From NCBI GenBank assembly GCA_020638635.1, contig JACKIE010000003.1, forward strand, positions 68,362 to 132,361: DNA of 64,000 bases, written 5' to 3'. This document shows, piece by piece, positions 1-64,000 of this stretch. The notes under the pieces are model-generated. The model made no database searches. It saw only the letters and a list, made by a program, of their open reading frames with translations, and was not told the DNA's origin. The stretch is from Planctomycetota bacterium. Its GTDB lineage: Bacteria > Planctomycetota > UBA8742 > UBA2392. Position numbers and translations under genes: made by a program. Every line of letters begins with the position of its first letter. Position 1 is the first letter of the stretch.

Positions 1-296
1 ACGCGGCCGTGGACTGGCTTGCGATGCAAGGCGTTGAGGAGTTCATCGCGACGGGCGAGATCGCCAGGTTCGCGATCGCGGAAGCCGAGGCAGAGGCAGA
101 GTCCGAAGAGGAAGAGGACGAAGACCTCGAAGAGGAAGAAGAGGAAGAAGCGGAAGAAGAAGCCGAGGAAGAAGAAGTCGAAGAGGAAGAGGAGGAGGAA
201 GAAGAGGAGGAAGGGGAAGAAGAGGAAGAGGAAGAGGAAGAAGAAGAGGAAGAAGAAGACGAGGAGTTCGACGGCGACGAGGACGACGAGGAATAG
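1..296 (+). CDS. 3' end of a CDS entering from upstream of the window; extremely acidic Glu/Asp-rich C-terminal tail
   Basis: The frame is open from the window edge to TAG 294-296. The tail ...AEAEAESEEEEDEDLEEEEEEE... is encoded by low-complexity GAA/GAG/GAC DNA (about 90-290). Confidence 0.45.
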   Translation, partial: AAVDWLAMQGVEEFIATGEIARFAIAEAEAEAESEEEEDEDLEEEEEEEAEEEAEEEEVEEEEEEEEEEEGEEEEEEEEEEEEEEDEEFDGDEDDEE

Positions 297-336
297 CCCG
301 CAACACGCGCTCGTTCACTGAACGCGTAGCCACCCG

Positions 337-379
337 GGGGTCAGGCCTTGTTTTCAAGACGAAAACAGGGCCTGACCCC
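337..379 (+). terminator. Long GC-rich hairpin after the acidic-tail CDS
   Basis: GGGGTCAGGCCTTGTTTTC-aaga-CGAAAACAGGGCCTGACCCC has arms of about 19 bp with one mismatch. No clear T-tract follows. Confidence 0.5.
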
Positions 380-408
380 TTCCATGCTTACCACAGTACA
401 ATCCGCCG

Positions 409-3400
409 ATGCCCGACGCGCGCGAACAACTGCTTGAAGCGGCGGCCCGCCATGCCGCGGGCAGGGCGCTGGTCGGGGGCCTCAGCGGCTGCGCTTTCAG
501 CATCATGGTCGCCGCGCGTGCGCGGCAAAGCGGCGGACTGCTGCTGTGCCTGACTCCCGGCCCCGAAACCGCAGAGGACATAGCGCTGGACCTCGAGGCC
601 CTGACACCCGGCCTGCAGGCTCTGGTCGCCCCCGTGATGGACGAGCACAATCCCGACAAGCAGGCGATCTGGGTCGGCCTGTTGTCGAAGCTGACGCACC
701 TGGACGGCCCGGCCGTGCTGCTGGCGCCGGCGGCGGCGCTGATCGAGGCGCTGCCCGCGCCCGCCGAGATCAAGGCCGGCAACCTGCGCCTCAAGCCCGG
801 CGCGAAGCTGAAGCTGGAACAGCTGTTCCAGCAGCTGATGGACGCCGGCCTGCAAAGAGTCGAGCAAGTGGAAAGCAGCGGCCAGTTCGCGCGGCGCGGC
901 GGCATCGTGGACATCTTCCCGCCCAGCATGGGCAACCCCGTGCGCCTCGAGTTGTTCGGCGACGAGATCGAAAGCGTGCGCGCCTTCGACGTCGAAACCC
1001 AGCGCAGCTTCGAATCCCTGCCCGACGGCGCTGCCTTCCCGCTGGTGCCCGTGGAGGGCGGCCGCGACGCCATGCTGCTGGACCACCTGCCGAAGCACAC
1101 CGTCATAGCGCTCGAGCCCGCACTGGTAGCTGAGCGCCTGCGCACCCTGGCCAGCTTCAGTGAAGACCCCGCGCGGCACAAGCGCATCGAGCGCGCCCAT
1201 CAGCTTGTCGCCGGCGCCGACGCCCTGACGCACGAAGACACCGAGACGAAACTCGAATGCGCCCGCCCCGTCAGCCTGGGCGAAGGCTACGAGGGCGTGG
1301 CGACGCTGCTGAAGCCCCTGCAGGATGCAGGCCTGACCTGCCTGTTGTTCTGCGGCGCCGAGGCCGAGATGCGCCCCGCCCGCGAAGGCCTTGAGGGCCA
1401 CGGCGTGAAGCCGTCGGCCAGCCTGCACCTGCTGACCGGCGACGTCGAGGGCGGCCGCGCGCTGCCGAGCCTCGGCTTTGCCGTGCTTAGCCTGCATGAG
1501 CTGCTGGGCCGCGCGCGCCGCCGCCTGCACTATGAACAGGCCGAGCGCCGCGACATGGGCGAGCTGCTGGACGAGTTCATCGACCTCGAGCCCGGCGATT
1601 ACGTGGTCCACCTGCAGCACGGCATCGCGCGCTTCAGAGGCATGGAGACGCTGCAGCGCGAGGGCAAACCCGGCGAGTTCCTGGGCCTTGAATTCGCCGA
1701 CAACGTGGTGCTGCACGTACCCGCCACCAACGCTGACGTTGTTCAGAAGTACATCGGAATGCGCGGCATGGTGCCGCAGCTCAGCAAGCTCAACACCCAG
1801 GCCTGGTCTGAGCGCAAGCTGCGCGCCCAGCACAGCGTGCTCAAGCTGGCCGCGGAGATGCTGGAAGTGCAGGCCGTCCGCGCCCACGAGGCCGGCCACG
1901 CCTGCGCGCCCGACAGCTCCGAGATGGCCGAGTACGAGGCCGCCTGCCCCTTCCGCGACACGCCCGACCAGGCCACCAGCAGCGTTGCCATCAAGCGCGA
2001 CATGGAATCGCGCAAGCCGATGGACCGCCTGCTGTGCGGAGACGTCGGCTACGGCAAGACCGAGCTCGCGATGCGCGCGGCCTTCAAGATGGTGCTGGAA
2101 GGACGCCAGGTGGCGATCCTGGTGCCCACAACCGTGCTGGCCCAGCAGCACTACCTGACCTTCAGCGAGCGCATGCACAGCTTTCCCGTCGTGGTGGACC
2201 TGCTGTCGCGCTTCCGCACCGCGGGCCAGCAGCGCAAGACCATCGAGGCCCTGGCCGAGGGCAAGGTGGACATTGTGATCGGAACTCACCGGTTGCTCAG
2301 CCAGGACGTGCAGTTCAAGAACCTGGGGCTGGTGGTGATCGACGAAGAACAGCGCTTCGGCGTCGAGCACAAGGAGCGCCTCAAGCAAATGCGCCGCACC
2401 GTGGACCTGCTGACGCTGTCCGCCACCCCCATCCCGCGCACCCTGCACCAGGCGCTGCTGGGCCTGCGCGACATCAGCAACCTCACCACCCCGCCGGCCG
2501 CGCGCCTTGCGGTGCTGACGCGCCTGATGCACTGGAACGACCGCGAGCTGGCCGATGCCATCCAGCACGAGCTCGCGCGCGACGGCCAGGTGTTCTTCGT
2601 GCACAACCGGGTCTATGACATCGAGCTGGTGGCCGAGCGCGTGCAGCGCCTGGCCCCCGGTGCCCGCGTCGAGATCGGCCACGGGCAGATGCCCGAGGGG
2701 CAGCTCGAGGACGTGATGCTGCGCTTCATGAACCGCGAAGTGGACGTGCTGGTGTGCACCACCATCATCGAGAGCGGCATCGACGTTCGCAACGCCAACA
2801 CCATCATCATCGACCAGGCCCAGAACTACGGGCTTTCCGACCTGCACCAGCTTCGCGGGCGCGTGGGTCGCTACCACAACCAGGCCTTCTGCTACCTGCT
2901 GGTACCCGACGACGTGAGCCTGAGTGAAATCGCCGCCAAGCGCCTGAAAGCGATCCTGCAGTACTCGGCGCTGGGCAGCGGGTTCAAGATCGCCATGCGC
3001 GACCTTGAGCTGCGCGGCGCCGGCAACCTGTTAGGCCCGGAGCAGTCGGGCCACATCGCGACCATCGGCTATGACCTGTACTGCCGCATGCTGGACCGCG
3101 CGGTGCGCAAGATGAAGCACCAGCCCGTGCCGCCCGAGGTGGACACTCAGCTCGACCTCGGCCTCGATTTCCGTATCCCGCGCGGCTACATCGCCTCGGC
3201 CAAGCAGCGCCTCGAGATTTACCGGCGCCTGGCGCGCGTCAGCGACGACAAGCAGGCCGAGCAGATCGCCGCCGAGATCAAGGACCGCTTCGGCGCTCCG
3301 CCCCGCGAGTTCGAGCTGCTGGTGCAGGCGGCACTGGTGCGCGCGCGCCTGTCGCGGCTCGGCATCGTGAGCCTGACCCGCGCCGAGGATCACCTGAAGC

Positions 3401-3615
3401 TGCGGGCGCTGTCAGCGCCGCAAAGCCAGCGTAAGCTGGCGCTCGCCAGTAAGTCGTTCCGCGTGCTTGATGAGACCACGCTGGCGCTGCCGCTTCGCAA
3501 GGGGCTCGAGCAGCCGCTTGACCAACTGCGCTTCCTGTCGAACCTGCTGTCGGCGCTCGCCCGCCAAGGAGTGTTCAACCAGGAAGCGGAGCCCGTAACG
3601 GCGGAGACAAACTAG
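409..3615 (+). CDS. mfd: Transcription-repair coupling factor
   Basis: 1068 aa. Superfamily-2 helicase motifs: DRLLCGDVGYGKTELAMRAAF, VIDEEQRFGV, LTLSATPIPRTL, HQLRGRVGR. N-terminal UvrB-homology-like region and a C-terminal TRCF domain. Confidence 0.95.
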   Translation: MPDAREQLLEAAARHAAGRALVGGLSGCAFSIMVAARARQSGGLLLCLTPGPETAEDIALDLEALTPGLQALVAPVMDEHNPDKQAIWVGLLSKLTHLDGPAVLLAPAAALIEALPAPAEIKAGNLRLKPGAKLKLEQLFQQLMDAGLQRVEQVESSGQFARRGGIVDIFPPSMGNPVRLELFGDEIESVRAFDVETQRSFESLPDGAAFPLVPVEGGRDAMLLDHLPKHTVIALEPALVAERLRTLASFSEDPARHKRIERAHQLVAGADALTHEDTETKLECARPVSLGEGYEGVATLLKPLQDAGLTCLLFCGAEAEMRPAREGLEGHGVKPSASLHLLTGDVEGGRALPSLGFAVLSLHELLGRARRRLHYEQAERRDMGELLDEFIDLEPGDYVVHLQHGIARFRGMETLQREGKPGEFLGLEFADNVVLHVPATNADVVQKYIGMRGMVPQLSKLNTQAWSERKLRAQHSVLKLAAEMLEVQAVRAHEAGHACAPDSSEMAEYEAACPFRDTPDQATSSVAIKRDMESRKPMDRLLCGDVGYGKTELAMRAAFKMVLEGRQVAILVPTTVLAQQHYLTFSERMHSFPVVVDLLSRFRTAGQQRKTIEALAEGKVDIVIGTHRLLSQDVQFKNLGLVVIDEEQRFGVEHKERLKQMRRTVDLLTLSATPIPRTLHQALLGLRDISNLTTPPAARLAVLTRLMHWNDRELADAIQHELARDGQVFFVHNRVYDIELVAERVQRLAPGARVEIGHGQMPEGQLEDVMLRFMNREVDVLVCTTIIESGIDVRNANTIIIDQAQNYGLSDLHQLRGRVGRYHNQAFCYLLVPDDVSLSEIAAKRLKAILQYSALGSGFKIAMRDLELRGAGNLLGPEQSGHIATIGYDLYCRMLDRAVRKMKHQPVPPEVDTQLDLGLDFRIPRGYIASAKQRLEIYRRLARVSDDKQAEQIAAEIKDRFGAPPREFELLVQAALVRARLSRLGIVSLTRAEDHLKLRALSAPQSQRKLALASKSFRVLDETTLALPLRKGLEQPLDQLRFLSNLLSALARQGVFNQEAEPVTAETN

Positions 3616-3675
3616 CGCAACGGCAACGCAAACCACACTTGCCCCGCGCCGGAACTCATCGCAAGCTGCCCCACC

Positions 3676-4803
3676 ATGAAACGACTCCTGACAGCGCTGA
3701 TCGCCCTCTGCCTGCTTGGCGGCGTCGTGATTGCCAACGGCGAGCGCGCCGACGGCGCCAACGAGATCCTCGCCGTGGTCAACGGCCAGGCCATCACCTA
3801 TCAGGAGATCGTCGGCGACTCCGACATGCAGACCGAGATCAGTACCACCCGCGCCTCCCAGCGGGTTCCGGCCACCGTTTCCGACAAGGAAATCGAGAAG
3901 CAACTGGTCTCCCAGCGCCTGATCAGTTACGTGCTGCAGAAACTGCTCGACGCCGAGGCCGATCGCGTGCAGCTCAAGATCAGCGATTCGCAGATGCGCG
4001 CCGTGCTGATGCGCGAACGTAAGTACATCGGCCTCGCTGACTCCGACGTCCGCGGATGGGCAAGCTACCTCAAGGAGAAGTACAACCTGACGCCCGGCGA
4101 GTATCGCGAGCGCCGCCGCGGAGAGATCCGACGCAACGAAGTGATGAACTACATGGCCGGCGCCTACGGACCGCTGCCGCCTCAGTTCCCGCTGGAGATC
4201 TACTTCTCGATGTCCGTCTCCCCAGCCGACCTGCGGGAGGAATTCGCCCGCGAAGCCGACCAGTGGCGAATCGCCCGCAACATCGACTATCGGCGATTCC
4301 GCCTGCTGTACCCGTCGGAGACCTCGCTGGATGCGGTGCGAAAGCTGCAGAATGCGGTGATCATGGGCGACACCAGCGTGCTTGCGCGCGTGCAGAAGAA
4401 TGAGTCGCTGGAGAACGCGTCGGAGGGCCTGATCAAGCTGATCGAGGACCTTGCCCTGCCGGGAGTAAAGCTTGAGCTTGGAGATCGCACGACAGCCAGG
4501 GACGACAGCGAGCTTGACGTGCGGACCTACCAGATGGCCCTGTCGGTTCCCGCTACCGGCGGGATCAGCGACCCCGGCTATGCTGAAGACGAGGACGCGG
4601 ACGGTCAGAAACTGATCGGCATGCAGTTCGTGCAGCTCTATTCACGCGAAGACGGAGACCGGCGGGACTTCGAAAGCCCCAAGGTTCAGGAAGGTCTGCG
4701 CGTCACCATCGAGAACCAGCGCTTCGTGCAGAACCGCTCGAAAGTCGAGCAGGCGCTGCTGAAGCGCGCGGCGATCGTTCCCGAGAAGCTGTTCGTGCGC
4801 TGA
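3676..4803 (+). CDS. Secreted SurA N-terminal-domain-like chaperone (no obvious PPIase domain)
   Basis: Signal peptide MKRLLTALIALCLLGGVVIANG. The stretch ILAVVNGQAITYQEIVGD is typical of the SurA_N/PpiD-type N-terminus. Its position after mfd is common for this family. Confidence 0.55.
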   Translation: MKRLLTALIALCLLGGVVIANGERADGANEILAVVNGQAITYQEIVGDSDMQTEISTTRASQRVPATVSDKEIEKQLVSQRLISYVLQKLLDAEADRVQLKISDSQMRAVLMRERKYIGLADSDVRGWASYLKEKYNLTPGEYRERRRGEIRRNEVMNYMAGAYGPLPPQFPLEIYFSMSVSPADLREEFAREADQWRIARNIDYRRFRLLYPSETSLDAVRKLQNAVIMGDTSVLARVQKNESLENASEGLIKLIEDLALPGVKLELGDRTTARDDSELDVRTYQMALSVPATGGISDPGYAEDEDADGQKLIGMQFVQLYSREDGDRRDFESPKVQEGLRVTIENQRFVQNRSKVEQALLKRAAIVPEKLFVR

Positions 4804-4879
4804 ACAACGTCAAATTCGCCATGGCGTTACGGGCCCGCATGAGTTAAGTAGCAGCCTCAGCCGCGAGACGGAGCCAGCA

Positions 4880-5149
4880 ATGCCAGCGCCACCCAAACGC
4901 TACAAGGTCGGCGAGATCATGCGCCACACCGGGTTGTCGCGGCAGACCATCCACAACTACACCATGCTGGGGCTGATCCACCCCGTTGAACGCACCGAGG
5001 CCGGACACCGCCTTTACGACGAGTCCGTGTTCGACCGCATCCGCCGCATCGAGCTGCTGAAGATCCACCGCACGCTCAACGAGATCCGCGAGATGCTGGA
5101 AGAGGAAGACCGCAAGGCCGCCGGCGAAGGCCAATCAGCCGCCGGCTAG
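4880..5149 (+). CDS. MerR-family HTH transcriptional regulator (short)
   Basis: YKVGEIMRHTGLSRQTIHNYTMLGLIHPVERTEAGHRLYDESVFDRIRRIELLK matches the MerR N-terminal winged-HTH pattern. Confidence 0.8.
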   Translation: MPAPPKRYKVGEIMRHTGLSRQTIHNYTMLGLIHPVERTEAGHRLYDESVFDRIRRIELLKIHRTLNEIREMLEEEDRKAAGEGQSAAG

Positions 5150-6208
5150 CTCACGCCGGCACGCAGCCAGCACGCGCTCCACGCTGATCGCCTGCATGCA
5201 GCGGTGGTCGATCGGGCATTCCTTCAACTGGCAGGGCCAGCTGTACGGGCTGCAATCCACGGGCTCGCGGATCACCTCCCCGCGCTCGACTTCCGGCAGC
5301 GCCGTGTAGCGCGGGTCGTTGGGGCCCATCACGCACACCACCGGCCGGCCCAGCGCCACCGCAATGTGCCGCGGACCTGTGTCGTTGGTCAGCACCAGCG
5401 CGGCGCGCTCGTACACGCCTTTCATCGCCCCCAGCCCCAGGCCCACCACCGTGGGGTAGTCGCGCCCGGCGGCCTGTCGCACACCCGCGCCCTCGGCCTG
5501 CTCGTTGGGCGCGATGCTCAGCAGCACCTTCGCGCCTTCGTCGGCCAGGGCGTTCAGCACGGCCGCGTAGCGCTCGAAGGGCCACAGTTTGCTGGGGCCG
5601 AAGGCGCCGCCCGGTGCGCAGATCACCAGGGGGCCGCCTGTCAGGCCCTTGTCATCGAGGAAGCGGGCGGCGGCATCCCGGTCGGCGTCGCTGACCGGCA
5701 GGCTGGGGACCAGCTCGCCGGGTGGCAGGCCGATCGCATCCAGCAGCTCCATGAAGTATCGGCCGGTGTACTTGGGCACGAACTTGCCTTCGTCGTCGTG
5801 GTCGCGCTCGCGCCCGGCGTGCAGCAGGAAGCGGCGGCCGTCCTTGAAGTAGCCGACGCGGCGCTTCACGCGGCCCTGCATGAACTGCCAGGCGCTGCTG
5901 AAGCTGTTGGGGAAGATGATGCCGAGGTCGAACTTGCGGCGCCGCAGCTCTGTGGCGAACTTGCTGCCGCCCAGCAGTCCGCGGTGGGCGCCCTTGCGGT
6001 CATAAGCCAGGATTTCGTGAAACCACGAGTTACCCTGCAGCAGCGGCACGCCGATCGGCAGGCACACGAGCGTGAGGCGCTCAGGCCCGAAGTGCGCGGC
6101 CAGGCGTGCGAAGGCGGGCGTGGCCATCACCAGGTCGCCCAGCGCGTTGGGGGCGCGCACGACCACGTTGCGGGAGTCCAGAAGCTCGCGTACCATCGAA
6201 GCGATCAT
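5135..6208 (-). CDS. Glycosyltransferase family 9 (ADP-heptose:LPS heptosyltransferase-like)
   Basis: VVRAPNALGDLVMATPAFARL..., ...LTNDTGPRHIAVALGRPVVCVMGP..., C-terminal CPIDHRCMQAIS. I trimmed the track ORF (5135..6652) to ATG 6208, because the upstream 148 codons are antisense to the neighbouring gene. Confidence 0.8.
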   Translation of the reverse strand: MIASMVRELLDSRNVVVRAPNALGDLVMATPAFARLAAHFGPERLTLVCLPIGVPLLQGNSWFHEILAYDRKGAHRGLLGGSKFATELRRRKFDLGIIFPNSFSSAWQFMQGRVKRRVGYFKDGRRFLLHAGRERDHDDEGKFVPKYTGRYFMELLDAIGLPPGELVPSLPVSDADRDAAARFLDDKGLTGGPLVICAPGGAFGPSKLWPFERYAAVLNALADEGAKVLLSIAPNEQAEGAGVRQAAGRDYPTVVGLGLGAMKGVYERAALVLTNDTGPRHIAVALGRPVVCVMGPNDPRYTALPEVERGEVIREPVDCSPYSWPCQLKECPIDHRCMQAISVERVLAACRRELAGG

Positions 6209-6223
6209 AGCCGAAGGGCGTCC

Positions 6224-8839
6224 GTGCGCATCATCCGGGACGATTTCGACAACCTGGTAGACAGCTTTGGCGCGTCTCGCCGCGTGGCGACGCGGCTGGG
6301 CGCGTTGGCGCGTAAGGGCCTGCATGTCAGCGAGACTCTGCTGGAATTCGCGCTGGATGAGGACGGCAAGCCGCTGAGCAAGCTGCTGCTCGCCAAGGCC
6401 CTGCTGGACGGCGCCGACAAGATGAACGACGCCGCCCTGCAGAAACTGGCCGCCAAGCAGGACGCCGATTTCTTCGACGAAAACCCCGTCGCCCTCCGCA
6501 GCGTGAACGGCGCCCGCGTGCTGTGCCTCGCCGAAGAAGCCGAAGGCGCCGAGCCATCCCCCACCGCGCCCGAACAACCGCTGGCCGTGATGCCCGAAGG
6601 CCGCATCACCTCCGTGATCGACCGCGACGAAGCCCGCAAGCTGCTGAGCCACGACGAAATCTCGCGCCTCAAACTCGAGCTGGTCACCAGCGCCGACGTC
6701 GGCCGCCGCCTCGAGGCCGTGCGCAAGCTGTACCTCACCGAGCTGCCGCCCGACGAAAAGCTGCGTCTGTTTTTAGCCGCCCTGCGCGACCGCGAAGCCG
6801 ACGTGCGCGCCGAGGCCGCCCGCGCGCTCGGCGGCCTGGGGCTTGAGGCCGCGCTGACCGAGAACCTGGCCAAGGCCGCGCGCGGCGCCGTGGACGAGCG
6901 CGTGGTGGCGATCAGCAACCTGGCCCGCGTGCTCGGCAAGCTGGATGCCGCCCAGCGCCAGCTTGGCGTCGGGCTGCTGGTCGAGTTCGTGACGGCCTCC
7001 GAGGCCAAAGAGGTGGTGCAGGGTTCACTCGGTGTGCTGGCCGCGCAGTTGCCCGAGTTGGAGGGCGCGAATGCACTCGCCGCACGCCTGCACAAGCAAC
7101 TGGTCGAGCTGCTGCAGGTGCGTTTCGCCGTGTACGAGGACGCCGCCCGCAAGGTGTACTCCACGCTGTTCAAGGCCGACTGCGACGGCACTTCACGACT
7201 GCTTGTGACCAGCATCGAGGAAGTCAGCCAGCCCGAGCTGCGCTTCTTCATACTCAGCCTGCTGACCGAGCACGACCTGGCGGCTGCCTCCGCCCCGGCC
7301 GTGATCAACCAGCTGATCGACGGGCTGCGCCACGGCTCTGAGCTCGACCGCAACTTCCAGGCCTGTTCCGGCGCGCTGAACCGTTTGGGCGAAAAGGCCG
7401 TGCCCGGCCTGCTGAAGGCGCTGGAGGGCGCCGACGACACCGGGCGAGAGCGCGTGATCGACCTGCTGGGCCACATGCTGCGCGGCGGCGAAAGCACCGA
7501 GTTCCCGCTCAAGAAGGCCAGCGCATCGCGCATCGCCAACGCGCTGCTGGCACTGTACGGCGATGCCAGCCCCGAGGTCTGCACGGCGCTACTCGAAAGC
7601 GGCTTCTACGACCACCCGGCGCTCGACGACAAGGCCCGCCGCAAAGCCGCCGAGTTGATTATCGAGGGCATGCACGAGTTCCGCTTCGAGCGTCAACAGG
7701 AACTCGTGCACGCCGCCCTCGAACGCTGCGGCCGCTTTGCCCTTGAGCCTTTGCGCCTGGCCATGCTGGAGTCGGCCTATGACGTCACGCGCCTGTCGGC
7801 CGCGCGCCTGATGCCGGAAATCGCCGCGCACGTGCCGGACGCGAGCGCCGGGCAGTTGCTGGGGATTCTCGATTCCATCCGCAGCCTGACCGACGCCGAA
7901 GAAACCGACTTCCCCGACCGCGGCGCCCTTTACGTCGCGCTGGGGCGCATCGGCGGCCACGGCAGCGTGCCGGCCGACAAGGCCAACGAGCTCGCGGCCG
8001 TGATGCGCGAGCGCCTGGGCCGCTCAAGCAACGTCTACGACATCCTGGAAGGGCTCGGCTACCTGGCCGCCGGCGAGAACCTGTCGCGCGAGGAACGCCT
8101 CGAGATCGGCTACCTGCTGCTGACCGTGCTCAAGCGCGGGCTGCCCAGCATGTCCGGCCGCATGCGCAAGAATGAGGAAGGCGAAGACGTGCTGCACTTC
8201 GGGCGCGAGACCACGGCCTACACGGACATGATCCCGCGCATCCTGGAGGGGTTGGGGCGCATGATCGAGGCCGAGGCCACGCCGGACGTGCTGTTCGAGC
8301 GCATCGCCGAAGAGCTGATCAAGCTGTGGACCGAGATCACTGACTTCAAGCGGGTGTGGGCGCCGGCGGCCACCATGACGCTGGCCCGCCTGCTGGGCGG
8401 CATCGCGCTGGGCCGCCGCTGCAAGCAGCGCATGGCCGAGGACATCACGGACCTGCTGACCCGCAAACTGGTGCTGCTGCCGGTGATGCAGGTGATCAGC
8501 CGCCTGGTGGTTTCGGGCCTGGCCAGCGAACGCATGGACCTGATCGCCCTGCGCGTGTTCAACGAGCTGGCCAAGCGCCTGAACGAAGAGCCCGGCCCCG
8601 AACCCACGGAGCGCCGCCAGATCCTCGAAACCATGACCGCCATCGCCCAGCGCGCGCGCATCGGCGAGAGCGACAAGGAGATCGAGCACGTGCGCCGCGT
8701 CGTGATCGAGGCCCTGTTCGACGCCCTGCGCGACCGCCTGTTCCAGGCCCGCAACATGCTGGAGCAATTGGCGGCCTCAAACGCTCTCACCGAAACCCAG
8801 CGCGCGGACATCAAGCGTCGATTGAAGCCGGCGAAGTAG
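6224..8839 (+). CDS. HEAT-repeat protein (large, cytoplasmic)
   Basis: Repeated HEAT/PBS-lyase-like helices, e.g. LRDREADVRAEAARALGGLG and VDERVVAISNLARVLGKL. The track ORF starts at 5204, but that part is antisense to the GT9 gene. The start is uncertain: GTG 6224 with GAAGGG upstream, or alternatively GTG 6284 or TTG 6305. Confidence 0.7.
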   Translation: MRIIRDDFDNLVDSFGASRRVATRLGALARKGLHVSETLLEFALDEDGKPLSKLLLAKALLDGADKMNDAALQKLAAKQDADFFDENPVALRSVNGARVLCLAEEAEGAEPSPTAPEQPLAVMPEGRITSVIDRDEARKLLSHDEISRLKLELVTSADVGRRLEAVRKLYLTELPPDEKLRLFLAALRDREADVRAEAARALGGLGLEAALTENLAKAARGAVDERVVAISNLARVLGKLDAAQRQLGVGLLVEFVTASEAKEVVQGSLGVLAAQLPELEGANALAARLHKQLVELLQVRFAVYEDAARKVYSTLFKADCDGTSRLLVTSIEEVSQPELRFFILSLLTEHDLAAASAPAVINQLIDGLRHGSELDRNFQACSGALNRLGEKAVPGLLKALEGADDTGRERVIDLLGHMLRGGESTEFPLKKASASRIANALLALYGDASPEVCTALLESGFYDHPALDDKARRKAAELIIEGMHEFRFERQQELVHAALERCGRFALEPLRLAMLESAYDVTRLSAARLMPEIAAHVPDASAGQLLGILDSIRSLTDAEETDFPDRGALYVALGRIGGHGSVPADKANELAAVMRERLGRSSNVYDILEGLGYLAAGENLSREERLEIGYLLLTVLKRGLPSMSGRMRKNEEGEDVLHFGRETTAYTDMIPRILEGLGRMIEAEATPDVLFERIAEELIKLWTEITDFKRVWAPAATMTLARLLGGIALGRRCKQRMAEDITDLLTRKLVLLPVMQVISRLVVSGLASERMDLIALRVFNELAKRLNEEPGPEPTERRQILETMTAIAQRARIGESDKEIEHVRRVVIEALFDALRDRLFQARNMLEQLAASNALTETQRADIKRRLKPAK

Positions 8840-8861
8840 GGGCGGCCCCACGTGGCCGCCC
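8836..8861. repeat. 26-nt GC-rich palindromic (REP-like) unit containing the TAG stop of the HEAT gene
   Basis: GTAGGGGCGGCCCCACGTGGCCGCCC has stem GGGCGGCC/GGCCGCCC. Related copies lie at 50249-50300 (two inverted units) and 50727-50752 (24/26 identical, reverse orientation). Confidence 0.75.
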
Positions 8862-8867
8862 GCTGCT

Positions 8868-8899
8868 GGTTCGTGGTTCGTGGTTGGTGTTTCGTGGTG
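8868..8899. repeat. Tandem heptamer array (GGTTCGT)n; left arm of an inverted array pair
   Basis: GGTTCGT GGTTCGT GGTTGGT GTTTCGT GGTGA. It shares the core TTCGTGG/CCACGAA with 9866-9906, in opposite orientation. Confidence 0.8.
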
Positions 8900-9077
8900 A
8901 GTAACTGCCTCCCCAACCATCGTAGTTTCAGCGAAGGCGACTGCCTCCCACCTGCCGCCTGCCTCCTGAACGCCCCACCTTTCCACACAACTGACACCCG
9001 CGATTGTCAGCAAACTTTTGATCGCTGCGCTGGTTCGTGTCGCGCTGAAGGCTACCCTTTGCGGCCGGAGAACAACC

Positions 9078-9815
9078 ATGCGCGCCCTTCACTACAAGAT
9101 GATGATCTGCGGCCAGCCGAGCTTCCGCGCCATTGGCGCAACCCTGCCGCAGTTGACCTACGAGCCCGGCATGCAGCGCGGCTTTTTGCTATCGAAGGAG
9201 AGCAACCAGAACCGCGTGAAAGGCCGCTACATCTACACCAAGCTGGGCAAGCTGGTGCGCATCGACCCGGAATCGCTGGAGCCCACGGAAGAGGCCACGG
9301 AGTCGCTGGCGGAATGCCGCTTCGAGCTGGACCAGCAGAAGGGCCTGGCGATGGTCGAGCAGCGCCGCGGCGAGCTGAACGCGCTGTATGAAGCGCTGGA
9401 TGCCATCCCCGACGCGAACGTGGAGTTCGAGGATTTGAACCTCAACCTGCTGGACCTGATGTTCGAGGTGCAGGGCGCCTACAAGAAGAACGAAGTGAAG
9501 ACCCTGCGCATCCACGACTACCTGGCGCGCGAGAACATGCTGGCCAACGCCAGTTTCAAGATTCTCGACAGGCAGGAGGGAGACAAGATCGCCGAGAAGT
9601 TCAGCGACCAGCTGGACGCCTTCACGCTGACGCTGAAGCTGCCCGACGGCGCCTGCGCGCTCACCGTAACCCGCAAGGGCACCGTAAGGGCCAGCGACGA
9701 CGCGCCCGACGAGTTGCTGCTGCTGATCAAAGACCTGCTGCCCCGCTTCCACGAAGCCGAAGTAGCCACGGCCGAAGTAGTAGACCCCGTAGCCGCCAAA
9801 CGCAAACGCAAGTAG
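9078..9815 (+). CDS. Hypothetical protein (cargo between the inverted TTCGTGG / CCACGAA arrays)
   Basis: Clean coding-like ORF. ATG 9078 is preceded by GGAGAA. I recognised no family. It ends with a basic tail, AAKRKRK. Confidence 0.55.
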   Translation: MRALHYKMMICGQPSFRAIGATLPQLTYEPGMQRGFLLSKESNQNRVKGRYIYTKLGKLVRIDPESLEPTEEATESLAECRFELDQQKGLAMVEQRRGELNALYEALDAIPDANVEFEDLNLNLLDLMFEVQGAYKKNEVKTLRIHDYLARENMLANASFKILDRQEGDKIAEKFSDQLDAFTLTLKLPDGACALTVTRKGTVRASDDAPDELLLLIKDLLPRFHEAEVATAEVVDPVAAKRKRK

Positions 9816-9865
9816 GCGGGGCGTTCGGCCAAGGCGTCAGCTTCTAGCGCCGCCGCCGTTAGCCA

Positions 9866-9906
9866 GCTCGTACGCAAACCACGGTTGAACCACGAAGAGC
9901 CACGAA
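9866..9906. repeat. Tandem 10-nt array (RRCCACGAAG)n; right arm of the inverted array pair
   Basis: AACCACGGTTG AACCACGAAG AGCCACGAAG GACCACGAAG. This is the reverse-complement core of the 8868-8899 array. Confidence 0.8.
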
Positions 9907-9941
9907 GGACCACGAAGTCAACGTTCAGGATGGCTCCGCAT

Positions 9942-10089
9942 GCGATCTTACCGGCCCTGAAAGGGCCATTCTGTCAGCCCAAGGCAAAGCCTTGGGGGAA
10001 TCAAGCGCCGCACAAGACACGGCCCTGAAGGGGCCGTTCACCAGGTCGTCGGCCAACCCGAACCGGCCATGCGCCACAAAAACCCGGCC
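9942..10089. repeat. Cluster of four small GC hairpins (REP-like)
   Basis: GGCCCT-gaa-AGGGCC (9942-9956), CCCAAGGC-aaa-GCCTTGGG (9967-9985), ACGGCCC-tgaag-GGGCCGT (10008-10026), CGGCCT-gcaa-AGGCCG (10074-10089). Confidence 0.7.
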
Positions 10090-10584
10090 TGCAAAGGCCG
10101 TGGGATCAGCAGCGTGCGGCTCACTTACCCGGCCGCACACGTCAAAGGCCCAAGACTGATAAACAGGAAATGGACTCCGGCCGACGAAGGCGTGGGTCAA
10201 CACAACGCCGCGTCCTGTAACTTCCTACCCCTCCTGATCATCGCAGGCCTGCGCGAACTTCCGCCCGCGCCAACCCACTTCGCCGAGGTTTTCATAGGTC
10301 AGGCGGCTTCCGCCTTCGCTGAAGCTATGGCGAGCAAGTCGGCTGACAGGTCGCCCGTTCGCGGAAAGATGTCCACGCGGAGGCGCGTGGGCGCAAAGAG
10401 CTTGCATGCAGGGAAGGCGTTTCAAAGCCGCCGCGCACCTTCATTTGTGAAGGCTCATTTCCGCGCCCGGTGGGCCGTATACAATGATTCCGAGTCTTTG
10501 ATCTTCTCGCGCTATGCAGCTGCCGTGTAATCCCGGTCTAATCTCTCTCTTCCGCTCATCCATTTCGGCGACGTACGTAAATGA

Positions 10585-12423
10585 TCACTCGGGAGAAGAC
10601 CCGGTGTCCGTTTCCAGGCTTGGGCCACCGGGTGTCATCTGGTTGGCATCAATCTCAACTTCCTGGACAGGATGCTCGGCACTGAGCGTCACCTGAACCT
10701 GTACGGGAGTGAAACCATTGCCTCGGGATGCCCAAACTGTGTACGTGCCGCGATTCACGCTGAGTGCTGAAAATGTGTGCGTGTCGCTGCCATCCGTTAG
10801 TACCGGTGCTTCGAACCCCTGGCGGAGCTTCATCACGGCGACGCGGAACTGCTCACCGGACGCCATGTTTTTGAAACGCACGGTGATACTTCCAACGGCC
10901 GTCACGACCACCACATCGCCAAGGTCAACGTGAACACCGGGTTTTGCAGACAGCTCAACAGTGGTGCGCTCGCAGCCCTGCGCTTCGACGTACAATTTGG
11001 TGATGTTCGAGGGCACACCCTTTAAGATAATGACGCCTTCCGTATCGCCCGCGGTACCGTTTCCGGTGTTGCTAAGTTCCCGCCGGTCAACCGTTCCGTC
11101 CTTCCGTTTCTGTAATATCTGATTGCTCAGCTTACGCACAGTATGCCAATTCGGCATGGCGTGATAACGGGTAGACGCGAAGCAGGGCGTGACAGGTTTC
11201 CCAAGCTCATCAACCACGCGGCAGCGGACTGTGATCGGCTCAGCAACCTGCGGCTTGAACACTCTTACTTCCTTTTCCTCAAGGACAAATGGTTCGGACT
11301 CCCACACGCCTCTCGGTCCGGATATTCGAATCACGTACTCCAACCCGGCCAACAACGTGTAGTTGCGGTAGAGTCCACCCCAGTTAGGCTTGCCGAACGT
11401 GCTCCAGATAGCCTCACCTTGGATGTGCATTTCCCACCCTTCATTCTCTCTGAAGCCATCGAGCTCTACATGCACAGCGCAGCGCGGTTCACTGCTTTCA
11501 GGAATTACAACAGTCAGTGACCTTGCATGAGTGTTGAGAGGTATTTCTACACAGAACGGGTTTTTCCAGCCGAGTCGGTATCCGACTGTGCTGATGTTGA
11601 GCCACTGCGCACTCTCAGGCACTTCTAAAGTTACACCAGATCCGTTCACAACCAGACCTGTAGAGCCGACATTGATTCGTGCCAGTGGACCTGCTGACTG
11701 TACTCCCTTGGCCCAGTAAGACACTGTGACAGTTCCTTCAAAAGGAGCTTGATCGGCATATTTTATATCAACAGATATCCGCACCTCGCGGTCAACGACT
11801 ACGATTACCTTGCTATGCGGTGGACTGACTTCGAACACGGTATAATCTGCCGCATCAGCTGTTGCCACACCTGGCGCCCTGTACATATCGCTTGCGAGTT
11901 GCCATGTCAAAGATAGCAGCCGTACATAGAAGTACCCATGTGTTCTCCCCGATGTCTTGACGGTTACTTTGTCGCATCCGTCAGCATTCGCTTCGCTCGT
12001 ATGCCAGTCTAAAAGCGGTGGCTTCGATTCATAAGCCGCATGACGATCGTACTCCGCTACTGATATATACGCATATTCGTAACCCATTCCTGCAACAGTC
12101 TCGTCCGAACGACTACGAAAACAGACGGTAACACTCGACTCTGGCTCCTCACTGGGTCCGGAGTTCGCAGGCAGTTCTACGGCCGGCTGATTTACTTTTA
12201 TCTGGGGCAGCTTCGTCTGGGGCTGTAACTCCCCCGTGCGCTGGCCTGGTTCGTTTTCTGCGGGCTCTTTGAGAAGTTCGAAGCCAATACGGGGCTCATT
12301 TGAGTCGGGTGCTTGCCGGCTCAGCCATATCCAAGCCGCTGCAACGACAAGCAGGATGACAACGCTAGCTATTGCTGTTGCTGTTGCTGTTGCTGTCTCT
12401 CGTTTGGGTCTATCTTTATTCAT
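10585..12423 (-). CDS. Membrane-anchored protein with a Pro/Glu linker and repeated beta-sandwich-like domains (low-GC island gene 1)
   Basis: N-terminal anchor AIASVVILLVVAAAWIWL follows an (AT)n stretch. The rest is beta-rich. GC is visibly lower than in the flanks. I recognised no catalytic motif. Confidence 0.6.
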   Translation of the reverse strand: MNKDRPKRETATATATAIASVVILLVVAAAWIWLSRQAPDSNEPRIGFELLKEPAENEPGQRTGELQPQTKLPQIKVNQPAVELPANSGPSEEPESSVTVCFRSRSDETVAGMGYEYAYISVAEYDRHAAYESKPPLLDWHTSEANADGCDKVTVKTSGRTHGYFYVRLLSLTWQLASDMYRAPGVATADAADYTVFEVSPPHSKVIVVVDREVRISVDIKYADQAPFEGTVTVSYWAKGVQSAGPLARINVGSTGLVVNGSGVTLEVPESAQWLNISTVGYRLGWKNPFCVEIPLNTHARSLTVVIPESSEPRCAVHVELDGFRENEGWEMHIQGEAIWSTFGKPNWGGLYRNYTLLAGLEYVIRISGPRGVWESEPFVLEEKEVRVFKPQVAEPITVRCRVVDELGKPVTPCFASTRYHAMPNWHTVRKLSNQILQKRKDGTVDRRELSNTGNGTAGDTEGVIILKGVPSNITKLYVEAQGCERTTVELSAKPGVHVDLGDVVVVTAVGSITVRFKNMASGEQFRVAVMKLRQGFEAPVLTDGSDTHTFSALSVNRGTYTVWASRGNGFTPVQVQVTLSAEHPVQEVEIDANQMTPGGPSLETDTGSSPE

Positions 12424-12714
12424 CGTTTCAACACTTCACTGGAAGTAGTTGCGCCTTTCTTACAAATATTCTATTAGATACCATACATCATTCGTTCATG
12501 TGTCTCATGTAGCGCTTGTGATACATACTCAGCCCAGGTATGAGTAAGAGCATTCGAGTTATTGACGCATCTGATGGAACGGCATAGGTACGGCGTTAAC
12601 TGGTTTCCGTTGAAGCTCCCATGCAAAGGTGCTATGCATGAGCATTCTTAATTTGCTTCCACCCGTTCCTGCACCCTAGTGTATTAATTGCTCGTGGCAA
12701 GGGCCGTACCAGTC

Positions 12715-13422
12715 CTATTCGAAGTACAACGTGTCGATCGGGACAGGGTTGGCGCCATAGTAATCGTCCCATGCTTCAAGACTACCTTCAGCGCAGGTGC
12801 TCGTCGTTTCGCTGTAAACCTCCAATTCAGGCCGGTCGGTGCCCGCGAAAGCCGTGGCATACAGTTTGTACCACAATGAAAAGTAGTTTTTGTTTGTGAC
12901 AACGACTTCACCTGGTGATCTCACAGCGGAACAGACATCGGATGTGTCTTCGCGCACGATCCTTGCTTCATCTTGAATGTAGTCAGGGTCTGTTTCGGAT
13001 GTATCGAAACCATACTCTACGTTGTGTAAGGCGAGATACACAGTCGATGAATCAGAGTAATGACTGTCGACCCACACGCGGCCATCCACCCACCCGTGAA
13101 CATTGTAAACCCAATCGGGGGAATTCGCGCCACTGATTACACCAGAGATACGGTTCCCGTCATTGATTCCCGCGAATCCGCACTTGTCCTTGTCTAATTC
13201 CCCGGATACATGAACACATGTCCACAATGCAGTATTGCTTCCCATGTCCTTTGACATGTCGATCTCGACTTCGTCCCCCCAGCCATAATCTTCAAGCACG
13301 CCAGAGCTCGTATCGGGATCGACATCGTACGTACAACCTATTGCTTCAATCTTGTATGGTTCATATGTCACCAACAAAGCGGCCACGAGTGCGGCGCATA
13401 TCACGATACTATATTTACGCAT
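12715..13422 (-). CDS. Secreted hypothetical protein (low-GC island gene 2)
   Basis: ATG 13422 gives the signal peptide MRKYSIVICAALVAALLV. The track ORF extends to 13659 through the poly-G tract, but that extension looks non-coding. Confidence 0.55.
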   Translation of the reverse strand: MRKYSIVICAALVAALLVTYEPYKIEAIGCTYDVDPDTSSGVLEDYGWGDEVEIDMSKDMGSNTALWTCVHVSGELDKDKCGFAGINDGNRISGVISGANSPDWVYNVHGWVDGRVWVDSHYSDSSTVYLALHNVEYGFDTSETDPDYIQDEARIVREDTSDVCSAVRSPGEVVVTNKNYFSLWYKLYATAFAGTDRPELEVYSETTSTCAEGSLEAWDDYYGANPVPIDTLYFE

Positions 13423-13492
13423 GATGATCTCTCCAGATTTGGATACAGTGCATCTACATCGCAGATTCTGAATGTGTGGTTGAGGAAGTATA

Positions 13493-13507
13493 CCCCCCCC
13501 CCCCCCC
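13493..13507. repeat. C15 homopolymer (G15 on the gene strand) 71-85 nt upstream of the 12715..13422 start
   Basis: Counted directly: 8 C at 13493-13500 plus 7 C at 13501-13507. Confidence 0.9.
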
Positions 13508-13686
13508 GAAGTTTCAACAGCTAAACATGTAACTGCGACGCCCGTGTTTTTTGCGGCGCGGTTGATGGCATGCTCGGTCTTTTTGGTGTGGTGTTTCGTG
13601 TGCGCGGTTGCCGCTTTGGTGGCCGCACGCCGCGGGGTACTGCTATCTACATAATCCAACTTCTTCGTAGGCTCGCAGACTTCTTC

Positions 13687-14370
13687 CTACGCGTCGAGGA
13701 TTCTGGTGCAGTGGGGACAGCGCAGGATTTCTTTGCGGGCGCGGACCTGCATGGCCAGTTGCGTGTTGATCTCGCCTGAACAGGCCGAGCAGAAGCCTTC
13801 CGCGATCTTTGCCAGCGCCTTGCCCGGGTTGCGGGCGTTCACTTCATCGTAAACCGCAAGCAGCTTGGGCGTGACCAGCGCGGCCGCCGTGGTACGGGCG
13901 GCCTCCGTGGCTTCAATCAACTGCTGCGCCGCTGCCGCCACGTCGGCGTTGGCCTTCAGCTTCGCCGCTTGGATTTCCTGTTTCTGCTTCAGCTCGGTCT
14001 CGGCGACTTGCACTTCCTGCTCGGCGATGGTGACAGCCGTGAGCAGGTCGAGCCCGCCGGTTTCCAGCTCGTCGATCTTGTTGCGCTGCTTGGCGGCGGC
14101 CTCCATGCCGGCCTCGGTGCCCTGGGCCTCGAGTTGCTTCACGCGCGCGTCCAGGCGCAGCAGCTCCTGCTCCAGTTCCTTGTGCTCGCCTTGCAGCTTG
14201 CGGAGTTTGCTTTTGCGTTCCTCAAGGGCTGCCTTGGCGGCCTCGACCTTGGCGTGCTCGGCCTGGTTCTCGCGCTCGAGCTTGGCCAGTTGCTCGCGCT
14301 GGCGCACGATCACGGCGTCGTGTTTCTGCACGGACCACAGGGCGTCAAGGCTTTCGGAGAACTCGGCCAT
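13687..14370 (-). CDS. Coiled-coil zinc-ribbon protein (COG1579/DUF164-like)
   Basis: A long coiled coil is followed by the C-terminal CSACSGEINTQLAMQVRARKEILRCPHCTRIL (CxxC...CxxC). Confidence 0.8.
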   Translation of the reverse strand: MAEFSESLDALWSVQKHDAVIVRQREQLAKLERENQAEHAKVEAAKAALEERKSKLRKLQGEHKELEQELLRLDARVKQLEAQGTEAGMEAAAKQRNKIDELETGGLDLLTAVTIAEQEVQVAETELKQKQEIQAAKLKANADVAAAAQQLIEATEAARTTAAALVTPKLLAVYDEVNARNPGKALAKIAEGFCSACSGEINTQLAMQVRARKEILRCPHCTRILDA

Positions 14371-14460
14371 GGACCCGTTGTAGCGAATCGGGCCGGTTTC
14401 GGAAACGCAGAAGTGGGTTGTGCCCGCGCTCCGCGCCTGACTGCCCCGGACGTGACGGAT

Positions 14461-14572
14461 GGGGACTGTCCCGGAACGGGAGTCGTCGAATTCACGCGGG
14501 CAAGCCCGCGTGTCCCCGGCCTTTCGGCCGGGGCTCGAATTGCGGCTCGTGAATGAGCCGGGGACAGTCCCC
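14461..14572. repeat. Nested palindromes downstream of rpoD (probable terminator/processing structure)
   Basis: The outer inverted repeat is GGGGACTGTCCCGG (14461-14474) / CCGGGGACAGTCCCC (14558-14572). It encloses CGCGGG-caag-CCCGCG (14495-14510) and CCCCGGCC-tttc-GGCCGGGG (14514-14533). Confidence 0.5.
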
Positions 14573-14579
14573 TCGGCCT

Positions 14580-16604
<2,025 letters not shown>

Positions 16605-16719
16605 CTAGTCTTCTCTTCCTGTGCAGGTTGTGCCTGCATTCCGTTGACACCTGCTTAAACGAAGCAGGGTTGCCTGCTCCATCCTGTAAATCGCGCCGAA
16701 TCAAGCTTTCCGGACTGTT

Positions 16720-18600
16720 TCAAGCCTGCCTGGTGCGACGCCCTTTCTTTTGACGCAATTCCTCAAGGCCTTGCGCCCGGGGTTTTTCGCTCCCGGCCGC
16801 GAGCTTCTGTATTTCCTGAACCAGCCGGCGTTCTTCCTCCTCGTCAACCGGGCTGCCCAGGTCGGCGGGGATTCTGATGTGCTCCAGTACTCTTTCAAGC
16901 TCCTGCCTTGCTTCATTTTGCAGGTGCGAAAGCAGCGCGCCGGGCACCACCTCGCCGTGCTCGTCCCAGGCGTTCAGCATCTCGCGGTACAACTCGCGCA
17001 GCGCCTCCGTGCTGAAGGCCTCCGGCGTCAGCGAGGCCGAGGCCGTGGCCAGCGTGCGGGGGTGCTCAAACAGCCTTCGCAGCACCTCGCGCTCGTAGGC
17101 CGCGCGCGCGCCGCCCGGGGCGGGCGGCTGGGCCTGGCGCGGCTGCTGCTCGCGGCCTTGGGTTTCGGCGTGCTTGATGTGCTCGGACTGCACGGCGCTC
17201 ATTACCGCGGCCTCGCGCAGGTTCAGCGCTGTGGCTGCGCGCCTTGCGTACAGTTCGCGCAGGCTGGGGCTTTCGGCGCGGCCGATCATGGTTGCCAGCT
17301 CGCGCAGGGCCTGCTCGGCCTCGACGGGGCGTTGCAGGTCGTGGCGGCGGCGGATCAGCTCGAGCTTGAAGTCGAACGCGTCGCGAGCGTCATCCAGCAC
17401 GCGCTGCAGGCCTTGCGGGCCCTGCTGGCGCAGCAGGTCGAAGGGGTCCTTGGCGCTGGTGATGGTGGCCACCTTGGCGTCCACGCCCATCTCAAGCACC
17501 ACGTTTACGCCGCGCTCGGCGGCGGCCTGGCCGGCCTCATCACCGTCCAGCACCAGGGTGATGCCGTCGCCGTATCGGTGCGCCAGCGACACCTGCTCGC
17601 GCGTGAGCGCCGTGCCCAGCGGCGCCACGGTGTTGTCGAAGCCCGCCTCGTGGGCGGCGATCACGTCCGTGTAGCCCTCCATCAGCAGCACGCGGCCGGT
17701 TTCCTTCAGCTTGCGGGACTGCGCCAGGCGGTCAACGCCGTAGAGCAGCCTGGATTTGTGAAAGAGCAGCCCTTCCGCCGAGTTCACGTACTTCTGCGCC
17801 TTGGCATCGGGGTCAAGCAGTCGCGCGCCGAAGCCGACAATCCGCCCGCGCGCATCGCGGATGGGAAAGGTAACCCGCCCGCGGAAAAAGTCGTACCAGC
17901 CCCTCTCGTTGCGCTTGCAGAGGCCCGTGGCCTCGATGGTCTCGACGTCGAACTTCCTGAGCGCGGCGTCGGATTGCCGATGAAATTCGTCCGGGGCGTA
18001 GCCGATGCCCCAGCTTTCCGCCACTTCGCCGCCCAGGCCGCGCGATTCGAGGTACTGCCTCGCGGGCTCGTGCTTTGCCAGGTTGGCGACAAAGCCGCGC
18101 TGGGCCCACTCCATCATCTCCAGGGCGCGTGCCCGCAGGCTGCTTTCGTTGCGGCCGGGAGCGTTGCCGCCCTCGTAGCTGAGTGTTACCCCGCCGCGAT
18201 CAGCCAGTTTTTCGAGGGCTTCACGGAAATCGAGCTTCTCGTGGGCCATCACGAAATCGATCACGTTGCCGTAGACGCCGCAGCCAAAGCACTTGTACGT
18301 CTGGCGGCTGGGGGAAACGGTGAACGACGGAGTTTTCTCATCGTGGAAGGGGCAGTTGACCCAGTATTGGGAACCGCGCTTCTGCAGGGGCACGTAGCCC
18401 CTGATCACGTCGATGATATCGTTGGCCCGGCGAACCTCCTCGATGCTCTCGCGCGTAACCCTTGCCAATGAGCGTCTCTCCCGGCGAGAAGCACTCCCTG
18501 TCTTCGCTTGCGAAAACGGGGAACGCCCCCAGACCACCCTGCCAGACTGGCAGTAAGCTGAAGCACTCGGAAACGTATCACATGGATTGGGCAACGTCAA
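16720..18600 (-). CDS. dnaG: DNA primase
   Basis: CHC2 zinc finger CPFHDEKTPSFTVSPSRQTYKCFGCG and Toprim LMEGYTDVIA...VLDGDEAGQAAA. The true start may be internal (TTG 18469, ...LARVTRESIEEV...). Confidence 0.9.
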   Translation of the reverse strand: MTLPNPCDTFPSASAYCQSGRVVWGRSPFSQAKTGSASRRERRSLARVTRESIEEVRRANDIIDVIRGYVPLQKRGSQYWVNCPFHDEKTPSFTVSPSRQTYKCFGCGVYGNVIDFVMAHEKLDFREALEKLADRGGVTLSYEGGNAPGRNESSLRARALEMMEWAQRGFVANLAKHEPARQYLESRGLGGEVAESWGIGYAPDEFHRQSDAALRKFDVETIEATGLCKRNERGWYDFFRGRVTFPIRDARGRIVGFGARLLDPDAKAQKYVNSAEGLLFHKSRLLYGVDRLAQSRKLKETGRVLLMEGYTDVIAAHEAGFDNTVAPLGTALTREQVSLAHRYGDGITLVLDGDEAGQAAAERGVNVVLEMGVDAKVATITSAKDPFDLLRQQGPQGLQRVLDDARDAFDFKLELIRRRHDLQRPVEAEQALRELATMIGRAESPSLRELYARRAATALNLREAAVMSAVQSEHIKHAETQGREQQPRQAQPPAPGGARAAYEREVLRRLFEHPRTLATASASLTPEAFSTEALRELYREMLNAWDEHGEVVPGALLSHLQNEARQELERVLEHIRIPADLGSPVDEEEERRLVQEIQKLAAGSEKPRAQGLEELRQKKGRRTRQA

Positions 18601-18786
18601 ATGGGGGGACTTGACAAGCCTTGTCGATTATGGGCGTCCGTAACCTGCTTGAAATAAGGCTTTAAGGCCAATTCCAAACACCGTGTTCGACCCATGCTTG
18701 ACATCGGTGTTTCGCTGAATACGCTTTTTTGCTCGATTCTCGGAGCCGTCAGGGCCGCGAATTGTCAACTTGAGACTGACATGCAG

Positions 18787-18863
18787 GCCCCTATCGTCTA
18801 GCCGGCCTAGGACGGAGCCCTCTCAAGGCTCAGACACGGGTTCGAATCCCGTTAGGGGTACCA
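18787..18863 (+). tRNA. tRNA-Glu (anticodon CUC), CCA encoded
   Basis: Acceptor GCCCCTA/TAGGGGT (G1-U72 wobble). T8 C9 and the D-arm GTCTAGCCGGCCTAGGAC resemble bacterial tRNA-Glu. Anticodon arm GAGCC-CTCTCAA-GGCTC. T-arm ACGGG-TTCGAAT-CCCGT. Discriminator A followed by CCA. Confidence 0.85.
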
Positions 18864-18949
18864 TTCGAAACGCGCGGGCGTTCCTACGGGGCGCCCGCGC
18901 GTATTTGCGGGTGATTGATCGCCCAGCAACGTATGGAACTGCGGGTTTT

Positions 18950-19106
18950 CCACTAAGAACACGAAGTCCACGAAGAGGGGCCAACGATTGGACCACGCGA
19001 AGGCGCTAACACACGAGATTTAGCCTCCGTCGATCTTTGCGCCCTTGCGCCTCCACGCGGCTTCCGTAGTTGCGGTTCTTCGTGAGCTTCGTGTCCTTGG
19101 TGGACA
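18950..19106. repeat. About 157-bp imperfect palindrome built from CACGAAG / CTTCGTG 10-nt arrays (empty inverted-array element)
   Basis: Left arm CCACTAAGAACACGAAGTCCACGAAGAGG... Right arm ...GGTTCTTCGTGAGCTTCGTGTCCTTGGTGGAC. The reverse complement of the right arm aligns with the left over about 45 nt. It lies 87 nt after tRNA-Glu. Confidence 0.75.
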
Positions 19107-19144
19107 AAACACTTTAAACCCGCATGCGAGGCGGGAGAGAGACC

Positions 19145-19906
19145 ATGAAGATCAGCCGTGAAACCATTGTTGAGGCCTGCAAGACTGCGCTGGCTGCGCT
19201 GCCTTCTGTGCGGGCTGCTTTCCTTGGCGGCAGCGAGGCTTTCGGCCGCCATGACCGCTACTCGGACATCGACCTTGGCGCTATCGCCCCCATGGCAGAC
19301 GCGCCGGTGATCTTCGCGGCCGTGGAGGCCGCCCTGGAAGCCCTGTCACCGATCGCGCTGAGGCTGGAGATGCCGCTGAACGCAACCTGGCCGGAGCTCA
19401 GCCAGCGTTTCTATCGACTGAAGGACACCGACGAGTTCCTGATGATCGACTTCTGCCAGCTTACTCCTGCGCAGATGCAGACCTTTCTTGAGCCCACGCG
19501 CCACGGCCACGCGGTGGTGCTGTTCGACCGCGACGGCCTGATCAAGCCCGTTTCGCTGGACCAGGCGGCGCACCAGGCGGCGATCGAGCGGCGGCTGGCG
19601 TGGCTGAAGGCCGCGTTCCCCATGTTCCAGAACCTCACGCGCAAGGCCGTGCTGCGCGGCGATGATGTGGAGGCAACGGCAACCTGGATGAACCACACAC
19701 TGCGCCCGTTGGTGGATTTGCTGCGCATCCGCCATTGCCCGGCGCGGTTCGACTACGGATTCCGCTACACACGCATCGACCTGCCGGCCGAGGCGCACAC
19801 AGAGCTGCGAAGCCTGTTGTGGCCCAGCAGCGGCCAGGACCTGCTGGCAAGGTTGGACCGAGCAGACGCCCTGTTTCAACGCACTCTACAAGAGTTGGGA
19901 CGATGA
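19145..19906 (+). CDS. Nucleotidyltransferase-domain protein (Pol-beta superfamily)
   Basis: GS-x10-D-x-D motif in LGGSEAFGRHDRYSDIDLGAI. ATG 19145 is preceded by GGGAGAG. Confidence 0.65.
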   Translation: MKISRETIVEACKTALAALPSVRAAFLGGSEAFGRHDRYSDIDLGAIAPMADAPVIFAAVEAALEALSPIALRLEMPLNATWPELSQRFYRLKDTDEFLMIDFCQLTPAQMQTFLEPTRHGHAVVLFDRDGLIKPVSLDQAAHQAAIERRLAWLKAAFPMFQNLTRKAVLRGDDVEATATWMNHTLRPLVDLLRIRHCPARFDYGFRYTRIDLPAEAHTELRSLLWPSSGQDLLARLDRADALFQRTLQELGR

Positions 19907-19909
19907 ATC

Positions 19910-20044
19910 TCAGGGCAGTTGCACATGCGACTGCGTCTGCCGGCGTGGGTCGTCTGGCGTACGCAGGAAGATCAGCAGCAGGCCGAAGCCGACTGCCAGT
20001 GTCGTGCTGAGGGCGACGGCGAAGTAGAAGGCCGTGTGTCTCAT
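19910..20044 (-). CDS. Possible 44-aa single-pass membrane peptide downstream of the selenoprotein candidate
   Basis: My own translation gives MRHTAFYFAVALSTTLAVGFGLLLIFLRTPDDPRRQTQSHVQLP. It is below the track size cut-off and starts 39 nt after the upstream stop. Confidence 0.25.
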   Translation of the reverse strand: MRHTAFYFAVALSTTLAVGFGLLLIFLRTPDDPRRQTQSHVQLP

Positions 20045-20083
20045 GCCGCTACAAACGGCGGAACCGTGCGGGAGTTCGCGGGC

Positions 20084-20776
20084 CTATCGCTTTGCCAGGC
20101 CGTCGAGCCGCCGTGCGTAGTCCTGCGGCTCGACGAAACCCTCGATGCGATCCAGCTCAAGGCCGTCGGCATCGGCGATGATCGCCACGGGAATGCCGAG
20201 CACGCCAAACGCCGACACGGCTTCCGCGTCAAGCTCGAGGTCAAGCACCTTGCGCAGGTACGAGCGCTCCAGCAACTGCTGTACTTCGGTGTCAGGATAC
20301 GTCACGCGTTCCATCTTCACGCAGGGCAGTCAGCCGGGGCCGTGCACGTCAATCAGCACCAGCTTGTCCTCGACGCCGGCCTGCGCGAACAGCTGCCTCA
20401 GCTCCGGCGGAAGGTCCGAGATGTTCCACGCAGGATGGGGTTGGCTGGCGGCCGCTCGCTCGACCAGTTCGCCGCGATAACCGGCGGACTCGATGGCGCC
20501 CAGCATCGCCGGCACGTCCGTCCTGGCGGGATCATAGGTGATATGGAAGGTGTCGCTTGCCAGGTCTGTCTCGAGCTCCTGGATTCCGTCCAGCCCTGCC
20601 AGGGCGTCCTCGACCGCGTTCGGTCAGCCGAGTCACGTGATGCCCTGTACCCGGGTCATGCCGTCCACGCGGATGTAGATATCAGCGGATGATGGGGGCG
20701 CAACCGGGTCGGCCGGAACGCTGGACGCGCAGGCGGCAAGCAGCAGGATGTACAGGATTGCGGAAAGGTTCCTCAA
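20084..20776 (-). CDS. Candidate selenoprotein: lipoprotein with an HMA-like domain (U-x-x-U) fused to a thioredoxin-fold domain (U-x-x-C), with three in-frame TGA codons
   Basis: A single frame runs from TTG 20776 (GGGGA upstream, TAA in frame before it) to the stop at 20084-20086. The only interruptions are TGA at 20633-20635, 20624-20626 and 20330-20332. The signal/lipobox is RNLSAILYILLLAAC. The HMA-like part reads VDGMTRVQGIT-U-LG-U-PNAVEDAL...AMLGAIESAGY. The Trx-like part reads KLVLIDVHGPG-U-LP-C-VKME...GIPVAIIADADG. Confidence 0.6.
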
Positions 20777-20850
20777 TGAGAATCCCCTGATGACGAGTTA
20801 CAGTCTATGATTACGGACAGCGTCGGCGAAACAGGGATTCGGGGGTATTC

Positions 20851-21816
20851 GTGAGCATCACGCTGGAAGACATCAAAGCGGCGGCCGGCAGGCTGAAAGG
20901 CCTGGCGCGCCTGACGCCGCTGCAGACCTCGCGCATGGTGGATGAGCGCTGCGGGTCCAAGGTCTTCTTCAAGTGCGAGAACTTCCAGCGCGCCGGTGCG
21001 TTCAAATTCCGCGGCGCCTACAATGCCCTGAGCCAGCTTGCGCCTGAGCAGCGCAAGGCCGGCGTGCTGACCTACAGCTCAGGCAACCATGCGCAGGCAA
21101 TCGCGCTGGCAGGCCAGTTGCTTGATATCCCGCGTGTGGTGGTGATGCCGCAGGACGCCCCCGCCGTGAAGCTGGCGGCCACGCGCGGCTACGGCGCCGA
21201 GGTGATGCTGTACGACAAGCACGCGACCACCCGTGAAGAGCTCGGCGCGCAGGTCGCCGCGGAGCGCGGGCTGACGATCATTCCGCCTTACGACCACAAG
21301 GATATCATCGCCGGCCAGGGCACCGTCGCGCTGGAGCTGCACGAGCAGGCGGGTGGCCTCGAGGTGCTGCTGGCGCCCTGCGGCGGCGGCGGGCTGCTTT
21401 CGGGCTGCGCGGTGGCAACCTGCGGCATGGTGCCGGGCTGCAAGGTGATCGGCGTGGAGCCCGCGGCCGCGGATGACGCCACGCGCTCGTTCAGGAGCGG
21501 CGAGCTGCAGACGGTGAAGAACCCGGAGACGGTGGCCGACGGCGCGCGCACGCCTTCGCTGGGACAGCTGACGTTCCCGCTGATTCGCGAAAACGTGGAC
21601 GACATGGTGACCGTGGACGACGCGGCGATCGTTGAGGCCATGCGATTCATCTGGGAGCGCATGAAACTGGTGGTCGAGCCGACGGGCGCGCTGGCCTACG
21701 CGGCGCTGCATTCGGGCTCGCTGAGCTTCCCGGGCAAGCGGGTGGGCGTGGTGCTGAGCGGCGGCAACGTGGACCTGGATTCGCTGCCCGCATTGTTCGC
21801 AAACCGGGCGGGGTAA
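20851..21816 (+). CDS. PLP-dependent threonine/serine dehydratase (serine racemase-like, PALP family)
   Basis: FFKCENFQRAGAFKFRGAYNAL (PLP lysine), SSGNHAQAIA, GGGGLLSG. GTG start. Confidence 0.85.
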   Translation: MSITLEDIKAAAGRLKGLARLTPLQTSRMVDERCGSKVFFKCENFQRAGAFKFRGAYNALSQLAPEQRKAGVLTYSSGNHAQAIALAGQLLDIPRVVVMPQDAPAVKLAATRGYGAEVMLYDKHATTREELGAQVAAERGLTIIPPYDHKDIIAGQGTVALELHEQAGGLEVLLAPCGGGGLLSGCAVATCGMVPGCKVIGVEPAAADDATRSFRSGELQTVKNPETVADGARTPSLGQLTFPLIRENVDDMVTVDDAAIVEAMRFIWERMKLVVEPTGALAYAALHSGSLSFPGKRVGVVLSGGNVDLDSLPALFANRAG

Positions 21817-21968
21817 GGCAGGTTCAGGTTACCCCGCAGCGGCTGCCACACGCGACGAACTTCGCAAGTTCGTTCCGGTTGGCAACGGTGACGTTGCGAC
21901 GGCTGCAATCCCGACCTGGGTCACGTCCGCGCCGCGAGGTCTCTCGTCCAATTCAGTTCGAGAGGGCC

Positions 21969-24266
21969 CTAGTGCTGTCTCCACTCCTGCCTGCGGGCCT
22001 TGAACTCTTCGGGCAGCTGGCCGGTAACCTCAAGCCGATCAATCCACAACTTCATGATTTCCCAGCGCCGCTCGTTCCGGGCCCATTTCGCGAGCTCGTT
22101 AGCGGCCTGAGCCTTCATGACGTTGGCCTGCTTGCTCTTCGGATCCAGCGCCATGGCTGCTGAGGCCTTGTCGTAGGCGACTTCCATCTGCCGGAAGCCC
22201 CAGATCTGGTCCGCAAGCCCGGCGCGAATGGCTTTTTCGGCTTCGCTGATCAACTTGTCCCGCTGTTCGCGCAGGGCCAATTCCTGCGCGGCCGTGGCGC
22301 GCATTTCGCGAAGCTTACCGGCGGCATCGGCGACGTCGTTCAGGCCTGCGTTGGCGATTTCGTCCTCTTCATCAACCGCGAGCACCTTCTGGAACAGGTT
22401 CCTGGCCTCTTCGATTTTGGCTTCAGCTTCGTCGAAGTTGCCCTCATCGGCCTGCGATGTCCACTCGGCCAGCCTTTCCTTGGCGTCGTCGTTGAGAGTC
22501 AGCACCTTGTCCTGGTCCAGTTTGCGGATGTACCAGAGAGTGCCGAAGATGGCACCAGCCACGAGCAGCAGCATGAGGAGCAGACCGCCGACTTCCTTCT
22601 TGTAGCGCCCGACCCACTTGATGGCCAGGCGCATCGGCGAGTACTCAACCGAGCCCATGGCCCGGCCCTCGATGAAATTGCGGATGTTCTCGGCCAGTTC
22701 GGCCACGGTATCGACGCGCCGTTCCGGTTCTTTCTCAAGACACTTGAGAGCCAGGCGCTCCAGCTCGGCGGGGACCTCGATCTCCGGGTTGCGCTCGCGA
22801 GGCTTCAGGGGCGTCATCTCGCGTACCTGCTCGAGAACTTCGTCGGATGACTTGCCGGTCCAGGGCGAACGCAGGCACAACATTTCGTACAGAATCACGC
22901 CCAGGCTGAAAATGTCGCTATGGTGGTTGATGGCATCGATGTCGCCCTTGGCCTGTTCCGGGGACATGAAGCTTGGCGTACCAATGATGGCCCCCATCAT
23001 GGTGTGAGCCGAGCCCTGGTCGAGCCGGTCCGTCAGCACGATGCCGCTGTCCGACTCGCTGCGGAACTGGCGTCCGACCACCTTGGCCACGCCCCAGTCC
23101 ATCACCTGCACTTCGCCGAATCGTCCGACCATGATGTTGGCGGGTTTCAGGTCGCGGTGGATCACGCCGCGGTTGTGGGCGAAGCTCATGCCTTCGCAGA
23201 TCTTGATGAAGACATCCAGCAGCTTCATCAGGTCGTACTCGCGCAGGGCGTCGCGGTTGCCTTCCCGCAGCTTCAGAAGCACCTCGGCGAGGCTCAAGCC
23301 CTCCACGAACTTCATGGTGAAGTACAGGTTGCCCGCGCCATCCACGCCCATTTCGTGCACGGGCACGATGTTGGGGTGTTCCAACTGCCCGGTGATCTGC
23401 GCCTCCTCAAGGAAGCGTTCCACCACGTCGCGGCGACCCAGCAGTTCCTTGCGCAACACCTTCAGCGCCACGCTGCGACGCAGTTCCGTGTCTTCAACCT
23501 CCAGCACCTTGCCCATACCGCCGCGCGCGATCTCGCGGATCACCACGTAGCGCTTTTTGTCGGCCGTGGCGTCCGGCTGGTACTGCGCCAGGCTGGACTG
23601 CATTTTGTCGCTGAGCAGCTTCACGCCATCGTCGATGCCGATCTTCTGCCGCACCTGGGCGATGGTCATCTCGCTCGCGGCGATGATGGTGCCGGCCGGC
23701 ACGGCCTTGTCGGTGGCGCTCAGCGCGTCAGTGTCCTTGTGCAGGTTCCAGCCGCTGGCTGCACCGTTTGAACCGCGCGCAGTCGTACGCTTGTCGCCGG
23801 TGGTCGTGCGGCTGTCTTCCACCGGGCGCGTGTTGCGGTCGGTGGGCTTTGCAGACTGATCGATTCCGCTGGTCGGGCGTTTGTCCGTGGGCGCGGCGCT
23901 CTTGTCCACGGAGTCCGTCGGCCGACGGCTGGTCGGCCGGGCGGAAGCGTCAACCGGATTGGTTGGACGCCGGCTGGTGTGGCGCTCCGGCTGCTGAGAC
24001 TGGGGAGCACGCCCGGTTTCGTCCTCGTCCGGGAGCAGTGTGGGCTGCGACAGCACCTCCATCATCTGGTTGAAGAGGTTGTCGGCATGATCCTGCGTCA
24101 GGTGACCCTTGTGGATCAGCAACGCCTGCATTGTGAAGTTCTTCTGAGTGGCCTGCTTGCGTCGCAGTTCTGAGCGTAAAGTCTCGGCTTCGAGGGCGGT
24201 GATGTGACCGCGCTCGAGTACGAAGTTCAGAAAAGCCTGGTCGATTTCAGTCTGCGTGTTCGGCAT
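21969..24266 (-). CDS. Ser/Thr protein kinase with a TM segment and a C-terminal helical (TPR-like) domain
   Basis: VALKVL, HRDLKPANIMV, DWGVAK, SPEQ. TM segment GGLLLMLLLVAGAIFGTLWYI. I chose ATG 24266; the track start 24329 is a TTG. Confidence 0.85.
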   Translation of the reverse strand: MPNTQTEIDQAFLNFVLERGHITALEAETLRSELRRKQATQKNFTMQALLIHKGHLTQDHADNLFNQMMEVLSQPTLLPDEDETGRAPQSQQPERHTSRRPTNPVDASARPTSRRPTDSVDKSAAPTDKRPTSGIDQSAKPTDRNTRPVEDSRTTTGDKRTTARGSNGAASGWNLHKDTDALSATDKAVPAGTIIAASEMTIAQVRQKIGIDDGVKLLSDKMQSSLAQYQPDATADKKRYVVIREIARGGMGKVLEVEDTELRRSVALKVLRKELLGRRDVVERFLEEAQITGQLEHPNIVPVHEMGVDGAGNLYFTMKFVEGLSLAEVLLKLREGNRDALREYDLMKLLDVFIKICEGMSFAHNRGVIHRDLKPANIMVGRFGEVQVMDWGVAKVVGRQFRSESDSGIVLTDRLDQGSAHTMMGAIIGTPSFMSPEQAKGDIDAINHHSDIFSLGVILYEMLCLRSPWTGKSSDEVLEQVREMTPLKPRERNPEIEVPAELERLALKCLEKEPERRVDTVAELAENIRNFIEGRAMGSVEYSPMRLAIKWVGRYKKEVGGLLLMLLLVAGAIFGTLWYIRKLDQDKVLTLNDDAKERLAEWTSQADEGNFDEAEAKIEEARNLFQKVLAVDEEDEIANAGLNDVADAAGKLREMRATAAQELALREQRDKLISEAEKAIRAGLADQIWGFRQMEVAYDKASAAMALDPKSKQANVMKAQAANELAKWARNERRWEIMKLWIDRLEVTGQLPEEFKARRQEWRQH

Positions 24267-24373
24267 TCGCCCGCCTGGCCTCAATGTCGTAAACACTGAC
24301 TGGCAAGGATCATATCGTGAACCACTCAAAGGGGGGACGGCAATTTTCCAGTGATGGGCAGTTTTTGGTGTGT

Positions 24374-27286
24374 TTAGTCTCTCGCCGCAAGCAGTTCCCG
24401 TAGAATCGATGCAACTTCTTTGGCGGAAAGGGCAAACGTGCGGGTACGGTCCGCACGCGCGATGTTCAAGCCGACCAGGTTACCGTGGAGGTCGAACACC
24501 GGGCTGCCCTGCTGCGAAGGAAGAACAACGCCATCGTGCTGGATGACTTTCCCCATGTGTGTGTAGCGGGAATTGATCGGCCCCTTCACGTTAGGACGAC
24601 CTTGCCCCGGGGGCGGCGGCGGCGCGTCTTCCTCTGCCAATTCGACGTCGAGGCGCGTTTCCTTGCCGTCGCGCAGCAGCACGAGCGCCAACGTGTCACC
24701 GATTTTACGGGACTTCACGATGTCGTCGATGTCCTTCTGCTGCGAGATCGGCTGGTCGTCCAGTTTCAGCAGTACCTCGCCGCTGCTGATCCCCGCCAGC
24801 TCCGCGGGCGAGCCCGGCTTCACATGGCCGACCGAAACGCCTTTCTTGTCGTCCGTAGGACGCGACTGGTAAATGCCCAACTCAGGCTTGCCCGTTCCTT
24901 TCGAAGGGGCTTTCTGGCCCAGCGCCTCGGCGCGAGGCACAAGCTGCACCTCCAGCTCAAGGAACTGGTCTCCGCGCTTGACTGACAGCGTCACCTTGTC
25001 CGTGGATTTGCGCCCGCGAATCATGGCTATCAGGTCGTTCCAGTTCGCCACGGGCTGACCGGCCATCTTCAGCACGATGTCGCCGACTTTCATGCCGGCT
25101 TTGTCCGCGGGCATGCCGACCGTCACGGCCGTGACTTCCGCGCCGCCATCCTGCGCGTCTTTGGCGTTGATGCCCAGGAACGGACTATTGGGGTCCGGCT
25201 CTCCGGCGATTTTGTCGCTGTCATAAGGCGGCAGCGCCACGAAGCCGTGGGCCATGGCGTTTCCGCGTGAATCCACGGTGGCGAGCATGGTGCCGATCCT
25301 GGGGAATTCTTCGGTGGTGGTACCCGCCGCGAAGTCGATCCACCTTTTGAATGTGCGCTCGCACTTGAGCAGCGCCAGGTCGTGGCGGTCGTTGCGCGCC
25401 CTGACTTTTGCCTCGAAGGGCGTGGTGCCGTCCAGCAACTCGATCTTCTGGCTCTCGTCGATCTCGCTGGCCTTGGTGAGCAGCAGTCCGTCAGCCGCCA
25501 CTACCGTCGCGAACGCGACCTGCTTGCCTCGCTGCTTGACCGGGAACACAGTGCCGGCCGCCTTGTCGGAAAGCAGCTTGGACCACAGCACGAGCAGATT
25601 GTCGCCCTGCTTCCAGTCGGGGCGCGGCAGCGTTCCATCTCCCGCGTCGCCCCCGACGTCACCAGTCGAGTAGCTGAACTTGATGCGCTGTCGCGAGTAG
25701 CCGCGCTTGACCTCGAGCTCGGTTTCGCTATTGCCGTCGATCAGCATCATGGCATTGGCGAAATCCAGCGCGCCGTCGATTTCGGTTTCGCCGACGCGGA
25801 TGATCACGTCGTCCTCGCGCAGGCCCGCGTTGAACGCCAGCCCGCCCTCGTACAACTCAATGATGCGCGCGCCGCCCTGCCCGAACACGCGCGCGCCGAA
25901 TGCCGGAACGCCGATGTTCAGTACCGTGCGCTTTCCTCCACGACTGACCTTGATCTCCTGCTCGGCGCTGAGGCCCCGCTCAATGACCCATTCGACCCAG
26001 TCGGTGGCCTTCTCCACTTTCTCCATGCCCACTCGCTCGATGATGTCGTTGACTTCAAACCCGGCCTTGGCCGCCGGCGAGTTCGGCAGCACGTCGTCCA
26101 CGCGCACGCCCTTGAACGAGCGCACTGTCATTCCCACCACCGGGCGCTTGCTGGCGCGCCGCCCATTCGCCAGCCATTCCTTGAAATCGGCGCGTTCGCG
26201 CACGGGGTCAAGGTCGGTGTCCGAGGCCGCGTGGTCCATGTCGCGCCAGCCGGCGGCCGTGGCGCGAGTCAGAGCGGCCACAGCCTTTTTCGCCGCCGCG
26301 TCCGCTTCGTCGCCCTTGAGCTCGGCCGATCGCAGTGAGTAGGCGCAAGCCGCGTTGTACAGCACGTCGGCCGTGCGTTTTTCGGGCTTCAACAGTTCAT
26401 CGAAGAGGTCCGTGCAGCGTTTGAGATTGCGCTCCTGCAGCGCTTTCATGGCCTGCTGGTAACTCTGGATTTCCTTGCCGACCAGGCCTCCCTCGGCAGG
26501 CTCTTTCATGCCCTTGCCCCAGCTGGGCGCCGCCGCGTTGCCGTAGCCCTTGCCGCCCTTGAGCTCGGCCAGCAGCTCTTTCATCAGCTTGACCGGCGTG
26601 ACGTTGTTGATGCTGACGTTGTTGGTCTGGATCGACTGGTTGATGGCGATGATCTTGCCGTCCAGGTCGAACACCGGGCCGCCCGAGTCGCCGCTGATCA
26701 CGGGCGCGTCGGTCACGATCATGCTGCGGTCGTTCTCGGGCAGCAGGCAGCGCCCGGCGCGCACCACGGCGTCGCGCCCGGCCTCGGGGCCCAAGGGGTG
26801 GCCCATCGGGATCAGCCACTGGCCGGCGATTACCTTCTCGCTCTCGCCCAGCTCGCAGAACGGCACTTTCTTGCCCTTGGTGTCCGCCTTGATCAGCGCG
26901 TAGTCCATGGCCTCATGCCAGCCCTGCGTCACGGCCTCGAACGTTTCACCCCCGTAAGTCACGATGCGGCACTTTGTGCCGGGCTTGGGGCCCGTCACGT
27001 GCCCGGCGGTGGCCACCCAGCCATCGTCGCTGATGAAGCAGCCTGAGCCAGAGGAGCTGCTCATGCGCACGCCCACCACGGCCGGCCGCACGCGCTCGGC
27101 GGTGACCTGGATGCGGCGTTCGAGCTGTAGGTAGTCGTCGAACTTGGCAGTCGGCTGCGCGGGCGCCGATTGGGCGGAGGGCGTGTGCAGCGAAAGCATC
27201 CCCAGCAGCGCGAGCAGCGCCAGGGGGAACAGCGGACGGGTCCACTTGGTGGTCACGGATGTCTCCGGTCTGCGTGTGCGGAACAT
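24374..27286 (-). CDS. Secreted trypsin-like (HtrA/DegP-family) serine protease with multiple PDZ domains
   Basis: Signal peptide. Catalytic His (TAGHV) and GDSGGPVF. Several PDZ-like stretches (e.g. AGFEVNDIIERVG, AGMKVGDIVLKMAG, AGISSGEVLLKLDD). A degenerate second protease-like module lies at the C-terminus. Confidence 0.85.
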   Translation of the reverse strand: MFRTRRPETSVTTKWTRPLFPLALLALLGMLSLHTPSAQSAPAQPTAKFDDYLQLERRIQVTAERVRPAVVGVRMSSSSGSGCFISDDGWVATAGHVTGPKPGTKCRIVTYGGETFEAVTQGWHEAMDYALIKADTKGKKVPFCELGESEKVIAGQWLIPMGHPLGPEAGRDAVVRAGRCLLPENDRSMIVTDAPVISGDSGGPVFDLDGKIIAINQSIQTNNVSINNVTPVKLMKELLAELKGGKGYGNAAAPSWGKGMKEPAEGGLVGKEIQSYQQAMKALQERNLKRCTDLFDELLKPEKRTADVLYNAACAYSLRSAELKGDEADAAAKKAVAALTRATAAGWRDMDHAASDTDLDPVRERADFKEWLANGRRASKRPVVGMTVRSFKGVRVDDVLPNSPAAKAGFEVNDIIERVGMEKVEKATDWVEWVIERGLSAEQEIKVSRGGKRTVLNIGVPAFGARVFGQGGARIIELYEGGLAFNAGLREDDVIIRVGETEIDGALDFANAMMLIDGNSETELEVKRGYSRQRIKFSYSTGDVGGDAGDGTLPRPDWKQGDNLLVLWSKLLSDKAAGTVFPVKQRGKQVAFATVVAADGLLLTKASEIDESQKIELLDGTTPFEAKVRARNDRHDLALLKCERTFKRWIDFAAGTTTEEFPRIGTMLATVDSRGNAMAHGFVALPPYDSDKIAGEPDPNSPFLGINAKDAQDGGAEVTAVTVGMPADKAGMKVGDIVLKMAGQPVANWNDLIAMIRGRKSTDKVTLSVKRGDQFLELEVQLVPRAEALGQKAPSKGTGKPELGIYQSRPTDDKKGVSVGHVKPGSPAELAGISSGEVLLKLDDQPISQQKDIDDIVKSRKIGDTLALVLLRDGKETRLDVELAEEDAPPPPPGQGRPNVKGPINSRYTHMGKVIQHDGVVLPSQQGSPVFDLHGNLVGLNIARADRTRTFALSAKEVASILRELLAARD

Positions 27287-27363
27287 ACTACAAGTAGAAG
27301 GCGCCGGCGCGATCTTACGCCCGCAGGAGACAGAGGCGAATCACGGTTACATAATCGTTTGAA

Positions 27364-27795
27364 GTGCCGACCGTCTACCTGATCCGCCATGCCGAGCCGG
27401 TGTCGCCCTGGGACTGGGACGGCGACGACGCCTCGCGCCCCCTTTCGGCCCGCGGCCTCAAGCAGGCGCAGTGGATGGGCGAGCACCTGCGCGGCCTGCG
27501 GGTCGCCGACTTCCGCACCGCCCCCCACTTCCGCTGCCGCCAGACGGCCGATGAGATCGGGAAGGTGCTGGACCTGCAGCCGGAGGTGGATGACAGGTTG
27601 CACATCGCCCGTACATTCCGAGTGAAGGACCTGCAGGGCCTGAGCGTATGGGTCGCCCACAGCAACAATATTCCCGACGCGGTCATGCGGCTGGGCGTGC
27701 CCTGCAACGCCTGCGGCCATGCCTCGGCCTGGGTGATAAACCTGGACGAGCAGGGCAGGGTTGAGGGTTACGAGTACATCGAGCCGGAGGTTTGA
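27364..27795 (+). CDS. Histidine phosphatase family protein (SixA-like)
   Basis: VYLIRHAEP...SRPLSARGLKQAQWMGEHL. Small size (143 aa). GTG start. Confidence 0.7.
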   Translation: MPTVYLIRHAEPVSPWDWDGDDASRPLSARGLKQAQWMGEHLRGLRVADFRTAPHFRCRQTADEIGKVLDLQPEVDDRLHIARTFRVKDLQGLSVWVAHSNNIPDAVMRLGVPCNACGHASAWVINLDEQGRVEGYEYIEPEV

Positions 27796-27796
27796 G

Positions 27797-28567
27797 ATGG
27801 CGGCCGTCGAAACCAGTGTGGCAGGGCGGATCGCGCGGCTGAAGCTGTCCGCGCCGCCCCTGAACATCCTGACCACCGCCCTGCAGATCGAAATGCTGGA
27901 GGCCCTGCAGGGTCTGCACAAGCGGCGCGACTACAACGCCGTGTTCATCCACAGCGGCGTGAGCGGCGTCTTTTCAGCCGGGGCCGACGTAGCCGAGCAC
28001 CGGGGACGCGGCAACGTGGCGGCCATGCTGAAGGCCGCCCACGCCCTGATCGCCGAGTTGCTGCGCAGCCCGGTGCCGACGCTGTGCTTCGTGGAGGGCC
28101 CCTGCCTGGGCGGCGCGTTCGAAATGGCCCTGGCCTGTGACCAGATCGTGGCCGCCGAGAAGGCCACCTTCGGGACGCCGGAAATCCAGCTGGGCTGCTA
28201 CCCGCCCGCGGCCCTGGCGCTGATGCCCTGGAAGCTGCCCAGCCTGCTGGCAAGCGAGCTGATACAGGGTGGTCACGGGATATCGGCCGCGGAATTCGCC
28301 CAGCGCGGCGGCGCGCGGGTGGCCGACGCGGGCATCCAGGCCGCCATGGAGCAGGCCGCCCACAACTACGCCAATCTGCCGCGCGGGCCGCTGATCGAGA
28401 CAACCCGCCTGCTGCGGCCCGGCGCGGCGGAGCGCTTCCTGGCGCAGGTGGGCGGTATTGAGAGTGACTACCTTGAGCGCCTGCTGTCTCTGCATGACGC
28501 AGAAGAAGGCCCGGAGGCATTTTTGGCGAAACGAAAACCGGCCTGGAACCACACAGAATCAGGCTAA
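27797..28567 (+). CDS. Enoyl-CoA hydratase/isomerase (crotonase) family protein
   Basis: FSAGADV...GPCLGGAFEMALACD oxyanion-hole pattern. ATG 27797 lies directly after the preceding stop. Confidence 0.8.
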   Translation: MAAVETSVAGRIARLKLSAPPLNILTTALQIEMLEALQGLHKRRDYNAVFIHSGVSGVFSAGADVAEHRGRGNVAAMLKAAHALIAELLRSPVPTLCFVEGPCLGGAFEMALACDQIVAAEKATFGTPEIQLGCYPPAALALMPWKLPSLLASELIQGGHGISAAEFAQRGGARVADAGIQAAMEQAAHNYANLPRGPLIETTRLLRPGAAERFLAQVGGIESDYLERLLSLHDAEEGPEAFLAKRKPAWNHTESG

Positions 28568-28656
28568 AGGTGCAGTCGGCACCCGCCAAAACGTAAAACC
28601 CTTTGAGGGCAACCTTTGCTATCCTTTTTCCAGAGGATGAGGGCCGGAGGACGATC

Positions 28657-30309
28657 ATGAGGAGCCTGTCCATACTTGCCGCTATCGCGGCATCTGTGCT
28701 GCTGCTTACCGCGATCCCGCGAAGCGTCGAAGCCAAGGTCGATAAGGGTGAACAGCGCAGGCATTGGGGTGAGGCCGAGGGCTTCCTGAAACGCGACAAA
28801 GAAGCCGTGGATGAGCCCCTAGCCGCGTTGGAGAAGCTGAAGGGGCTGGTGGACCACGATCTGGCCCTGGCGATGCTGAAGTACTTTGATGAGTGCGATA
28901 TGGCATGGGACGCAGCCTCGGGCGACAAGAACGCGCCGAAAGAGGCCAAGGGCCGCCCCAAGTTCGCCTACAAGCTGTCCAACCAGATGCTCGAGAACAT
29001 CCGCGCGATGGATGATCCTGAGGAGTGCGCCAAGTTCGCGGCTGAGCTCAATGAAACAGAGGAGTACTCCCTGCGTCCGCGCATGGCGATGCTCGACGCC
29101 ATTGCATCCAACGCCAAGGATCCCGCCTGCCTCAAGGTACTCATGGACTATGCCACCAACGTGGGCGGCAAGCAGGACACCGACATGCGGGTGCTGGCGG
29201 TTCAGTATCTGGGCGAGCATGCCTCGGATCAGTCCGTGTTCAGCGCGCTGATGCAAGCCTTGCGCGATCCCAGTTGGCGCATACGCGACGCGGCGGTAAG
29301 CGCGCTGCTGGACGCGCCCAGCAACTATGCCGACCAGATCATCCTGGCACTGATCAATGCGCTGGCCCAAGAGACCGGAAAGATGCGCAAGACCCTGGCC
29401 GACGCCCTCAAGAAACTGACGGGCGAAAACCTGGGTACGGACCCGGATGCATGGATTGACTGGTTCAAGAACAAGAAGCGCGAAGAACAGGGTCTTCCCG
29501 CCAAGAGCGGCAAGGGCGACCGCGGCACCCGCGTTCGGGTATTCGAGACCGAGACCTTTTCGGACCGCTACGTGTTCCTGATCGACACCTCGGTCTCGAT
29601 GACCGAAAAGATCACGCCCGAAGAGAAAGAGCGCCTGCAGAAGTCGATCACCAGCGGACCCGGCGACGACAAGGACCCGCGCCGTCCTCTCGATTGGAGC
29701 AAGATCAACTGCAAGCTCGACCTCGCCCGCGAGGAGATGATTCGCAGTCTCGAAGTCATGAATCCGGAGCGCACAACCTTCACCGTGATCTCATTCGCTG
29801 AGAACGCCACCGTCTGGAAAGACGAGCTGGTGCCCACCAGCAAAGACAACGTCGAGGCCGTGGCCGACTGGCTGCGCTCCATCAAGGGCGCCAAGCGCAC
29901 CAACGTGTTCGGCGCGCTGGACGCGGCCTACGACCTGAGCGAGCGCCTGGCCGGCATCGACGTGGACAAACGCAAGAAGGAGAAGAAAAAGAAGAAGGGT
30001 GAGGAAGGCCCCATCACCGGCAAGTCGCCCGATGAGTCCCTTCCCGACACGATCTTCCTGTACACCGACGGTTATGCCACCTGGGGGAAGTACTCGGGTG
30101 AAGACGCGCTTTGGGCAGGCAAATCGAACGATGAAAAGGCCCAACTTTATGCGCCGATCATGACCCTGATGGTGCAAGAGATCAAAGATCGCAATCGCGT
30201 CGCGCGCATCACTTTGAACTGTGTGGGTGTGGGCCAGCGCCAGGACAACACAACCCTGGGCGCTCTGGCCAAAGCATGCGGCGGAAGATACGTCGCGATC
30301 GGCAAGTAG
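28657..30309 (+). CDS. Secreted HEAT-repeat / von Willebrand factor A domain protein
   Basis: Signal peptide MRSLSILAAIAASVLLLTAIPRSVEA. HEAT-like RVLAVQYLGEH...LRDPSWRIRDAAVSALL. MIDAS motif VFLIDTSVSM. Confidence 0.75.
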   Translation: MRSLSILAAIAASVLLLTAIPRSVEAKVDKGEQRRHWGEAEGFLKRDKEAVDEPLAALEKLKGLVDHDLALAMLKYFDECDMAWDAASGDKNAPKEAKGRPKFAYKLSNQMLENIRAMDDPEECAKFAAELNETEEYSLRPRMAMLDAIASNAKDPACLKVLMDYATNVGGKQDTDMRVLAVQYLGEHASDQSVFSALMQALRDPSWRIRDAAVSALLDAPSNYADQIILALINALAQETGKMRKTLADALKKLTGENLGTDPDAWIDWFKNKKREEQGLPAKSGKGDRGTRVRVFETETFSDRYVFLIDTSVSMTEKITPEEKERLQKSITSGPGDDKDPRRPLDWSKINCKLDLAREEMIRSLEVMNPERTTFTVISFAENATVWKDELVPTSKDNVEAVADWLRSIKGAKRTNVFGALDAAYDLSERLAGIDVDKRKKEKKKKKGEEGPITGKSPDESLPDTIFLYTDGYATWGKYSGEDALWAGKSNDEKAQLYAPIMTLMVQEIKDRNRVARITLNCVGVGQRQDNTTLGALAKACGGRYVAIGK

Positions 30310-30387
30310 TGATTGACGCTGGCACATCCGCAATGGAGGACGGCCCCGGCCGTCCTCTTCGCGTCTGCGGCGGAGTAGAATGATCGC

Positions 30388-30876
30388 ATGGACACCAGGC
30401 AGAAACGGCTGGTTCGCAACATCGTGTCCGGAGTGATCCTGCTCTGCCTGCTGCTGTTCGTGCTGGCCTACTGCGGGGTTTTCGAGGGCGCACAGTCCGA
30501 CGAAGCCCAGATCCGTGCGCTGCTCGAGCGCTCGCGTGATGAGATGAACGATCATGACTGGGACGACTTCTTCGACCTCTGCGACCTGACTGGCCCCGAG
30601 AAACGGGCATGGGAGGAAGCCGTGCCCCGCCAGGCCAACCTGGTGGTGATTGATGCGATCAACCCGCAGGAGATGATCAGCGTGCCGGCCGGCGCCGGCG
30701 AGTACGAGCTGAACGTCACGGTAATCGGTCATCTCGACGTGATGGGACGCAACGTACAGGGCGACGTCGCGCGCGGGACGCTCTATTTCGTGAAGAAGGA
30801 CGGGCGCTGGTACATCGACGTCAACCGCTCGGCCCCCACGTTTCCGTACGTGCCCAGGCCGAACCTGCCGAAGTGA
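30388..30876 (+). CDS. Membrane-anchored hypothetical protein
   Basis: N-terminal TM segment IVSGVILLCLLLFVLAYC followed by a small globular domain. I recognised no family. Confidence 0.5.
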   Translation: MDTRQKRLVRNIVSGVILLCLLLFVLAYCGVFEGAQSDEAQIRALLERSRDEMNDHDWDDFFDLCDLTGPEKRAWEEAVPRQANLVVIDAINPQEMISVPAGAGEYELNVTVIGHLDVMGRNVQGDVARGTLYFVKKDGRWYIDVNRSAPTFPYVPRPNLPK

Positions 30877-30881
30877 ATGTT

Positions 30882-32042
30882 TCAGCGCTGAACCACGGCG
30901 TCGCCCGCGTCACGCGTGGGCTGCTCGGCCATGGGTTGCAGCGTGGCTGTTTCCGGCTGGCGGATGGTGATCGGCAGCAGCGCCAGCGCCAGCGCAGCGC
31001 AGGCCATGCCTGCCTTCCAGAAGACGCTCGTCACCTGCGACTCGTGCCTGCCGCCGAACTGGTAGTGGTGGTGCAGCGGTGAGCAACGGAAGATGCGCTT
31101 GCCCTTGGTGGCCTTGAAGTACGCGACCTGCAGCATCACCGAGCCCGCCTCGGCCACGAACACGCCGCCGGCCACGGCCAGCACCAGCTCGAGCCGCCCC
31201 AGCACCGCGATGAAGCCCAGCAGCGCGCCCAGGCTCAGGCTGCCGGTGTCGCCCATGAACACCTTTGCGGGATGGCGGTTCCAGAACAGGAAACCCAGCA
31301 GCGCGCCAGAGGCGCTGACGCCCAGCACGGCGCAGCTCCAGGCCAGGCTGGGGTCCGTGCCGCCGAATATCGCCAGCAGGGCGGCTGCACCACCCAGCGC
31401 ATAGAAGGCGATCGCCCCTGTGCCGCCCGCCAGGCCGTCGAGACCGTCTGTCAGGTTGTAGGCGTTGCTGGCCCCCACCACCACGAACACGCCCAGTGGC
31501 ACCATCAGCACTCCTAGCGGCAGCTCGGCGAAAGGCAGCAGCAGCTTCGCGTTCGCGTCCCCCACCAGCAGGTACGCGGCCGTGCAAGCCAGGGTGGCGA
31601 TCAGCGTCTGGGCAGCGAGTTTCTTCTTGCCCGAAATACCGTCCTTGCCGCGCCTGGTGAGCTTGCAGTAGTCGTCCCACAGGCCCAGCCCGGCATGCGC
31701 CAGCACGGCAAAGCTCGCGGCGCCCAGGGCGGACCACACTCGCATGGGCTCAGCGCCCGCTTGTGTAAGGGCCCCGCCGCCAACTACAGCCGTCATCAGC
31801 ATAGCCGGCACCAGGAAAGCGCCGCCCATGGTGGGAGTATTTTTTTTGTCGGCGTGCAGCATGTTCAAGTAGTCGCTGGCCTTGCGCTGCTCGCCGTCGT
31901 TCAGCTTGCGGCGCACCAGCCAGGGGATCAGCAGGCGCCCGGCGCCGGCGCTGAGCAGCGCGGCGGCAACGAACAGACAGGCCGCGCCCGTGATCACGGT
32001 TGCGGCGAAGGACCAGCTCAGCTCAGGGTGTGCGAGGTTCAT
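30882..32042 (-). CDS. mraY: Phospho-N-acetylmuramoyl-pentapeptide transferase
   Basis: NAYNLTDGLDGLA, multiple TM helices, and HHHYQF near the C-terminus. Trimmed to ATG 32042, 5 nt after the murF stop. Confidence 0.92.
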   Translation of the reverse strand: MNLAHPELSWSFAATVITGAACLFVAAALLSAGAGRLLIPWLVRRKLNDGEQRKASDYLNMLHADKKNTPTMGGAFLVPAMLMTAVVGGGALTQAGAEPMRVWSALGAASFAVLAHAGLGLWDDYCKLTRRGKDGISGKKKLAAQTLIATLACTAAYLLVGDANAKLLLPFAELPLGVLMVPLGVFVVVGASNAYNLTDGLDGLAGGTGAIAFYALGGAAALLAIFGGTDPSLAWSCAVLGVSASGALLGFLFWNRHPAKVFMGDTGSLSLGALLGFIAVLGRLELVLAVAGGVFVAEAGSVMLQVAYFKATKGKRIFRCSPLHHHYQFGGRHESQVTSVFWKAGMACAALALALLPITIRQPETATLQPMAEQPTRDAGDAVVQR

Positions 32043-32047
32043 GGTGT

Positions 32048-33568
32048 TCAAGCCGCCGCGGGTTTGCGTTTGCTTTCCAGCCGCTCGGGCAGCGGGTCGC
32101 CGACCGGTCGCTCGCGCAGTGTGGGCTTCAGCGGCAAGGGCTGCTCGCCCTCGTAGCGCCTGCGGAAGGCCTCCACGATGCGATTCATCTTCATGCCGTT
32201 GCTGCCCTTCACCAGCAGCAGGTCGCCGCGCCGGCATTCCTCCAGCAGGTGTGCGGCCGCCTGTTCCGAGGTATCGAAGCGCCACACGCTGCCGTGGCCC
32301 GCTTCGTAAAAGTGCTCGTCGAAGATGTCGGCCAGGGCACGCATCTCGGCCCCGACAGCCACCACCAGGTCCAGCGGCTGGGTGGTACCCAGCCAGGCGA
32401 CTTCGCGATGCAACCGGGCCGAAGCTTCACCCAGTTCCAGCATGTCGCCCAGCACGGCGATGCGCTGGCCCTGGCAGGGGAAGCCGCCCAGGGTCTGCAG
32501 CGCGGCGCAGGTGCTGGCGGGGTTGGCGTTGTAGGAGTCATCCAGGATGCCCACGCCCGCGTACTCGCGGTACTCCAGGCGCCGGCCCACAGGCTCAATG
32601 GTGCGCAGGGCAAGCTGCATGTCGCGGATGTCCACGCCGCTGACCCAGCCCACCGCAATGGCGGCCAGGGCGTTCAGCACGTTGTGACGGCCGTGCAGGG
32701 GTAAGCGGAACTCGTGGCGCCCGTTCAGCAGGAAGTGTGTCCCGAACTTGTTGCTGCGCACGTCGTCGGCGCGCAGCTCACAGCGGGCGTCGGTGCCGTA
32801 GCCGACCACGCGGCAGTTGGCGCGCTCGGCCGCTTTCACGCAGCGCGGGTCGTCGAAGTTCACGATGGCGATGCCGTCGTGAGGCAGGGCGGCCAGCAGT
32901 TCCGACTTCTCGGCAATCACGCCTTCAAGGCTGCCCAGGCCGCTGAGGTGGCTCTCGCTGATGCTGGTCAGCACGCCGCAGTTGGGGCGGGCGATGCGGG
33001 CGAGCTCGGCGATCTCGCCGGGCTCTGAGGTTCCCATTTCGATTACCGCGAACTCGTGGCGGTCCGACAGGCGCAGCAGGGTCTGCGGCACCCCGACGCG
33101 GTTGTTCTCGTTGGCGCTGTTCTGCAGCACCGTGAAGTTGCGTTTCAGTATCGCGCTTGCCATCTCGCGTGTTGTGGTCTTGCCGTTGCTGCCGGTAATG
33201 CCCACCAGGCAGGCGCGCTGCAGGTCGCGGTAGGCGCGCGCCAGGCGGCCCAGCGCCTTGAGGGCGTCCGGCACCAGGATGGTCGGCACCGCGGGCGTGA
33301 AATTCTCCGGCACGCGCTGGGTCACGATGCAGCGGGCGCCGCGCGCCTGGGCATCGGCCAGGTAGTCGCTGCCGTCGAAGCGCTCGCCGCGCAGGGCCAC
33401 GAAAACGTCTCCGGGCAGGATGGTGCGGGTGTCGGTGCACACGGCGCCGAAGGTGACCGGCAGCGCACGCGAGCTGTCGTCGGCCTCGCGCCCGTCCGCA
33501 TCGTCGGGCCTGCGGGCCCATTCACCGCCCACGGCCAAACGGACATCCAGGACGGTCATGTTGTGCAT
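32048..33568 (-). CDS. murF: UDP-N-acetylmuramoyl-tripeptide--D-alanyl-D-alanine ligase
   Basis: VGITGSNGKTTTREM P-loop, Mur ligase central and C-terminal domains, and its position between murE and mraY. Confidence 0.9.
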   Translation of the reverse strand: MHNMTVLDVRLAVGGEWARRPDDADGREADDSSRALPVTFGAVCTDTRTILPGDVFVALRGERFDGSDYLADAQARGARCIVTQRVPENFTPAVPTILVPDALKALGRLARAYRDLQRACLVGITGSNGKTTTREMASAILKRNFTVLQNSANENNRVGVPQTLLRLSDRHEFAVIEMGTSEPGEIAELARIARPNCGVLTSISESHLSGLGSLEGVIAEKSELLAALPHDGIAIVNFDDPRCVKAAERANCRVVGYGTDARCELRADDVRSNKFGTHFLLNGRHEFRLPLHGRHNVLNALAAIAVGWVSGVDIRDMQLALRTIEPVGRRLEYREYAGVGILDDSYNANPASTCAALQTLGGFPCQGQRIAVLGDMLELGEASARLHREVAWLGTTQPLDLVVAVGAEMRALADIFDEHFYEAGHGSVWRFDTSEQAAAHLLEECRRGDLLLVKGSNGMKMNRIVEAFRRRYEGEQPLPLKPTLRERPVGDPLPERLESKRKPAAA

Positions 33569-33582
33569 GGTGCGGTTCCGGT

Positions 33583-35100
33583 TCAGGTTGCAGCGAGTGC
33601 GCGTCGGCCGCTTCCGGCGACGCCCCAGTAATGCTGGAGGGCATTCCGGGCTTCCTCTTTGTCGTCAAAATGCACCGTGCGATCTGAGAAAATCTGGTAG
33701 TCCTCGTGTCCCTTGCCCACGATCACCACGACGTCCTCGGGCGCGGCCTGGGCAATCGCGTTTCGGATCGCCTCGCGCCGGTCCACGTACACCTCGGCGG
33801 GCAGCTTCTGGGGCGGGAAGCCAGCGAGGATTTCGTTGATGATCGCCTCGGGCTTTTCGCTGCGCGGGTTGTCGCTGGTAACGATCGCACGGTCCGCAAG
33901 TTCGGCCCCGATCGCGCCCATCTTCGGACGCTTGGTGCGGTCGCGGTCGCCGCCGCAGCCGAACACGCACACCAGCTTGCGCCCTTCGCACACCTGGCGC
34001 AGGGTGCTCAGCACGTTCTGCATCGCGTCGGGAGTGTGGGCGTAGTCCACGAACACCGTGGGCGCGGGTTGCTCGAAGTTGACGCGCTCCAGCCGGCCGG
34101 GAGCGCCTTTGAAGTCCATCACGGCCGCGCGGATGCTCTGCAGGGGCAGGTCCAGCGCCAGGCTCATGGTGATCACCCCTGCCAGGTTCTGCACGTTGTA
34201 ACGGCCGGTCATGGGGCTGGTGAACAGTGAGCCTCGGCTGAGCCAGCGCATGCCGAAGGACATGCCTTGCACGCCCAGCTTGATCTGCTCGACGTCCACG
34301 TCGGCTTCCGGGTGCTCGCCGACCGTGAAGCACACGCCGCGCGAACGCTCGGCCATGCGGGCGCCGTGGGCGTCATCCAGGTTGACCACGCCGACGCCGT
34401 GCACCGGGTGCAGCAATTCGAACAGCCGGGCCTTGGCGTTGAAGTAGTGGTCGAAGTCGCCGTGATAGTCCAGGTGGTCGCGGGTCAGGTTGGTGAAGAT
34501 GGCGCCCTTGAAGTTGACGCCCGCCACGCGGTGCTGGTCGAGGGCGTGGCTGCTGACTTCCATCACGCAGGCCTCCTGCCCGCGTGCGCGCATTTCGGCA
34601 AGCAGCTTGTGGACCTCAAGGCTGCTGGGCGTGGTCAGCTTGGCCGTGCGGCGCTCGGTGCCCACGATGTTCCAGACCGTGCCCATCAGGCCGCAGCGGA
34701 TGCCGCAGCGCTCAAAGATTTCGCGCAGCAGGAAGGCGCTGGTGGTCTTGCCGTTGGTGCCCGTGATACCGACGACTTTCATGTGCTTCGAGGGCTGGCC
34801 GTACAGCAGGCTGGCCAGGTGGCCCAGGGTGCGGCGCGGGTTGTCGCTGACGATCTGCGGCACCAGCTTGAATTCCTTGAGCGGCCGACCGACCAGCAGC
34901 GCGGCGGCGCCGCGGTTGAGGGCGTCGCGGACGTACTGGGTGCCGTCGGCTTTGGTGCCGGGCAGGGCGGCGAACAGGTTGCCGGGCATCACGGCGCGGC
35001 TGTCCTCGGTCACGCCGGTGATGCGCAAACGCTGGTCATGCAGAACCCAGATGGAGGGATCAAGCTGTTTCAGAGCACGGGAGAGAGACTGGAAGCGCAT
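33583..35100 (-). CDS. murE: UDP-N-acetylmuramoyl-L-alanyl-D-glutamate--2,6-diaminopimelate ligase
   Basis: VGITGTNGKTTSAFLL, DYAHTPDA, and TSDNPRSE (DNPR motif). Confidence 0.92.
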   Translation of the reverse strand: MRFQSLSRALKQLDPSIWVLHDQRLRITGVTEDSRAVMPGNLFAALPGTKADGTQYVRDALNRGAAALLVGRPLKEFKLVPQIVSDNPRRTLGHLASLLYGQPSKHMKVVGITGTNGKTTSAFLLREIFERCGIRCGLMGTVWNIVGTERRTAKLTTPSSLEVHKLLAEMRARGQEACVMEVSSHALDQHRVAGVNFKGAIFTNLTRDHLDYHGDFDHYFNAKARLFELLHPVHGVGVVNLDDAHGARMAERSRGVCFTVGEHPEADVDVEQIKLGVQGMSFGMRWLSRGSLFTSPMTGRYNVQNLAGVITMSLALDLPLQSIRAAVMDFKGAPGRLERVNFEQPAPTVFVDYAHTPDAMQNVLSTLRQVCEGRKLVCVFGCGGDRDRTKRPKMGAIGAELADRAIVTSDNPRSEKPEAIINEILAGFPPQKLPAEVYVDRREAIRNAIAQAAPEDVVVIVGKGHEDYQIFSDRTVHFDDKEEARNALQHYWGVAGSGRRALAAT

Positions 35101-35101
35101 A

Positions 35102-36967
35102 TCATTCCTTGCTGGCGGAGTCGTCAGGGAGAGCAGGTGCGTCCTCGGGCACGCCGAGCTGCTTGAGTGAGCGCAGCACGATGCGCGACATGGTGGGCGC
35201 CGCGACCGTGCCGCCGTAGTGGCGGATCGCCCAGCCGTATCGATTCAGCACCTTGGCGTGCGCCTCGTTCACAACCACGATCACGCTGATCACCGGGTTA
35301 TCCGCCGGCGCGTAGCCCACGAAGCTGCAGATCTTGTCGTTGCTGTACTGGCCCATCTTCACCTTGTGGGCCGTGCCGGTCTTGCCGGCGATGGCGTACT
35401 GGTCGATGTGCGCCGAGGTCGCGGTGCCGTCCTCCACCACGCCCTTCAGCGTCTCGTTCATCAACTTCCGCGTGACTTCCTCGGACAGCCCGCTTTCCAC
35501 CAGCACCTCCGGCTTGCCCTCATACAGAGTCTTTCCGTCCGTGCCGGTCACACGGCCGATCACCCAGGGCTTGTAGACGTGGCCGCCGTTTGCGATGGCG
35601 TTGAAGCAGTTCAGCATCTGCATGGGCGTAACCTGCACTTCGTAACCGATGCTGATGCTGGGGATCGAGTTGGGCACGCTCCACGTATCGAGCGGTCGTA
35701 CCACGCCCGCGCTTTCGCCGAAACGCGGACCGCCCAGGTCAAAGCCCGTGCGGCGCCCGAAGCCAAATCCGGTGATTGAGTTGTAAAGGTTCTCGCAGCC
35801 CAGCAGCAGACCAATGCGCGTCATCACGGTGTTGCTGCTGCTGATCAGGCCGCGGTTGACTGTTACGTAGTAGCGACCGTTCTGCTCGATGAAGTACTCG
35901 TTCGGGATTTCGTGGCCGCGGTCGCTGACCAGTTTCTTGCGGCCGGGCACCTGCAGTTCGGGGGTGTACTCGACCAGGCTGTCGGGGCTGAGCAGACCCT
36001 TCTGGTATGCGCTGCAGACGATCAACGGCTTGAACATCGAGCCCGGCTCGAAGGGGTCGGTGATAGCGATGTTCTTGCGCGCGGCGGCATCGCTGCCGGG
36101 CTCGCGCGGGTCGAAATTCGGGAAGTTGGACAGGCCCAGGATCGCGCCGGTGTTGGTCTCCATTACGATGATCGAGACGGTGACCGGGTCCCACTGGTCC
36201 ACCAGGGTGCGCAACTCGTCCTCAACGATGGCCTGGATGCCGGAGTTGAGCGTGAGGTGTACGTCCGCGCCGTCGCGCGCCGCGGTGATGCGGTCGTCCA
36301 CGTTCTCGATCGGACGGCCCAGCGCATCCACGGTGATCACACGCTTGCCGGGCTGCGCGGCGAGGTAGGCCTCCAGGGCGCGCTCCACGCCTTCCTGGCC
36401 GTACATGTCGCGGCCGACAAATCCGACGATGTGCGAGGCGTAGTTCCCGAGGGGGTACTCGCGGGTCTCAATCGAGCGCAACTCAACGCCCGGCAAATCG
36501 CCCAGGCGACTGAGGCGCTGGGCTTCCTGGGCGACGTCGGGGCTGACTTCGCGCTCGATGCAGTAATAGAACTTGTCGCGCCGGTCATACAGTTCGCGCT
36601 CGAGTTCGCGCGCGTACTCGGCGTCGCGGCCCAGCAGGCCAGCCAGGGTGTTGGCCAGCTCGATACGTCGGTCGCCGGGTATCGCACGCGGGTTAACAAT
36701 AAGGGAAGCGCCCGAGAAGGTTGTCTGCGCAAGGCAGACTCCGTCCTCGGTGAAAATGCTGCCGCGGGTGCCGGGCAGTGTCACCGTGCGCGTCGAGTTG
36801 GCGTTGCGCTGGGCGATGTAGTCGTCGTGGTGCCACACCTGCAGGCTGAACAGCCGGCCGGCAAGACCAAAGAAGACCACCACCATGGCGCCAAGCACCC
36901 AGCGGCCGGCAAGCCGCGGCGAAGTGGCCCGGCCGTTTTCCCGGAACATCCAGAACAGCAGCTTCAT
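35102..36967 (-). CDS. ftsI: Penicillin-binding protein (class B transpeptidase, FtsI/PBP2-like)
   Basis: N-terminal TM segment. SxxK (GSMFKP), SxN (SSSN) and KTG (GKTGTA) motifs. Confidence 0.9.
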   Translation of the reverse strand: MKLLFWMFRENGRATSPRLAGRWVLGAMVVVFFGLAGRLFSLQVWHHDDYIAQRNANSTRTVTLPGTRGSIFTEDGVCLAQTTFSGASLIVNPRAIPGDRRIELANTLAGLLGRDAEYARELERELYDRRDKFYYCIEREVSPDVAQEAQRLSRLGDLPGVELRSIETREYPLGNYASHIVGFVGRDMYGQEGVERALEAYLAAQPGKRVITVDALGRPIENVDDRITAARDGADVHLTLNSGIQAIVEDELRTLVDQWDPVTVSIIVMETNTGAILGLSNFPNFDPREPGSDAAARKNIAITDPFEPGSMFKPLIVCSAYQKGLLSPDSLVEYTPELQVPGRKKLVSDRGHEIPNEYFIEQNGRYYVTVNRGLISSSNTVMTRIGLLLGCENLYNSITGFGFGRRTGFDLGGPRFGESAGVVRPLDTWSVPNSIPSISIGYEVQVTPMQMLNCFNAIANGGHVYKPWVIGRVTGTDGKTLYEGKPEVLVESGLSEEVTRKLMNETLKGVVEDGTATSAHIDQYAIAGKTGTAHKVKMGQYSNDKICSFVGYAPADNPVISVIVVVNEAHAKVLNRYGWAIRHYGGTVAAPTMSRIVLRSLKQLGVPEDAPALPDDSASKE

Positions 36968-37260
36968 GCGCCTTCCTTCTGTTCGGGTTCCTTTTTCTTG
37001 CCGGGCAAGGGCTTGATCTCGCCCTCCGGTGGAAGCAGCGGCAGTCCGGCTTCGCGTGCCTCGCGGATCATGCGGGCGGGGTCGCGCTTGCGGGCGAGGT
37101 CGGCGTTGAGCACGCGCTTGCGTTCTTCCAGGTCGCGCAGCTCGCGGTCGTACTGGGCCGCTTCAAAGCCCACGCTGCGGATCTTCAGGCGCTGGCCCAC
37201 GATCACGGCCGAGAGGGCGACACAGAAGATCAGGAAAATGATGCCGGTCTTGACGTTCAT
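36964..37260 (-). CDS. ftsL: FtsL-like cell division protein
   Basis: 98 aa with a TM segment (GIIFLIFCVALSAVIV) and a short coiled coil. Sits between rsmH and ftsI and overlaps ftsI by 4 nt. Confidence 0.6.
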   Translation of the reverse strand: MNVKTGIIFLIFCVALSAVIVGQRLKIRSVGFEAAQYDRELRDLEERKRVLNADLARKRDPARMIREAREAGLPLLPPEGEIKPLPGKKKEPEQKEGA

Positions 37261-37278
37261 GGAATGGCTCGCGTTGGC

Positions 37279-38232
37279 TTACTTCCGCCGATGCTTCTTG
37301 CTGCGGTACTTGTCCGCGCCTTCATCCGGCGCCTGCTTTCCCCATGCGAACGTCCGCAGCTTGGCGCTGCGGGCGCGGGGGTTGGCGGCGCGCTCCGATT
37401 CATCGGCGGTTATCAGCTCGGGCTTGAGGATTCTCCCCTGCGCGCTGCGCTGCCATTCGCGGAAGGTCTGCTTGACGATGCGGTCTTCCAGAGAGTGAAA
37501 GCTGATCACGGCGACAACGCCGCCAGGCGCCATGCCGGCGGGCACAGACGCCAGCGCGCGCTCGAGTTCGCCGAGTTCGTCGTTCACGTGGATGCGCAGG
37601 GCCTGGAAGGTGCGTGTGGCGGGGTCGATGCGCTGCGGGCCGGAAGGGTAGGCGCGCCGGCAGATTTCCGCGAGGTCAACGGTTGTGCTCAACCGGCCCT
37701 CTTCGATCGCGCGTTTGATCTGGCGGGCGATGCGGCGCGAGTGTCGCTCTTCGCCGTACCGCCAGATCACACGCGCGATTTCATCTTCCGGCGCGCCCTG
37801 CAGGAATTCGAGGGCGGATGGACCCCCGCCAGGGTCCATCCGCATGTCCACAGGTCCCGCTTCGCGAAAACTGAAACCGCGCTCAGGTCTGTCCAGCTGC
37901 ATGCTGGACACGCCAAGGTCTAGTAACAGACCGTCTGCGTGCTCCAGACCCACGGCGCGGAGCTGTTCAAGCCACTCTCCGAACCGACCGTGCCTGACAA
38001 CCGCACGTCCTCCGTATCCTGCAAGACGCTCAGTTGCATGTGCCACCGCCGTCGGGTCACGGTCGAGGCCGATGATTCGCAGCCCCGCATGCCCATCGAG
38101 GATCGCGGCACTGTGTCCACCGAAGCCGCAGGTACCGTCCACGACAACCGCGCCGTCTCTGAGGCCGGCAAAGGCCTCGACAACCGCTGCGACAAGGACG
38201 GGAACGTGTTCGGCCACGGGGTGCTCACGCAA
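37279..38232 (-). CDS. rsmH: 16S rRNA (cytosine1402-N4)-methyltransferase
   Basis: HVPVLV, DGTCGFGGHSAAIL, ISFHSLEDRIVK. The start is uncertain (TTG 38232 or GTG 38217). Confidence 0.9.
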   Translation of the reverse strand: MREHPVAEHVPVLVAAVVEAFAGLRDGAVVVDGTCGFGGHSAAILDGHAGLRIIGLDRDPTAVAHATERLAGYGGRAVVRHGRFGEWLEQLRAVGLEHADGLLLDLGVSSMQLDRPERGFSFREAGPVDMRMDPGGGPSALEFLQGAPEDEIARVIWRYGEERHSRRIARQIKRAIEEGRLSTTVDLAEICRRAYPSGPQRIDPATRTFQALRIHVNDELGELERALASVPAGMAPGGVVAVISFHSLEDRIVKQTFREWQRSAQGRILKPELITADESERAANPRARSAKLRTFAWGKQAPDEGADKYRSKKHRRK

Positions 38233-38479
38233 CCTCCGCCAGCCGCGCGCTCTCGTGCTTGTCGGCTACGTTGATCATGCGCATCACGTAGGGGCTGAAC
38301 TCGATGCCGGGGCTCAGCTCCTGAACGCGAGTCAGCAACTTCTTCACGCGCTGGAGTTCCGGCAGGCGGTCGCTGACCTTGCTCTCAAAGTCGTCGTCCT
38401 TGCCGTGCTCCAACAACTCCTGCACCGCCTTCAGGCCGTGCGGATCGTCTTCCTGCCGCGTGTTCGGAACGATGTGCAT
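38225..38479 (-). CDS. Small acidic helical hypothetical protein between mraZ and rsmH
   Basis: 84 aa. ATG 38479 is preceded by GGGGGGAG. I recognised no family. Confidence 0.4.
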   Translation of the reverse strand: MHIVPNTRQEDDPHGLKAVQELLEHGKDDDFESKVSDRLPELQRVKKLLTRVQELSPGIEFSPYVMRMINVADKHESARLAEVA

Positions 38480-38706
38480 GTGCTCCCCCCTTCCGGAGAT
38501 TCTTCAGGCACAGGGCGACCAGTGACGTGTTCACCACGCCGCCCATGCCGGAGATCGGTTACGCCGCTCACGCGGCAACAACTGTTGAAGTGACGCCCCC
38601 GCGCCGGACGTCTGGCGACTGGCTGTTTCGCGGCCAGTGAGCGCCAGGCGGGTTTCCCTCATCCTGGGGCGCTTGCGCGCCGGGCCCGGCTTTTGCCGGC
38701 AGCACG

Positions 38707-39192
38707 CTATCCCTGCTCAGGTAGCGTGCTGTTGTAGATTGCTGACACATCGCGCGGGTCAAGTTTCTCAACGCTGACCGGCGCACTGACTGCCTCGGCT
38801 TCGGTGGGATCGTAAACCTGCATGTGATCCCCCGCGCCGCTGATCACCACTTCAGATTTCAAGCTGGCGTAACCCACATGACTCTTGGGAAGCAGGACGC
38901 GGCCCTGTTTGTCGAGCTCGACCTGCTCCACCATGGCCAGGAATTGCTGGCGCTTGCGCTGGGTTTCCCCCGGCAAACCTGTTTCGCCGGTCAGTGCCTC
39001 GATCCGGCGTTCGCCGCTTTCCTGGTCGAAGATGTCAAGGTGCCGGAAGTCCGCGCCGATCATCACGTACAGCAGAACCTTGCCATCACTGCTCACCGGC
39101 AACTTCGAACGGAACTTGGCCGGGATTGTGATGCGGTTCTTCGCGTCCATCGAAGTAGTGGCGAGACCGAAATATCTGGGCAGACCCGCCAT
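38707..39192 (-). CDS. mraZ: Transcriptional regulator MraZ
   Basis: Two SpoVT/AbrB-like repeats: TSMDAKNRITIPAKFRSKL and ELDKQGRVLLPKSHV. Confidence 0.9.
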   Translation of the reverse strand: MAGLPRYFGLATTSMDAKNRITIPAKFRSKLPVSSDGKVLLYVMIGADFRHLDIFDQESGERRIEALTGETGLPGETQRKRQQFLAMVEQVELDKQGRVLLPKSHVGYASLKSEVVISGAGDHMQVYDPTEAEAVSAPVSVEKLDPRDVSAIYNSTLPEQG

Positions 39193-39202
39193 TTCCCCTC
39201 CG

Positions 39203-39232
39203 ACCCAAGGGAAGATAACCCACTTTTACCCA
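39203..39232 (-). promoter_or_regulatory. Candidate MraZ operator: three TGGGT direct repeats just upstream of mraZ
   Basis: ACCCA occurs on the plus strand at 39203-07, 39218-22 and 39228-32 (gene-strand TGGGT). The last two are part of AAGTGGGT with 10-bp spacing. Confidence 0.35.
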
Positions 39233-39517
39233 CTTGTCCAACTCGATCAGGGATTTTTTCCTAAATCTTTTGATATATGGGCTTACAGTGTCGCGTCGCA
39301 ACACGTGCGGTGTTTCAGCAATCCTATGCACTATATATTGGGTGGTTTTGTCCGGATAACGCTTCTAGTCGCGTGATCAATCATACTTTTTTGGCGACTT
39401 TATGGACCATCTCCAACTCACAATCTCCACCTTCACCCACCTGAGCCTTTCCAAAACCGCCCCTTTCCCCCACTCCGCTTTCCCCGCACAATCGCCCCAT
39501 CACCGAAAGGAACTCTC

Positions 39518-40465
39518 GTGCCCCATTTCGCCGATCGCCTGGAAGCCGCCATACAGGCCAAGGGAGCGCCCATCTGCGCTGGCCTTGACCCGCGACCCGA
39601 CTGGGTGCCGCAATCCTTCTTCGATGCCGCCATCAACGCCCACGGCCGTACGCCGCAGGCCGTGCGGGCCGCCGTGCGGGCCTTCTGCCTGGAAGTGCTG
39701 GAGGTGGTGGCGCCGTTCGTGCCCGCAGTGAAGCCCCAGGCCGCGTTCTTCGAGGCTTTGGGTGCCGGCGGCTGGGACGATTTCTTCGCGATCTGCGCCA
39801 GGGCCCGCGAGCTGGGCCTGCTGGTGATCGCCGACGTCAAGCGCGGCGACATCGGCAGCACCGCGGAGGCCTACGCGCAGGCACTGTTCGGGCGACACGA
39901 GATCAAGGGCATCATGATCGAGTCCGCCCACGTGGACTGCGCGACCATCAACCCGTACCTCGGCAGCGACAGCGTGGTGCCGTTCATAGAGCGCGCCAGG
40001 CTGAACGGCGCGGGGTTGTACGTGCTCGCGCGCACCAGCAACCCGGGCAGCGCCGAGTTTCAGCAGCTGCACCTGAAGCCCGAGGGCACTCTGGTTGACG
40101 AGGTCGCCCGGCGCATCGACGCCTGGGGCAGCGAAAGCATCGGCGAGTGCGGCTACAGCGACATCGGCGCCGTGGTAGGCGCCACCCACATCGACGCCGC
40201 GCACCACCTGCGCAAGTTGATGCCGCGCACGCCGTTCCTGGTACCGGGCTGGGGCGCGCAGGGCGGCCACGTGGCCGCCGTGCGGGCCTGTTTCGACGAA
40301 CAAGGCAAGGGCGCAATCGTGAACTCAAGCCGCGGCGTGATGCACGCCTACGCTGCAGGCCCGCTGAAGGACTACGGCGAGACCCACTGGCGAGAGGCCG
40401 TGGAGCAGGCCGTGAAAACCTTCCGCGAAGAGATTGCGCAACTTGCGGCTGAACCCGAGGCATAG
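39518..40465 (+). CDS. pyrF: Orotidine 5'-phosphate decarboxylase (long/type 2)
   Basis: ICAGLDPR, VKPQAAFFE, ADVKRGDIGSTAEAYA. GTG start. Confidence 0.9.
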   Translation: MPHFADRLEAAIQAKGAPICAGLDPRPDWVPQSFFDAAINAHGRTPQAVRAAVRAFCLEVLEVVAPFVPAVKPQAAFFEALGAGGWDDFFAICARARELGLLVIADVKRGDIGSTAEAYAQALFGRHEIKGIMIESAHVDCATINPYLGSDSVVPFIERARLNGAGLYVLARTSNPGSAEFQQLHLKPEGTLVDEVARRIDAWGSESIGECGYSDIGAVVGATHIDAAHHLRKLMPRTPFLVPGWGAQGGHVAAVRACFDEQGKGAIVNSSRGVMHAYAAGPLKDYGETHWREAVEQAVKTFREEIAQLAAEPEA

Positions 40466-40556
40466 CCGGCCGTTACTAAGGAAGGGCCCGGGGTTGTCTC
40501 CAGGTGATGATTTGGGCAGACTTGGCGCCTACCTCATCCAGAACAGGAAAACAGGC

Positions 40557-41633
40557 ATGCGGATTTACCGGCATTTCATTGCTTTGGCGCTGACGGGCCT
40601 GCTGCTGGGCGGCGCGCTGCAGGCGGACAGAGTCACCTACATCAGCGGGTCAGGCACGAAGACAGAGGTCAAGCTGGACGACAACGTGACCGTGACGGGC
40701 TGGACGGCCGCGAAAGTCGAGTACGAGAACGCCGAGAAGAAGAAGTCATCGGTCGCATACAAAGACATCATCGCTGTGGACCGCCAGGGCGGCACGATGG
40801 GCGCTGAGCTTGCGGGGGCACTGGAGCTCGTGGGCTCGGATCCGCGGGCAGCGATCGCCGGGCTGGCAGCTGTGGCGACCAGCGGCAGCGCACTGGACAA
40901 GGAAGAGGCGGCGTACCTGCGCGCGCAACTACTGGACAGCGAGAGCGCCGGCGACCGGTCGCTGGCAGCGGAGGCCGTGAAAGCTTACGACGCCTACATC
41001 AAGTCCTACAAGGCTGGTTTCTTTGCCCGTGAAGCCTATCGCGGCCTGGCCAACCTGCAGAAGCCGGATGCCGCCCGCACCACGCTGAAGAACATGGTAC
41101 GCGCTGACAGCAGCCTTGAGCGGCTGGGCAACCAGCTGTTAGGCGAGCTGGAAGCCGGTGCTGCCAAGTGGGCCGATGCGATCTCCGCGTTCAAGGCCGC
41201 GCAGACCGCCGCCAGAAACGAGAAAGACCTGAACGCCGAATTCCTGGCGATCGCCTGGGAAGGCCTTGCGACGCTGCGGAACGGCAACGCCGCGGGAGCC
41301 AAGACGCTGCTGGAGTCGGTTACTGAGGACTCCAGGCTGGACGATCCCAACACGAACACCGATGAAGTCGCGCTCAGCGTGGCGTTCCGCGCGCTGGGCG
41401 ACGCCCACTTTGAGGGTGACAATTTCCAGAAGGGCTATGACGCATACATCAAGGGCGCCTATTACGCCTGGTGGACCGCCGGCTCCACAGAGGGGCACTG
41501 CCTGGGTCGCGCGTACGTGTGCGCCAAGAAGCTCGAAGGCACGGACGCCAAGTGGAAGAAACGCCGCGACAAGCTGCGCACCGCGCTCGCGCTGGGCTTC
41601 CCGCGCGTGCTGTCTGAGGTCGAAAAGGAATAG
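40557..41633 (+). CDS. Secreted alpha-helical (TPR-like) hypothetical protein
   Basis: Signal peptide MRIYRHFIALALTGLLLGGALQA. The C-terminal two-thirds is helical-repeat-like. Confidence 0.5.
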   Translation: MRIYRHFIALALTGLLLGGALQADRVTYISGSGTKTEVKLDDNVTVTGWTAAKVEYENAEKKKSSVAYKDIIAVDRQGGTMGAELAGALELVGSDPRAAIAGLAAVATSGSALDKEEAAYLRAQLLDSESAGDRSLAAEAVKAYDAYIKSYKAGFFAREAYRGLANLQKPDAARTTLKNMVRADSSLERLGNQLLGELEAGAAKWADAISAFKAAQTAARNEKDLNAEFLAIAWEGLATLRNGNAAGAKTLLESVTEDSRLDDPNTNTDEVALSVAFRALGDAHFEGDNFQKGYDAYIKGAYYAWWTAGSTEGHCLGRAYVCAKKLEGTDAKWKKRRDKLRTALALGFPRVLSEVEKE

Positions 41634-41647
41634 CGCTGACGCAAAGT

Positions 41648-41685
41648 AAACGAGGGACGCCGGCAGGCGTCCCTCGTTTGTTTTG
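41648..41685. terminator. Bidirectional rho-independent terminator between convergent genes
   Basis: AAACGAGGGACGCC-ggca-GGCGTCCCTCGTTT followed by GTTTT. An A-run precedes it on the other side. Confidence 0.75.
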
Positions 41686-41693
41686 ATCACAGG

Positions 41694-42653
41694 CTACTTC
41701 ATTTCCAGCTGGATGGCCTCGAGCACCGTCTCGCCCGTCTTGGTCTTGATCACCTTCTTCAGCATCGCGCCGTCGGACACCCACTCCGTGACTTCCCGGC
41801 CGTCAGCGTTCGTCTTGTACACGTCGCAGACGTACTCGCCGGCGCCTACGGTGAGCTTCACGCCTTTTTCGCTGGGCTTGCCGTAATCTTTGTCCCAGGC
41901 TTCCTTGGTCAGCTCGGACTCGCTGGATTTGGCCTTGGCGTCCGGCGTACCTTCCTTGTCGCAAACCACCACGGTGAGCTTGGCCGATGTCTCCGCGGCA
42001 TCGGACACCGTGCGGCGTTGGTAGGTTTCATCGCGGCCGGTGCCGCTGAGTTTGACAACCAGATAGTTGCCGCTGTTCGCGTAGAAGCGCGGCATCTGAG
42101 AAACCACTTCCTTGACCGGGTCCGCCTTGACCTCGGTGCCGCCCTCTTTGAAGAAGCCGCACAACCATACGATGTCGCGACCATTGGTGACGGTCTTGAC
42201 GACGCCGCCGCAAGGTACGTCCTTGCAGAAGTAGATTGCGCTGGAAGCTTCGCCGATGGTCCATTCGGCCACGTCGCACTTCAAGGGCACGCCGGAAAGC
42301 TCGAGGTCCTGCACGCTCCAGGCGATCACGACGTCCTTGCCGTAGGGCAGCTTGCTCTGCAGCTTGATCGACTCCCACGACTTGGTGAGTTCCTTCTCGC
42401 TGGTCAATTCACCCTTGGCGTAGGTCGCGTGCTTGTAGGTGACCTTTTTGCCGTCAACCTTCACGGCCTCGTAGCGGACCTTGATACCACCCTCCATGGC
42501 ATACTCGGCCCAGTCGCCCTTCTTCACCGTCGCCCAGGTGTTCCAACCGCTTTTCCAGTCGCCCTCCTTGGGCTCCGCCTGGACCGGCGCCTGCTGCCAT
42601 GCCAGCAACGCCAGCACGAAGCAAAGCGTCGCGGCTCGTGTAAGGTGATGCAT
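41694..42653 (-). CDS. Secreted protein, paralog family member P4 (two copies of the repeated domain)
   Basis: Signal peptide ...LALLAWQQAPVQA and RBS GAGGAGGAGG. Domain motifs: FYANSGNY..., VGAGEYVCDV..., C-terminal LEAIQLEMK. Confidence 0.65.
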   Translation of the reverse strand: MHHLTRAATLCFVLALLAWQQAPVQAEPKEGDWKSGWNTWATVKKGDWAEYAMEGGIKVRYEAVKVDGKKVTYKHATYAKGELTSEKELTKSWESIKLQSKLPYGKDVVIAWSVQDLELSGVPLKCDVAEWTIGEASSAIYFCKDVPCGGVVKTVTNGRDIVWLCGFFKEGGTEVKADPVKEVVSQMPRFYANSGNYLVVKLSGTGRDETYQRRTVSDAAETSAKLTVVVCDKEGTPDAKAKSSESELTKEAWDKDYGKPSEKGVKLTVGAGEYVCDVYKTNADGREVTEWVSDGAMLKKVIKTKTGETVLEAIQLEMK

Positions 42654-42713
42654 GCCTCCTCCTCAGTAGAGTGCTTTGGCCCGCCTCAGTGTAGCCGCCG
42701 GCGTCCCGGAAGC

Positions 42714-44024
42714 CTACTCCATCTTGAGCTCGATCAGCTCGATTGTGTGCGATCCCGCGCCACCCGTGCCGGTCTCTTGCGACTTGGCGAGGATGGTGAT
42801 GCCGTTCCAGCTCCAGCTTTCCGTGCCGTCTTCCGCCACTGTGCGGACCGCCGGGTAGCTGCCGGCCTCGGTGGACACCACCTGTTCCTGCTCGCCGGAA
42901 TAGGGGCGGGCCGCTTCTTCCGTGGGGAAGGCGTGTTTCAACGTCTCGGTCGAGACGGGTTTGCCTTCCGCGCTGGTGATGGTGACGCTGTAGCCTGCCT
43001 CGGTCTCGCTGACCTCGGTGACTTCAACACGCGTGGTTTCGCCCTTTGCGCCGCGGGTGACGTAATAGTTGCCCTTGGTGCGGTAGAAGGCGTGCTCGTC
43101 GTGGCCGATGTCGAACTCGATCAGCTCGGATTCGATGCTCTCCATCTTCGAGGCGACCTGCAGCCCGGGCCAATGCACGCTAGTCCATGACTCCACACCG
43201 CCGAGCTTGATCCGGTAGCAGAGGAACTCGCCGGCCGGGCAGGTTTTCAGCTCCATTTCCGGCTGGGAAGCGTAGCTTTCGTCCTCGTAGACGGCCTTGG
43301 GAAACTCCATCTCCTGGTCGTCGCTGAACATCACATTGCCCTTGTCGTCCAGCACCGACAGGGTGTAGGTGACGCCGTCTTCCCGCACCTGCTTGACTTC
43401 GAACTGGGTGGTGCTGTCCGACATCATGCCGGCCATGTCGTAGCTGTTGCGCAGCTTCCAGCGCCGGCCTTGCTTGCGGTACAGCAGCCAGGGATCGGCG
43501 GGAGCATCGAGGAACGCCGTCAACTTGCGGACCGTCACGCTTTTTTTGTCGATGATCACCTGCTTGACGGCCAGGGGGTGATACTCGACGCTGACCCATG
43601 TGGTTTCCTGCCGGTCGTCCGTGTTGGACACCAGCTTCTTACAGCGGAACTTGCGGAAGCCCATGTCCAGCTCGACCTCGGGCAGCTGCTTGCCGGCCCA
43701 GCGCTTGTCGTTCTCGCTGGGCTCGGACAGGTTCACCGTCCTTGCGCTGCCGCCGGACCTGCTGCCGTCGGTGCTGCGCCAGTTGCTGGCGACCTCGGCC
43801 GTTCCGCCTTCGACGTTCTTCACCTTCCAGTCGTGGCGCGTGACCAGGGGGTCGCTGCCGCGAATCCAGAGGATTTCCTTGAGGCTCCAGCTGCGGCCTT
43901 CCAGGGCGTACAGGTTCAGCAGCTTCACGTCAGGATCGGGGCCGGTGTTGGGCTGTTCGTCCTGGGCCAGGGACAACGGGCCGATCAGCAGCAACAGGCA
44001 GAGCGCAAGGCCGAGGCGTTTCAT
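42714..44024 (-). CDS. Secreted protein, paralog family member P3 (three copies of the repeated domain)
   Basis: ATG 44024 (GGAGA RBS) gives MKRLGLALCLLLLIGPLSLAQ. Motifs: LYRKQGRRW, CPAGEFLCYR, SELIEFD, FYRTKGNYY, C-terminal IELIELKME. Confidence 0.65.
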   Translation of the reverse strand: MKRLGLALCLLLLIGPLSLAQDEQPNTGPDPDVKLLNLYALEGRSWSLKEILWIRGSDPLVTRHDWKVKNVEGGTAEVASNWRSTDGSRSGGSARTVNLSEPSENDKRWAGKQLPEVELDMGFRKFRCKKLVSNTDDRQETTWVSVEYHPLAVKQVIIDKKSVTVRKLTAFLDAPADPWLLYRKQGRRWKLRNSYDMAGMMSDSTTQFEVKQVREDGVTYTLSVLDDKGNVMFSDDQEMEFPKAVYEDESYASQPEMELKTCPAGEFLCYRIKLGGVESWTSVHWPGLQVASKMESIESELIEFDIGHDEHAFYRTKGNYYVTRGAKGETTRVEVTEVSETEAGYSVTITSAEGKPVSTETLKHAFPTEEAARPYSGEQEQVVSTEAGSYPAVRTVAEDGTESWSWNGITILAKSQETGTGGAGSHTIELIELKME

Positions 44025-44097
44025 GGCATCTCCAGAAGAGAAGCAGCCGGCAGTGTAGCTAAAGAAGCGTGCAAACTCTGCAATGCAAACCAAATCA

Positions 44098-44121
44098 AAC
44101 GGGCGCCCGCAGGCGCCCGTT
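44098..44121 (-). terminator. Hairpin terminator after paralog P2
   Basis: AACGGGCGCC-cgca-GGCGCCCGTT, with a T-rich run following on the minus strand. Nearly identical to the hairpin at 45141-45166. Confidence 0.65.
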
Positions 44122-44141
44122 GTGCGAATTCGGGAGTCAAC

Positions 44142-45032
44142 TCATTCGTTGAACTCAATCAGTTCCATCGACTCGCCCTTCACGACGATTCCGATGTACT
44201 TCTTCATCATCCAGGTCTTGCCGTCGTCGTAGCTGATACAGTCGAACTTGCCGGCCTTGCACTCGATGTTCTTCTCGATGGGCTTGGGTGCGTCTTTCGG
44301 CGCTTCGGGCATGTCTTCAGGTTTGGTGAACTTCAGCGGTGTTATGATCGGCTCCGTCAACGCGTTTCCGTTCATGAACACCTGGGTCTCCATGTCGCAG
44401 CCGTCTTCGGTGACGTTCTTGACGCTGGTCTTCATGGTCATGCCGCCGGCCAATTCGTGGGTCCAGTTGCGACCTTCCTTGCGCCAGGTGGCCCAGGGGT
44501 CGGTGTCGCCGGCTTCGTCCTTCTTGTCGTCCTTCTTGTCGGCCTCGGTGGACGTGTCCTCGATCTTCAGGTCCTTGTGGGCTTCCTTCAGGGCGTCCAA
44601 GGTGTCATACCAGGTGACCTTGGAGTCGCCTGAAGCCCACTTGAACTCCATGACAGCGAAACCGTCGCCGCCAGCCGTGTCTTCCGCGATCAATACCGCA
44701 TTGTCAGCGTCCACGACGTAGACCTTGTCGTGAAGTTTGCAGTACTTGCCCTTCAGGTCGTCCGCTTCAGCGTCACAGCCGGACTCGCGGTTGCCGCCGG
44801 TCAAGGTTTTAGGCGCGGAACCGGTCTTGGCATACGCGACGCGAGCGTAGTTCCGCAGACTGTGCAGCAACTTTTCGCCTTCCGCCCGTCGCACCTCCTG
44901 GCTCGCGGCCGGCTTGACGTCTTCCTTTTCGACCTTGGGAGTTTCTTTTTCCTGGGCCAGCGGCGAGGGCGCCGCGAACAGCACCAGCAGAGCCGCAGCC
45001 AGCACGGCCGCGCACATGTTTCTGATGTTCAT
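44142..45032 (-). CDS. Secreted protein, paralog family member P2
   Basis: ATG 45032 (AAGGAGA RBS) gives MNIRNMCAAVLAAALLVLFAAPSPLAQ. Motifs: TWRKEGRNW, CKAGKFDCIS, C-terminal MELIEFNE. The track extension to 45185 covers a terminator. Confidence 0.65.
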   Translation of the reverse strand: MNIRNMCAAVLAAALLVLFAAPSPLAQEKETPKVEKEDVKPAASQEVRRAEGEKLLHSLRNYARVAYAKTGSAPKTLTGGNRESGCDAEADDLKGKYCKLHDKVYVVDADNAVLIAEDTAGGDGFAVMEFKWASGDSKVTWYDTLDALKEAHKDLKIEDTSTEADKKDDKKDEAGDTDPWATWRKEGRNWTHELAGGMTMKTSVKNVTEDGCDMETQVFMNGNALTEPIITPLKFTKPEDMPEAPKDAPKPIEKNIECKAGKFDCISYDDGKTWMMKKYIGIVVKGESMELIEFNE

Positions 45033-45140
45033 GGTATCTCCTTGGAGGAAAGACTGGTTATGATCGCTCCTCGGAGACGGATTAGACAGCGCCGGCAGGC
45101 CTGTGTCCACAATCTCATCCGGTCCAACAAGCCCAAAACA

Positions 45141-45166
45141 AAACGGGCGCCCGAAGGCGCCCGTTT
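45141..45166 (-). terminator. Hairpin terminator after paralog P1
   Basis: AAACGGGCGCC-cgaa-GGCGCCCGTTT followed on the minus strand by TGTTTTGGG. Confidence 0.65.
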
Positions 45167-45184
45167 GCGTTGAAACAGCATTCA

Positions 45185-45778
45185 CTACTCAGCCTTGTAC
45201 TCGACAAGTTCGGAAGTCATGTCGGCCGCGCCGGTCGTGACGGACTTGACGGGCAGGCCGGGGTACTTCTTGGAGCTCCAGCTCTTGGTCTTCGAGCCAG
45301 CGGCTTCAGTCTCCATGACGATGCACTCAAATTCGCCCGCTTCAACCTTGATGGTTTCTTCGGTGGTGGTGACCTTCGGAGCTTCGCCGCCAGTGTCGGC
45401 GACCGGCTTCGGCCACTCGACCAACGGCATTTCCTGCGAGAAGGTCTCCTTCTTGTCCTTGTCGTAGCTGGTGCTCTTGGCAACGTAACCCTTGTCATCT
45501 GACTTGACGATTTCGAACTTGCTGTACGTGACCATGTCGTTGCCCGCGACCTTCATGGTGCTCTTGGTCATGTAGTAGTTGCCGGCCTTGCGGTAGAAGG
45601 CCATGGCGTCCGCTGCTGCCTCGCCGCCGCCGCAGCCGCCGCCGGCGCATGCGCCTGCGTTGCCGCTGCCCGCGTTACCCTTGCCGGCGTTGCCGCCAGC
45701 CGCGTTGTTGCCACCGCCACAGGCCACCGCCAGAACGGCGATCAGGCTCAGAAGGCTGAACAGAATGCTCTTACGCAT
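45185..45778 (-). CDS. Lipoprotein, paralog family member P1 (one copy of the repeated domain after a Gly/Asn/Ala linker)
   Basis: Lipobox LAVAC. Motifs: FYRKAGNYY, VEAGEFECIV, WSSKKYPGLPVK, C-terminal SELVEYKAE. Confidence 0.65.
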   Translation of the reverse strand: MRKSILFSLLSLIAVLAVACGGGNNAAGGNAGKGNAGSGNAGACAGGGCGGGEAAADAMAFYRKAGNYYMTKSTMKVAGNDMVTYSKFEIVKSDDKGYVAKSTSYDKDKKETFSQEMPLVEWPKPVADTGGEAPKVTTTEETIKVEAGEFECIVMETEAAGSKTKSWSSKKYPGLPVKSVTTGAADMTSELVEYKAE

Positions 45779-45974
45779 GTATCTCTCCCTGGTTTATGGA
45801 TTACGTTGCTTGAACTGCCTGAATCCGTGGCTTGCGAACAAGCACAAGATATGCCATATCTAATCGCACTGTCATGGAGCCCCATTTCAAGGGCTTCAAG
45901 GGCTTCATCCGGGGTTGCCAAAACGTTAAACTGTCAAGTATCTTGGCCCCGTGTAAGAAAAGTTGACACTCGCC

Positions 45975-46214
45975 ATGCCCATCTACGAATACCGACACAC
46001 CCACAAAACCGGCGAAACCTGCGAAGAGACCTTCGAAATCTTCCAGAAAATGGCCGACGACGCCCTCACCACATGCCCTGTCTGCGGCCATCCCGTCGAG
46101 AAGATCCTCTCGCGCTTCTCGGGCGGTGCGGATAAGCTGGCACCAAGCCGGCTCAAAGAGCTCGGCTTCAGCAAGTGGGTGCGGCGCGACAAGGGCACCT
46201 ACGAGCGCGAATAA
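45975..46214 (+). CDS. FmdB-family zinc-ribbon-like small protein (variant first knuckle)
   Basis: MPIYEYRHTHKTGETCEETFEIFQKMADDALTTCPVCGHPVEKILS. The family signature MPxYEY...CPxCG is present, but the first CxxC is replaced by H-T-H...C. Confidence 0.65.
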   Translation: MPIYEYRHTHKTGETCEETFEIFQKMADDALTTCPVCGHPVEKILSRFSGGADKLAPSRLKELGFSKWVRRDKGTYERE

Positions 46215-46241
46215 CCCCGAATTTCCCCCTCAGAGCACGCA

Positions 46242-47483
46242 ATGAAGTTCACACGCTGGACGATCCTCGCCCTGACCGCCCTGTGCCTCGCCGCCTGCGG
46301 CCCGCAGGACGAAGAAGAGAAGCCCGTCAAACCCATCAACGTCACCCCGGGTGTCGCGCTGGAAGAGCCTTCGTTACCCACCGCCCCGGCCGTTGACCCT
46401 GCTGTTGCCTATGACGGCACCCGCACGCACCTGGTGTACAGCCAGTACGACGGGGTGGGCCAGTACGACCTGCTGTACACGAACCGCCTGGGCGCGGGCA
46501 GCTTCACGGCCCCGGCGCCGATCTTCCCCGCCTCGACGGGCGACAGCCGCAACGCCCATGTGTTCCTGGACACGGCGGGCACCCTGCACATGGTGTGGCA
46601 GGAGGGCACCTCGCCGAATCGCGAGATCTACTACGCCACGCGCACGGCGGGCGGCGTGCTTTCCACACCCACCAACCTGACCAACACCAGCGAGGACGAA
46701 GCCAACCCGCGCATCCACGTGGACGGCACCGGCCGCATCCATGTGGTGTGGGAGGGCTCAACCCCGCCGCCCAACCCCACCACGGCGATCTTCTACCGAC
46801 GCACCCAGGGGGCGATTTTCCTGGCGGCCACCATCCTGCCCAAGGCGGCCGGCAACCAGCCCGCCGAGATGCCGGACCTGTGCACGGACGCGGGCGACCG
46901 CATCTACGTGGTGTGGGCGGAAAGCGACGGCAGCAGCCGCAACATCCGTATGGTGCGCAGCGACGACAACGGCGCCAACTTCGGCGGCGTGGGCAGCGGT
47001 TTTGCGGCTTCCGGCAGCGTGGACATGACCACGCCCCGGGTGCAGGGAGGCCTTGATGGCGAGGTGTTTCTTACTTTTGTGGGACAGGCCGTTAACGGCG
47101 ACCGCGCCCTGTTTGCCTCGTTTACCCGTACCGGCGGCACCTTCGCGTCTCCGGGCCAGCTGGTCTCCAGCCAGACCGGCGGCATCCGTGACCCGGAGAT
47201 TGCGGCCTTCAAACGGCCTGACGGGAACTACACGGTGATGATCGTGTGCCAGGATGGTCCCGTCGGGGGTGGCGCGGTGTTACTGCGCACAAGCCACGAC
47301 AATGCGGAAAACTGGCCCGGCGACCCTATTGACCTTAGCCAGGGGAACTCCCAGCCTTCGACCAACGTCACGCCTGTGCTCGCGCTGGACGACAACCAGG
47401 TGATCGTGAGCTGGGCGGCGCAACCGCAGGGAGGCGGCGTAGTACGCACCTGGACCAGTACCAGCGATTACACTCTGCCCTGA
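46242..47483 (+). CDS. Lipoprotein with a sialidase/BNR-like beta-propeller
   Basis: Lipobox LAAC. Repeated blades with xHxVWxE (LHMVWQEG, IHVVWEGS, IYVVWAES). Asp-box-like RSDDNGANF and TSHDNAENW. Confidence 0.6.
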   Translation: MKFTRWTILALTALCLAACGPQDEEEKPVKPINVTPGVALEEPSLPTAPAVDPAVAYDGTRTHLVYSQYDGVGQYDLLYTNRLGAGSFTAPAPIFPASTGDSRNAHVFLDTAGTLHMVWQEGTSPNREIYYATRTAGGVLSTPTNLTNTSEDEANPRIHVDGTGRIHVVWEGSTPPPNPTTAIFYRRTQGAIFLAATILPKAAGNQPAEMPDLCTDAGDRIYVVWAESDGSSRNIRMVRSDDNGANFGGVGSGFAASGSVDMTTPRVQGGLDGEVFLTFVGQAVNGDRALFASFTRTGGTFASPGQLVSSQTGGIRDPEIAAFKRPDGNYTVMIVCQDGPVGGGAVLLRTSHDNAENWPGDPIDLSQGNSQPSTNVTPVLALDDNQVIVSWAAQPQGGGVVRTWTSTSDYTLP

Positions 47484-47609
47484 TCAAAAAGTACGCCCCA
47501 CAACGTTCCCTCCATTGACATGACGGCCGCAAACCCTATCGTTTTCTGCCCTTGAGAGTTCGCTGCCTCGTCACATTCCGTGGCGGGGCGTCGTTTATTG
47601 GAGTCATGA

Positions 47610-48896
47610 ATGTCCACTGCGGTTGCCGCCGACCTCCTGAGCGAAGTTACCGAAACGAAGAGCCCTGACGTAAAGCACCTGCTGGAACTGCGCGAGCAGT
47701 TGCTGGCTGAGCCCGGCCTGCGCAGACAGGTTGATGCGGCGCTTGACAACTGGACCGCTACCCGCGAGCGCCAGGGTGTGCTGCTTTACCTGTTGGGGCG
47801 CCTTGAGCGCTCGCTGAATGTTCTGGAAACCGAGGCCTCCTCCGCCTGGGCCAGGCACTTTCTGGCCCGCGCGTTGGTTGACTGCGGCCACTACGCACGC
47901 GGCGAAGAAATGCTTGCCGCGGAGTTCAAGTCGAACAAGGAACTCGAGGTGCTGGTGCCCCTGTACCGCGCCCAGTTGATGCAAGGCAAGTACAGCGACG
48001 CCGAAAAGACACTGAAGGGGTTCAAGGGCGAGCATCCGACCATCAAGGCGTTCCTGGTTGAGTTGAAGTATCGCAACGGCGATCTGGAAGGCGCGATGGA
48101 CGACATCGTCGCGCTCTACAACGAGGCGCCGACTGACCGCCAGGTGGCTTTTGTGTATGCGCAGATCGCCCAGGCTGCCGGCGACGACGAAGCCGCGCGC
48201 CGGGCGTATGAACAGATCGCGCAGCACCCGCCCGTGGCCGTGGACGTGCTGATCAACCTCGGCACGCTATACGAAGACGAAGCGCACTGGGACCTGGCGA
48301 TCAAGTGCTACGAGACGGTGCTTGCCGCGTATCCGACCCACGCCCGGGCGCGCCTGTACAAGCGCGACGCCGAGTCCAGCAAGAACATGTTCTACGATGA
48401 GGATCGCGAACGCAAGGAAGACAAGCGCCTGCAGATCCTTCGCACGCCGGTTACGGACTTCGAGTTGTCGGTGCGCTCACGCAACTGCCTGCAGAAGATG
48501 AAGATCGACACCTTGGGCGACCTGATCCTGAAGACGGAGTCGGAGCTGCTCAGCTACAAGAACTTCGGCGAGACCAGCCTGCAGGAAATCAAGGCCATTC
48601 TCGGCAGCAAGGGCCTGCGCCTGGGCATGCGTACCGAAGAAGCGCTGGCATACGCGCCGCCGGAAGAGGGCGCTGCGCCTGTGGTCAGCGCCGGCGACCA
48701 GCTCGCGCAGTCGATAGACTCGCTCGAGCTTTCCGTGCGCTCGCGCCGCTGCATGGAGCGACTGGGTATCAAGACCATCGGGGAACTTGTCGAAAACTCA
48801 GAGGCGGAGCTCATGGCCGCACCGAACTTCGGACAGACCTCGCTCAACGAGGTGCGCCAGAAACTGGCCGAGCTTGGACTGGCACTCAAGGAGTAG
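47610..48896 (+). CDS. TPR-repeat protein with two C-terminal RNA polymerase alpha-subunit CTD-like domains
   Basis: LRTPVTDFELSVRSRNCLQKMKIDTLGDLILKTESELLSYKNFGETSLQEIKAILGSKGLRLGM and IDSLELSVRSRRCMERLGIKTIGELVENSEAELMAAPNFGQTSLNEVRQKLAELGL both closely follow the RpoA alpha-CTD helix-hairpin-helix pattern. Confidence 0.8.
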   Translation: MSTAVAADLLSEVTETKSPDVKHLLELREQLLAEPGLRRQVDAALDNWTATRERQGVLLYLLGRLERSLNVLETEASSAWARHFLARALVDCGHYARGEEMLAAEFKSNKELEVLVPLYRAQLMQGKYSDAEKTLKGFKGEHPTIKAFLVELKYRNGDLEGAMDDIVALYNEAPTDRQVAFVYAQIAQAAGDDEAARRAYEQIAQHPPVAVDVLINLGTLYEDEAHWDLAIKCYETVLAAYPTHARARLYKRDAESSKNMFYDEDRERKEDKRLQILRTPVTDFELSVRSRNCLQKMKIDTLGDLILKTESELLSYKNFGETSLQEIKAILGSKGLRLGMRTEEALAYAPPEEGAAPVVSAGDQLAQSIDSLELSVRSRRCMERLGIKTIGELVENSEAELMAAPNFGQTSLNEVRQKLAELGLALKE

Positions 48897-48950
48897 CCGG
48901 GGCCGGGAGCACATCCCGCACCCCTCAGGTCGAAGAAACACGGAGCTGCA

Positions 48951-50252
48951 ATGTCGGATGCCACGGGCACTGTAACCGACCCGCTCGAGTTTCGGGAAGG
49001 TCGCGGCGCCCTGGACTTCGGCGTGCTGGCCGTGCGCAACGGCCTGCTGACCGCCGAACAGCTTGACCAGTGCCGTGCCAAGCAGGCCGCCAGCGCCAAC
49101 CTGGGCGAAAACCGCACACTCAAGGACATCATCCTCGCCGACCGCCTGATGACGGAAGAGGAGTGCCAGCGCGTCGAGCGCGCCCAGCAGCAGCTGACCC
49201 AGGACCGCGAGCGCAAGCAGGACCTCAAATTCAAGGGCTACGAGATCATCAGCACCCTGGGCGAAGGCGGCCTGGGCAGCGTGTTCAAGGCCCGCCAGGT
49301 CAGCATGAACCGGCTGGTCGCCTTCAAGGTGCTGCACAACCAGTGGATCAGCGACGACGAGTTCCGCAAACGCTTCGTGCTTGAGGCGCGCATCGTCGGC
49401 AAGCTCAGCCACCAGAACCTGATCCAGGTTTACGACGTCGGCCGCGAGGGCGATTACTACTACTTCAGCATGGAGTTCGTGGACGGCCGCACCGTCGAGG
49501 ACCTGATCCGCGAGGCGCCGCGCCGCCAGATGGAAGTGGGCCGCGCGGTGGACATCTGCATCCAGACGCTGCGGGCGATCAACTACTACAAGGACTTCGA
49601 CATCGTCCACCGCGACATCAAGCCAAGCAACATCATGATCACGCGCTCGGGCCTGGTGAAGCTGGGCGACTTCGGCTTCGTGAAGAGCAAGCTGGACAAG
49701 GAGCTCGGCTACGAGGGCATGGTGCTGGGCACGCCGGACTACATCGCGCCCGAGCAGGCCATGGGCAAGGACGACGTGGACTACCGCGCCGACATTTACA
49801 GCCTGGGCGCCACGCTGTATCACATGCTCACCGGCCGTCCGATGTACGACGGTACGCCCAGCAAGGTGATGCTGGCGCACACGCGCACGCCGATGCCGGA
49901 CCCACGCACCTACCGGCCCAGCCTTTCGGACGACGTGGTGAACGTGCTGATGCGCATGCTGGAGAAAGACCCGAACCAGCGCTACGCCAACATCACCAGC
50001 CTGTTCGCGGACCTGGAGGCGCTGCGCGACGCGCACACGGCCAAGGCGGCCACCAAGTACGAGATCGGCAAGAGCAGCATCATGCGCGCGCTGAACATCG
50101 AGAAGAGCCGCCACAACGAAATGGCGGAGAAGATCAAAGCAGCCGAGGCCAAGGCCGAAGCAGCCTCAGCCGCCGCCAAGATAGCCTGGGGCGTGGCAGC
50201 CGGCGCCTGCATTGCCGCGATCACCTTCCTGGTCCTGTGGCTGGCGACGTAG
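48951..50252 (+). CDS. Ser/Thr protein kinase with a C-terminal TM anchor
   Basis: GEGGLGSVFKA, VAFKVL, HRDIKPSNIMI, GDFGF, APEQ. C-terminal TM segment AWGVAAGACIAAITFLVLWL. Confidence 0.85.
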   Translation: MSDATGTVTDPLEFREGRGALDFGVLAVRNGLLTAEQLDQCRAKQAASANLGENRTLKDIILADRLMTEEECQRVERAQQQLTQDRERKQDLKFKGYEIISTLGEGGLGSVFKARQVSMNRLVAFKVLHNQWISDDEFRKRFVLEARIVGKLSHQNLIQVYDVGREGDYYYFSMEFVDGRTVEDLIREAPRRQMEVGRAVDICIQTLRAINYYKDFDIVHRDIKPSNIMITRSGLVKLGDFGFVKSKLDKELGYEGMVLGTPDYIAPEQAMGKDDVDYRADIYSLGATLYHMLTGRPMYDGTPSKVMLAHTRTPMPDPRTYRPSLSDDVVNVLMRMLEKDPNQRYANITSLFADLEALRDAHTAKAATKYEIGKSSIMRALNIEKSRHNEMAEKIKAAEAKAEAASAAAKIAWGVAAGACIAAITFLVLWLAT

Positions 50253-50300
50253 GGGCGGACCCGTGTGGCCGCTCGGGACGCCACATGGGGCGGCCCCTAC
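50249..50300. terminator. Two inverted REP-like units forming a 52-nt palindrome that contains both convergent TAG stop codons
   Basis: GTAGGGGCGGACCCGTGTGGC...GCCACATGGGGCGGCCCCTAC, with arms matching 18/21. The kinase TAG is at 50250-52 and the aroA TAG (CTA on the plus strand) at 50297-99. Confidence 0.65.
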
Positions 50301-51652
50301 AGCCGTTCCCAGTACTCCCAAAAGCTCGGGAAGCTCTTGGACACACACTCCGGGTTTTCGATTTCCAGCGGCACATGCAGACCGGCGATGGCGAAACTCA
50401 TGGCCATGCGGTGGTCGTCGTAGGTTCGAATGCTCACCCGTCTACTCCTTGGGGAAGCAGTGCTTCCCCTGCGGTTCGTCTGCTTCGCAGACTGATCCGG
50501 GCTCCTGTTCCCCGTACCGTCCACTTCCAGCCAGTCGTCACCCGCTCGTGTTTCGACACCCAGCTTCTTCAACTCTGCCTGCAGGGCGGCAATGCGGTCG
50601 GTTTCCTTGACGCGTAAAGTCGCCAGACCGGTCAGGCGCGACGTTCCCTCTGCGAAGGCGCAGACCACCGCCAGTGTCTGGGCGCAATCGGGCAGGGTGG
50701 ACAGGTCGGCGTCAATCGCCTGCAGTGGGTGGCCGCGTGGGGCCGCCCCTACGCCCAGCCCGTTTGGAAACTCCAGAATCTCGCAGCCCATCTGACCCAG
50801 CAGCTCGACGAACTTCACGTCGCCCTGCACGTCTAGACGGGTCAAGCCATCAATCACGCACCTGCCACCCGTCACAGCTGCAGCACCCCAGAAGTAACTC
50901 GCTGCCGTGCCGTCCGGCGGGCAGGTGTACGTGGCGCGGCCTGCCAGGCCGCGGCTTTTCGCCTCCAGCGCATGAAAGCGCCGGTAGCCATCACGCTCGA
51001 CCTCGAAGCCGAACGCGTGCATCACCTCTATGGTGATGTCCGCGTAGGGCTTACTGGCCAGCTCGCCCTCGATTTCAATTTCAACCCCGCCCGCGCGCGT
51101 GGGCCCCACCATCAGCAGCGCCGACAGGAACTGGCTGCTGACATCGCCACGCAGCCGGCACTTGCCTCCGCGCAGGGACGCGCCCTCGATCTCCAGCGGC
51201 ACGCAACCCGGTTTGCCCTTCTCGGAAATCTTCGCGCCGAGTTGCCGCAGGGCCGCAATCAGCTCCCCCATCGGCCGTTCGCGCATGCGCTCATTGCCGT
51301 CCAGCAGGAACTGGCCCGGCAACACGGTCAGCAGCGCGGCCGTGAACCGCGTGACGGTGCCGGCCGGCCCGGTGTAGATCTGCACGCGGTAGGGAGAAGG
51401 CGGCAGGCCGGGCTGGGGCGCGACAGTGACTTCCTTCGAAAGCGGATTGGGGCGCCGAACAGACAGGCCGAGATTGGCCAGAACGTTCAGCATCAGGCCG
51501 GTGTCATCCGCAGGCGAGAGGTTCTGGATGGTGCAGGGCACGCCCGAAATCGCCGCACAGACCAGCGCCCGGTTGGAAAACGACTTGGAGCCCGGCAACT
51601 CCAGCCGGACGTCGAAGGGTTTGGATACCGGTGTGATAAGGCGGAGGGTCAT
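50297..51652 (-). CDS. aroA: 3-phosphoshikimate 1-carboxyvinyltransferase (EPSP synthase)
   Basis: LPGSKSFSNRAL, RERPMGELI, RVKETDRIAA, DDHRMAMSFAIAGL. Trimmed to ATG 51652. Confidence 0.9.
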   Translation of the reverse strand: MTLRLITPVSKPFDVRLELPGSKSFSNRALVCAAISGVPCTIQNLSPADDTGLMLNVLANLGLSVRRPNPLSKEVTVAPQPGLPPSPYRVQIYTGPAGTVTRFTAALLTVLPGQFLLDGNERMRERPMGELIAALRQLGAKISEKGKPGCVPLEIEGASLRGGKCRLRGDVSSQFLSALLMVGPTRAGGVEIEIEGELASKPYADITIEVMHAFGFEVERDGYRRFHALEAKSRGLAGRATYTCPPDGTAASYFWGAAAVTGGRCVIDGLTRLDVQGDVKFVELLGQMGCEILEFPNGLGVGAAPRGHPLQAIDADLSTLPDCAQTLAVVCAFAEGTSRLTGLATLRVKETDRIAALQAELKKLGVETRAGDDWLEVDGTGNRSPDQSAKQTNRRGSTASPRSRRVSIRTYDDHRMAMSFAIAGLHVPLEIENPECVSKSFPSFWEYWERL

Positions 51653-51656
51653 TGCG

Positions 51657-51896
51657 TCACGCCAGTTTGACGCTGCGAACCTTCCCGCTGTTTTCGTCTT
51701 CAAGGACGAGCTTGCCATGGTCCTTGCTGAAAAGCTGGCGCTTGGCGTCCAGAAGTTCGATCCCGTACACGGTGCCGTCTGGTGCAATATCGATGTTCAG
51801 GTCTTCTGAAACGCTGATCGTCTCCACATCGCGCGACTTGCGATCATGGAGCCGGATGTAGGCAACGTTCAACTCTGCGTCGTAACTCAGTTTCAT
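51657..51896 (-). CDS. DUF2283-family small protein (antitoxin-like)
   Basis: MKLSYDAELNVAYIRL...NIDIAPDGTVYGIELLDA matches the DUF2283 pattern. Confidence 0.7.
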   Translation of the reverse strand: MKLSYDAELNVAYIRLHDRKSRDVETISVSEDLNIDIAPDGTVYGIELLDAKRQLFSKDHGKLVLEDENSGKVRSVKLA

Positions 51897-51903
51897 GGCA
51901 ACC

Positions 51904-52155
51904 TCAGAAGTAGTTTACCAGCACAGTCACTACCCGCCAGCCGCCATCGATCCGTACAGCCAGCAGTTCGACTCGCTTGTTACGGATCTTCCGCCCCCGG
52001 AACGTCGCCTTGTTGGGGAACACACGTCTGAAGCGGGTTCTGCCTTGCCCGACCTTGCGTTTCGAGCCGCCATCAATGCAAAGCTCCACTTCCCGGCGCG
52101 AAACCTTTCGCTCCTGCATGCGCTCTTTCGCGTGGCGAGAGAACTCGAGCTTCAC
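51904..52155 (-). CDS. DUF4258-family small protein (toxin-like)
   Basis: FSRHAKERMQERKVSRREVELCIDGG matches the DUF4258 pattern. GTG 52155 overlaps the desulfurase TGA (GTGA). Confidence 0.65.
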   Translation of the reverse strand: MKLEFSRHAKERMQERKVSRREVELCIDGGSKRKVGQGRTRFRRVFPNKATFRGRKIRNKRVELLAVRIDGGWRVVTVLVNYF

Positions 52156-53336
52156 CCCAGCCCTCGCAGGTGCTTGTAGTTGGCAACGCACAGGTCGGCG
52201 AGACGGTTGGCTTGCTCGGCCGTGATGTCGGGGCCGAACGAAATCCTTATGCAGCCGATTGCGTCCTCCCAGCTCAAACCCATGGCCGCCAGCACGTGGC
52301 TGGGGTCGGTTTCGCCAGGCGCGCAGGCGCTGCCGAGGCCGACACAGTAGCCCTGCTCGCCGAGCTCGATCGCGAGCGCCTGGCCCTCGATCTCGAGAAA
52401 ACTAATGTTGCTGATGTTCGGCAGTCTCGGCGCTCCCCGGCCGTTGATGCGCACGTGCTTGCCCAGGCCCTCGAGGATGCGGGCTTCCATGGCGTCGCGG
52501 ACGGCGGCAACGCGCGGCCAGGTTTTTTCGCGCTGGGCCTCGGCCAGCTCCATGGCCTTCACCATGCCCGCCATGCCGGGCAGGTCCTCGGTGCCGGCGC
52601 GGAAGCCCCATTCCTGGGGGCCGCCCACGATCAGCGGCGCGATGCGGTTGGTCATGTCGTTGTAGAGCAGGCCAATGCCCTTGGGGCCGCCGAACTTGGC
52701 ACTTGCCAGCGTCATCAGGTCGGCGCCGAACTGTTTGGGCCGCAGCTGCACTTTGCCGTAGGCCTGCACTGCGTCGCAGTGGAATTTCGCGCCGGCCGCA
52801 TGGGCGATTTTCGCTACCTCGGCCACGGGCTGGATCACGCCGGTTTCGTTGTTGGCATACATCACGCTGACCAGCGCTGTCTTGTCCCTCACCAACTTGC
52901 GCAGCTCGGCCAGGTCCAGCACGCCGTCGGTGTTTACGGGCGCGTAGTGGACGCGTACGCCTTCGCGCTCAAGGCGCTCGGCCTCCAGCAGCACGGCGTG
53001 GTGCTCGATCTTGCTGACTACCAGCTCGCGCCGCTCAGATCCCGCCTGGGCCAACATGCCGCGCAGAGCCAGCGCGTCGCCCTCGGTGCCGCCGCTGGTG
53101 AAGATGACTTCTCGCGGGTCGGCGCCGATGCAGGCGCCCGCGCGCTTGTGCAGATCCTCGAGGTGGCGCTTGGCGATGTAGGCCAGGGGGTGGTGCGCGC
53201 CCGGGTTGCTGTACTGCTCGAGCGCGTACTTCTCGATCTCGGCCAGAGCCTCGCGGCGGCAAGGCGAGCCGGCGGCGTAATCGCAGTAGACGTACTGCTT
53301 GGTTGTCGGTTGTCGGTTGTCAGTTGTCGGCATCAT
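52152..53336 (-). CDS. Cysteine desulfurase (NifS/IscS-like class V aminotransferase)
   Basis: DYAAGSP, GGTEGDALA, SAKFGGPKGIG (PLP lysine region), GSACAPGE (catalytic Cys loop). The first 11 codons are encoded by the heptamer array. Confidence 0.9.
   Translation of the reverse strand: MMPTTDNRQPTTKQYVYCDYAAGSPCRREALAEIEKYALEQYSNPGAHHPLAYIAKRHLEDLHKRAGACIGADPREVIFTSGGTEGDALALRGMLAQAGSERRELVVSKIEHHAVLLEAERLEREGVRVHYAPVNTDGVLDLAELRKLVRDKTALVSVMYANNETGVIQPVAEVAKIAHAAGAKFHCDAVQAYGKVQLRPKQFGADLMTLASAKFGGPKGIGLLYNDMTNRIAPLIVGGPQEWGFRAGTEDLPGMAGMVKAMELAEAQREKTWPRVAAVRDAMEARILEGLGKHVRINGRGAPRLPNISNISFLEIEGQALAIELGEQGYCVGLGSACAPGETDPSHVLAAMGLSWEDAIGCIRISFGPDITAEQANRLADLCVANYKHLRGLG
53301..53328. repeat. 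Tandem heptamer array (GGTTGTC)3 + AGTTGTC; left arm flanking the four-helix-bundle gene
   Basis: Read directly from the sequence. It is the reverse complement of the array at 53727-53747. Confidence 0.9.
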
Positions 53337-53716
53337 GCCTTCTTCGATCTATCGCGGAGTGAGCGCTTCAGTCCGTTCAGGAGGCGACCTGTCTCGTCCA
53401 ATATCAAGAGTACTGATGCAACTTGTTCTGCGTTGGAATACTTACGGCGCTCTCCAATGAGCAGCTGAGTCCGCACCTCCATTAGTGAACCGTACGCAAT
53501 CGCAAGGAATCGGCCGAAGTCACCTTCATTCTTTCTTCCTTGGCCTTCGGCGATGTTGCTGGGCACTGAGACCGCCGCGCGCCTCACCTGGTTTGTCAGG
53601 CCATATTGTTCCGCTTTTGGCCACGATTCAGTCAGCGTGTAAACCTGATCAACCAGATCCATGGCACGTTGCCACGCGTGAAGGTCTTCAAATCCGTATG
53701 TCTGCGACTTTGTCAT
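53333..53716 (-). CDS. Four-helix-bundle protein (23S rRNA intervening-sequence protein family, PF05635/TIGR02436-like)
   Basis: FEDLHAWQRAMDLVDQVYTLTESWPKAEQYGLTNQVRRAAVSVPSNIAEGQGRKNEGDFGRFLAIAYGSLMEVRTQL is the family signature. I used ATG 53716. Confidence 0.85.
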   Translation of the reverse strand: MTKSQTYGFEDLHAWQRAMDLVDQVYTLTESWPKAEQYGLTNQVRRAAVSVPSNIAEGQGRKNEGDFGRFLAIAYGSLMEVRTQLLIGERRKYSNAEQVASVLLILDETGRLLNGLKRSLRDRSKKA

Positions 53717-53726
53717 CCTCTTTACC

Positions 53727-53747
53727 GACAACTGACAACTGACAACT
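53727..53747. repeat. Tandem heptamer array (GACAACT)3; right arm flanking the four-helix-bundle gene
   Basis: Read directly from the sequence. The last unit runs into the CTA (TAG) stop of the ferredoxin gene at 53746-53748. Confidence 0.9.
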
Positions 53748-54414
53748 AGCCTCTCCGGGGGCGCGGCAGCACCACGATGCTGGGCGGCTTCGTCGGGCAC
53801 GCCTGCACGCACAGGCCGCAGCCGGTGCAGATGCGCGAATCGACTTTCGGCATGGTCGCATCAAAGTCAATGGCGTTGGGATCGAGCGGGCAGGCCTCAT
53901 GGCAGGCGCGGCAGGCTTTGCCGAGATAGCCGAGGCAGGTCTCGGGCTCGACCACCGCGATGCCGATGCGGATCTCCCCCACCGGCGTTTTCTGCAACGC
54001 GCCGGTCGGGCAGACCTCCATGCAGTCACCGCACAGGGTGCAGGGGCCGTGGTTGGGGCGCAAGATCGGCGTGCCCTCGGTGCCGCCGTCCTTGCCGTTG
54101 CTACGGATGATCACCTTCTCAGGGCAGGCCTCGACGCACTTGCTGCACTTGCTGCATACGTCGTTGAAGCGGTCCTCGTGGATCGCGCCCGGCGGCCGAA
54201 AGAACTTGCGGCCGTGCATGTCGGTGAAGTCGCGTGGCAGGGCGGCGTGCTTGGAGACGCCGCCTTCGTAGAGTGTTTTGAACAGGTCCGGGTCCCAGTT
54301 CTGCACGATGCGCGAGCCGGGCACCAGGCGGGTGGCGGTCTTCACGGCGTCGCCGGCCAGGCGGCGCAGCGCCTCGCGTTTTTCAGGGTTCTCGGGTTTG
54401 TCCTGCTCGGCCAT
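53746..54414 (-). CDS. 4Fe-4S ferredoxin-type protein with four cluster motifs (NapG/MauM-like)
   Basis: CSKCSKCVEACP, CTLCGDCMEVCP, CRACHEACP, CTGCGLCVQACP. Confidence 0.8.
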   Translation of the reverse strand: MAEQDKPENPEKREALRRLAGDAVKTATRLVPGSRIVQNWDPDLFKTLYEGGVSKHAALPRDFTDMHGRKFFRPPGAIHEDRFNDVCSKCSKCVEACPEKVIIRSNGKDGGTEGTPILRPNHGPCTLCGDCMEVCPTGALQKTPVGEIRIGIAVVEPETCLGYLGKACRACHEACPLDPNAIDFDATMPKVDSRICTGCGLCVQACPTKPPSIVVLPRPRRG

Positions 54415-54462
54415 GTGTCCAGATTACAGGCCTGCGCAAGAATCCAAAGGGCCGGAAACAGA

Positions 54463-54483
54463 ACCGCGCCCCAAGGGCGCGGT
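54463..54483 (-). terminator. Hairpin after the small ORF
   Basis: ACCGCGCCC-caa-GGGCGCGGT. On the minus strand it is followed by TCTGTTTCC. Confidence 0.5.
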
Positions 54484-54484
54484 G

Positions 54485-54625
54485 TCAGGCAGACTTGCGG
54501 CGTTTCTTGCCCGCACCACCCTTGCCCTTCGTAACACGGAAGAGGTCTGCCGGCTTCAACTCAACGCGCTTGCCATCCACGATGGTCCAATGGCGGGCGA
54601 TTCCGACTTTCTTCTTTTCCGCCAT
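54485..54625 (-). CDS. Possible 46-aa basic small protein, start overlapping the upstream stop (ATGA)
   Basis: My own translation gives MAEKKKVGIARHWTIVDGKRVELKPADLFRVTKGKGGAGKKRRKSA. It is not in the ORF track because it is under 60 aa. Confidence 0.3.
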   Translation of the reverse strand: MAEKKKVGIARHWTIVDGKRVELKPADLFRVTKGKGGAGKKRRKSA

Positions 54626-54990
54626 CACATCTCTCCGAAAAACACCATCCGCTGGTGCAACTCAGTTCCGTCTTCCGTCACTACAACCAGATTGTAGCCG
54701 CCGGGAAGCAGCCCTGCCAGCTTCAGCGGCAGCTCTACGACGCTTTCGCTGCGCCCTGAGGCATGCGCGAGAACCTCGAAGTCCTCTGTCTCGAACTCCA
54801 GATCCTGGGCCTGGGCTTGCAGGCGAAGCCGAAACCGGAACGGCTCTTCGTGGCGCCATTCGATGTAGACGGCCATTGTCTCAGGCAGAAACGCAATGGA
54901 CCGGAACACATCGTGAAGTGAGTAGCGGGTAAACTGCCCCACTTCAAGGCAGGTGATCAGACCGTCAATGTCCGGCAACCTTCCAGCCAT
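54625..54990 (-). CDS. Hypothetical protein (121 aa)
   Basis: Coding-like ORF starting 3 nt after the upstream stop. I recognised no family. Confidence 0.45.
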   Translation of the reverse strand: MAGRLPDIDGLITCLEVGQFTRYSLHDVFRSIAFLPETMAVYIEWRHEEPFRFRLRLQAQAQDLEFETEDFEVLAHASGRSESVVELPLKLAGLLPGGYNLVVVTEDGTELHQRMVFFGEM

Positions 54991-54993
54991 GGG

Positions 54994-55818
54994 TTAGATC
55001 CACTCCGGCTCGGCGTTGCTGGTGATGAAGCCGCGCTCGCGCCCGAGTTTGAGGAATAGCCTTACGGCCTGCATGCCCTTGTCGCCGATGTCGATGGTGT
55101 AGTCGTTGACGTACATGCCCACGAACTTGTCTGCCCTTGACCGGTCAAGGCCACGGCCGTAGGTCAGGGCGTAGTCCAGCGCCTCCTGCCGGTGCTCGAG
55201 CGCGTACCTGATGCTGGCGCTGAAGCACTTGCTGAACTGGGCAATCACCTCGTTGCCCAGGTCGCGGCGCGCGACGTTGCAGCCCAGCGGCAGCGGCAGC
55301 TCGTACTTGGTGTGCCACCACTCGCCAAGGTCAACCACCTTGAACAGCTTGAGGTCGTTGTAGGTCACCTGCCCCTCGTGGATGATCACGCCGGCGTCCA
55401 CGCGGCCATCCAGCACCGCATGCTGCACCTGATTGAAGGGCAGGTTCACGAGCTCGACGTCGTCGTTGTAAAGCCGCATGGCCAGCGTGGCGCTGGTGAG
55501 CGGCCCGGGCACGGCTACCTTTCGCCCCTTGAGCTCGGCGGGGTTCAACGGCTCATTGCTGACCAGGATCGGCCCGTAGCGATCGCCCATGCTGGCGCCC
55601 GCGCGGGTGATCACATACTTGTCGGCGATGTACGGGTAGGCGTGGAAGCTGACGGCCGTGACCTCGAGTTCGTTGCGCCTGGCGCGCTGGTTGAGCGTCT
55701 CGATGTCGCACAGCTCGTGGTTGATGGTGAGCCAGCCGGTGTCGATCTTGTGGTTTGCCAGCGCATGGAACATGAAGGCGTCATCGGCATCCGGCGAGTG
55801 CGCGACGGTGATGGACAT
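54994..55818 (-). CDS. MqnA/MqnD-family protein (menaquinone via futalosine pathway)
   Basis: ITVAHSPDADDAFMFHALANHKID has the periplasmic-binding-protein-like fold typical of the MqnA/MqnD family. I preferred ATG 55818. The track start 55869 would translate the heptamer array (SKIQNPKSK). Confidence 0.65.
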   Translation of the reverse strand: MSITVAHSPDADDAFMFHALANHKIDTGWLTINHELCDIETLNQRARRNELEVTAVSFHAYPYIADKYVITRAGASMGDRYGPILVSNEPLNPAELKGRKVAVPGPLTSATLAMRLYNDDVELVNLPFNQVQHAVLDGRVDAGVIIHEGQVTYNDLKLFKVVDLGEWWHTKYELPLPLGCNVARRDLGNEVIAQFSKCFSASIRYALEHRQEALDYALTYGRGLDRSRADKFVGMYVNDYTIDIGDKGMQAVRLFLKLGRERGFITSNAEPEWI

Positions 55819-55960
55819 TTTGGATTTTGGATTTTGGATTTTGGATTCAGACTGCTGGCCTGCGCTCATGGTTCACTCCGTATCTCGAAACAGTCCCGGC
55901 AGGCCTTGATGCAGGCTTTGCGCGGCAGCGTCAATCCCCAATCCAAAATCCAAAATCCCT
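55818..55960. repeat. About 143-bp empty inverted-array element: (TTTTGGA)4 ... (AATCCAA-type)4
   Basis: TTTTGGA x4 at 55818-55845, an 87-bp spacer, then AATCCCC AATCCAA AATCCAA AATCCCT at 55933-55960. The right end runs into the TAG stop of the HD-GYP gene, and the left end abuts ATG 55818. Confidence 0.85.
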
Positions 55961-58076
55961 AGCGCGCGGCCTTCTGGGCGTCATTCGCGTCGGCCATGCG
56001 CAGCACCTTGAGTTTCAGCTTCTCCCAGATTCTCGTCTCAACGAACAGGTTGACCACCTCCGGGTCGAGGTCGCCTTCGTCCGCCATGGCCTGCAGGATC
56101 TTGATCGCGCGCTCCAGCGGGATGGCCGGCTTGTACGGCCGGTCACTGGCGGTGAGGCTGTCGAACACGTCGGCCACGGCCATGATGCGCGAGCCAAGCG
56201 GAGTCTGCGCCGCAGGCACGCCGTTGGGGTAGCCGCCGCCGCGCATCTTCTCGTGGTGCTGGCCGGCGATTTCGGGCACGTGGGCCAGGTCGTCGGTCCA
56301 GGGAATCTGCTTGAGGAACTTCCATGAGTCGGCAACGTGGCCTTCGATCTCCTTGCGTTCCTCGTTGTTCAGCGTGCCGCGCCTGGTCTGCAGGCTCTCG
56401 TATTCGTCCTTGCTGAGCAGGGGCAGGATCAGGTCGCCGATGCGGCGCGGATTCTCGAAGATGTCCTTCAGCCGCTTCTCGCCGTCCTCTGACAGGAACA
56501 CCGGCTTTGTGTGGGTGTGGATGAACGCCAGGTCGTCATCCAACGTCTTGATCTGCTGCTCCAGCTCGTCGCGGATGGCCTGCAGGTATTCGTCAGTAGC
56601 GGTGCCTTCGGCGTAAAGCTGCGCCTGGCGGCGCATCGCGTCCAGCTGCAGCTCGCGGCGGATGATCTCGCCCCGGAAGTCTATGGCCTGCGCCTGCGCC
56701 GGGTACAGCTTCTCGGCCTTGGTCAGCACATGCTCGCGCACGCCGATCTTGCCGAAGTCGTGCAGCAGGCCGGCGTAGTGCAGCTCGACCATCTCCGCGT
56801 CGCTGAACATTTCGTTCGCGAAGGGGCCTTCCTTGGCCCTATTGACCTCATCGGCGATGGCCATGGTCAGGCGGTCTACCCGGCCGGAATGGCCGGCCGT
56901 GGCGGGGTCGCGCTGTTCCACGGCCTGCACGCAGGCGATCACGAAACGTTCGAACAGGTTGGTGATGGCGTCCATCAACCGCACGTTTTCGATGGCAACG
57001 CCGGCCTGGCTGCCGAGGCTGGTGGCCAACTCCACGTCTTCGTCGGTGAAGGGGATGATGTTTCCGGTGGGATCTCCCTTGAGATCAAGACGGTTGAGCG
57101 GGTTGCGCTTCTTGTTGATCAACTGCACGACGCCCACGACTTCGTCACTGGTGTTTTTGAGCGGCACGGTCAGCATGCTGCAGGTACGGTATCCGTACTT
57201 TTCGTCGATGTACTTGTTGAATTTATAGGGTGCCTCAGGGGGGAGCTTGTACACGTCGGACAGCGCGACAATCTTGCCGGTGATTGCTGCGTAGCCCGCG
57301 ATGCTCTCCAGGTTCGCAGGGAACACGATTTCCTCGAACGGAATCTCGCAGCTGTCGTTCTGGGCCGCGGCGAAGCGCAGGCTGAAAACCTGGCTGGTCA
57401 GCGCAGCGCGCTTGACCGCCACGGCGCGCGTGCGGCGCTCGGCACGACCCAGCACTTTGCGCCCGCTGAAGCCGGCGCCCTTGCCGCTTTCGATGATGTA
57501 AATGCTTCCGGCGTCCGCATCCATGATGTTGCGGGCCTCAGTCAGCACGACTTCGAGCAGATCGTGCAGCACGCGGATGTCGGAAAGCGCCGTGCCAATG
57601 CGGTTGAGACGCGCCAGCTTGTCGCGTGACGCGGTACTGGAACCTTCACTGAACGCGCGCGAGCGCAGCCATGCAAGCTCGCGCGCGCGCGGGATGAAAC
57701 GATCAAACGCAGCCTGCTTGATGGGCAGGCCGAAGTGGTCGTCGTAAACCGGGTCGTCGATGCGCTGCTCTCCGAAGGTGGCCAGCACGGTGGACGGCGC
57801 GCGGTCCTCGATCAACTGCTGGCTCAAGGGTGCGGCCGCGGAATCGACCAGCAGAACGGCACCGTTGCGGAGGGTGAAGTGGCCGGTCTGGTCGGGCGCC
57901 GCAACCTCGATGATCTGGTCCCGCGACTCGCTGAACGCGGGCGACGCGGTCAGGGCAGCCATCACCGCTCGGCGACGGACTTCGTCCTGGCCGTACACGA
58001 TGAAGGTCAGCGTCTGCTTGCTGTCGGTGATCGCGATGCGTGTGTACAACCGTGACGTCGCGGAGCGCATGGGCAA
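55959..58076 (-). CDS. HD-GYP domain phosphodiesterase with a GAF domain
   Basis: HDFGKIGV and HHEKMRGGGYPNG (HD-GYP). A GAF-like central region and a degenerate receiver-like N-terminus. Confidence 0.85.
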   Translation of the reverse strand: MPMRSATSRLYTRIAITDSKQTLTFIVYGQDEVRRRAVMAALTASPAFSESRDQIIEVAAPDQTGHFTLRNGAVLLVDSAAAPLSQQLIEDRAPSTVLATFGEQRIDDPVYDDHFGLPIKQAAFDRFIPRARELAWLRSRAFSEGSSTASRDKLARLNRIGTALSDIRVLHDLLEVVLTEARNIMDADAGSIYIIESGKGAGFSGRKVLGRAERRTRAVAVKRAALTSQVFSLRFAAAQNDSCEIPFEEIVFPANLESIAGYAAITGKIVALSDVYKLPPEAPYKFNKYIDEKYGYRTCSMLTVPLKNTSDEVVGVVQLINKKRNPLNRLDLKGDPTGNIIPFTDEDVELATSLGSQAGVAIENVRLMDAITNLFERFVIACVQAVEQRDPATAGHSGRVDRLTMAIADEVNRAKEGPFANEMFSDAEMVELHYAGLLHDFGKIGVREHVLTKAEKLYPAQAQAIDFRGEIIRRELQLDAMRRQAQLYAEGTATDEYLQAIRDELEQQIKTLDDDLAFIHTHTKPVFLSEDGEKRLKDIFENPRRIGDLILPLLSKDEYESLQTRRGTLNNEERKEIEGHVADSWKFLKQIPWTDDLAHVPEIAGQHHEKMRGGGYPNGVPAAQTPLGSRIMAVADVFDSLTASDRPYKPAIPLERAIKILQAMADEGDLDPEVVNLFVETRIWEKLKLKVLRMADANDAQKAAR

Positions 58077-58099
58077 TTCCTCGCGCCGGAGTATATCAA

Positions 58100-58927
58100 C
58101 TAAGGTCGCGAAACGGTGGTGCGCTTGCTCCAGTCGAACTTGAGTCGCAGCGTGTCGAAGTACGAGCGCGTCGGGTGGGCAATCAGCGTCAGCGGCGCCG
58201 CGGACTTACGCAGTTGCACCACGTCACCGCCGTTCAGATTGGTGGTTCCTTCGCCGTCCATGGTGATCGTCAGCGTGTCTTCACCTTCGATGCGCAGCTC
58301 CAGGTCGCCGCCGGCAGGCAGCACCAGCGGCCTGAGGCTGAGCGTGTGCGGGCACATCGGTGTCAGGATCAACGCACTTAGCTCCGGGTGCAGCAGCGCT
58401 CCACCGGCTGCCAGGTTGTACGCCGTGGAGCCCAGCGGCGTGCTGACGATCAGCCCGTCGCCGAAGTAATCGGCCAGCAGGGCCCCGTCGTAGTGAGCGA
58501 ATACGTGAGACATGCGTTTGTCGGGCGCGCGCTGCAGAACGACGTCGTTCACCACCACTCGCTCGATCCGTTCGCTGCCATGGGTGATGGTCACGTTGAG
58601 GAGCAAGGATTGGCGGGTCGGCAGTTCGCCGTGGACTACCTTGTGGAGGTTCACCAACAGCTCAGGCAACTCGTACTCGGCCAGGAAGCCGAACTTGCCG
58701 AAGTTGACGCCTAGCAGAGGAACCTGGCGCTCGCCCAGGCGACCCGCAGCACGCAGAATCGACCCGTCGCCACCGAAGTTGATGACCAGGCGTGGTGGTT
58801 GCCTTTCGAGGTCGTGGCGTTGATCGAGGTCTATGACCACCTCTTCCAGCTCACGCAACAGGGGCTCGACCTGGGCAATCGCATGCACCACGTCCGCCCG
58901 CTGACTGTCGCCGACGAGTAGGATCAT
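58100..58927 (-). CDS. nadK: NAD kinase
   Basis: GGDGSILRAA, NFGKFGFL, STPLGSTAY. Confidence 0.9.
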   Translation of the reverse strand: MILLVGDSQRADVVHAIAQVEPLLRELEEVVIDLDQRHDLERQPPRLVINFGGDGSILRAAGRLGERQVPLLGVNFGKFGFLAEYELPELLVNLHKVVHGELPTRQSLLLNVTITHGSERIERVVVNDVVLQRAPDKRMSHVFAHYDGALLADYFGDGLIVSTPLGSTAYNLAAGGALLHPELSALILTPMCPHTLSLRPLVLPAGGDLELRIEGEDTLTITMDGEGTTNLNGGDVVQLRKSAAPLTLIAHPTRSYFDTLRLKFDWSKRTTVSRP

Positions 58928-60933
58928 CCGCTGACGCTGCTTCCGGTGGCCACGTTCCGTTCGCTGCCGCTTTCGCTATCGGCCTTGCGCAGACCCATGC
59001 GGCGCTCGATGCTGGCGGCGATGCCGGCCGGGTCGAGGCCCACTTCCTGCAGCACCTCGACGCGCGAACCGTGATCGACGAAGCGATCGTCGATGGCCAG
59101 CACCTCGATCTTGCCGCTTTCGAGCCTGGCCCGGTTGGCGAACTCCAGCACGATGCTGCCGAAGCCGCCGCGCCGCACGTGCTCTTCGACCGTAAAGACA
59201 TGCGCATGCTTCTCGATCAGCTTCGCGAACAGGCTTTCATCGAAGGGTTTGGCGAAGCGCGCGTTGACCAGGGTCAGGCGCTTGCCGTGGCGTTCGCGGA
59301 TCAGCTCGATCGCTTCCAGCGCATGGTAGACCATCGAGCCGTAAGCGATCACCACGCCGTCGTCGCCCTCCACAAGCACTTCCGCCTTGCCGAGCTCGAG
59401 CGGCGGGCCGGCTGGCAGCTCCAGCTTGAGCGAGGGCGACTGCGTGCGCGGGAAGCGCACCGCGGCCGGCAGGCTCAGCTCAAGGCCGAACTCCATCATG
59501 TTACGCAGTTCCGTGGCGTCGCGCGGGGCCATCAGCACGGTGTTCGGCAGCATGCTGATGTAGGCGATGTCGAACACGCCGTTGTGGGTGGCGCCGTCGG
59601 GGCCGACCAGGCCCGCGCGGTCCAGCGCCATCAGCACCGGGCACTTGATCAGGGCCAGTTCCTGGAACAGCTGGTCCACGCTGCGCTGCATGAACGTCGA
59701 GTACACCGCGCAGATCGGCTTCAGGCCGCCGAGCTTGAGGCCCTGGGCGAAACCCACGGCGTGCTGCTCGGCCATGCCGACGTCGTACACGCGATCGGGG
59801 TACTTCTGCTGTACCTTCTCGAGGCCCGTGCCCTGCAGCATGGCGGCCGTGATGGCGATGACCTTGGGGTCCTTCTCCATCAGCTCGAAGGTCTTGTCGA
59901 TGAACACGTCGGTATAGGCCGGGCCGCCCGCGCGCCGGAACTCCTTGGGCAGGTGGGCGGTCAGCTTGCTGTGGGTCTTGGCGGCGTGGTAGGCGTAGTG
60001 GTCCGGCTCGTCGTTGTTGAAACCCTTGCCCTTCTTGGTCATCACATGCAGCACCACGGGCTTGGGCACGCGGGCTGCGTTCTCGAAGGCTTCCAGCAGC
60101 GTGGGAATGTCGTGGCCGTCGATGGGGCCGTAATAGAAGTAGCCCAGTTCCTCGAACAGCACGCCCGGGTGGGTGGCGGGCATCAGGCCGTGCAGGCCGG
60201 CCTTGACGTGATCCAGCACGTCGTGCACGGCGCGGCCGAAGCTGCCAGCCTGCTCGTCGAGCAGCTTGAGCATCTTCTTGATGTCTTTCTTGGCGCTTGT
60301 GTAGGCCTGGCTGGTGCGGAACTTGCTGAAGTAGTTGGCCAGCGCGCCGGTGGCGGGTCCGATGCCGTGCTCGTTGTCGTTGAGCACGATCAGGTACTTC
60401 AGGTCGCGCATGTCGCCGCCGTGGTTCAGCGCCTCCAGCGCCTGGCCCTCCTGCAGGGCGCCGTCGCCGATCACGGCGATGCTGGTACGCTCGGTGAAGC
60501 CCTGGCGCTTGTTCGCCACGGCGATGCCCAGCGCGGTGCTTAGTGAAGTGCCGCCGTGGCCGGTCTTCACGCGATCGTAGGCGCTTTCCTTTGGGTCGGG
60601 AAAGCCGGATATACCGTGGTACTGGCGCAGGCTGCCAAACCTGTCGCGGCGGCCTGTCAGCAGCTTGTGCGGGTAGCACTGGTGGCCGACGTCGAACACC
60701 ACGCTGTCGCGCTGCAGCAGCTCATAGTAGTAGTGCAGGGCGATCGTCAACTCGACCGTGCCGAGGCCCGAGCCCAGGTGGCCGCCCGTACGGCCGGCGA
60801 CGGTCTCGATGATGAACTGGCGCATCTCCTCGGCCAGCCTGGGCAGGTCGCTGACGGCGATCTGCTTCAGTCCTTCCGGGGTGTTCGCTTGTTCCAAAAG
60901 CTGGTACATCCGTGTCTCTGCTTTGTCCGCCAA
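58924..60933 (-). CDS. dxs: 1-deoxy-D-xylulose-5-phosphate synthase
   Basis: GHLGSGLG, GDGALQEGQALEALNHGG (ThDP motif), and the transketolase-like Pyr and C-terminal domains. Confidence 0.95.
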   Translation of the reverse strand: MADKAETRMYQLLEQANTPEGLKQIAVSDLPRLAEEMRQFIIETVAGRTGGHLGSGLGTVELTIALHYYYELLQRDSVVFDVGHQCYPHKLLTGRRDRFGSLRQYHGISGFPDPKESAYDRVKTGHGGTSLSTALGIAVANKRQGFTERTSIAVIGDGALQEGQALEALNHGGDMRDLKYLIVLNDNEHGIGPATGALANYFSKFRTSQAYTSAKKDIKKMLKLLDEQAGSFGRAVHDVLDHVKAGLHGLMPATHPGVLFEELGYFYYGPIDGHDIPTLLEAFENAARVPKPVVLHVMTKKGKGFNNDEPDHYAYHAAKTHSKLTAHLPKEFRRAGGPAYTDVFIDKTFELMEKDPKVIAITAAMLQGTGLEKVQQKYPDRVYDVGMAEQHAVGFAQGLKLGGLKPICAVYSTFMQRSVDQLFQELALIKCPVLMALDRAGLVGPDGATHNGVFDIAYISMLPNTVLMAPRDATELRNMMEFGLELSLPAAVRFPRTQSPSLKLELPAGPPLELGKAEVLVEGDDGVVIAYGSMVYHALEAIELIRERHGKRLTLVNARFAKPFDESLFAKLIEKHAHVFTVEEHVRRGGFGSIVLEFANRARLESGKIEVLAIDDRFVDHGSRVEVLQEVGLDPAGIAASIERRMGLRKADSESGSERNVATGSSVSG

Positions 60934-60974
60934 AGTGGCAAATAGCCGAGTTTAGCCGCCCGGGCCGGGTGGTT

Positions 60975-61877
60975 CTAGTGCGTACGAGCCACAAAGTAGT
61001 CGGCGATAGTGCGCAATCCTTCGGCCATTTTCAGGCCCTGCAACTGCTCGCAGGCCTTTGAAATCAGCTCTTCGGCGTATTTTTGCGCGCCTTCCAGGCC
61101 GTACAGACGAGGGTATGTCATTTTATTGCTGGCGCTGTCCTTGCCGGGCGACTTGCCCAGTTGCTCGGCCGTGGCGGTCTCGTCCAGGATGTCGTCAATC
61201 ACCTGGAACGCCAGGCCGATCGACTTGCCGTAGCTGCGCAGCTTCTCGAGGGTCTGCAAGTCGGCGCCACCCATGATGCCGCCGCAGACGACGGCCGCGG
61301 TGATCAAGGCGCCAGTCTTGTGCTCATGGATGTAGCGCAACTCGTCAGCGCTGGGCGTGCAGCCTTCGCCTTCCAGGTCGGCCATCTGCCCGCCCACCAT
61401 GCCCTCGAGACCCGCGGCGACGGCCAGCTCGCGACCTGCGGCAACCGCCTTGGCGGGATCACTTACATGGGTGAGGATGGCCTGGAAGGCGTAGGTGGCC
61501 ATGGCGTCACCTGCGAGGATGGCGGTGGCTTCGTCGAAGGCCTTGTGGCATGTCGGCTGGCCGCGGCGCAAATCGTCGTCGTCCATGGCCGGCAGGTCGT
61601 CGTGAATCAGGCTGTAGGTGTGGATCATCTCGAAGGCCGCGGCCACGGGCAGGGCGGGCTCGAGCTCGCCTCCGACGGCCTCGCAGGCCGCCAGCACCAG
61701 CATGGGGCGTAGGCGCTTGCCGCCGGCCTGCAGGGAATAGCTCATGGCTTCGACCAGGCGTCGGGGCGCGTCGGATTGTGGCCACGCATAGCGCTTGAGC
61801 GCCTGCTCAACCAGCGGATTCATCCGGCTGAGCAGGCGCTCGAAGTTGTCTTTACTGCGGGTGCTGTCCTTCACCAC
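60975..61877 (-). CDS. ispA: Polyprenyl (farnesyl/geranylgeranyl) diphosphate synthase
   Basis: First DDxxD-type motif [17 protein letters not shown] and second motif FQVIDDILD. Confidence 0.9.
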
Positions 61878-61891
61878 GATTGTCTTGTGCT

Positions 61892-63991
61892 CTAGGCCCC
61901 GGGCTTCACTTCCGCGCCGGTCTTGGGCCGGGCCTTTTCGTTGTAGTGATTCGGTTTCGGCGCGATTTCCAGCTTGCGGTAACGGCCGTCGCGAATCTTG
62001 GCGGTCTTCTGGTCGCCCTCTTCGTAGATCAGGGGGCGCAGGTCGCGCTCGACGGCTTCGCCCGTCTCGCTGATCTCCGCGCCTTTGACCACATTGACGA
62101 TCTGCGGACGCAGGAAGAACAGCAGGTCGGTCTTGCTGGTGGTGCGGTTAGCGCTCTTGAACAGATAGCCCAGGAATGGGATGTCCTTGAGGAACGGCAG
62201 ACCGTTTTCGTCCATGCGTTCACGCTCACGGATCAGGCCTCCCATCACGAGTGTTTCACCGTCGCGGATGAACACGTCGGTCTTGCTCTCGCGCTTGCTC
62301 AGAACCGGTGTGTTGTTGCCTTCGATGGCCACGTTACCGATCACTTCGCGAACCGTGACGATGACCTCGAGACGGATCAGCCCGTTCTCCAGCACCGTCG
62401 GCGTCACTTCCATGACGATCGATACTTCCTTGAACGAAACCGAGGCCGTGGTGGTGCCGCCGCTGGCGCCGGAGGACTCAAGGTAGGGTATTTCCTGACC
62501 AACTTCGATCCGGGCCTTCTGGCGGTTGCTCACCATCTGGGTCGGCTGGCTCAATGTTTCCACCCTGCCCTCGTTCGCCAGCAACTCCAGCCGTATGTCG
62601 ATACGCGGGTTTGTGAACGTGGCAAAGAACGGGTCAAAACCAGTGGGCTGCCCGAACAGGCCGCCGACGGTGCCCGAGGTTGTGTCCTGGGAGCCGCCGG
62701 TGAAGCGGCCGTTATTCAGGTTATCGGCCGAGTGGCTGGTGAACAGCTCCAGGCCGTAGCCCATGTAATCGTCTAGACCTACCTCGATCAGCTTGGCCGT
62801 GATCAGCACCTGCTCAGGCGCGGTATCGAGGGCCGTCATGATGGTATCGACGTCCTTGATGCGGGACTCCAGCTCATAGACCACGATGCTGTTGCGATCC
62901 GGGTTGGTGATGACTCGGCCGTTCTCGGAGAGCACGCCCTGCACCTGGGTGAGCATGGCCTGGTCCGAGGCATTGCGCGTCATGCGGTACTCGCGGACGA
63001 CGAGTTTGTCCGCGGTACTGGAGAGCTGCATCTGGAGGGCGGCAGACTTTTCCACCAGCGGATCCAGGAAGTCGCTGAAGCGCTTCACATAGTCTTCGTA
63101 GTCGTACACCATTACGAAGTCCGTGGCGTCGTCGGTGACCAGCTTGCCGGCAGGACTAAGCAGGTTCTGCAGTTCGGTCTTAAGCTTGGCCATGTCGGCG
63201 CCCGGGATCACCCAGGATTTCGAGGTGATCGGCTTGGTGGGGTCCTTCTGGCCGATGTCCTCTGCCCGAACGTCCTTGTAGGTGAACTGATAGGCGATTT
63301 CCGTGCCTGCCACCGCATCCTTCACCGGTACTTCGGTGAAGGAAAGGTCGCCCAGCGCGGCGAGCCGCTCCAGAATCACTTCGGGCTTGGCCTCGCGCAT
63401 ATAGATGCTGATTTTGCGCTCCTGGATGCGCGTTACGCGCTGTTCCTGCTGCTGCTCCTCTTCCCCGCGGGGCGGCGCCTGCTGCTGGTCCGATGGCGGA
63501 ACGGCCGGCACCAGCACCTGGGCTTTGGTCACGGAAGCAACTTCCATGATGGCGGCAACCAGCTCGTGGCTTTCGAAATTGACGTTGAAGCGTCCCTCTT
63601 CTTCGCCCTTCACTACGTTCGCCAATGCTTCTTCCTGGGGGCGGCGCTTGATGATGATGACTTCGCCGTCCTCGATGTAGTCGAGCTTGTTGGCCTTGCA
63701 GATCGACTGGATCGCGTCTTTGGGCTTCACGTTGCGGAACATCACCGTCAACTTCACGTTGACTTCACCCTCGACGATGATCTGCAGCCCCGAGCGCAGC
63801 GCGATGTAGTGCATCACGGTGTGCAGGTCTTTCTGCACGAAATCCACCGTGATGGGCTCATTCGGATCAGGCTCGAACTTCTCATCGGCAGGCGGCTCCG
63901 GATCCTGCGCGGGCAAGCCGGCGGCGAACAGCCCCGCCACGATCAGCAGAAGAAGCGGCAGAACAATGCCGCCACGGGTCAGCTTAGCCAT
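61892..63991 (-). CDS. Secretin (GspD/PilQ family outer-membrane channel)
   Basis: Signal peptide, N-domains, and a C-terminal secretin domain ...VLSKRESKTDVFIRDGETLVMGGLI...GLPFLKDIPFLGYLFKS. Confidence 0.85.
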   Translation of the reverse strand: MAKLTRGGIVLPLLLLIVAGLFAAGLPAQDPEPPADEKFEPDPNEPITVDFVQKDLHTVMHYIALRSGLQIIVEGEVNVKLTVMFRNVKPKDAIQSICKANKLDYIEDGEVIIIKRRPQEEALANVVKGEEEGRFNVNFESHELVAAIMEVASVTKAQVLVPAVPPSDQQQAPPRGEEEQQQEQRVTRIQERKISIYMREAKPEVILERLAALGDLSFTEVPVKDAVAGTEIAYQFTYKDVRAEDIGQKDPTKPITSKSWVIPGADMAKLKTELQNLLSPAGKLVTDDATDFVMVYDYEDYVKRFSDFLDPLVEKSAALQMQLSSTADKLVVREYRMTRNASDQAMLTQVQGVLSENGRVITNPDRNSIVVYELESRIKDVDTIMTALDTAPEQVLITAKLIEVGLDDYMGYGLELFTSHSADNLNNGRFTGGSQDTTSGTVGGLFGQPTGFDPFFATFTNPRIDIRLELLANEGRVETLSQPTQMVSNRQKARIEVGQEIPYLESSGASGGTTTASVSFKEVSIVMEVTPTVLENGLIRLEVIVTVREVIGNVAIEGNNTPVLSKRESKTDVFIRDGETLVMGGLIRERERMDENGLPFLKDIPFLGYLFKSANRTTSKTDLLFFLRPQIVNVVKGAEISETGEAVERDLRPLIYEEGDQKTAKIRDGRYRKLEIAPKPNHYNEKARPKTGAEVKPGA

Positions 63992-64000
63992 TGAATCCCC

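What the first reader, a model, noticed from the sequence alone, without database searches (positions are those of the whole stretch)
20084..20776. Candidate triple-selenocysteine lipoprotein: HMA-like UxxU fused to thioredoxin-fold UxxC
On the minus strand, one frame runs from TTG 20776 to the stop at 20084. It is broken only by three TGA codons (20633-35, 20624-26, 20330-32). The TTG is preceded by GGGGA 6 nt upstream, and the product begins RNLSAILYILLLAAC, a lipobox signal.

The conceptual 230-aa product has two domains. The first is an HMA/ferredoxin-like domain, ...IYIRVDGMTRVQGIT-U-LG-U-PNAVEDALAGLDGIQELETDLASDTFHITYDPARTDVPAMLGAIESAGY..., where both TGA codons fall where HMA domains carry their CxxC metal ligands. 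The second is a thioredoxin-fold domain, ...KLVLIDVHGPG-U-LP-C-VKMERV...FGVLGIPVAIIADADGLELDRIEGF..., where the TGA replaces the first Cys of CxxC.

Three stops that are all TGA, all on redox or ligand Cys columns, with no frameshift, argue for Sec recoding rather than decay. The ORF track shows only two fragments (61 and 78 aa), so routine annotation would miss the gene or call it a pseudogene. Sec-containing thioredoxin-like and HMA-type proteins are known separately. A secreted fusion with a UxxU diselenide-type site plus UxxC would be unusual.

By eye I could draw only short hairpins after the UGAs: CUC-GGCU-GACCG-AACG-CGGUC-GAG right after the first UGA, and UGCGU-GAAGAUGGA-ACGCG 6 nt after the third. 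SECIS support is therefore unproven.
Basis: partly seen in the sequence, partly recalled or inferred. Interest (0 to 1): 0.85.

Follow-up and report, generated by a model that had tools for sequence, protein, structure and literature searches.

The report
Three-selenocysteine metal-binding thioredoxin lipoprotein gene
A gene that looks broken by three stop codons is an intact, conserved gene of planctomycete bacteria in which each "stop" almost certainly encodes the rare amino acid selenocysteine at a metal-binding or redox site, and current databases annotate it only as a fragment.

Summary
One minus-strand frame (20776-20084) carries three in-frame TGAs.

With U read as C, the product is a lipoprotein signal, an HMA domain (TGAs on both GMTCxxC ligand columns) and a DsbD-gamma-like thioredoxin domain (TGA on the first Cys of CxxC).

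It is not decay:
- 23 loci from Planctomycetota genome bins, down to 35% protein identity, keep the frame and the TGAs.
- dN/dS is 0.16-0.47, including downstream of the TGAs.
- A few relatives carry Cys at column 2 or column 3.

Synonymous sites are frozen at only two places, each a small hairpin whose loop starts 23 nt (23 and 32 nt for the TGA pair) after a TGA. The hairpin after the third TGA degrades in two of the three Cys forms. Its equivalent is invariant in 106 Sec genes of a related thioredoxin family.

NCBI lists the closest orthologue as a 76-aa hypothetical protein. No NCBIfam model passes its cut-off, and a 2026 inventory of 119 selenoprotein families lacks this fusion.

In about six relatives the gene sits beside MerR-like, MerTP-like and CopZ-type genes. 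This suggests an extracytoplasmic soft-metal trap, possibly kept reduced by its own Sec-thioredoxin domain.

Not tested: Sec machinery in the same genome, and any experiment.

The parts
20084..20776 (-). Complete coding sequence: 230 codons plus TAG stop at 20084-20086, with three in-frame TGA (Sec) codons
   Evidence: orthologues
20783..20787 (-). Shine-Dalgarno-like GGGGA, 6 nt upstream of the TTG start
   Evidence: the same GGGGGATTCTCATTG is present in L001
20729..20776 (-). Signal peptide with lipobox L-A-A-C; the lipidated Cys16 codon is at 20729-20731
   Evidence: signal peptide and lipobox Cys are kept in 7 of 7 aligned orthologues, and a hydrophobic leader ending in Cys is visible in most others
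20477..20653 (-). HMA (heavy-metal-associated, ferredoxin-like) domain, residues 42-100
   Evidence: Pfam PF00403 46.3 bits; PDB alignments to ATP7B, CopA, CopZ, MerP
20633..20635 (-). UGA-1 (residue 48), on the first metal-ligand Cys column of GMTCxxC
   Evidence: TGA in all 25 family loci recovered by a pattern that allowed TGA/TGC/TGT here
20624..20626 (-). UGA-2 (residue 51), on the second metal-ligand Cys column
   Evidence: TGA in all but two family loci, Cys (TGC) in L080 and L142
20612..20625 (-). Hairpin H1 (GACCG-AACG-CGGUC), whose stem includes UGA-2; role uncertain
   Evidence: -6.0 kcal/mol, z -3.1; 86% of cells paired in 22 sequences; pair 24-29 is GC:7, CG:5, UA:1 but unpaired in 9
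20593..20605 (-). Hairpin H2 (GCCCU-GGC-AGGGC), candidate SECIS for UGA-2 and UGA-1; the loop starts 23 nt after UGA-2 and 32 nt after UGA-1; in relatives the stem reaches 7-8 bp (window 20590-20608)
   Evidence: RNAalifold finds it unaided; compensatory pairs 38-54 and 39-53; codons GCC, CTG, GGG invariant in 21 of 21 against background 0.31, 0.38, 0.19; -7.6 kcal/mol
20108..20389 (-). Thioredoxin-fold domain related to the DsbD C-terminal (gamma) domain, residues 130-223
   Evidence: Pfam Thioredoxin_2 29.9 bits and Thioredoxin_7 25.1 bits; PDB DsbD-gamma 4ip1 E 3.5e-7
20330..20332 (-). UGA-3 (residue 149), first position of U-L-P-C; the resolving Cys152 codon is at 20321-20323
   Evidence: Cys at this column in L131, L133, L080, P0030, P0031
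20295..20312 (-). Hairpin H3 (GGAACG-CGUGA-CGU[A]UCC), candidate SECIS for UGA-3; the loop starts 23 nt after the UGA
   Evidence: GTG 19/19, ACG 20/21, TAT 17/17 frozen in the family. The equivalent hairpin forms 6 of 6 pairs in 105 of 106 Sec genes of the related Trx-TPR family. It relaxes or is absent in Cys forms. It is weak on its own in the window, -2.8 kcal/mol
19910..20044 (-). Small downstream ORF (44 aa, one predicted hydrophobic helix), starting 39 nt after the stop; possibly co-transcribed; function unknown
   Evidence: conserved sequence in L001 and L004; no NCBIfam hit

Best explanation
The locus is one intact gene for a 230-residue selenoprotein with three selenocysteines.

Shown or directly supported: the gene is conserved under purifying selection through all three UGAs. 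The UGAs sit on the two metal-ligand columns of an HMA domain and on the nucleophilic column of a thioredoxin UxxC motif. Relatives exchange Cys and Sec at columns 2 and 3. Small hairpins with frozen synonymous sites follow the UGAs at SECIS-type distances.

Inferred mechanism of decoding: SelB with Sec-tRNA(Sec) is recruited by hairpin H3 for UGA-3. Hairpin H2, possibly helped by H1, serves the two UGAs that lie 9 nt apart.

Inferred function, about 0.5-0.6 likely: after export and lipidation at Cys16 the protein is tethered on the extracytoplasmic face of a membrane. Its HMA domain captures soft metal ions (Hg(II), Cu(I), Ag(I) or Cd(II)) with a bis-selenolate U48/U51 site, much as MerP or CopZ do with two thiolates. 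The fused DsbD-gamma-like domain uses U149/C152 to keep that pair reduced in an oxidising compartment, because a diselenide is hard for thiols to reduce. Alternatively it helps release or hand over the metal. It would draw electrons from a CcdA/DsbD-type membrane reductase that has not been identified.
For: Frame, TGAs, signal peptide and domains.

Orthologues: those at 70% identity (L001, L004) and 20 further Planctomycetota loci down to 35% identity keep the frame and the TGAs.

Selection: dN/dS is 0.16 (L001 vs L004) and 0.40-0.47 (window vs either), with about the same values between UGA-2 and UGA-3 and after UGA-3. The binomial P for a deficit of non-synonymous changes ranges from 7e-6 to 0.02.

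Cys/Sec interchange.

Frozen synonymous sites: of 40 conserved degenerate columns, only the H2 codons (GCC, CTG, GGG) and the H3 codons (GTG, ACG, TAT) are fixed, plus one Ile column at 20/21.

Hairpins: H2 is predicted by RNAalifold with compensatory pairs; 85.7% of cells pair against 27-53% when partners are slid; the covariation score is 0.142 against 0.084, reached by 0 of 500 shuffles. H2 meets all four bSECIS model criteria quoted in PMC13188914: 3-nt loop GGC, 5-bp stem, spacing 23 and 32 nt, -7.6 kcal/mol. The H3 equivalent has GAT 105/106, ACG 106/106 and TAT 106/106 in the related Sec family. In the three Cys forms it is absent from L133, degraded in L080 (GAC and TAC restored, -3.0 vs -6.0 kcal/mol) and replaced in L131 by a different 4-bp hairpin of -5.0 kcal/mol.

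Genetic code: TGA serves as an ordinary stop elsewhere in the window.

Lineage: some Planctomycetes carry complete Sec machinery (PMC4807772).

Metal context in relatives: MerR-family regulator, MerTP-like transporter (115 bits), CopZ_Nterm_CC metallochaperone (125.5 bits, above its cut-off of 100), and large upstream ORFs in L139 and L126 whose sequence looks like RND heavy-metal efflux pumps, identified by eye only.
Against: selA, selB, selC and selD could not be looked for in this genome. The 64-kb window holds none, and no tRNA-Sec lies in the fetched planctomycete loci.

Single-sequence folding is unremarkable (z -0.95 and +0.74). H3 in the window is only -2.8 kcal/mol and needs a bulged register. 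No Rfam SECIS family matches.

H2's core pairs never vary, and part of its sequence was fixed by my search pattern. Only third codon positions and the flanking pairs are free evidence. The family sequences are related, so counts are not independent.

The window copy sits among housekeeping genes (dnaG, rpoD, a PLP enzyme), not metal genes. The functional inference is therefore borrowed from a subset of paralogous or orthologous loci.

There is no structure model and no experiment.
Confidence: 0.8

Rival explanations
1. The UGAs are recoded or read through, but not as selenocysteine. Options include SelB/SECIS-dependent insertion of Cys by a selC-like tRNA-Cys, or near-cognate or suppressor read-through giving Trp, Cys or Arg.
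For: Nothing here identifies the inserted residue. Comparative data only show that translation continues and that an RNA element is constrained. One database protein (P0143) was translated with W at both HMA positions, which is most simply a gene-caller artefact.
Against: All three positions are Cys/Sec columns of redox or ligand motifs, and relatives alternate with Cys. The H3-type hairpin is shared with 106 genes, mostly from Desulfobacterota, which are classic Sec users. TGA terminates other genes of the window. If Cys were meant, a TGC or TGT codon would be cheaper, and some relatives do use one.
Confidence: 0.07
2. The TGAs are real stops. The locus encodes separate small products, for example a 47-residue lipopeptide and a 76-78-aa thioredoxin fragment starting at an internal Met or Val. 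This is how databases now annotate it.
For: Gene callers do call the C-terminal piece. NCBI MCG3184662.1 is a 76-aa hypothetical protein in the Bin_90R bin. 26 of the best 150 exhaustive-search hits start exactly at the Met after UxxCxx.
Against: A thioredoxin fold lacking its first strand and active site, or an HMA fold lacking its ligands, would not be functional. There is no ribosome-binding site or conserved start after UGA-2. Purifying selection and an unbroken frame span every junction in 23 loci. Cys-form relatives are continuous proteins (L131, L133, L080).
Confidence: 0.04
3. It is a decaying pseudogene of a Cys-containing HMA-thioredoxin gene that acquired three nonsense mutations.
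For: Each TGA is one substitution away from TGC or TGT. The window alone cannot exclude this.
Against: The same three TGAs occur in loci down to 35% identity with no other stop or frameshift. dN/dS is well below 1 downstream of the TGAs. Synonymous sites are frozen into hairpins behind the TGAs. The chance placement of the TGAs is about 2e-6.
Confidence: 0.02

Closest known systems
[quoted passage not shown]
   Same: HMA fold with Sec at both positions of the CxxC ligand motif. The window protein matches the model over residues 42-106 at 45.4 bits.
   Different: The score is below the curated cut-off of 95. NF041115 is a stand-alone domain of about 74 aa. Here the domain is preceded by a lipoprotein signal and fused to a Sec-thioredoxin domain. 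The local motif is GIT-U-xx-U-PN, and the family is confined to Planctomycetota.
Thioredoxin-like UxxC selenoproteins of the Thioredoxin_2/7 type. These include the roughly 200-aa 'FFNPG-U-IGCQQMDAVTYP ... [quoted passage not shown]
   Same: The same U-x-x-C-x-x-M-[DE]-x-V-T-Y-P motif, and the same hairpin (GGAxxx / xxxUCC, loop containing GU) starting 17 nt after the UGA. Pfam PF13098 is above its cut-off.
   Different: No TPR-like C-terminal extension and a short 80-aa C-terminal half. An N-terminal HMA domain and a lipobox are added. The taxonomic range differs: mostly Desulfobacterota for the Trx-TPR proteins, Planctomycetota for the fusion. The identity of the Trx-TPR family with the published one was not tested.
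MerP and CopZ (periplasmic Hg(II)-binding protein; Cu(I) chaperone)
   Same: Same fold and ligand positions. MerP is likewise exported. In six relatives the gene lies beside MerR-like and MerTP-like genes.
   Different: Scores are below the equivalog cut-offs: MerP 37.7 vs 92.55, CopZ 48.8 vs 91. The ligands are Sec rather than Cys. The protein is lipid-anchored rather than soluble and has a fused reductase-type domain.
DsbD C-terminal (gamma) domain, and related periplasmic reductases of the TlpA type
   Same: It is the best structural-sequence match of the C-terminal domain (PDB 4ip1, 2fwe, 1uc7; E 3.5e-7 to 7e-7). It too is an extracytoplasmic reducing thioredoxin fold.
   Different: There are no DsbD alpha or beta domains (41.8 bits vs a cut-off of 330). 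The nucleophile is Sec. The electron donor is unknown.
Multi-Sec bacterial selenoproteins, e.g. the arsenite methyltransferase/AhpD fusion (NF041537, 3 Sec) and the MerT/CopZ fusion-like heavy-metal transport selenoprotein (NF045683)
   Same: These are fusions of two domains that each carry Sec, with links to metal or metalloid handling.
   Different: The domains are unrelated (NF041537), or the architecture is a membrane transporter (NF045683, 31.4 bits vs a cut-off of 375). Among the 119 families in the review, only that one family has three Sec residues.

Membership tests
Bacterial selenoprotein gene (UGA recoded as Sec) | In-frame UGA conserved in orthologues, with the frame and selection continuing downstream | tested here: met
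Bacterial selenoprotein gene (UGA recoded as Sec) | Cys-containing homologues aligned at the UGA column | tested here: met
   Columns 1 and 2: HMA structures. Column 2: L080 and L142. Column 3: L131, L133, L080, P0030, P0031.
Bacterial selenoprotein gene (UGA recoded as Sec) | bSECIS stem-loop: 3-9 nt loop with G in its first two positions, 4-16 bp stem, 16-37 nt from the UGA, MFE at most -7.5 kcal/mol (criteria from PMC13188914) | tested here: inconclusive
   H2 meets all four: loop GGC, 5 bp, 23 and 32 nt, -7.6 kcal/mol. H3 meets the loop, stem and spacing criteria (CGUGA, 6 bp with a bulge, 23 nt), but its core is only -2.8 kcal/mol in the window and -6.0 in relatives. Comparative support is strong. 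No Rfam hit.
Bacterial selenoprotein gene (UGA recoded as Sec) | selA, selB, selC (tRNA-Sec) and selD present in the same genome | not testable with these tools
   Only 64 kb of this genome is available and it holds none. Collection scans cannot be aimed at one genome. Literature shows some Planctomycetes have the full set (PMC4807772).
Bacterial selenoprotein gene (UGA recoded as Sec) | Selenium demonstrated in the protein (75Se labelling or mass spectrometry) | not testable with these tools
   experimental
HMA domain (Pfam PF00403) | Profile score above the gathering threshold | tested here: met
   46.3 bits vs 24.8
HMA domain (Pfam PF00403) | Two metal ligands in the GMxCxxC loop | tested here: met
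   GIT-U-LG-U aligns with GMTCxxC; the ligands are Sec instead of Cys
NF041115 UxxU metal-binding (seleno)protein | Score above the curated cut-off (95 bits); single-domain protein of about 74 aa | tested here: not met
   45.4 bits; the protein has 230 aa and two domains
MerP (TIGR02052) / CopZ (NF033795) | Score above the equivalog cut-off | tested here: not met
   37.7 vs 92.55 and 48.8 vs 91
Thioredoxin_2 (Pfam PF13098) | Profile score above the gathering threshold, with a CxxC-type active site at the start of helix 1 | tested here: met
   29.9 bits vs 27; U-L-P-C sits where relatives have C-x-x-C
DsbD (NF001419) | Full three-domain protein above the cut-off | tested here: not met
   41.8 vs 330; only the gamma-domain region 447-572 matches
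Bacterial lipoprotein | Signal peptide ending in the lipobox [LVI][ASTVI][GAS]C | tested here: met
   L-A-A-C at residues 13-16, kept in 7 of 7 aligned orthologues. Processing by Lgt and Lsp is not testable.
mer-type or metal-resistance operon member | Adjacent metal regulator, transporter or efflux genes | tested here: not met
   The window neighbours are dnaG, rpoD, tRNA-Glu, a PLP enzyme and a Ser/Thr kinase. The feature is met only in relatives L122, L132, L133, L134, L135 and L139.

The most novel reading that the evidence does not exclude
A phylum-specific extracytoplasmic selenoprotein in which one small SECIS hairpin (H2) programs two UGA codons only 9 nt apart. Its bis-selenolate HMA site works as a periplasmic trap for Hg, Cu or Ag and is regenerated by a covalently attached Sec-thioredoxin. 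It would be part of a wider secreted multi-Sec proteome in Planctomycetota that includes single reading frames with five UGAs, two of them adjacent (L136, L128).
Probability: 0.3. Interest if true: 0.8.

Novelty: new variant of a known kind. Interest (0 to 1): 0.62.

Why it matters
Annotation. Gene callers split or truncate this gene everywhere. The NCBI orthologue is a 76-aa hypothetical protein, and 26 of the best 150 hits in a 1.84-billion-protein library begin at the Met just after the third UGA. A whole conserved planctomycete family is therefore invisible.

Biology. Proteins with three Sec residues are very rare: one family among the 119 listed in a 2026 review. A lipid-anchored protein that pairs a Sec-Sec metal site with a Sec-Cys redox site is a natural experiment on why selenium replaces sulfur in metal binding, and on how a diselenide is recycled outside the cytoplasm.

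Recoding. Two UGAs 9 nt apart followed by a single well-supported hairpin give a compact, mutable system. It can test how strict the UGA-to-SECIS spacing really is in bacteria.

Practical use. The motif patterns used here recover the family cleanly, with 23 hits against about 2 expected by chance. They could seed a curated model.

Tried and rejected
(1) The word-indexed protein search with the U-to-C protein found nothing. Orthologues exist in databases only as fragments.

(2) The exhaustive search and the structure predictor refuse sequences that are not literal window translations. I therefore searched with the 81-aa C-terminal fragment only, and no structure was predicted.

(3) The search for related loci with family alignments failed for lack of a conserved 7-10-column stretch. 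I replaced it with hand-written degenerate DNA patterns.

(4) Rfam gave no SECIS or tRNA-Sec hit at the gathering threshold or at a permissive E-value.

(5) ARAGORN found no tRNA-Sec in the window or in 30 related loci.

(6) Pfam annotation of 40 further window ORFs found no selA, selB or selD.

(7) Single-sequence folding downstream of the UGAs is not distinguishable from shuffles. Two of the four sub-regions in that call were mis-specified by me and should be ignored; they were corrected.

(8) A fixed-register model of H3 fits only the 'MD' subgroup. The 'MER' subgroup, which includes the window, needs a one-nucleotide bulge.

(10) The 257-aa ORF on the opposite strand (19919-20692) has no coding signature and was rejected.

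(11) Looking up a neighbouring protein gave only an uninformative 1.3-kb Logan contig.

(12) Literature searches found no description of the fusion.
Full report
**Observation.** On the minus strand a single frame runs from TTG (20776-20774) to TAG (20086-20084). It is interrupted only by TGA at 20635-20633, 20626-20624 and 20332-20330. GGGGA lies 6 nt before the TTG. The product begins with a signal peptide ending in the lipobox L-A-A-C. The mechanical ORF list shows only the 61- and 78-aa fragments.

With U read as C, Pfam finds HMA (46.3 bits, cut-off 24.8, residues 42-100) and Thioredoxin_2 (29.9 bits, cut-off 27, residues 137-223). Alignments to solved structures put the first two TGAs exactly on the two Cys of GMTCxxC in ATP7B, CopA, CopZ and MerP. 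They identify the second domain as a relative of the DsbD C-terminal domain.

A window-wide scan for TGAs flanked on both sides by coding-type codon composition returns only these three, plus one antisense artefact. Other genes in the window (dnaG, murE, murF and others) end in TGA, so the code is standard.

**Not decay.** A Planctomycetota genome bin (L001, 70% protein identity) and a metagenome contig (L004, 70%) carry syntenic orthologues. Both have all three TGAs at the same columns, and the residues between the first two differ (U-LD-U versus U-LG-U). Nei-Gojobori dN/dS is 0.16 for L001 against L004, and 0.40 and 0.47 for the window against each. Values are similar between UGA-2 and UGA-3 and after UGA-3. 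The binomial P for the shortage of non-synonymous changes ranges from 7e-6 to 0.02. A pseudogene would drift towards 1 after its first stop.

**A family.** The exhaustive profile search with the 81-aa C-terminal fragment gave 202 hits. Of the best 150, 26 are short proteins (23 of them at most 82 aa) that start exactly at the Met following U-x-x-C-x-x, which is the signature of truncated gene calls. Several longer hits are HMA-thioredoxin fusions whose N-terminus is cut just where the HMA ligands should be.

I then wrote degenerate DNA patterns and scanned one genome per species.
Of these, 106 are a thioredoxin-plus-TPR protein of about 200 aa, mostly from Desulfobacterota. Five are three-TGA HMA-thioredoxin lipoproteins, all from Planctomycetota.
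- The pattern G-I-T-[U/C]-xx-[U/C]-P..V..AL.G gave 23 loci against about 2 expected by chance. All are Planctomycetota bins except one labelled only 'uncultured bacterium'. Twenty-one are U-xx-U, two are U-xx-C (L080, L142) and none is C-xx-C.

Three members (L131, L133, L080) have CxxC in the thioredoxin site. Seven aligned members, down to 35% identity, keep the lipobox Cys, all three U and the resolving Cys. Cys/Sec interchange at homologous columns is the standard criterion for a selenoprotein, and it is met.

**SECIS evidence.** Folding the window sequence alone is uninformative, with z-scores of -0.95 and +0.74. The evidence comes from comparison.

Among 40 conserved, degenerate amino-acid columns in 21 members, the commonest codon usually accounts for 42-84%. 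Only six columns are essentially fixed, apart from one Ile column at 20 of 21:
- GCC, CTG and GGG, each 21/21 against background usage of 0.31, 0.38 and 0.19. These form hairpin H2.
- GTG 19/19, ACG 20/21 and TAT 17/17 against background 0.40, 0.45 and 0.30. These form hairpin H3.

H2 (window 20605-20593, GCCCU-GGC-AGGGC, up to 8 bp in relatives) is predicted by RNAalifold without guidance. Its outer pairs covary: pair 38-54 is AU 10, CG 5, GC 1, and pair 39-53 is AU 12, GU 5, GC 1. For H1 plus H2, 85.7% of cells pair against 27-53% when partners are slid. The covariation score is 0.142 against 0.084, reached by 0 of 500 shuffles. The H2 loop starts 23 nt after UGA-2 and 32 nt after UGA-1. Together with its G-first loop, 5-bp stem and -7.6 kcal/mol, it satisfies the published bacterial SECIS model (PMC13188914) for both codons.

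H3 (window 20312-20295) has its loop 23 nt after UGA-3. Its equivalent, GGAUNC-NGUNAC-GUAUCC, forms 6 of 6 pairs in 105 of the 106 Trx-TPR Sec genes. There the free synonymous positions are frozen: GAT 105/106, ACG 106/106 and TAT 106/106, against backgrounds of 0.30 for ACG and 0.53 for TAT.

The Cys forms behave as expected for a SECIS that is no longer needed. In L080 the preferred GAC and TAC codons return and the hairpin weakens from -6.0 to -3.0 kcal/mol. In L131 and L133 the GGA...UCC element is gone, although L131 folds a different 4-bp hairpin of -5.0 kcal/mol at that spot.

Caveats:
- H3 in the window's 'MER' subgroup needs a bulged register and is only -2.8 kcal/mol.
- The core pairs of H2 never vary, and their first two codon positions were fixed by my pattern.
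- The sequences are related, so the counts are not independent.
- Rfam has no match.
- H1 (20625-20612) includes UGA-2 in its stem and is partly conserved. Its role is open.

**Function.** Both domains have well-understood Cys counterparts. HMA domains bind Cu(I), Hg(II) and similar ions through the two loop thiolates. DsbD-gamma and TlpA-type domains are extracytoplasmic reductases. A lipobox places the protein outside the cytoplasm.

In six related loci (L122, L132, L133, L134, L135, L139) the gene lies next to three kinds of metal gene: a MerR/ZntR-family regulator (117 bits), a MerTP-like transporter (115.5 bits) and a CopZ_Nterm_CC iron-sulfur metallochaperone (125.5 bits, above its cut-off). 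In L139 and L126 there is also a large upstream ORF that looks like an RND heavy-metal efflux pump; I judged this from the sequence and did not scan it.

I therefore favour a soft-metal trap or chaperone whose Sec-Sec site is kept reduced, or is unloaded, by the fused Sec-Cys thioredoxin domain. That step, and the electron donor, are inferred. The window copy and its closest orthologues sit among housekeeping genes (dnaG, rpoD, tRNA-Glu, a PLP enzyme, a Ser/Thr kinase, an HtrA-type protease). They are followed only by a conserved 44-aa hydrophobic ORF. The context argument is therefore indirect.

**Known versus new.** UxxU HMA proteins (NF041115) and UxxC thioredoxin-like proteins (PF13098 type) are both listed selenoprotein kinds. 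The window protein scores below every NCBIfam cut-off: NF041115 45.4 vs 95, CopZ 48.8 vs 91, MerP 37.7 vs 92.55, DsbD 41.8 vs 330. The 2026 inventory of 119 families contains no HMA-thioredoxin fusion and only one three-Sec family. Text searches found no description. NCBI annotates the Bin_90R orthologue as a 76-aa hypothetical protein. I class it as a new variant: a new architecture and a new phylum-restricted family, built from known kinds.

**Limits.**
- The window has none of these genes.
- The fetched planctomycete loci hold no tRNA-Sec.
- The collection scans cannot be aimed at a single genome.
- The literature shows that several Planctomycetes do have the full machinery (PMC4807772).
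- Other TGA-containing thioredoxin genes occur in further Planctomycetota bins.

No structure could be predicted, because the tool rejects the U-to-C sequence.

Noticed in passing
L136 (frame from about -1490 to +567 relative to the GIT codon) and L128; also separate genes in L126, L132, L134, L135, L139: A lipoprotein with a PDZ domain and a thioredoxin-like domain carries two adjacent in-frame TGAs (GLSGAET-U-U-P[ST]TRFE). In L136, and apparently L128, it continues without a stop into the HMA(UxxU)-Trx(UxxC) protein, giving five TGAs in one frame. Its best NCBIfam hits are far below cut-off (trx7_PDZ_seleno 31 vs 300 bits). A tandem Sec-Sec dipeptide would be unusual.
   Followed up: partly
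L006-L125 (106 loci): A thioredoxin-plus-TPR-like protein of about 200 aa (FFNPG-U-IGCQQMDAVTYP...YPYRLL) is found mostly in Desulfobacterota, with 117 of 120 pattern hits using TGA. It has a completely frozen hairpin 17 nt after the UGA. No NCBIfam model passes its cut-off for a representative (best is TsoB, 44.9 vs 805 bits).
   Followed up: partly
window 19910-20044 (-): A 44-aa ORF with one hydrophobic helix starts 39 nt after the selenoprotein stop. It is conserved in L001 and L004 and has no family hit.
   Followed up: partly
window 10001-14000: GC content drops to 0.52-0.56 against about 0.65 elsewhere. The ORFs there (10585-12423 and 12715-13659, minus strand) have no Pfam hit. This may be acquired DNA.
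   Followed up: no
window 47610-48896 (+): A 428-aa protein combines TPR repeats with two matches to the C-terminal domain of RNA polymerase alpha. This is an odd architecture.
   Followed up: no
window 5204-8839 (+) and 40434-47483: A 1211-aa ORF and a run of six ORFs (197-459 aa) with good coding signature have no Pfam match at E 1e-5.
   Followed up: no
P0143 (ENA metagenome protein): This database protein reads GVT-W-LS-W-PDSV at the HMA ligand columns. Most likely a gene caller translated the two TGAs as Trp under genetic code 4, so a UxxU member is hidden as a 'WxxW' protein.
   Followed up: no
L121 and L130 (both on contig JAOSKM010000001.1, isolate FR_29): One planctomycete bin carries two copies of the three-TGA gene. 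One is 70% identical to the window protein and has the same tRNA-Glu neighbour. The other is 49% identical and lies next to a MerR-like ORF.
   Followed up: partly
window 52152-53336 (-): A class-V aminotransferase of the cysteine desulfurase / selenocysteine lyase type (Pfam Aminotran_5, 233.6 bits). Whether it relates to selenium metabolism cannot be told from the sequence.
   Followed up: no

What the first reader, a model, noticed from the sequence alone, without database searches (positions are those of the whole stretch)
53301..53747. Four-helix-bundle (23S rRNA IVS-protein family) gene as a 447-bp cassette bounded by inverted heptamer arrays within an operon
(GGTTGTC)3-AGTTGTC at 53301-53328 and (GACAACT)3 at 53727-53747 are reverse complements of each other. 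They bracket exactly one gene, a 127-aa four-helix-bundle protein.

The cassette fills the entire gap between the ferredoxin gene and the cysteine desulfurase gene. The ferredoxin TAG stop is formed at the end of the right array (...GACAACTAG). The desulfurase start and its first 11 codons (MMPTTDNRQPT...) are encoded by the left array. The 4HB stop overlaps the desulfurase start.

This protein family was first seen as ORFs inside 23S rRNA intervening sequences, which are bounded by inverted repeats that form an RNase III-processed stem. The family also includes DGR Avd proteins. Here the same ORF-between-inverted-repeats layout sits in an mRNA. The arrays could pair into a stem of 14-21 bp, looping out the 4HB ORF and creating a processing site between the flanking cistrons. 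The cassette may also be, or have been, mobile. I do not know of this array-bounded cassette architecture being described.
Basis: partly seen in the sequence, partly recalled or inferred. Interest (0 to 1): 0.75.

Follow-up and report, generated by a model that had tools for sequence, protein, structure and literature searches.

The report
Four-helix-bundle gene cassette with heptamer-array ends

Summary
The 447-bp segment is a real insertion. Three related genomes (flanking NifS protein about 95% identical) carry it. Orthologous ferredoxin-NifS junctions at 86% and 67% NifS identity have neither the gene nor the arrays, and their NifS starts MTVKEY / MPNKGY. The PTTDNRQPTT extension is therefore array-derived.

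The main result is wider. Of 84 PF05635 genes from many phyla, 55 have flanking inverted repeats above the control 99th percentile, and 51 of those have period 7. The units share a core, Y-A-G-T-N-N-Y. Heptamer arrays are about 5-fold denser in these loci than in control loci, even away from the gene.

The published Coxiella 23S rRNA IVS has the same anatomy: heptamers, a 28-bp stem and RNase III cleavage. The window element is thus an IVS-type cassette sitting in an mRNA.

The arms can pair (about 22 bp, -38 kcal/mol), but RNase III processing is untested. A cut in the stem would sever the NifS start from its body. The 4HB ORF also has a history discordant with its flanks, and its GC3 is 0.57 against 0.87 for host genes.

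I rate it a new variant of a known kind. Mechanism and protein function remain inferred.

The parts
53725..53749 (-). 5' arm of the cassette on the transcript: C-TAG-TTGTC AGTTGTC AGTTGTC GG. It supplies the TAG stop of the ferredoxin gene (53746-53748).
   Evidence: In related contigs that encode an identical 4HB protein the arm has 2 or 3 units.
53717..53724 (-). Short leader (TAAAGAGG) with a Shine-Dalgarno-like AGAGG directly before the 4HB ATG.
   Evidence: Read from the sequence. The role is inferred.
53333..53716 (-). Four-helix-bundle protein gene, 127 aa (PF05635 / TIGR02436). GC3 is 0.57, against 0.86-0.89 in neighbouring genes.
   Evidence: The closest solved structure is 2GSC (XCC0516), E=1.3e-27.
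53331..53336 (-). ATGATG: the cassette-supplied start of the NifS-like gene. It overlaps the 4HB TGA stop, which gives translational coupling.
   Evidence: Orthologues without the cassette start at GTG/ATG three or four codons before the conserved Y[IV]YCDY.
53301..53330 (-). 3' arm: CC GACAACT (GACAACC)3. It is translated as NifS residues 3-12 (PTTDNRQPTT).
   Evidence: A perfectly complementary arm would put an in-frame TGA at NifS codon 8. Its copy number is constant in all relatives.
53746..54414 (-). Upstream host gene: NapG/NapF-like 4Fe-4S ferredoxin.
52152..53336 (-). Downstream host gene: NifS/IscS-like class-V aminotransferase (cysteine desulfurase).
55933..55958 (-). 5' arm (GGATTTT-type heptamers) of a second, ORF-less inverted array pair. 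It is inserted between the last sense codon and the ancestral TGA of the HD-GYP/GAF gene.
55817..55847 (-). 3' arm ((AATCCAA)n) of the second pair. It lies within the first codons of the MqnD-like gene (SKIQNPKSK).

Best explanation
The segment is an IVS-type cassette. It consists of a PF05635 four-helix-bundle gene whose two ends are inverted arrays of a 7-nt unit. This is the same kind of element that was first found inside 23S rRNA, but here it sits in a protein-coding operon.

Shown:
- The cassette entered the overlapping stop/start junction of a ferredoxin-NifS pair in the ancestor of a small Planctomycetota clade.
- It brought both arrays with it.
- It now supplies the ferredoxin stop (TAG in the first unit), a start for NifS (ATGATG overlapping the 4HB stop), and ten array-encoded NifS codons.
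- The array-bounded layout is the usual one for this gene family across phyla. The units share a core, YAGTNNY.
- Copy number varies where coding allows it.
- The ORF between the arrays has been exchanged independently of the flanks.

Inferred:
- In the transcript the arms pair into a stem of about 22 bp that loops out the 4HB ORF, as in rRNA IVSs where RNase III cuts such a stem.
- In this mRNA, ribosomes terminating on the ferredoxin TAG and on the 4HB TGA would melt the two arms. NifS translation would then be coupled to 4HB translation. Transcripts whose stem persists would be cut and lose NifS expression.
- The arrays are also the ends through which the cassette is moved or its content replaced.
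- The biochemical role of the protein is unknown.
For: Anatomy and family assignment.

Insertion:
- The window, L085 and L001 carry the cassette. Their NifS proteins are 95-96% identical.
- L086 (86%) has ferredoxin and NifS overlapping by GTGA. L087 (67%) has a 50-nt spacer. Neither has arrays.

Generality across 84 PF05635 genes from GTDB genomes:
- The median inverted-repeat score of the flanks is 16. Matched control positions have a median of 8 and a 99th percentile of 12.7.
- 55 of 84 genes score 13 or more. Of these, 51 have period 7 and 4 have period 8.
- Direct repeats of that strength occur in only 4 of 84.
- The 809 kb of these loci, the window included, hold 117 period-7 arrays, against 7 or fewer for any other period from 4 to 12.
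- 63 of the 117 lie within 200 nt of a 4HB gene end, where about 10 are expected.
- Arrays away from 4HB genes occur at 7.3 per 100 kb, against 1.35 per 100 kb in 370 kb of control loci.
- The result was replicated in viral contigs, where 7 of 12 genes pass.

Shared core: Y-A-G-T-N-N-Y, with G in 51 of 51 units. Information content is 4.76 bits against a null of 3.41+-0.19.

Pairing:
- Among orthologous Acidobacteria loci the arms covary: A/G/T AGTACC pairs with GGTACT T/C/A.
- Both the MFE and the centroid fold close the ORF with the array stem. The arm duplex is -37.9 kcal/mol.

Published precedent: in the Coxiella 23S IVS, tandem GACAGAT heptamers of variable number lie in a 28-bp stem that RNase III cuts (PMC4990558).

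Coding constraint on the 3' arm.

Copy-number polymorphism of the 5' arm only.

Independent history of the ORF:
- The ORF is 99.0% identical to L085 where the flanks are 93% (P=5e-7).
- It is 72.5% identical to L001 where the flanks are 92-93% (P=1e-24).
- The breaks fall at the inner edges of the arrays.

Foreign composition:
- GC3 is 0.57 against 0.86-0.89 in host genes.
- Across all 84 loci the 4HB gene is 5-9 GC points below its flanks.

Units track protein relatedness in different genomic contexts (permutation P=0.0002).
Against: - There are no RNA data. Stem formation in vivo and RNase III cleavage are not shown.
- A cut in the stem would separate the NifS AUG from the NifS body. Simple benign processing between cistrons is therefore unlikely here.
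- A plain stem explains neither the 7-nt periodicity nor the conserved YAGT core.
- The second pair in the window appears to have arisen as two separate array insertions around an ancestral spacer with no cargo gene. Arrays are therefore not simply carried in as ends of a 4HB cassette.
- No target-site duplication, transposase or recombinase is visible, so the means of movement is unknown.
- 29 of the 84 genes fall below the threshold, although several of these keep vestigial heptamers.
- The discordant ORF history could reflect general mosaic recombination in this population. A neighbouring segment (54415-54993) is also mosaic.
- The correlation between units and proteins may be confounded by host GC content.
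Confidence: 0.72

Rival explanations
1. The arrays are primarily binding sites for the 4HB protein itself. The protein forms a pentameric ring. It would read the repeated YAGU (or YAGT) core at 7-nt spacing, much as the TRAP ring reads spaced (G/U)AG triplets. Binding to the single-stranded 5' arm would compete with stem formation and so control the fate of the transcript. The same protein could also act in trans on ORF-less arrays elsewhere in the genome.
For: - The core is conserved while three positions vary, with fixed spacing. That is what a repeated protein site looks like and what a plain stem does not need.
- Arms usually hold 3-5 units.
- The closest solved relative, XCC0516 (2GSC), is reported to be a toroidal homopentamer (PMC4990558).
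- The protein has a strongly conserved surface motif, SxPSNIAEGxGR. The motif GxxRxxxSxxxNxxE is noted in PMC3936711.
- Arrays are enriched genome-wide near 4HB-bearing loci.
- Units covary with the protein.
- The XCC0516 gene itself abuts a GGGAATC array.
Against: - No binding data exist for this family.
- The comparison with TRAP rests on recall, not on a test.
- The net charge of this protein is modest (19 K+R against 15 D+E).
- The strict complementarity and covariation of the two arms need an explanation beyond binding to one arm.
- In Coxiella the protein is probably not made at all, yet the heptamers persist.
Confidence: 0.2
2. The arrays act at the DNA level. They would be hairpin- or cruciform-forming ends used for insertion, excision or cassette exchange, by a host or unknown enzyme or by recombination between arrays. 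RNA pairing would be incidental in mRNA and useful only in rRNA, where it lets RNase III remove the insert.
For: - Filled and empty sites exist, and the arrays arrive together with the gene.
- Two ORF alleles sit between identical arrays, with break points at the array edges.
- Units travel with the protein into different contexts.
- PF05635 genes are scattered over many insertion sites in CPR 16S and 23S rRNA genes (bioRxiv 2024.02.27.582315) and inside cas operons (PMC3936711).
- An RNA cut in this operon would harm NifS.
Against: - No recombinase, nuclease domain or target-site duplication was found.
- The ORF-less pair flanks an ancestral spacer. That is hard to obtain by inserting a single element.
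- Arrays differ from locus to locus, unlike the conserved ends of transposon families.
Confidence: 0.3
3. The arrays are ordinary slippage-prone simple repeats that selection has built into intercistronic hairpins. Duplicating a unit in both arms is the fastest way to lengthen a stem. Their presence next to 4HB genes would reflect only that both favour the same tight intergenic gaps.
For: - Over-representation of heptamer repeats in bacteria has been attributed to polymerase slippage (cited in PMC4692102).
- Copy number is polymorphic.
- ORF-less pairs with short loops are common.
- Xanthomonas has 70 inverted GGGAATC pairs that are mostly not next to 4HB genes.
Against: - 63 of 117 arrays lie within 200 nt of a 4HB gene end, where about 10 are expected.
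- Control loci have 5-fold fewer arrays.
- The core is shared across phyla.
- Arrays are absent from the empty orthologous junctions.
- Units track the protein.
Confidence: 0.07
4. The gene is the Avd accessory protein of a diversity-generating retroelement.
For: There are weak matches to bAvd (PF22296, 27.2 bits) and to the NCBIfam Avd model (28.1 bits).
Against: - Both scores are below their cutoffs of 40 and 80 bits.
- No gene within about 3 kb on either side of the cassette carries a reverse-transcriptase domain, either in the window or in the syntenic loci whose genes have Pfam annotations.
- No template/variable repeat pair is present.
Confidence: 0.02

Closest known systems
23S rRNA intervening sequences (IVS) that carry an S23p/PF05635 ORF (Leptospira, Coxiella, Brucella)
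   Same: - The protein family is the same.
- The ORF is looped out by terminal inverted repeats.
- In Coxiella the stem contains tandem heptamers (GACAGAT) of variable copy number, and RNase III cuts the 28-bp stem (PMC4990558).
- The element size is similar: 428-444 nt there and 447 nt here.
   Different: - Here the host transcript is an mRNA, not rRNA.
- The arrays overlap the stop of one gene and are translated as the N-terminus of the next.
- Excision would damage the downstream cistron.
- No rRNA lies nearby.
Intergenic heptamer repeat families: cyanobacterial STRR, Xanthomonas GGGAATC, Beggiatoaceae TAACTGA
   Same: - The period is 7.
- The repeats are intergenic, abut start and stop codons, are transcribed, and vary in copy number.
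- Xanthomonas has 70 convergent (inverted) pairs (PMC4692102).
- TAACTGA, and by my own reading STRR1 CCCCAGT, fit the YAGTNNY / RNNACTR core (PMC4679880).
   Different: - Those reports treat one unit per genome and do not link the repeats to PF05635 genes.
- Here the units differ from locus to locus and bracket a gene.
- The supplement of the Xanthomonas paper lists an array overlapping the start of XCC0516, the crystallised 4HB protein, without comment.
REP/REPIN elements with their RAYT genes
   Same: Both involve short intergenic hairpin-forming repeats, a small gene flanked by inverted copies of the repeat, and many gene-less copies elsewhere in the genome.
   Different: - REPs are single palindromes with one conserved sequence per genome, and RAYT is a recognisable HUH transposase.
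- Here the arms are tandem arrays with locus-specific units, and the protein has no known catalytic fold.
Integron gene cassettes
   Same: Both are promoterless single-gene units inserted co-directionally, and both have imperfect inverted repeats and a 7-nt core.
   Different: - An integron cassette has one attC at its 3' end with GTTRRRY cores, and it needs IntI.
- Here arrays lie on both sides, the core is YAGTNNY, no integrase is present, and the cassette sits inside a housekeeping operon.
PF05635 genes reported inside cas operons
   Same: In both cases a 4HB gene is wedged between genes of an operon, for example between cmr3 and cmr2 in Pleurocapsa (PMC3936711).
   Different: That report reads the gene as a functional partner of CRISPR-Cas. 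It does not mention flanking repeats.

Membership tests
PF05635 / TIGR02436 four-helix-bundle (23S rRNA IVS) protein family | The protein scores above the curated profile cutoffs. | tested here: met
   PF05635 scores 129.6 bits against a cutoff of 33.8. TIGR02436 scores 122.8 bits against 24.
PF05635 / TIGR02436 four-helix-bundle (23S rRNA IVS) protein family | The conserved motif GxxRxxxSxxxNxxE is present, and the protein is related to a solved four-helix-bundle pentamer. | tested here: met
   Invariant positions include Q43, R45, S50, S53, N54, E57 and G58. 2GSC (XCC0516) matches at E=1.3e-27. The pentamer state is taken from the literature and was not tested here.
IVS-type element (ORF between terminal inverted repeats) | Terminal inverted repeats can close the ORF in a stem. 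| tested here: met
   The arms are 22 nt and 95% complementary. The stem appears in both the MFE and the centroid fold. The duplex energy is -37.9 kcal/mol.
IVS-type element (ORF between terminal inverted repeats) | The element is located in helix 25 or helix 45 of 23S rRNA. | tested here: not met
   It lies between protein-coding genes. There is no Rfam match in 52000-57000.
IVS-type element (ORF between terminal inverted repeats) | RNase III excises the element at the stem. | not testable with these tools
   This needs RNA end-mapping or in vitro cleavage. It has been shown for Coxiella only.
IVS-type element (ORF between terminal inverted repeats) | The element is an insertion relative to related sequences. 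| tested here: met
   Empty junctions are seen in L086 and L087.
DGR accessory protein Avd | The protein scores above the Avd model cutoff, and a reverse transcriptase with TR/VR repeats is adjacent. | tested here: not met
   The NCBIfam Avd model scores 28.1 bits against a cutoff of 80, and bAvd scores 27.2 against 40. The genes within about 3 kb on either side of the cassette include no reverse transcriptase.
Integron cassette | A single 3' attC with RYYYAAC/GTTRRRY cores and an IntI integrase nearby. | tested here: not met
   Arrays lie on both sides and the unit core is YAGTNNY. No integrase is among the neighbours. The attC comparison is by inspection only.
MITE / transposon | Conserved terminal inverted repeats shared by family members, with a target-site duplication. 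| tested here: not met
   Units differ between loci. No direct repeat is seen at the junctions when they are compared with the empty site.
Heptamer simple-repeat families (STRR / GGGAATC / TAACTGA type) | Tandem 7-nt units lie in intergenic positions abutting start or stop codons, and copy number is variable. | tested here: met
.

The most novel reading that the evidence does not exclude
PF05635 four-helix-bundle genes and YAGTNNY heptamer arrays may form one widespread and so far unrecognised system across bacterial phyla. The protein, a pentameric ring, would recognise or help generate the 7-nt arrays. The gene with its two inverted arrays would be the autonomous form. ORF-less inverted pairs, and the long-puzzling heptamer repeat families (STRR, GGGAATC, TAACTGA), would be its non-autonomous or trans-acted products. 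rRNA IVSs would be the special case in which the element lands in rRNA.
Probability: 0.3. Interest if true: 0.88.

Novelty: new variant of a known kind. Interest (0 to 1): 0.78.

Why it matters
Two old puzzles may be the same puzzle. The first is what the ORFs inside 23S rRNA intervening sequences are for. The second is why 7-nt tandem repeats are over-represented in many bacterial genomes.

If PF05635 genes and inverted heptamer arrays belong together, several consequences follow:
- A very abundant 'hypothetical' protein family gains a testable nucleic-acid partner. The first search already returned the maximum of 8,000 scored candidates, of which 7,992 passed E <= 0.001.
- Annotators can recognise these cassettes as insertions that rewrite the ends of neighbouring genes. 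Here they add ten residues to a cysteine desulfurase.
- Apparent 'functional associations' of this family, such as its presence in cas operons, may simply be landing sites.
- It offers a natural example of a gene-sized insert that is tolerated inside tight operons because it supplies its own stop, start and translational coupling.

Tried and rejected
1. Universal-stop idea. I tested whether the 5' arm carries stop codons in all three frames while the 3' arm stays open. It is rejected, because the two arms have similar stop content. Only start codons are asymmetric: they are absent from 48 of 55 3' arms, against 21 of 55 5' arms.

2. Polarity relative to the gene. The GT-rich '5' arm' (30 loci against 2) is not oriented with respect to the gene. 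An inverted repeat reads the same on both strands, so this is the convergent arrangement already noted in Xanthomonas.

3. rRNA context. Twelve loci whose 4HB gene lay in ORF-poor stretches showed no rRNA.

4. Known RNA families. There is no Rfam match in window 52000-57000 at E<=1.

5. Defence systems. There are no PADLOC hits for the 4HB protein or the neighbouring small ORFs.

6. Promoter or terminator inside the cassette. Nothing exceeds the shuffled expectation.

7. DGR/Avd, integron attC, MITE and REP/RAYT. None fits (see the membership tests).

8. Exact-sequence lookup. The window's 4HB protein is not on record. The relatives came from P0003 and from the metagenome scan.

9. Heptamer unit copied from the target site. 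The last 3' unit plus AAG resembles the ancestral GACGGTCAAG of L086 (8 of 10 bases). That is a single case. The correlation between units and proteins across different contexts argues that units travel with the gene.

10. Literature. Eight full-text searches found no paper that links PF05635 to heptamer arrays in general. The library is incomplete, so this is not proof of novelty.
Full report
**Observation.** All genes lie on the minus strand.
- The NapG/NapF-like ferredoxin gene (53746-54414) ends in a TAG formed by the first unit of the array C-TAG-TTGTC AGTTGTC AGTTGTC GG.
- Eight bases later, after an AGAGG, a 127-aa ORF starts (53333-53716).
- Its TGA overlaps ATGATG, the start of a NifS/IscS-like gene (52152-53336).
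- NifS codons 3-12 are the array GACAACT (GACAACC)3, read as PTTDNRQPTT.
- Tandem Repeats Finder and the inverted-repeat finder both report the arrays. The arms are 22 nt and 95% complementary.
- The core pattern occurs 5 times in the window, all in the arrays. Shuffles give 0.10 expected.
- The ORF is a clear PF05635/TIGR02436 member. Its closest solved relative is XCC0516, PDB 2GSC.
- The NifS Pfam domain begins at residue 16 and no other in-frame start exists, so the array must be translated.

**It is an insertion.**
- A protein 80% identical (P0003) lies in a syntenic locus, L001: HD-GYP, MqnD, two small ORFs, ferredoxin, 4HB, NifS, DUF4258, DUF2283, EPSP synthase. It has the same heptamer unit on both sides.
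- A metagenome scan with NifS found L085 (96% identical) with the cassette.
- The same scan found two relatives without it. In L086 (86%) ferredoxin and NifS overlap by GTGA and NifS starts MTVKEYIYCDY. In L087 (67%) a 50-nt spacer precedes MPNKGYVYCDY.
- Neither empty junction has any heptamer array.
- The three carriers are mutually about 95% identical in NifS. One insertion in their common ancestor is therefore the parsimonious reading, and the arrays arrived with the gene.
- The PTTDNRQPTT extension is array-derived.

**Coding constraint on the arrays.**
- A 3' arm perfectly complementary to (AGTTGTC)n would read MMPTTDN*, with an in-frame TGA at codon 8.
- The observed T-to-C variant in units 2-4 keeps NifS open at the cost of A.C mismatches.
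- Contigs that encode an identical 4HB protein have 2 or 3 units in the untranslated 5' arm.
- The translated 3' arm always has four units.

**The layout is general.** I fetched 80 loci with PF05635 genes from GTDB species representatives. They cover Planctomycetota, Acidobacteriota, Bacteroidota, Proteobacteria, Clostridia, Chloroflexota, CPR and others. For each gene I scored the best ungapped inverted repeat between its two flanks.
- The median score was 16. The same span placed at random in the same loci gave a median of 8 and a 99th percentile of 12.7 (n=435).
- With 200-nt flanks, 55 of 84 genes score 13 or more. Of these, 51 have period 7 and 4 have period 8.
- Direct repeats of that strength occur in only 4 of 84.
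- Several sub-threshold loci still show vestigial heptamers.
- Period-7 arrays number 117 in the 809 kb of these loci, the window included, against 7 or fewer for every other period from 4 to 12.
- 63 of the 117 lie within 200 nt of a 4HB gene end, a zone that is 8.7% of the sequence.
- Away from 4HB genes the density is still 7.3 per 100 kb. It is 1.35 per 100 kb in 370 kb of NifS-selected control loci. One of the five control arrays sits next to a 4HB gene.
- In IMG/VR contigs, 7 of 12 4HB genes show the same layout.
- The 3' arm starts a median of 8 nt after the stop. The 5' arm ends a median of 35 nt before the start.
- Neighbours are mostly co-directional and close.
- The 5' array abuts or overlaps the upstream stop codon in about half of the cases that could be scored.

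**A shared core.** After rotating the units into register, the arm that is 5' on either strand has the consensus Y-A-G-T-N-N-Y.
- G is present in 51 of 51 units, A in 39 and T in 36.
- Information content is 4.76 bits, against 3.41+-0.19 for random heptamers of the same composition.
- The window's unit is CAGTTGT.
- The published TAACTGA repeat fits the complementary form (PMC4679880).
- Orthologous Acidobacteria loci differ at the variable first position, yet their two arms stay complementary.
- Among loci in different genomic contexts, the variable positions are more alike when the proteins are more alike (permutation P=0.0002). A host-GC confound is possible.

**Link to the literature.**
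- The Coxiella 23S IVS has tandem GACAGAT heptamers of strain-variable number upstream of its S23p ORF. They lie within a 28-bp terminal stem that RNase III cuts (PMC4990558).
- Xanthomonas has 186 GGGAATC arrays, 70 of them in convergent pairs. The supplement of that paper lists one overlapping the start of XCC0516, next to bccP (PMC4692102). XCC0516 is the crystallised 4HB protein, and the link was not drawn.
- PF05635 genes have been noted between genes of cas operons (PMC3936711).
- They have also been noted at scattered insertion sites in CPR 16S and 23S rRNA genes.
- Eight searches found no paper connecting the family with heptamer arrays in general.

**Independent history of the ORF.**
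- The window, L085 and L001 are about equally distant in their flanks (92-93% nt).
- The 4HB ORF is 99.0% identical to L085 (P=5e-7) and 72.5% identical to L001 (P=1e-24). Identity breaks at the inner edges of the arrays.
- Synonymous sites are saturated, against dS of about 0.26 in the flanks.
- GC3 is 0.57, against 0.86-0.89 in host genes.
- Across the 84 loci the gene is 5-9 GC points below its flanks.
- This fits cassette exchange or horizontal replacement. A neighbouring segment is also mosaic, so general recombination is not excluded.

**RNA structure.**
- Both the MFE and the centroid fold of the 471-nt transcript close the whole ORF with the array stem. The overall z-score is only -1.7, because the long ORF dominates the energy.
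- The arm duplex is -37.9 kcal/mol.
- There is no promoter or terminator signal above chance between the genes. This is consistent with co-transcription but does not prove it.
- The NifS AUG lies on the loop side of the 3' arm. An RNase III cut would therefore remove it.
- I infer that translation of ferredoxin and of 4HB melts the arms and couples NifS to 4HB, and that a persisting stem would be a negative signal. This step is inference.

**A second element, and what remains unexplained.**
- At 55817-55958, (GGATTTT)n and (AATCCAA)n bracket 84 nt with no ORF. The fold z-score is -3.5.
- Alignment with L001 shows two separate insertions. One lies between the last sense codon and the ancestral TGA of the HD-GYP gene. 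The other lies inside the first codons of MqnD.
- The interior is homologous to the ancestral spacer (P<0.0005).
- The 3' end of its downstream array is visible at the very edge of locus L085. The pair is absent from L001 and from L087.
- Among arrays not next to a 4HB gene, 34 of 54 have an inverted partner within 3 kb, often enclosing only 13-200 nt.
- How a matched pair arises at two sites without a cargo gene is not explained by any model here. Neither is the preference for period 7 with a YAGT core.

**Verdict.** The element is an IVS-type PF05635 cassette in an mRNA, inserted and probably exchangeable. It is one instance of a family-wide, apparently unreported association with inverted heptamer arrays. 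RNase III processing and the role of the protein remain to be tested.

Noticed in passing
window 55817-55847 and 55933-55958: A second inverted heptamer pair (GGATTTT / AATCCAA) has no ORF inside. The two arrays look like separate insertions around the ancestral HD-GYP-MqnD spacer, and they add SKIQNPKSK to the MqnD N-terminus. The end of the downstream array is visible at the edge of L085. The pair is absent from L001 and L087.
   Followed up: yes
window 8863-8900 and 9876-9915: A TGGTTCG array (period 7) and a CCACGAA-type array (period 10) bracket ORF 9078-9815(+), 245 aa, which has no Pfam, NCBIfam or PADLOC hit. The duplex energy is -37.8 kcal/mol with bulges, but the ungapped inverted-repeat score is only 10. 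This may be a different cargo gene between degenerate arrays.
   Followed up: partly
window 51657-52191, 53301-53749 and 54625-54990: The conserved operon MqnD-ferredoxin-NifS-EPSP synthase is compact in L087. In the window it carries lineage-specific small inserts at three junctions: ORF121, the 4HB cassette, and a DUF4258/DUF2283 pair. The ORF121 region is 98% identical to L001 but only 73% identical to L085.
   Followed up: partly
L057 1-10354: This Desulfobacterales locus has heptamer arrays of three recurring unit families (AAAGTTC, GTTTTCT, GGTTTTC and their complements). They occur at almost every intergenic gap and include the flanks of two 4HB paralogues.
   Followed up: partly
L006 2557-3458: This Planctomycetota locus has arrays of roughly 170-230 nt or more (some 25-35 heptamer units) of GGACGGT / ACCGTCC on each side of its 4HB gene. 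These are by far the longest arms seen.
   Followed up: no
window 87-293: A GAAGAG-type repeat with periods 6, 15 and 24 lies at the window start. It presumably encodes an acidic low-complexity stretch.
   Followed up: no
window 44091-44124 and 45139-45172: Two copies of a GC-rich hairpin (AACGGGCGCC...GGCGCCCGTT) lie about 1 kb apart, in inverted relation to each other.
   Followed up: no
L163 2050-2083 and L164 1705-1738: Two of the five heptamer arrays in the control (NifS-selected) loci share the unit GTCGTTA/GTCATTG. The one in L163 sits next to a weak 4HB match at 2146-2481.
   Followed up: no
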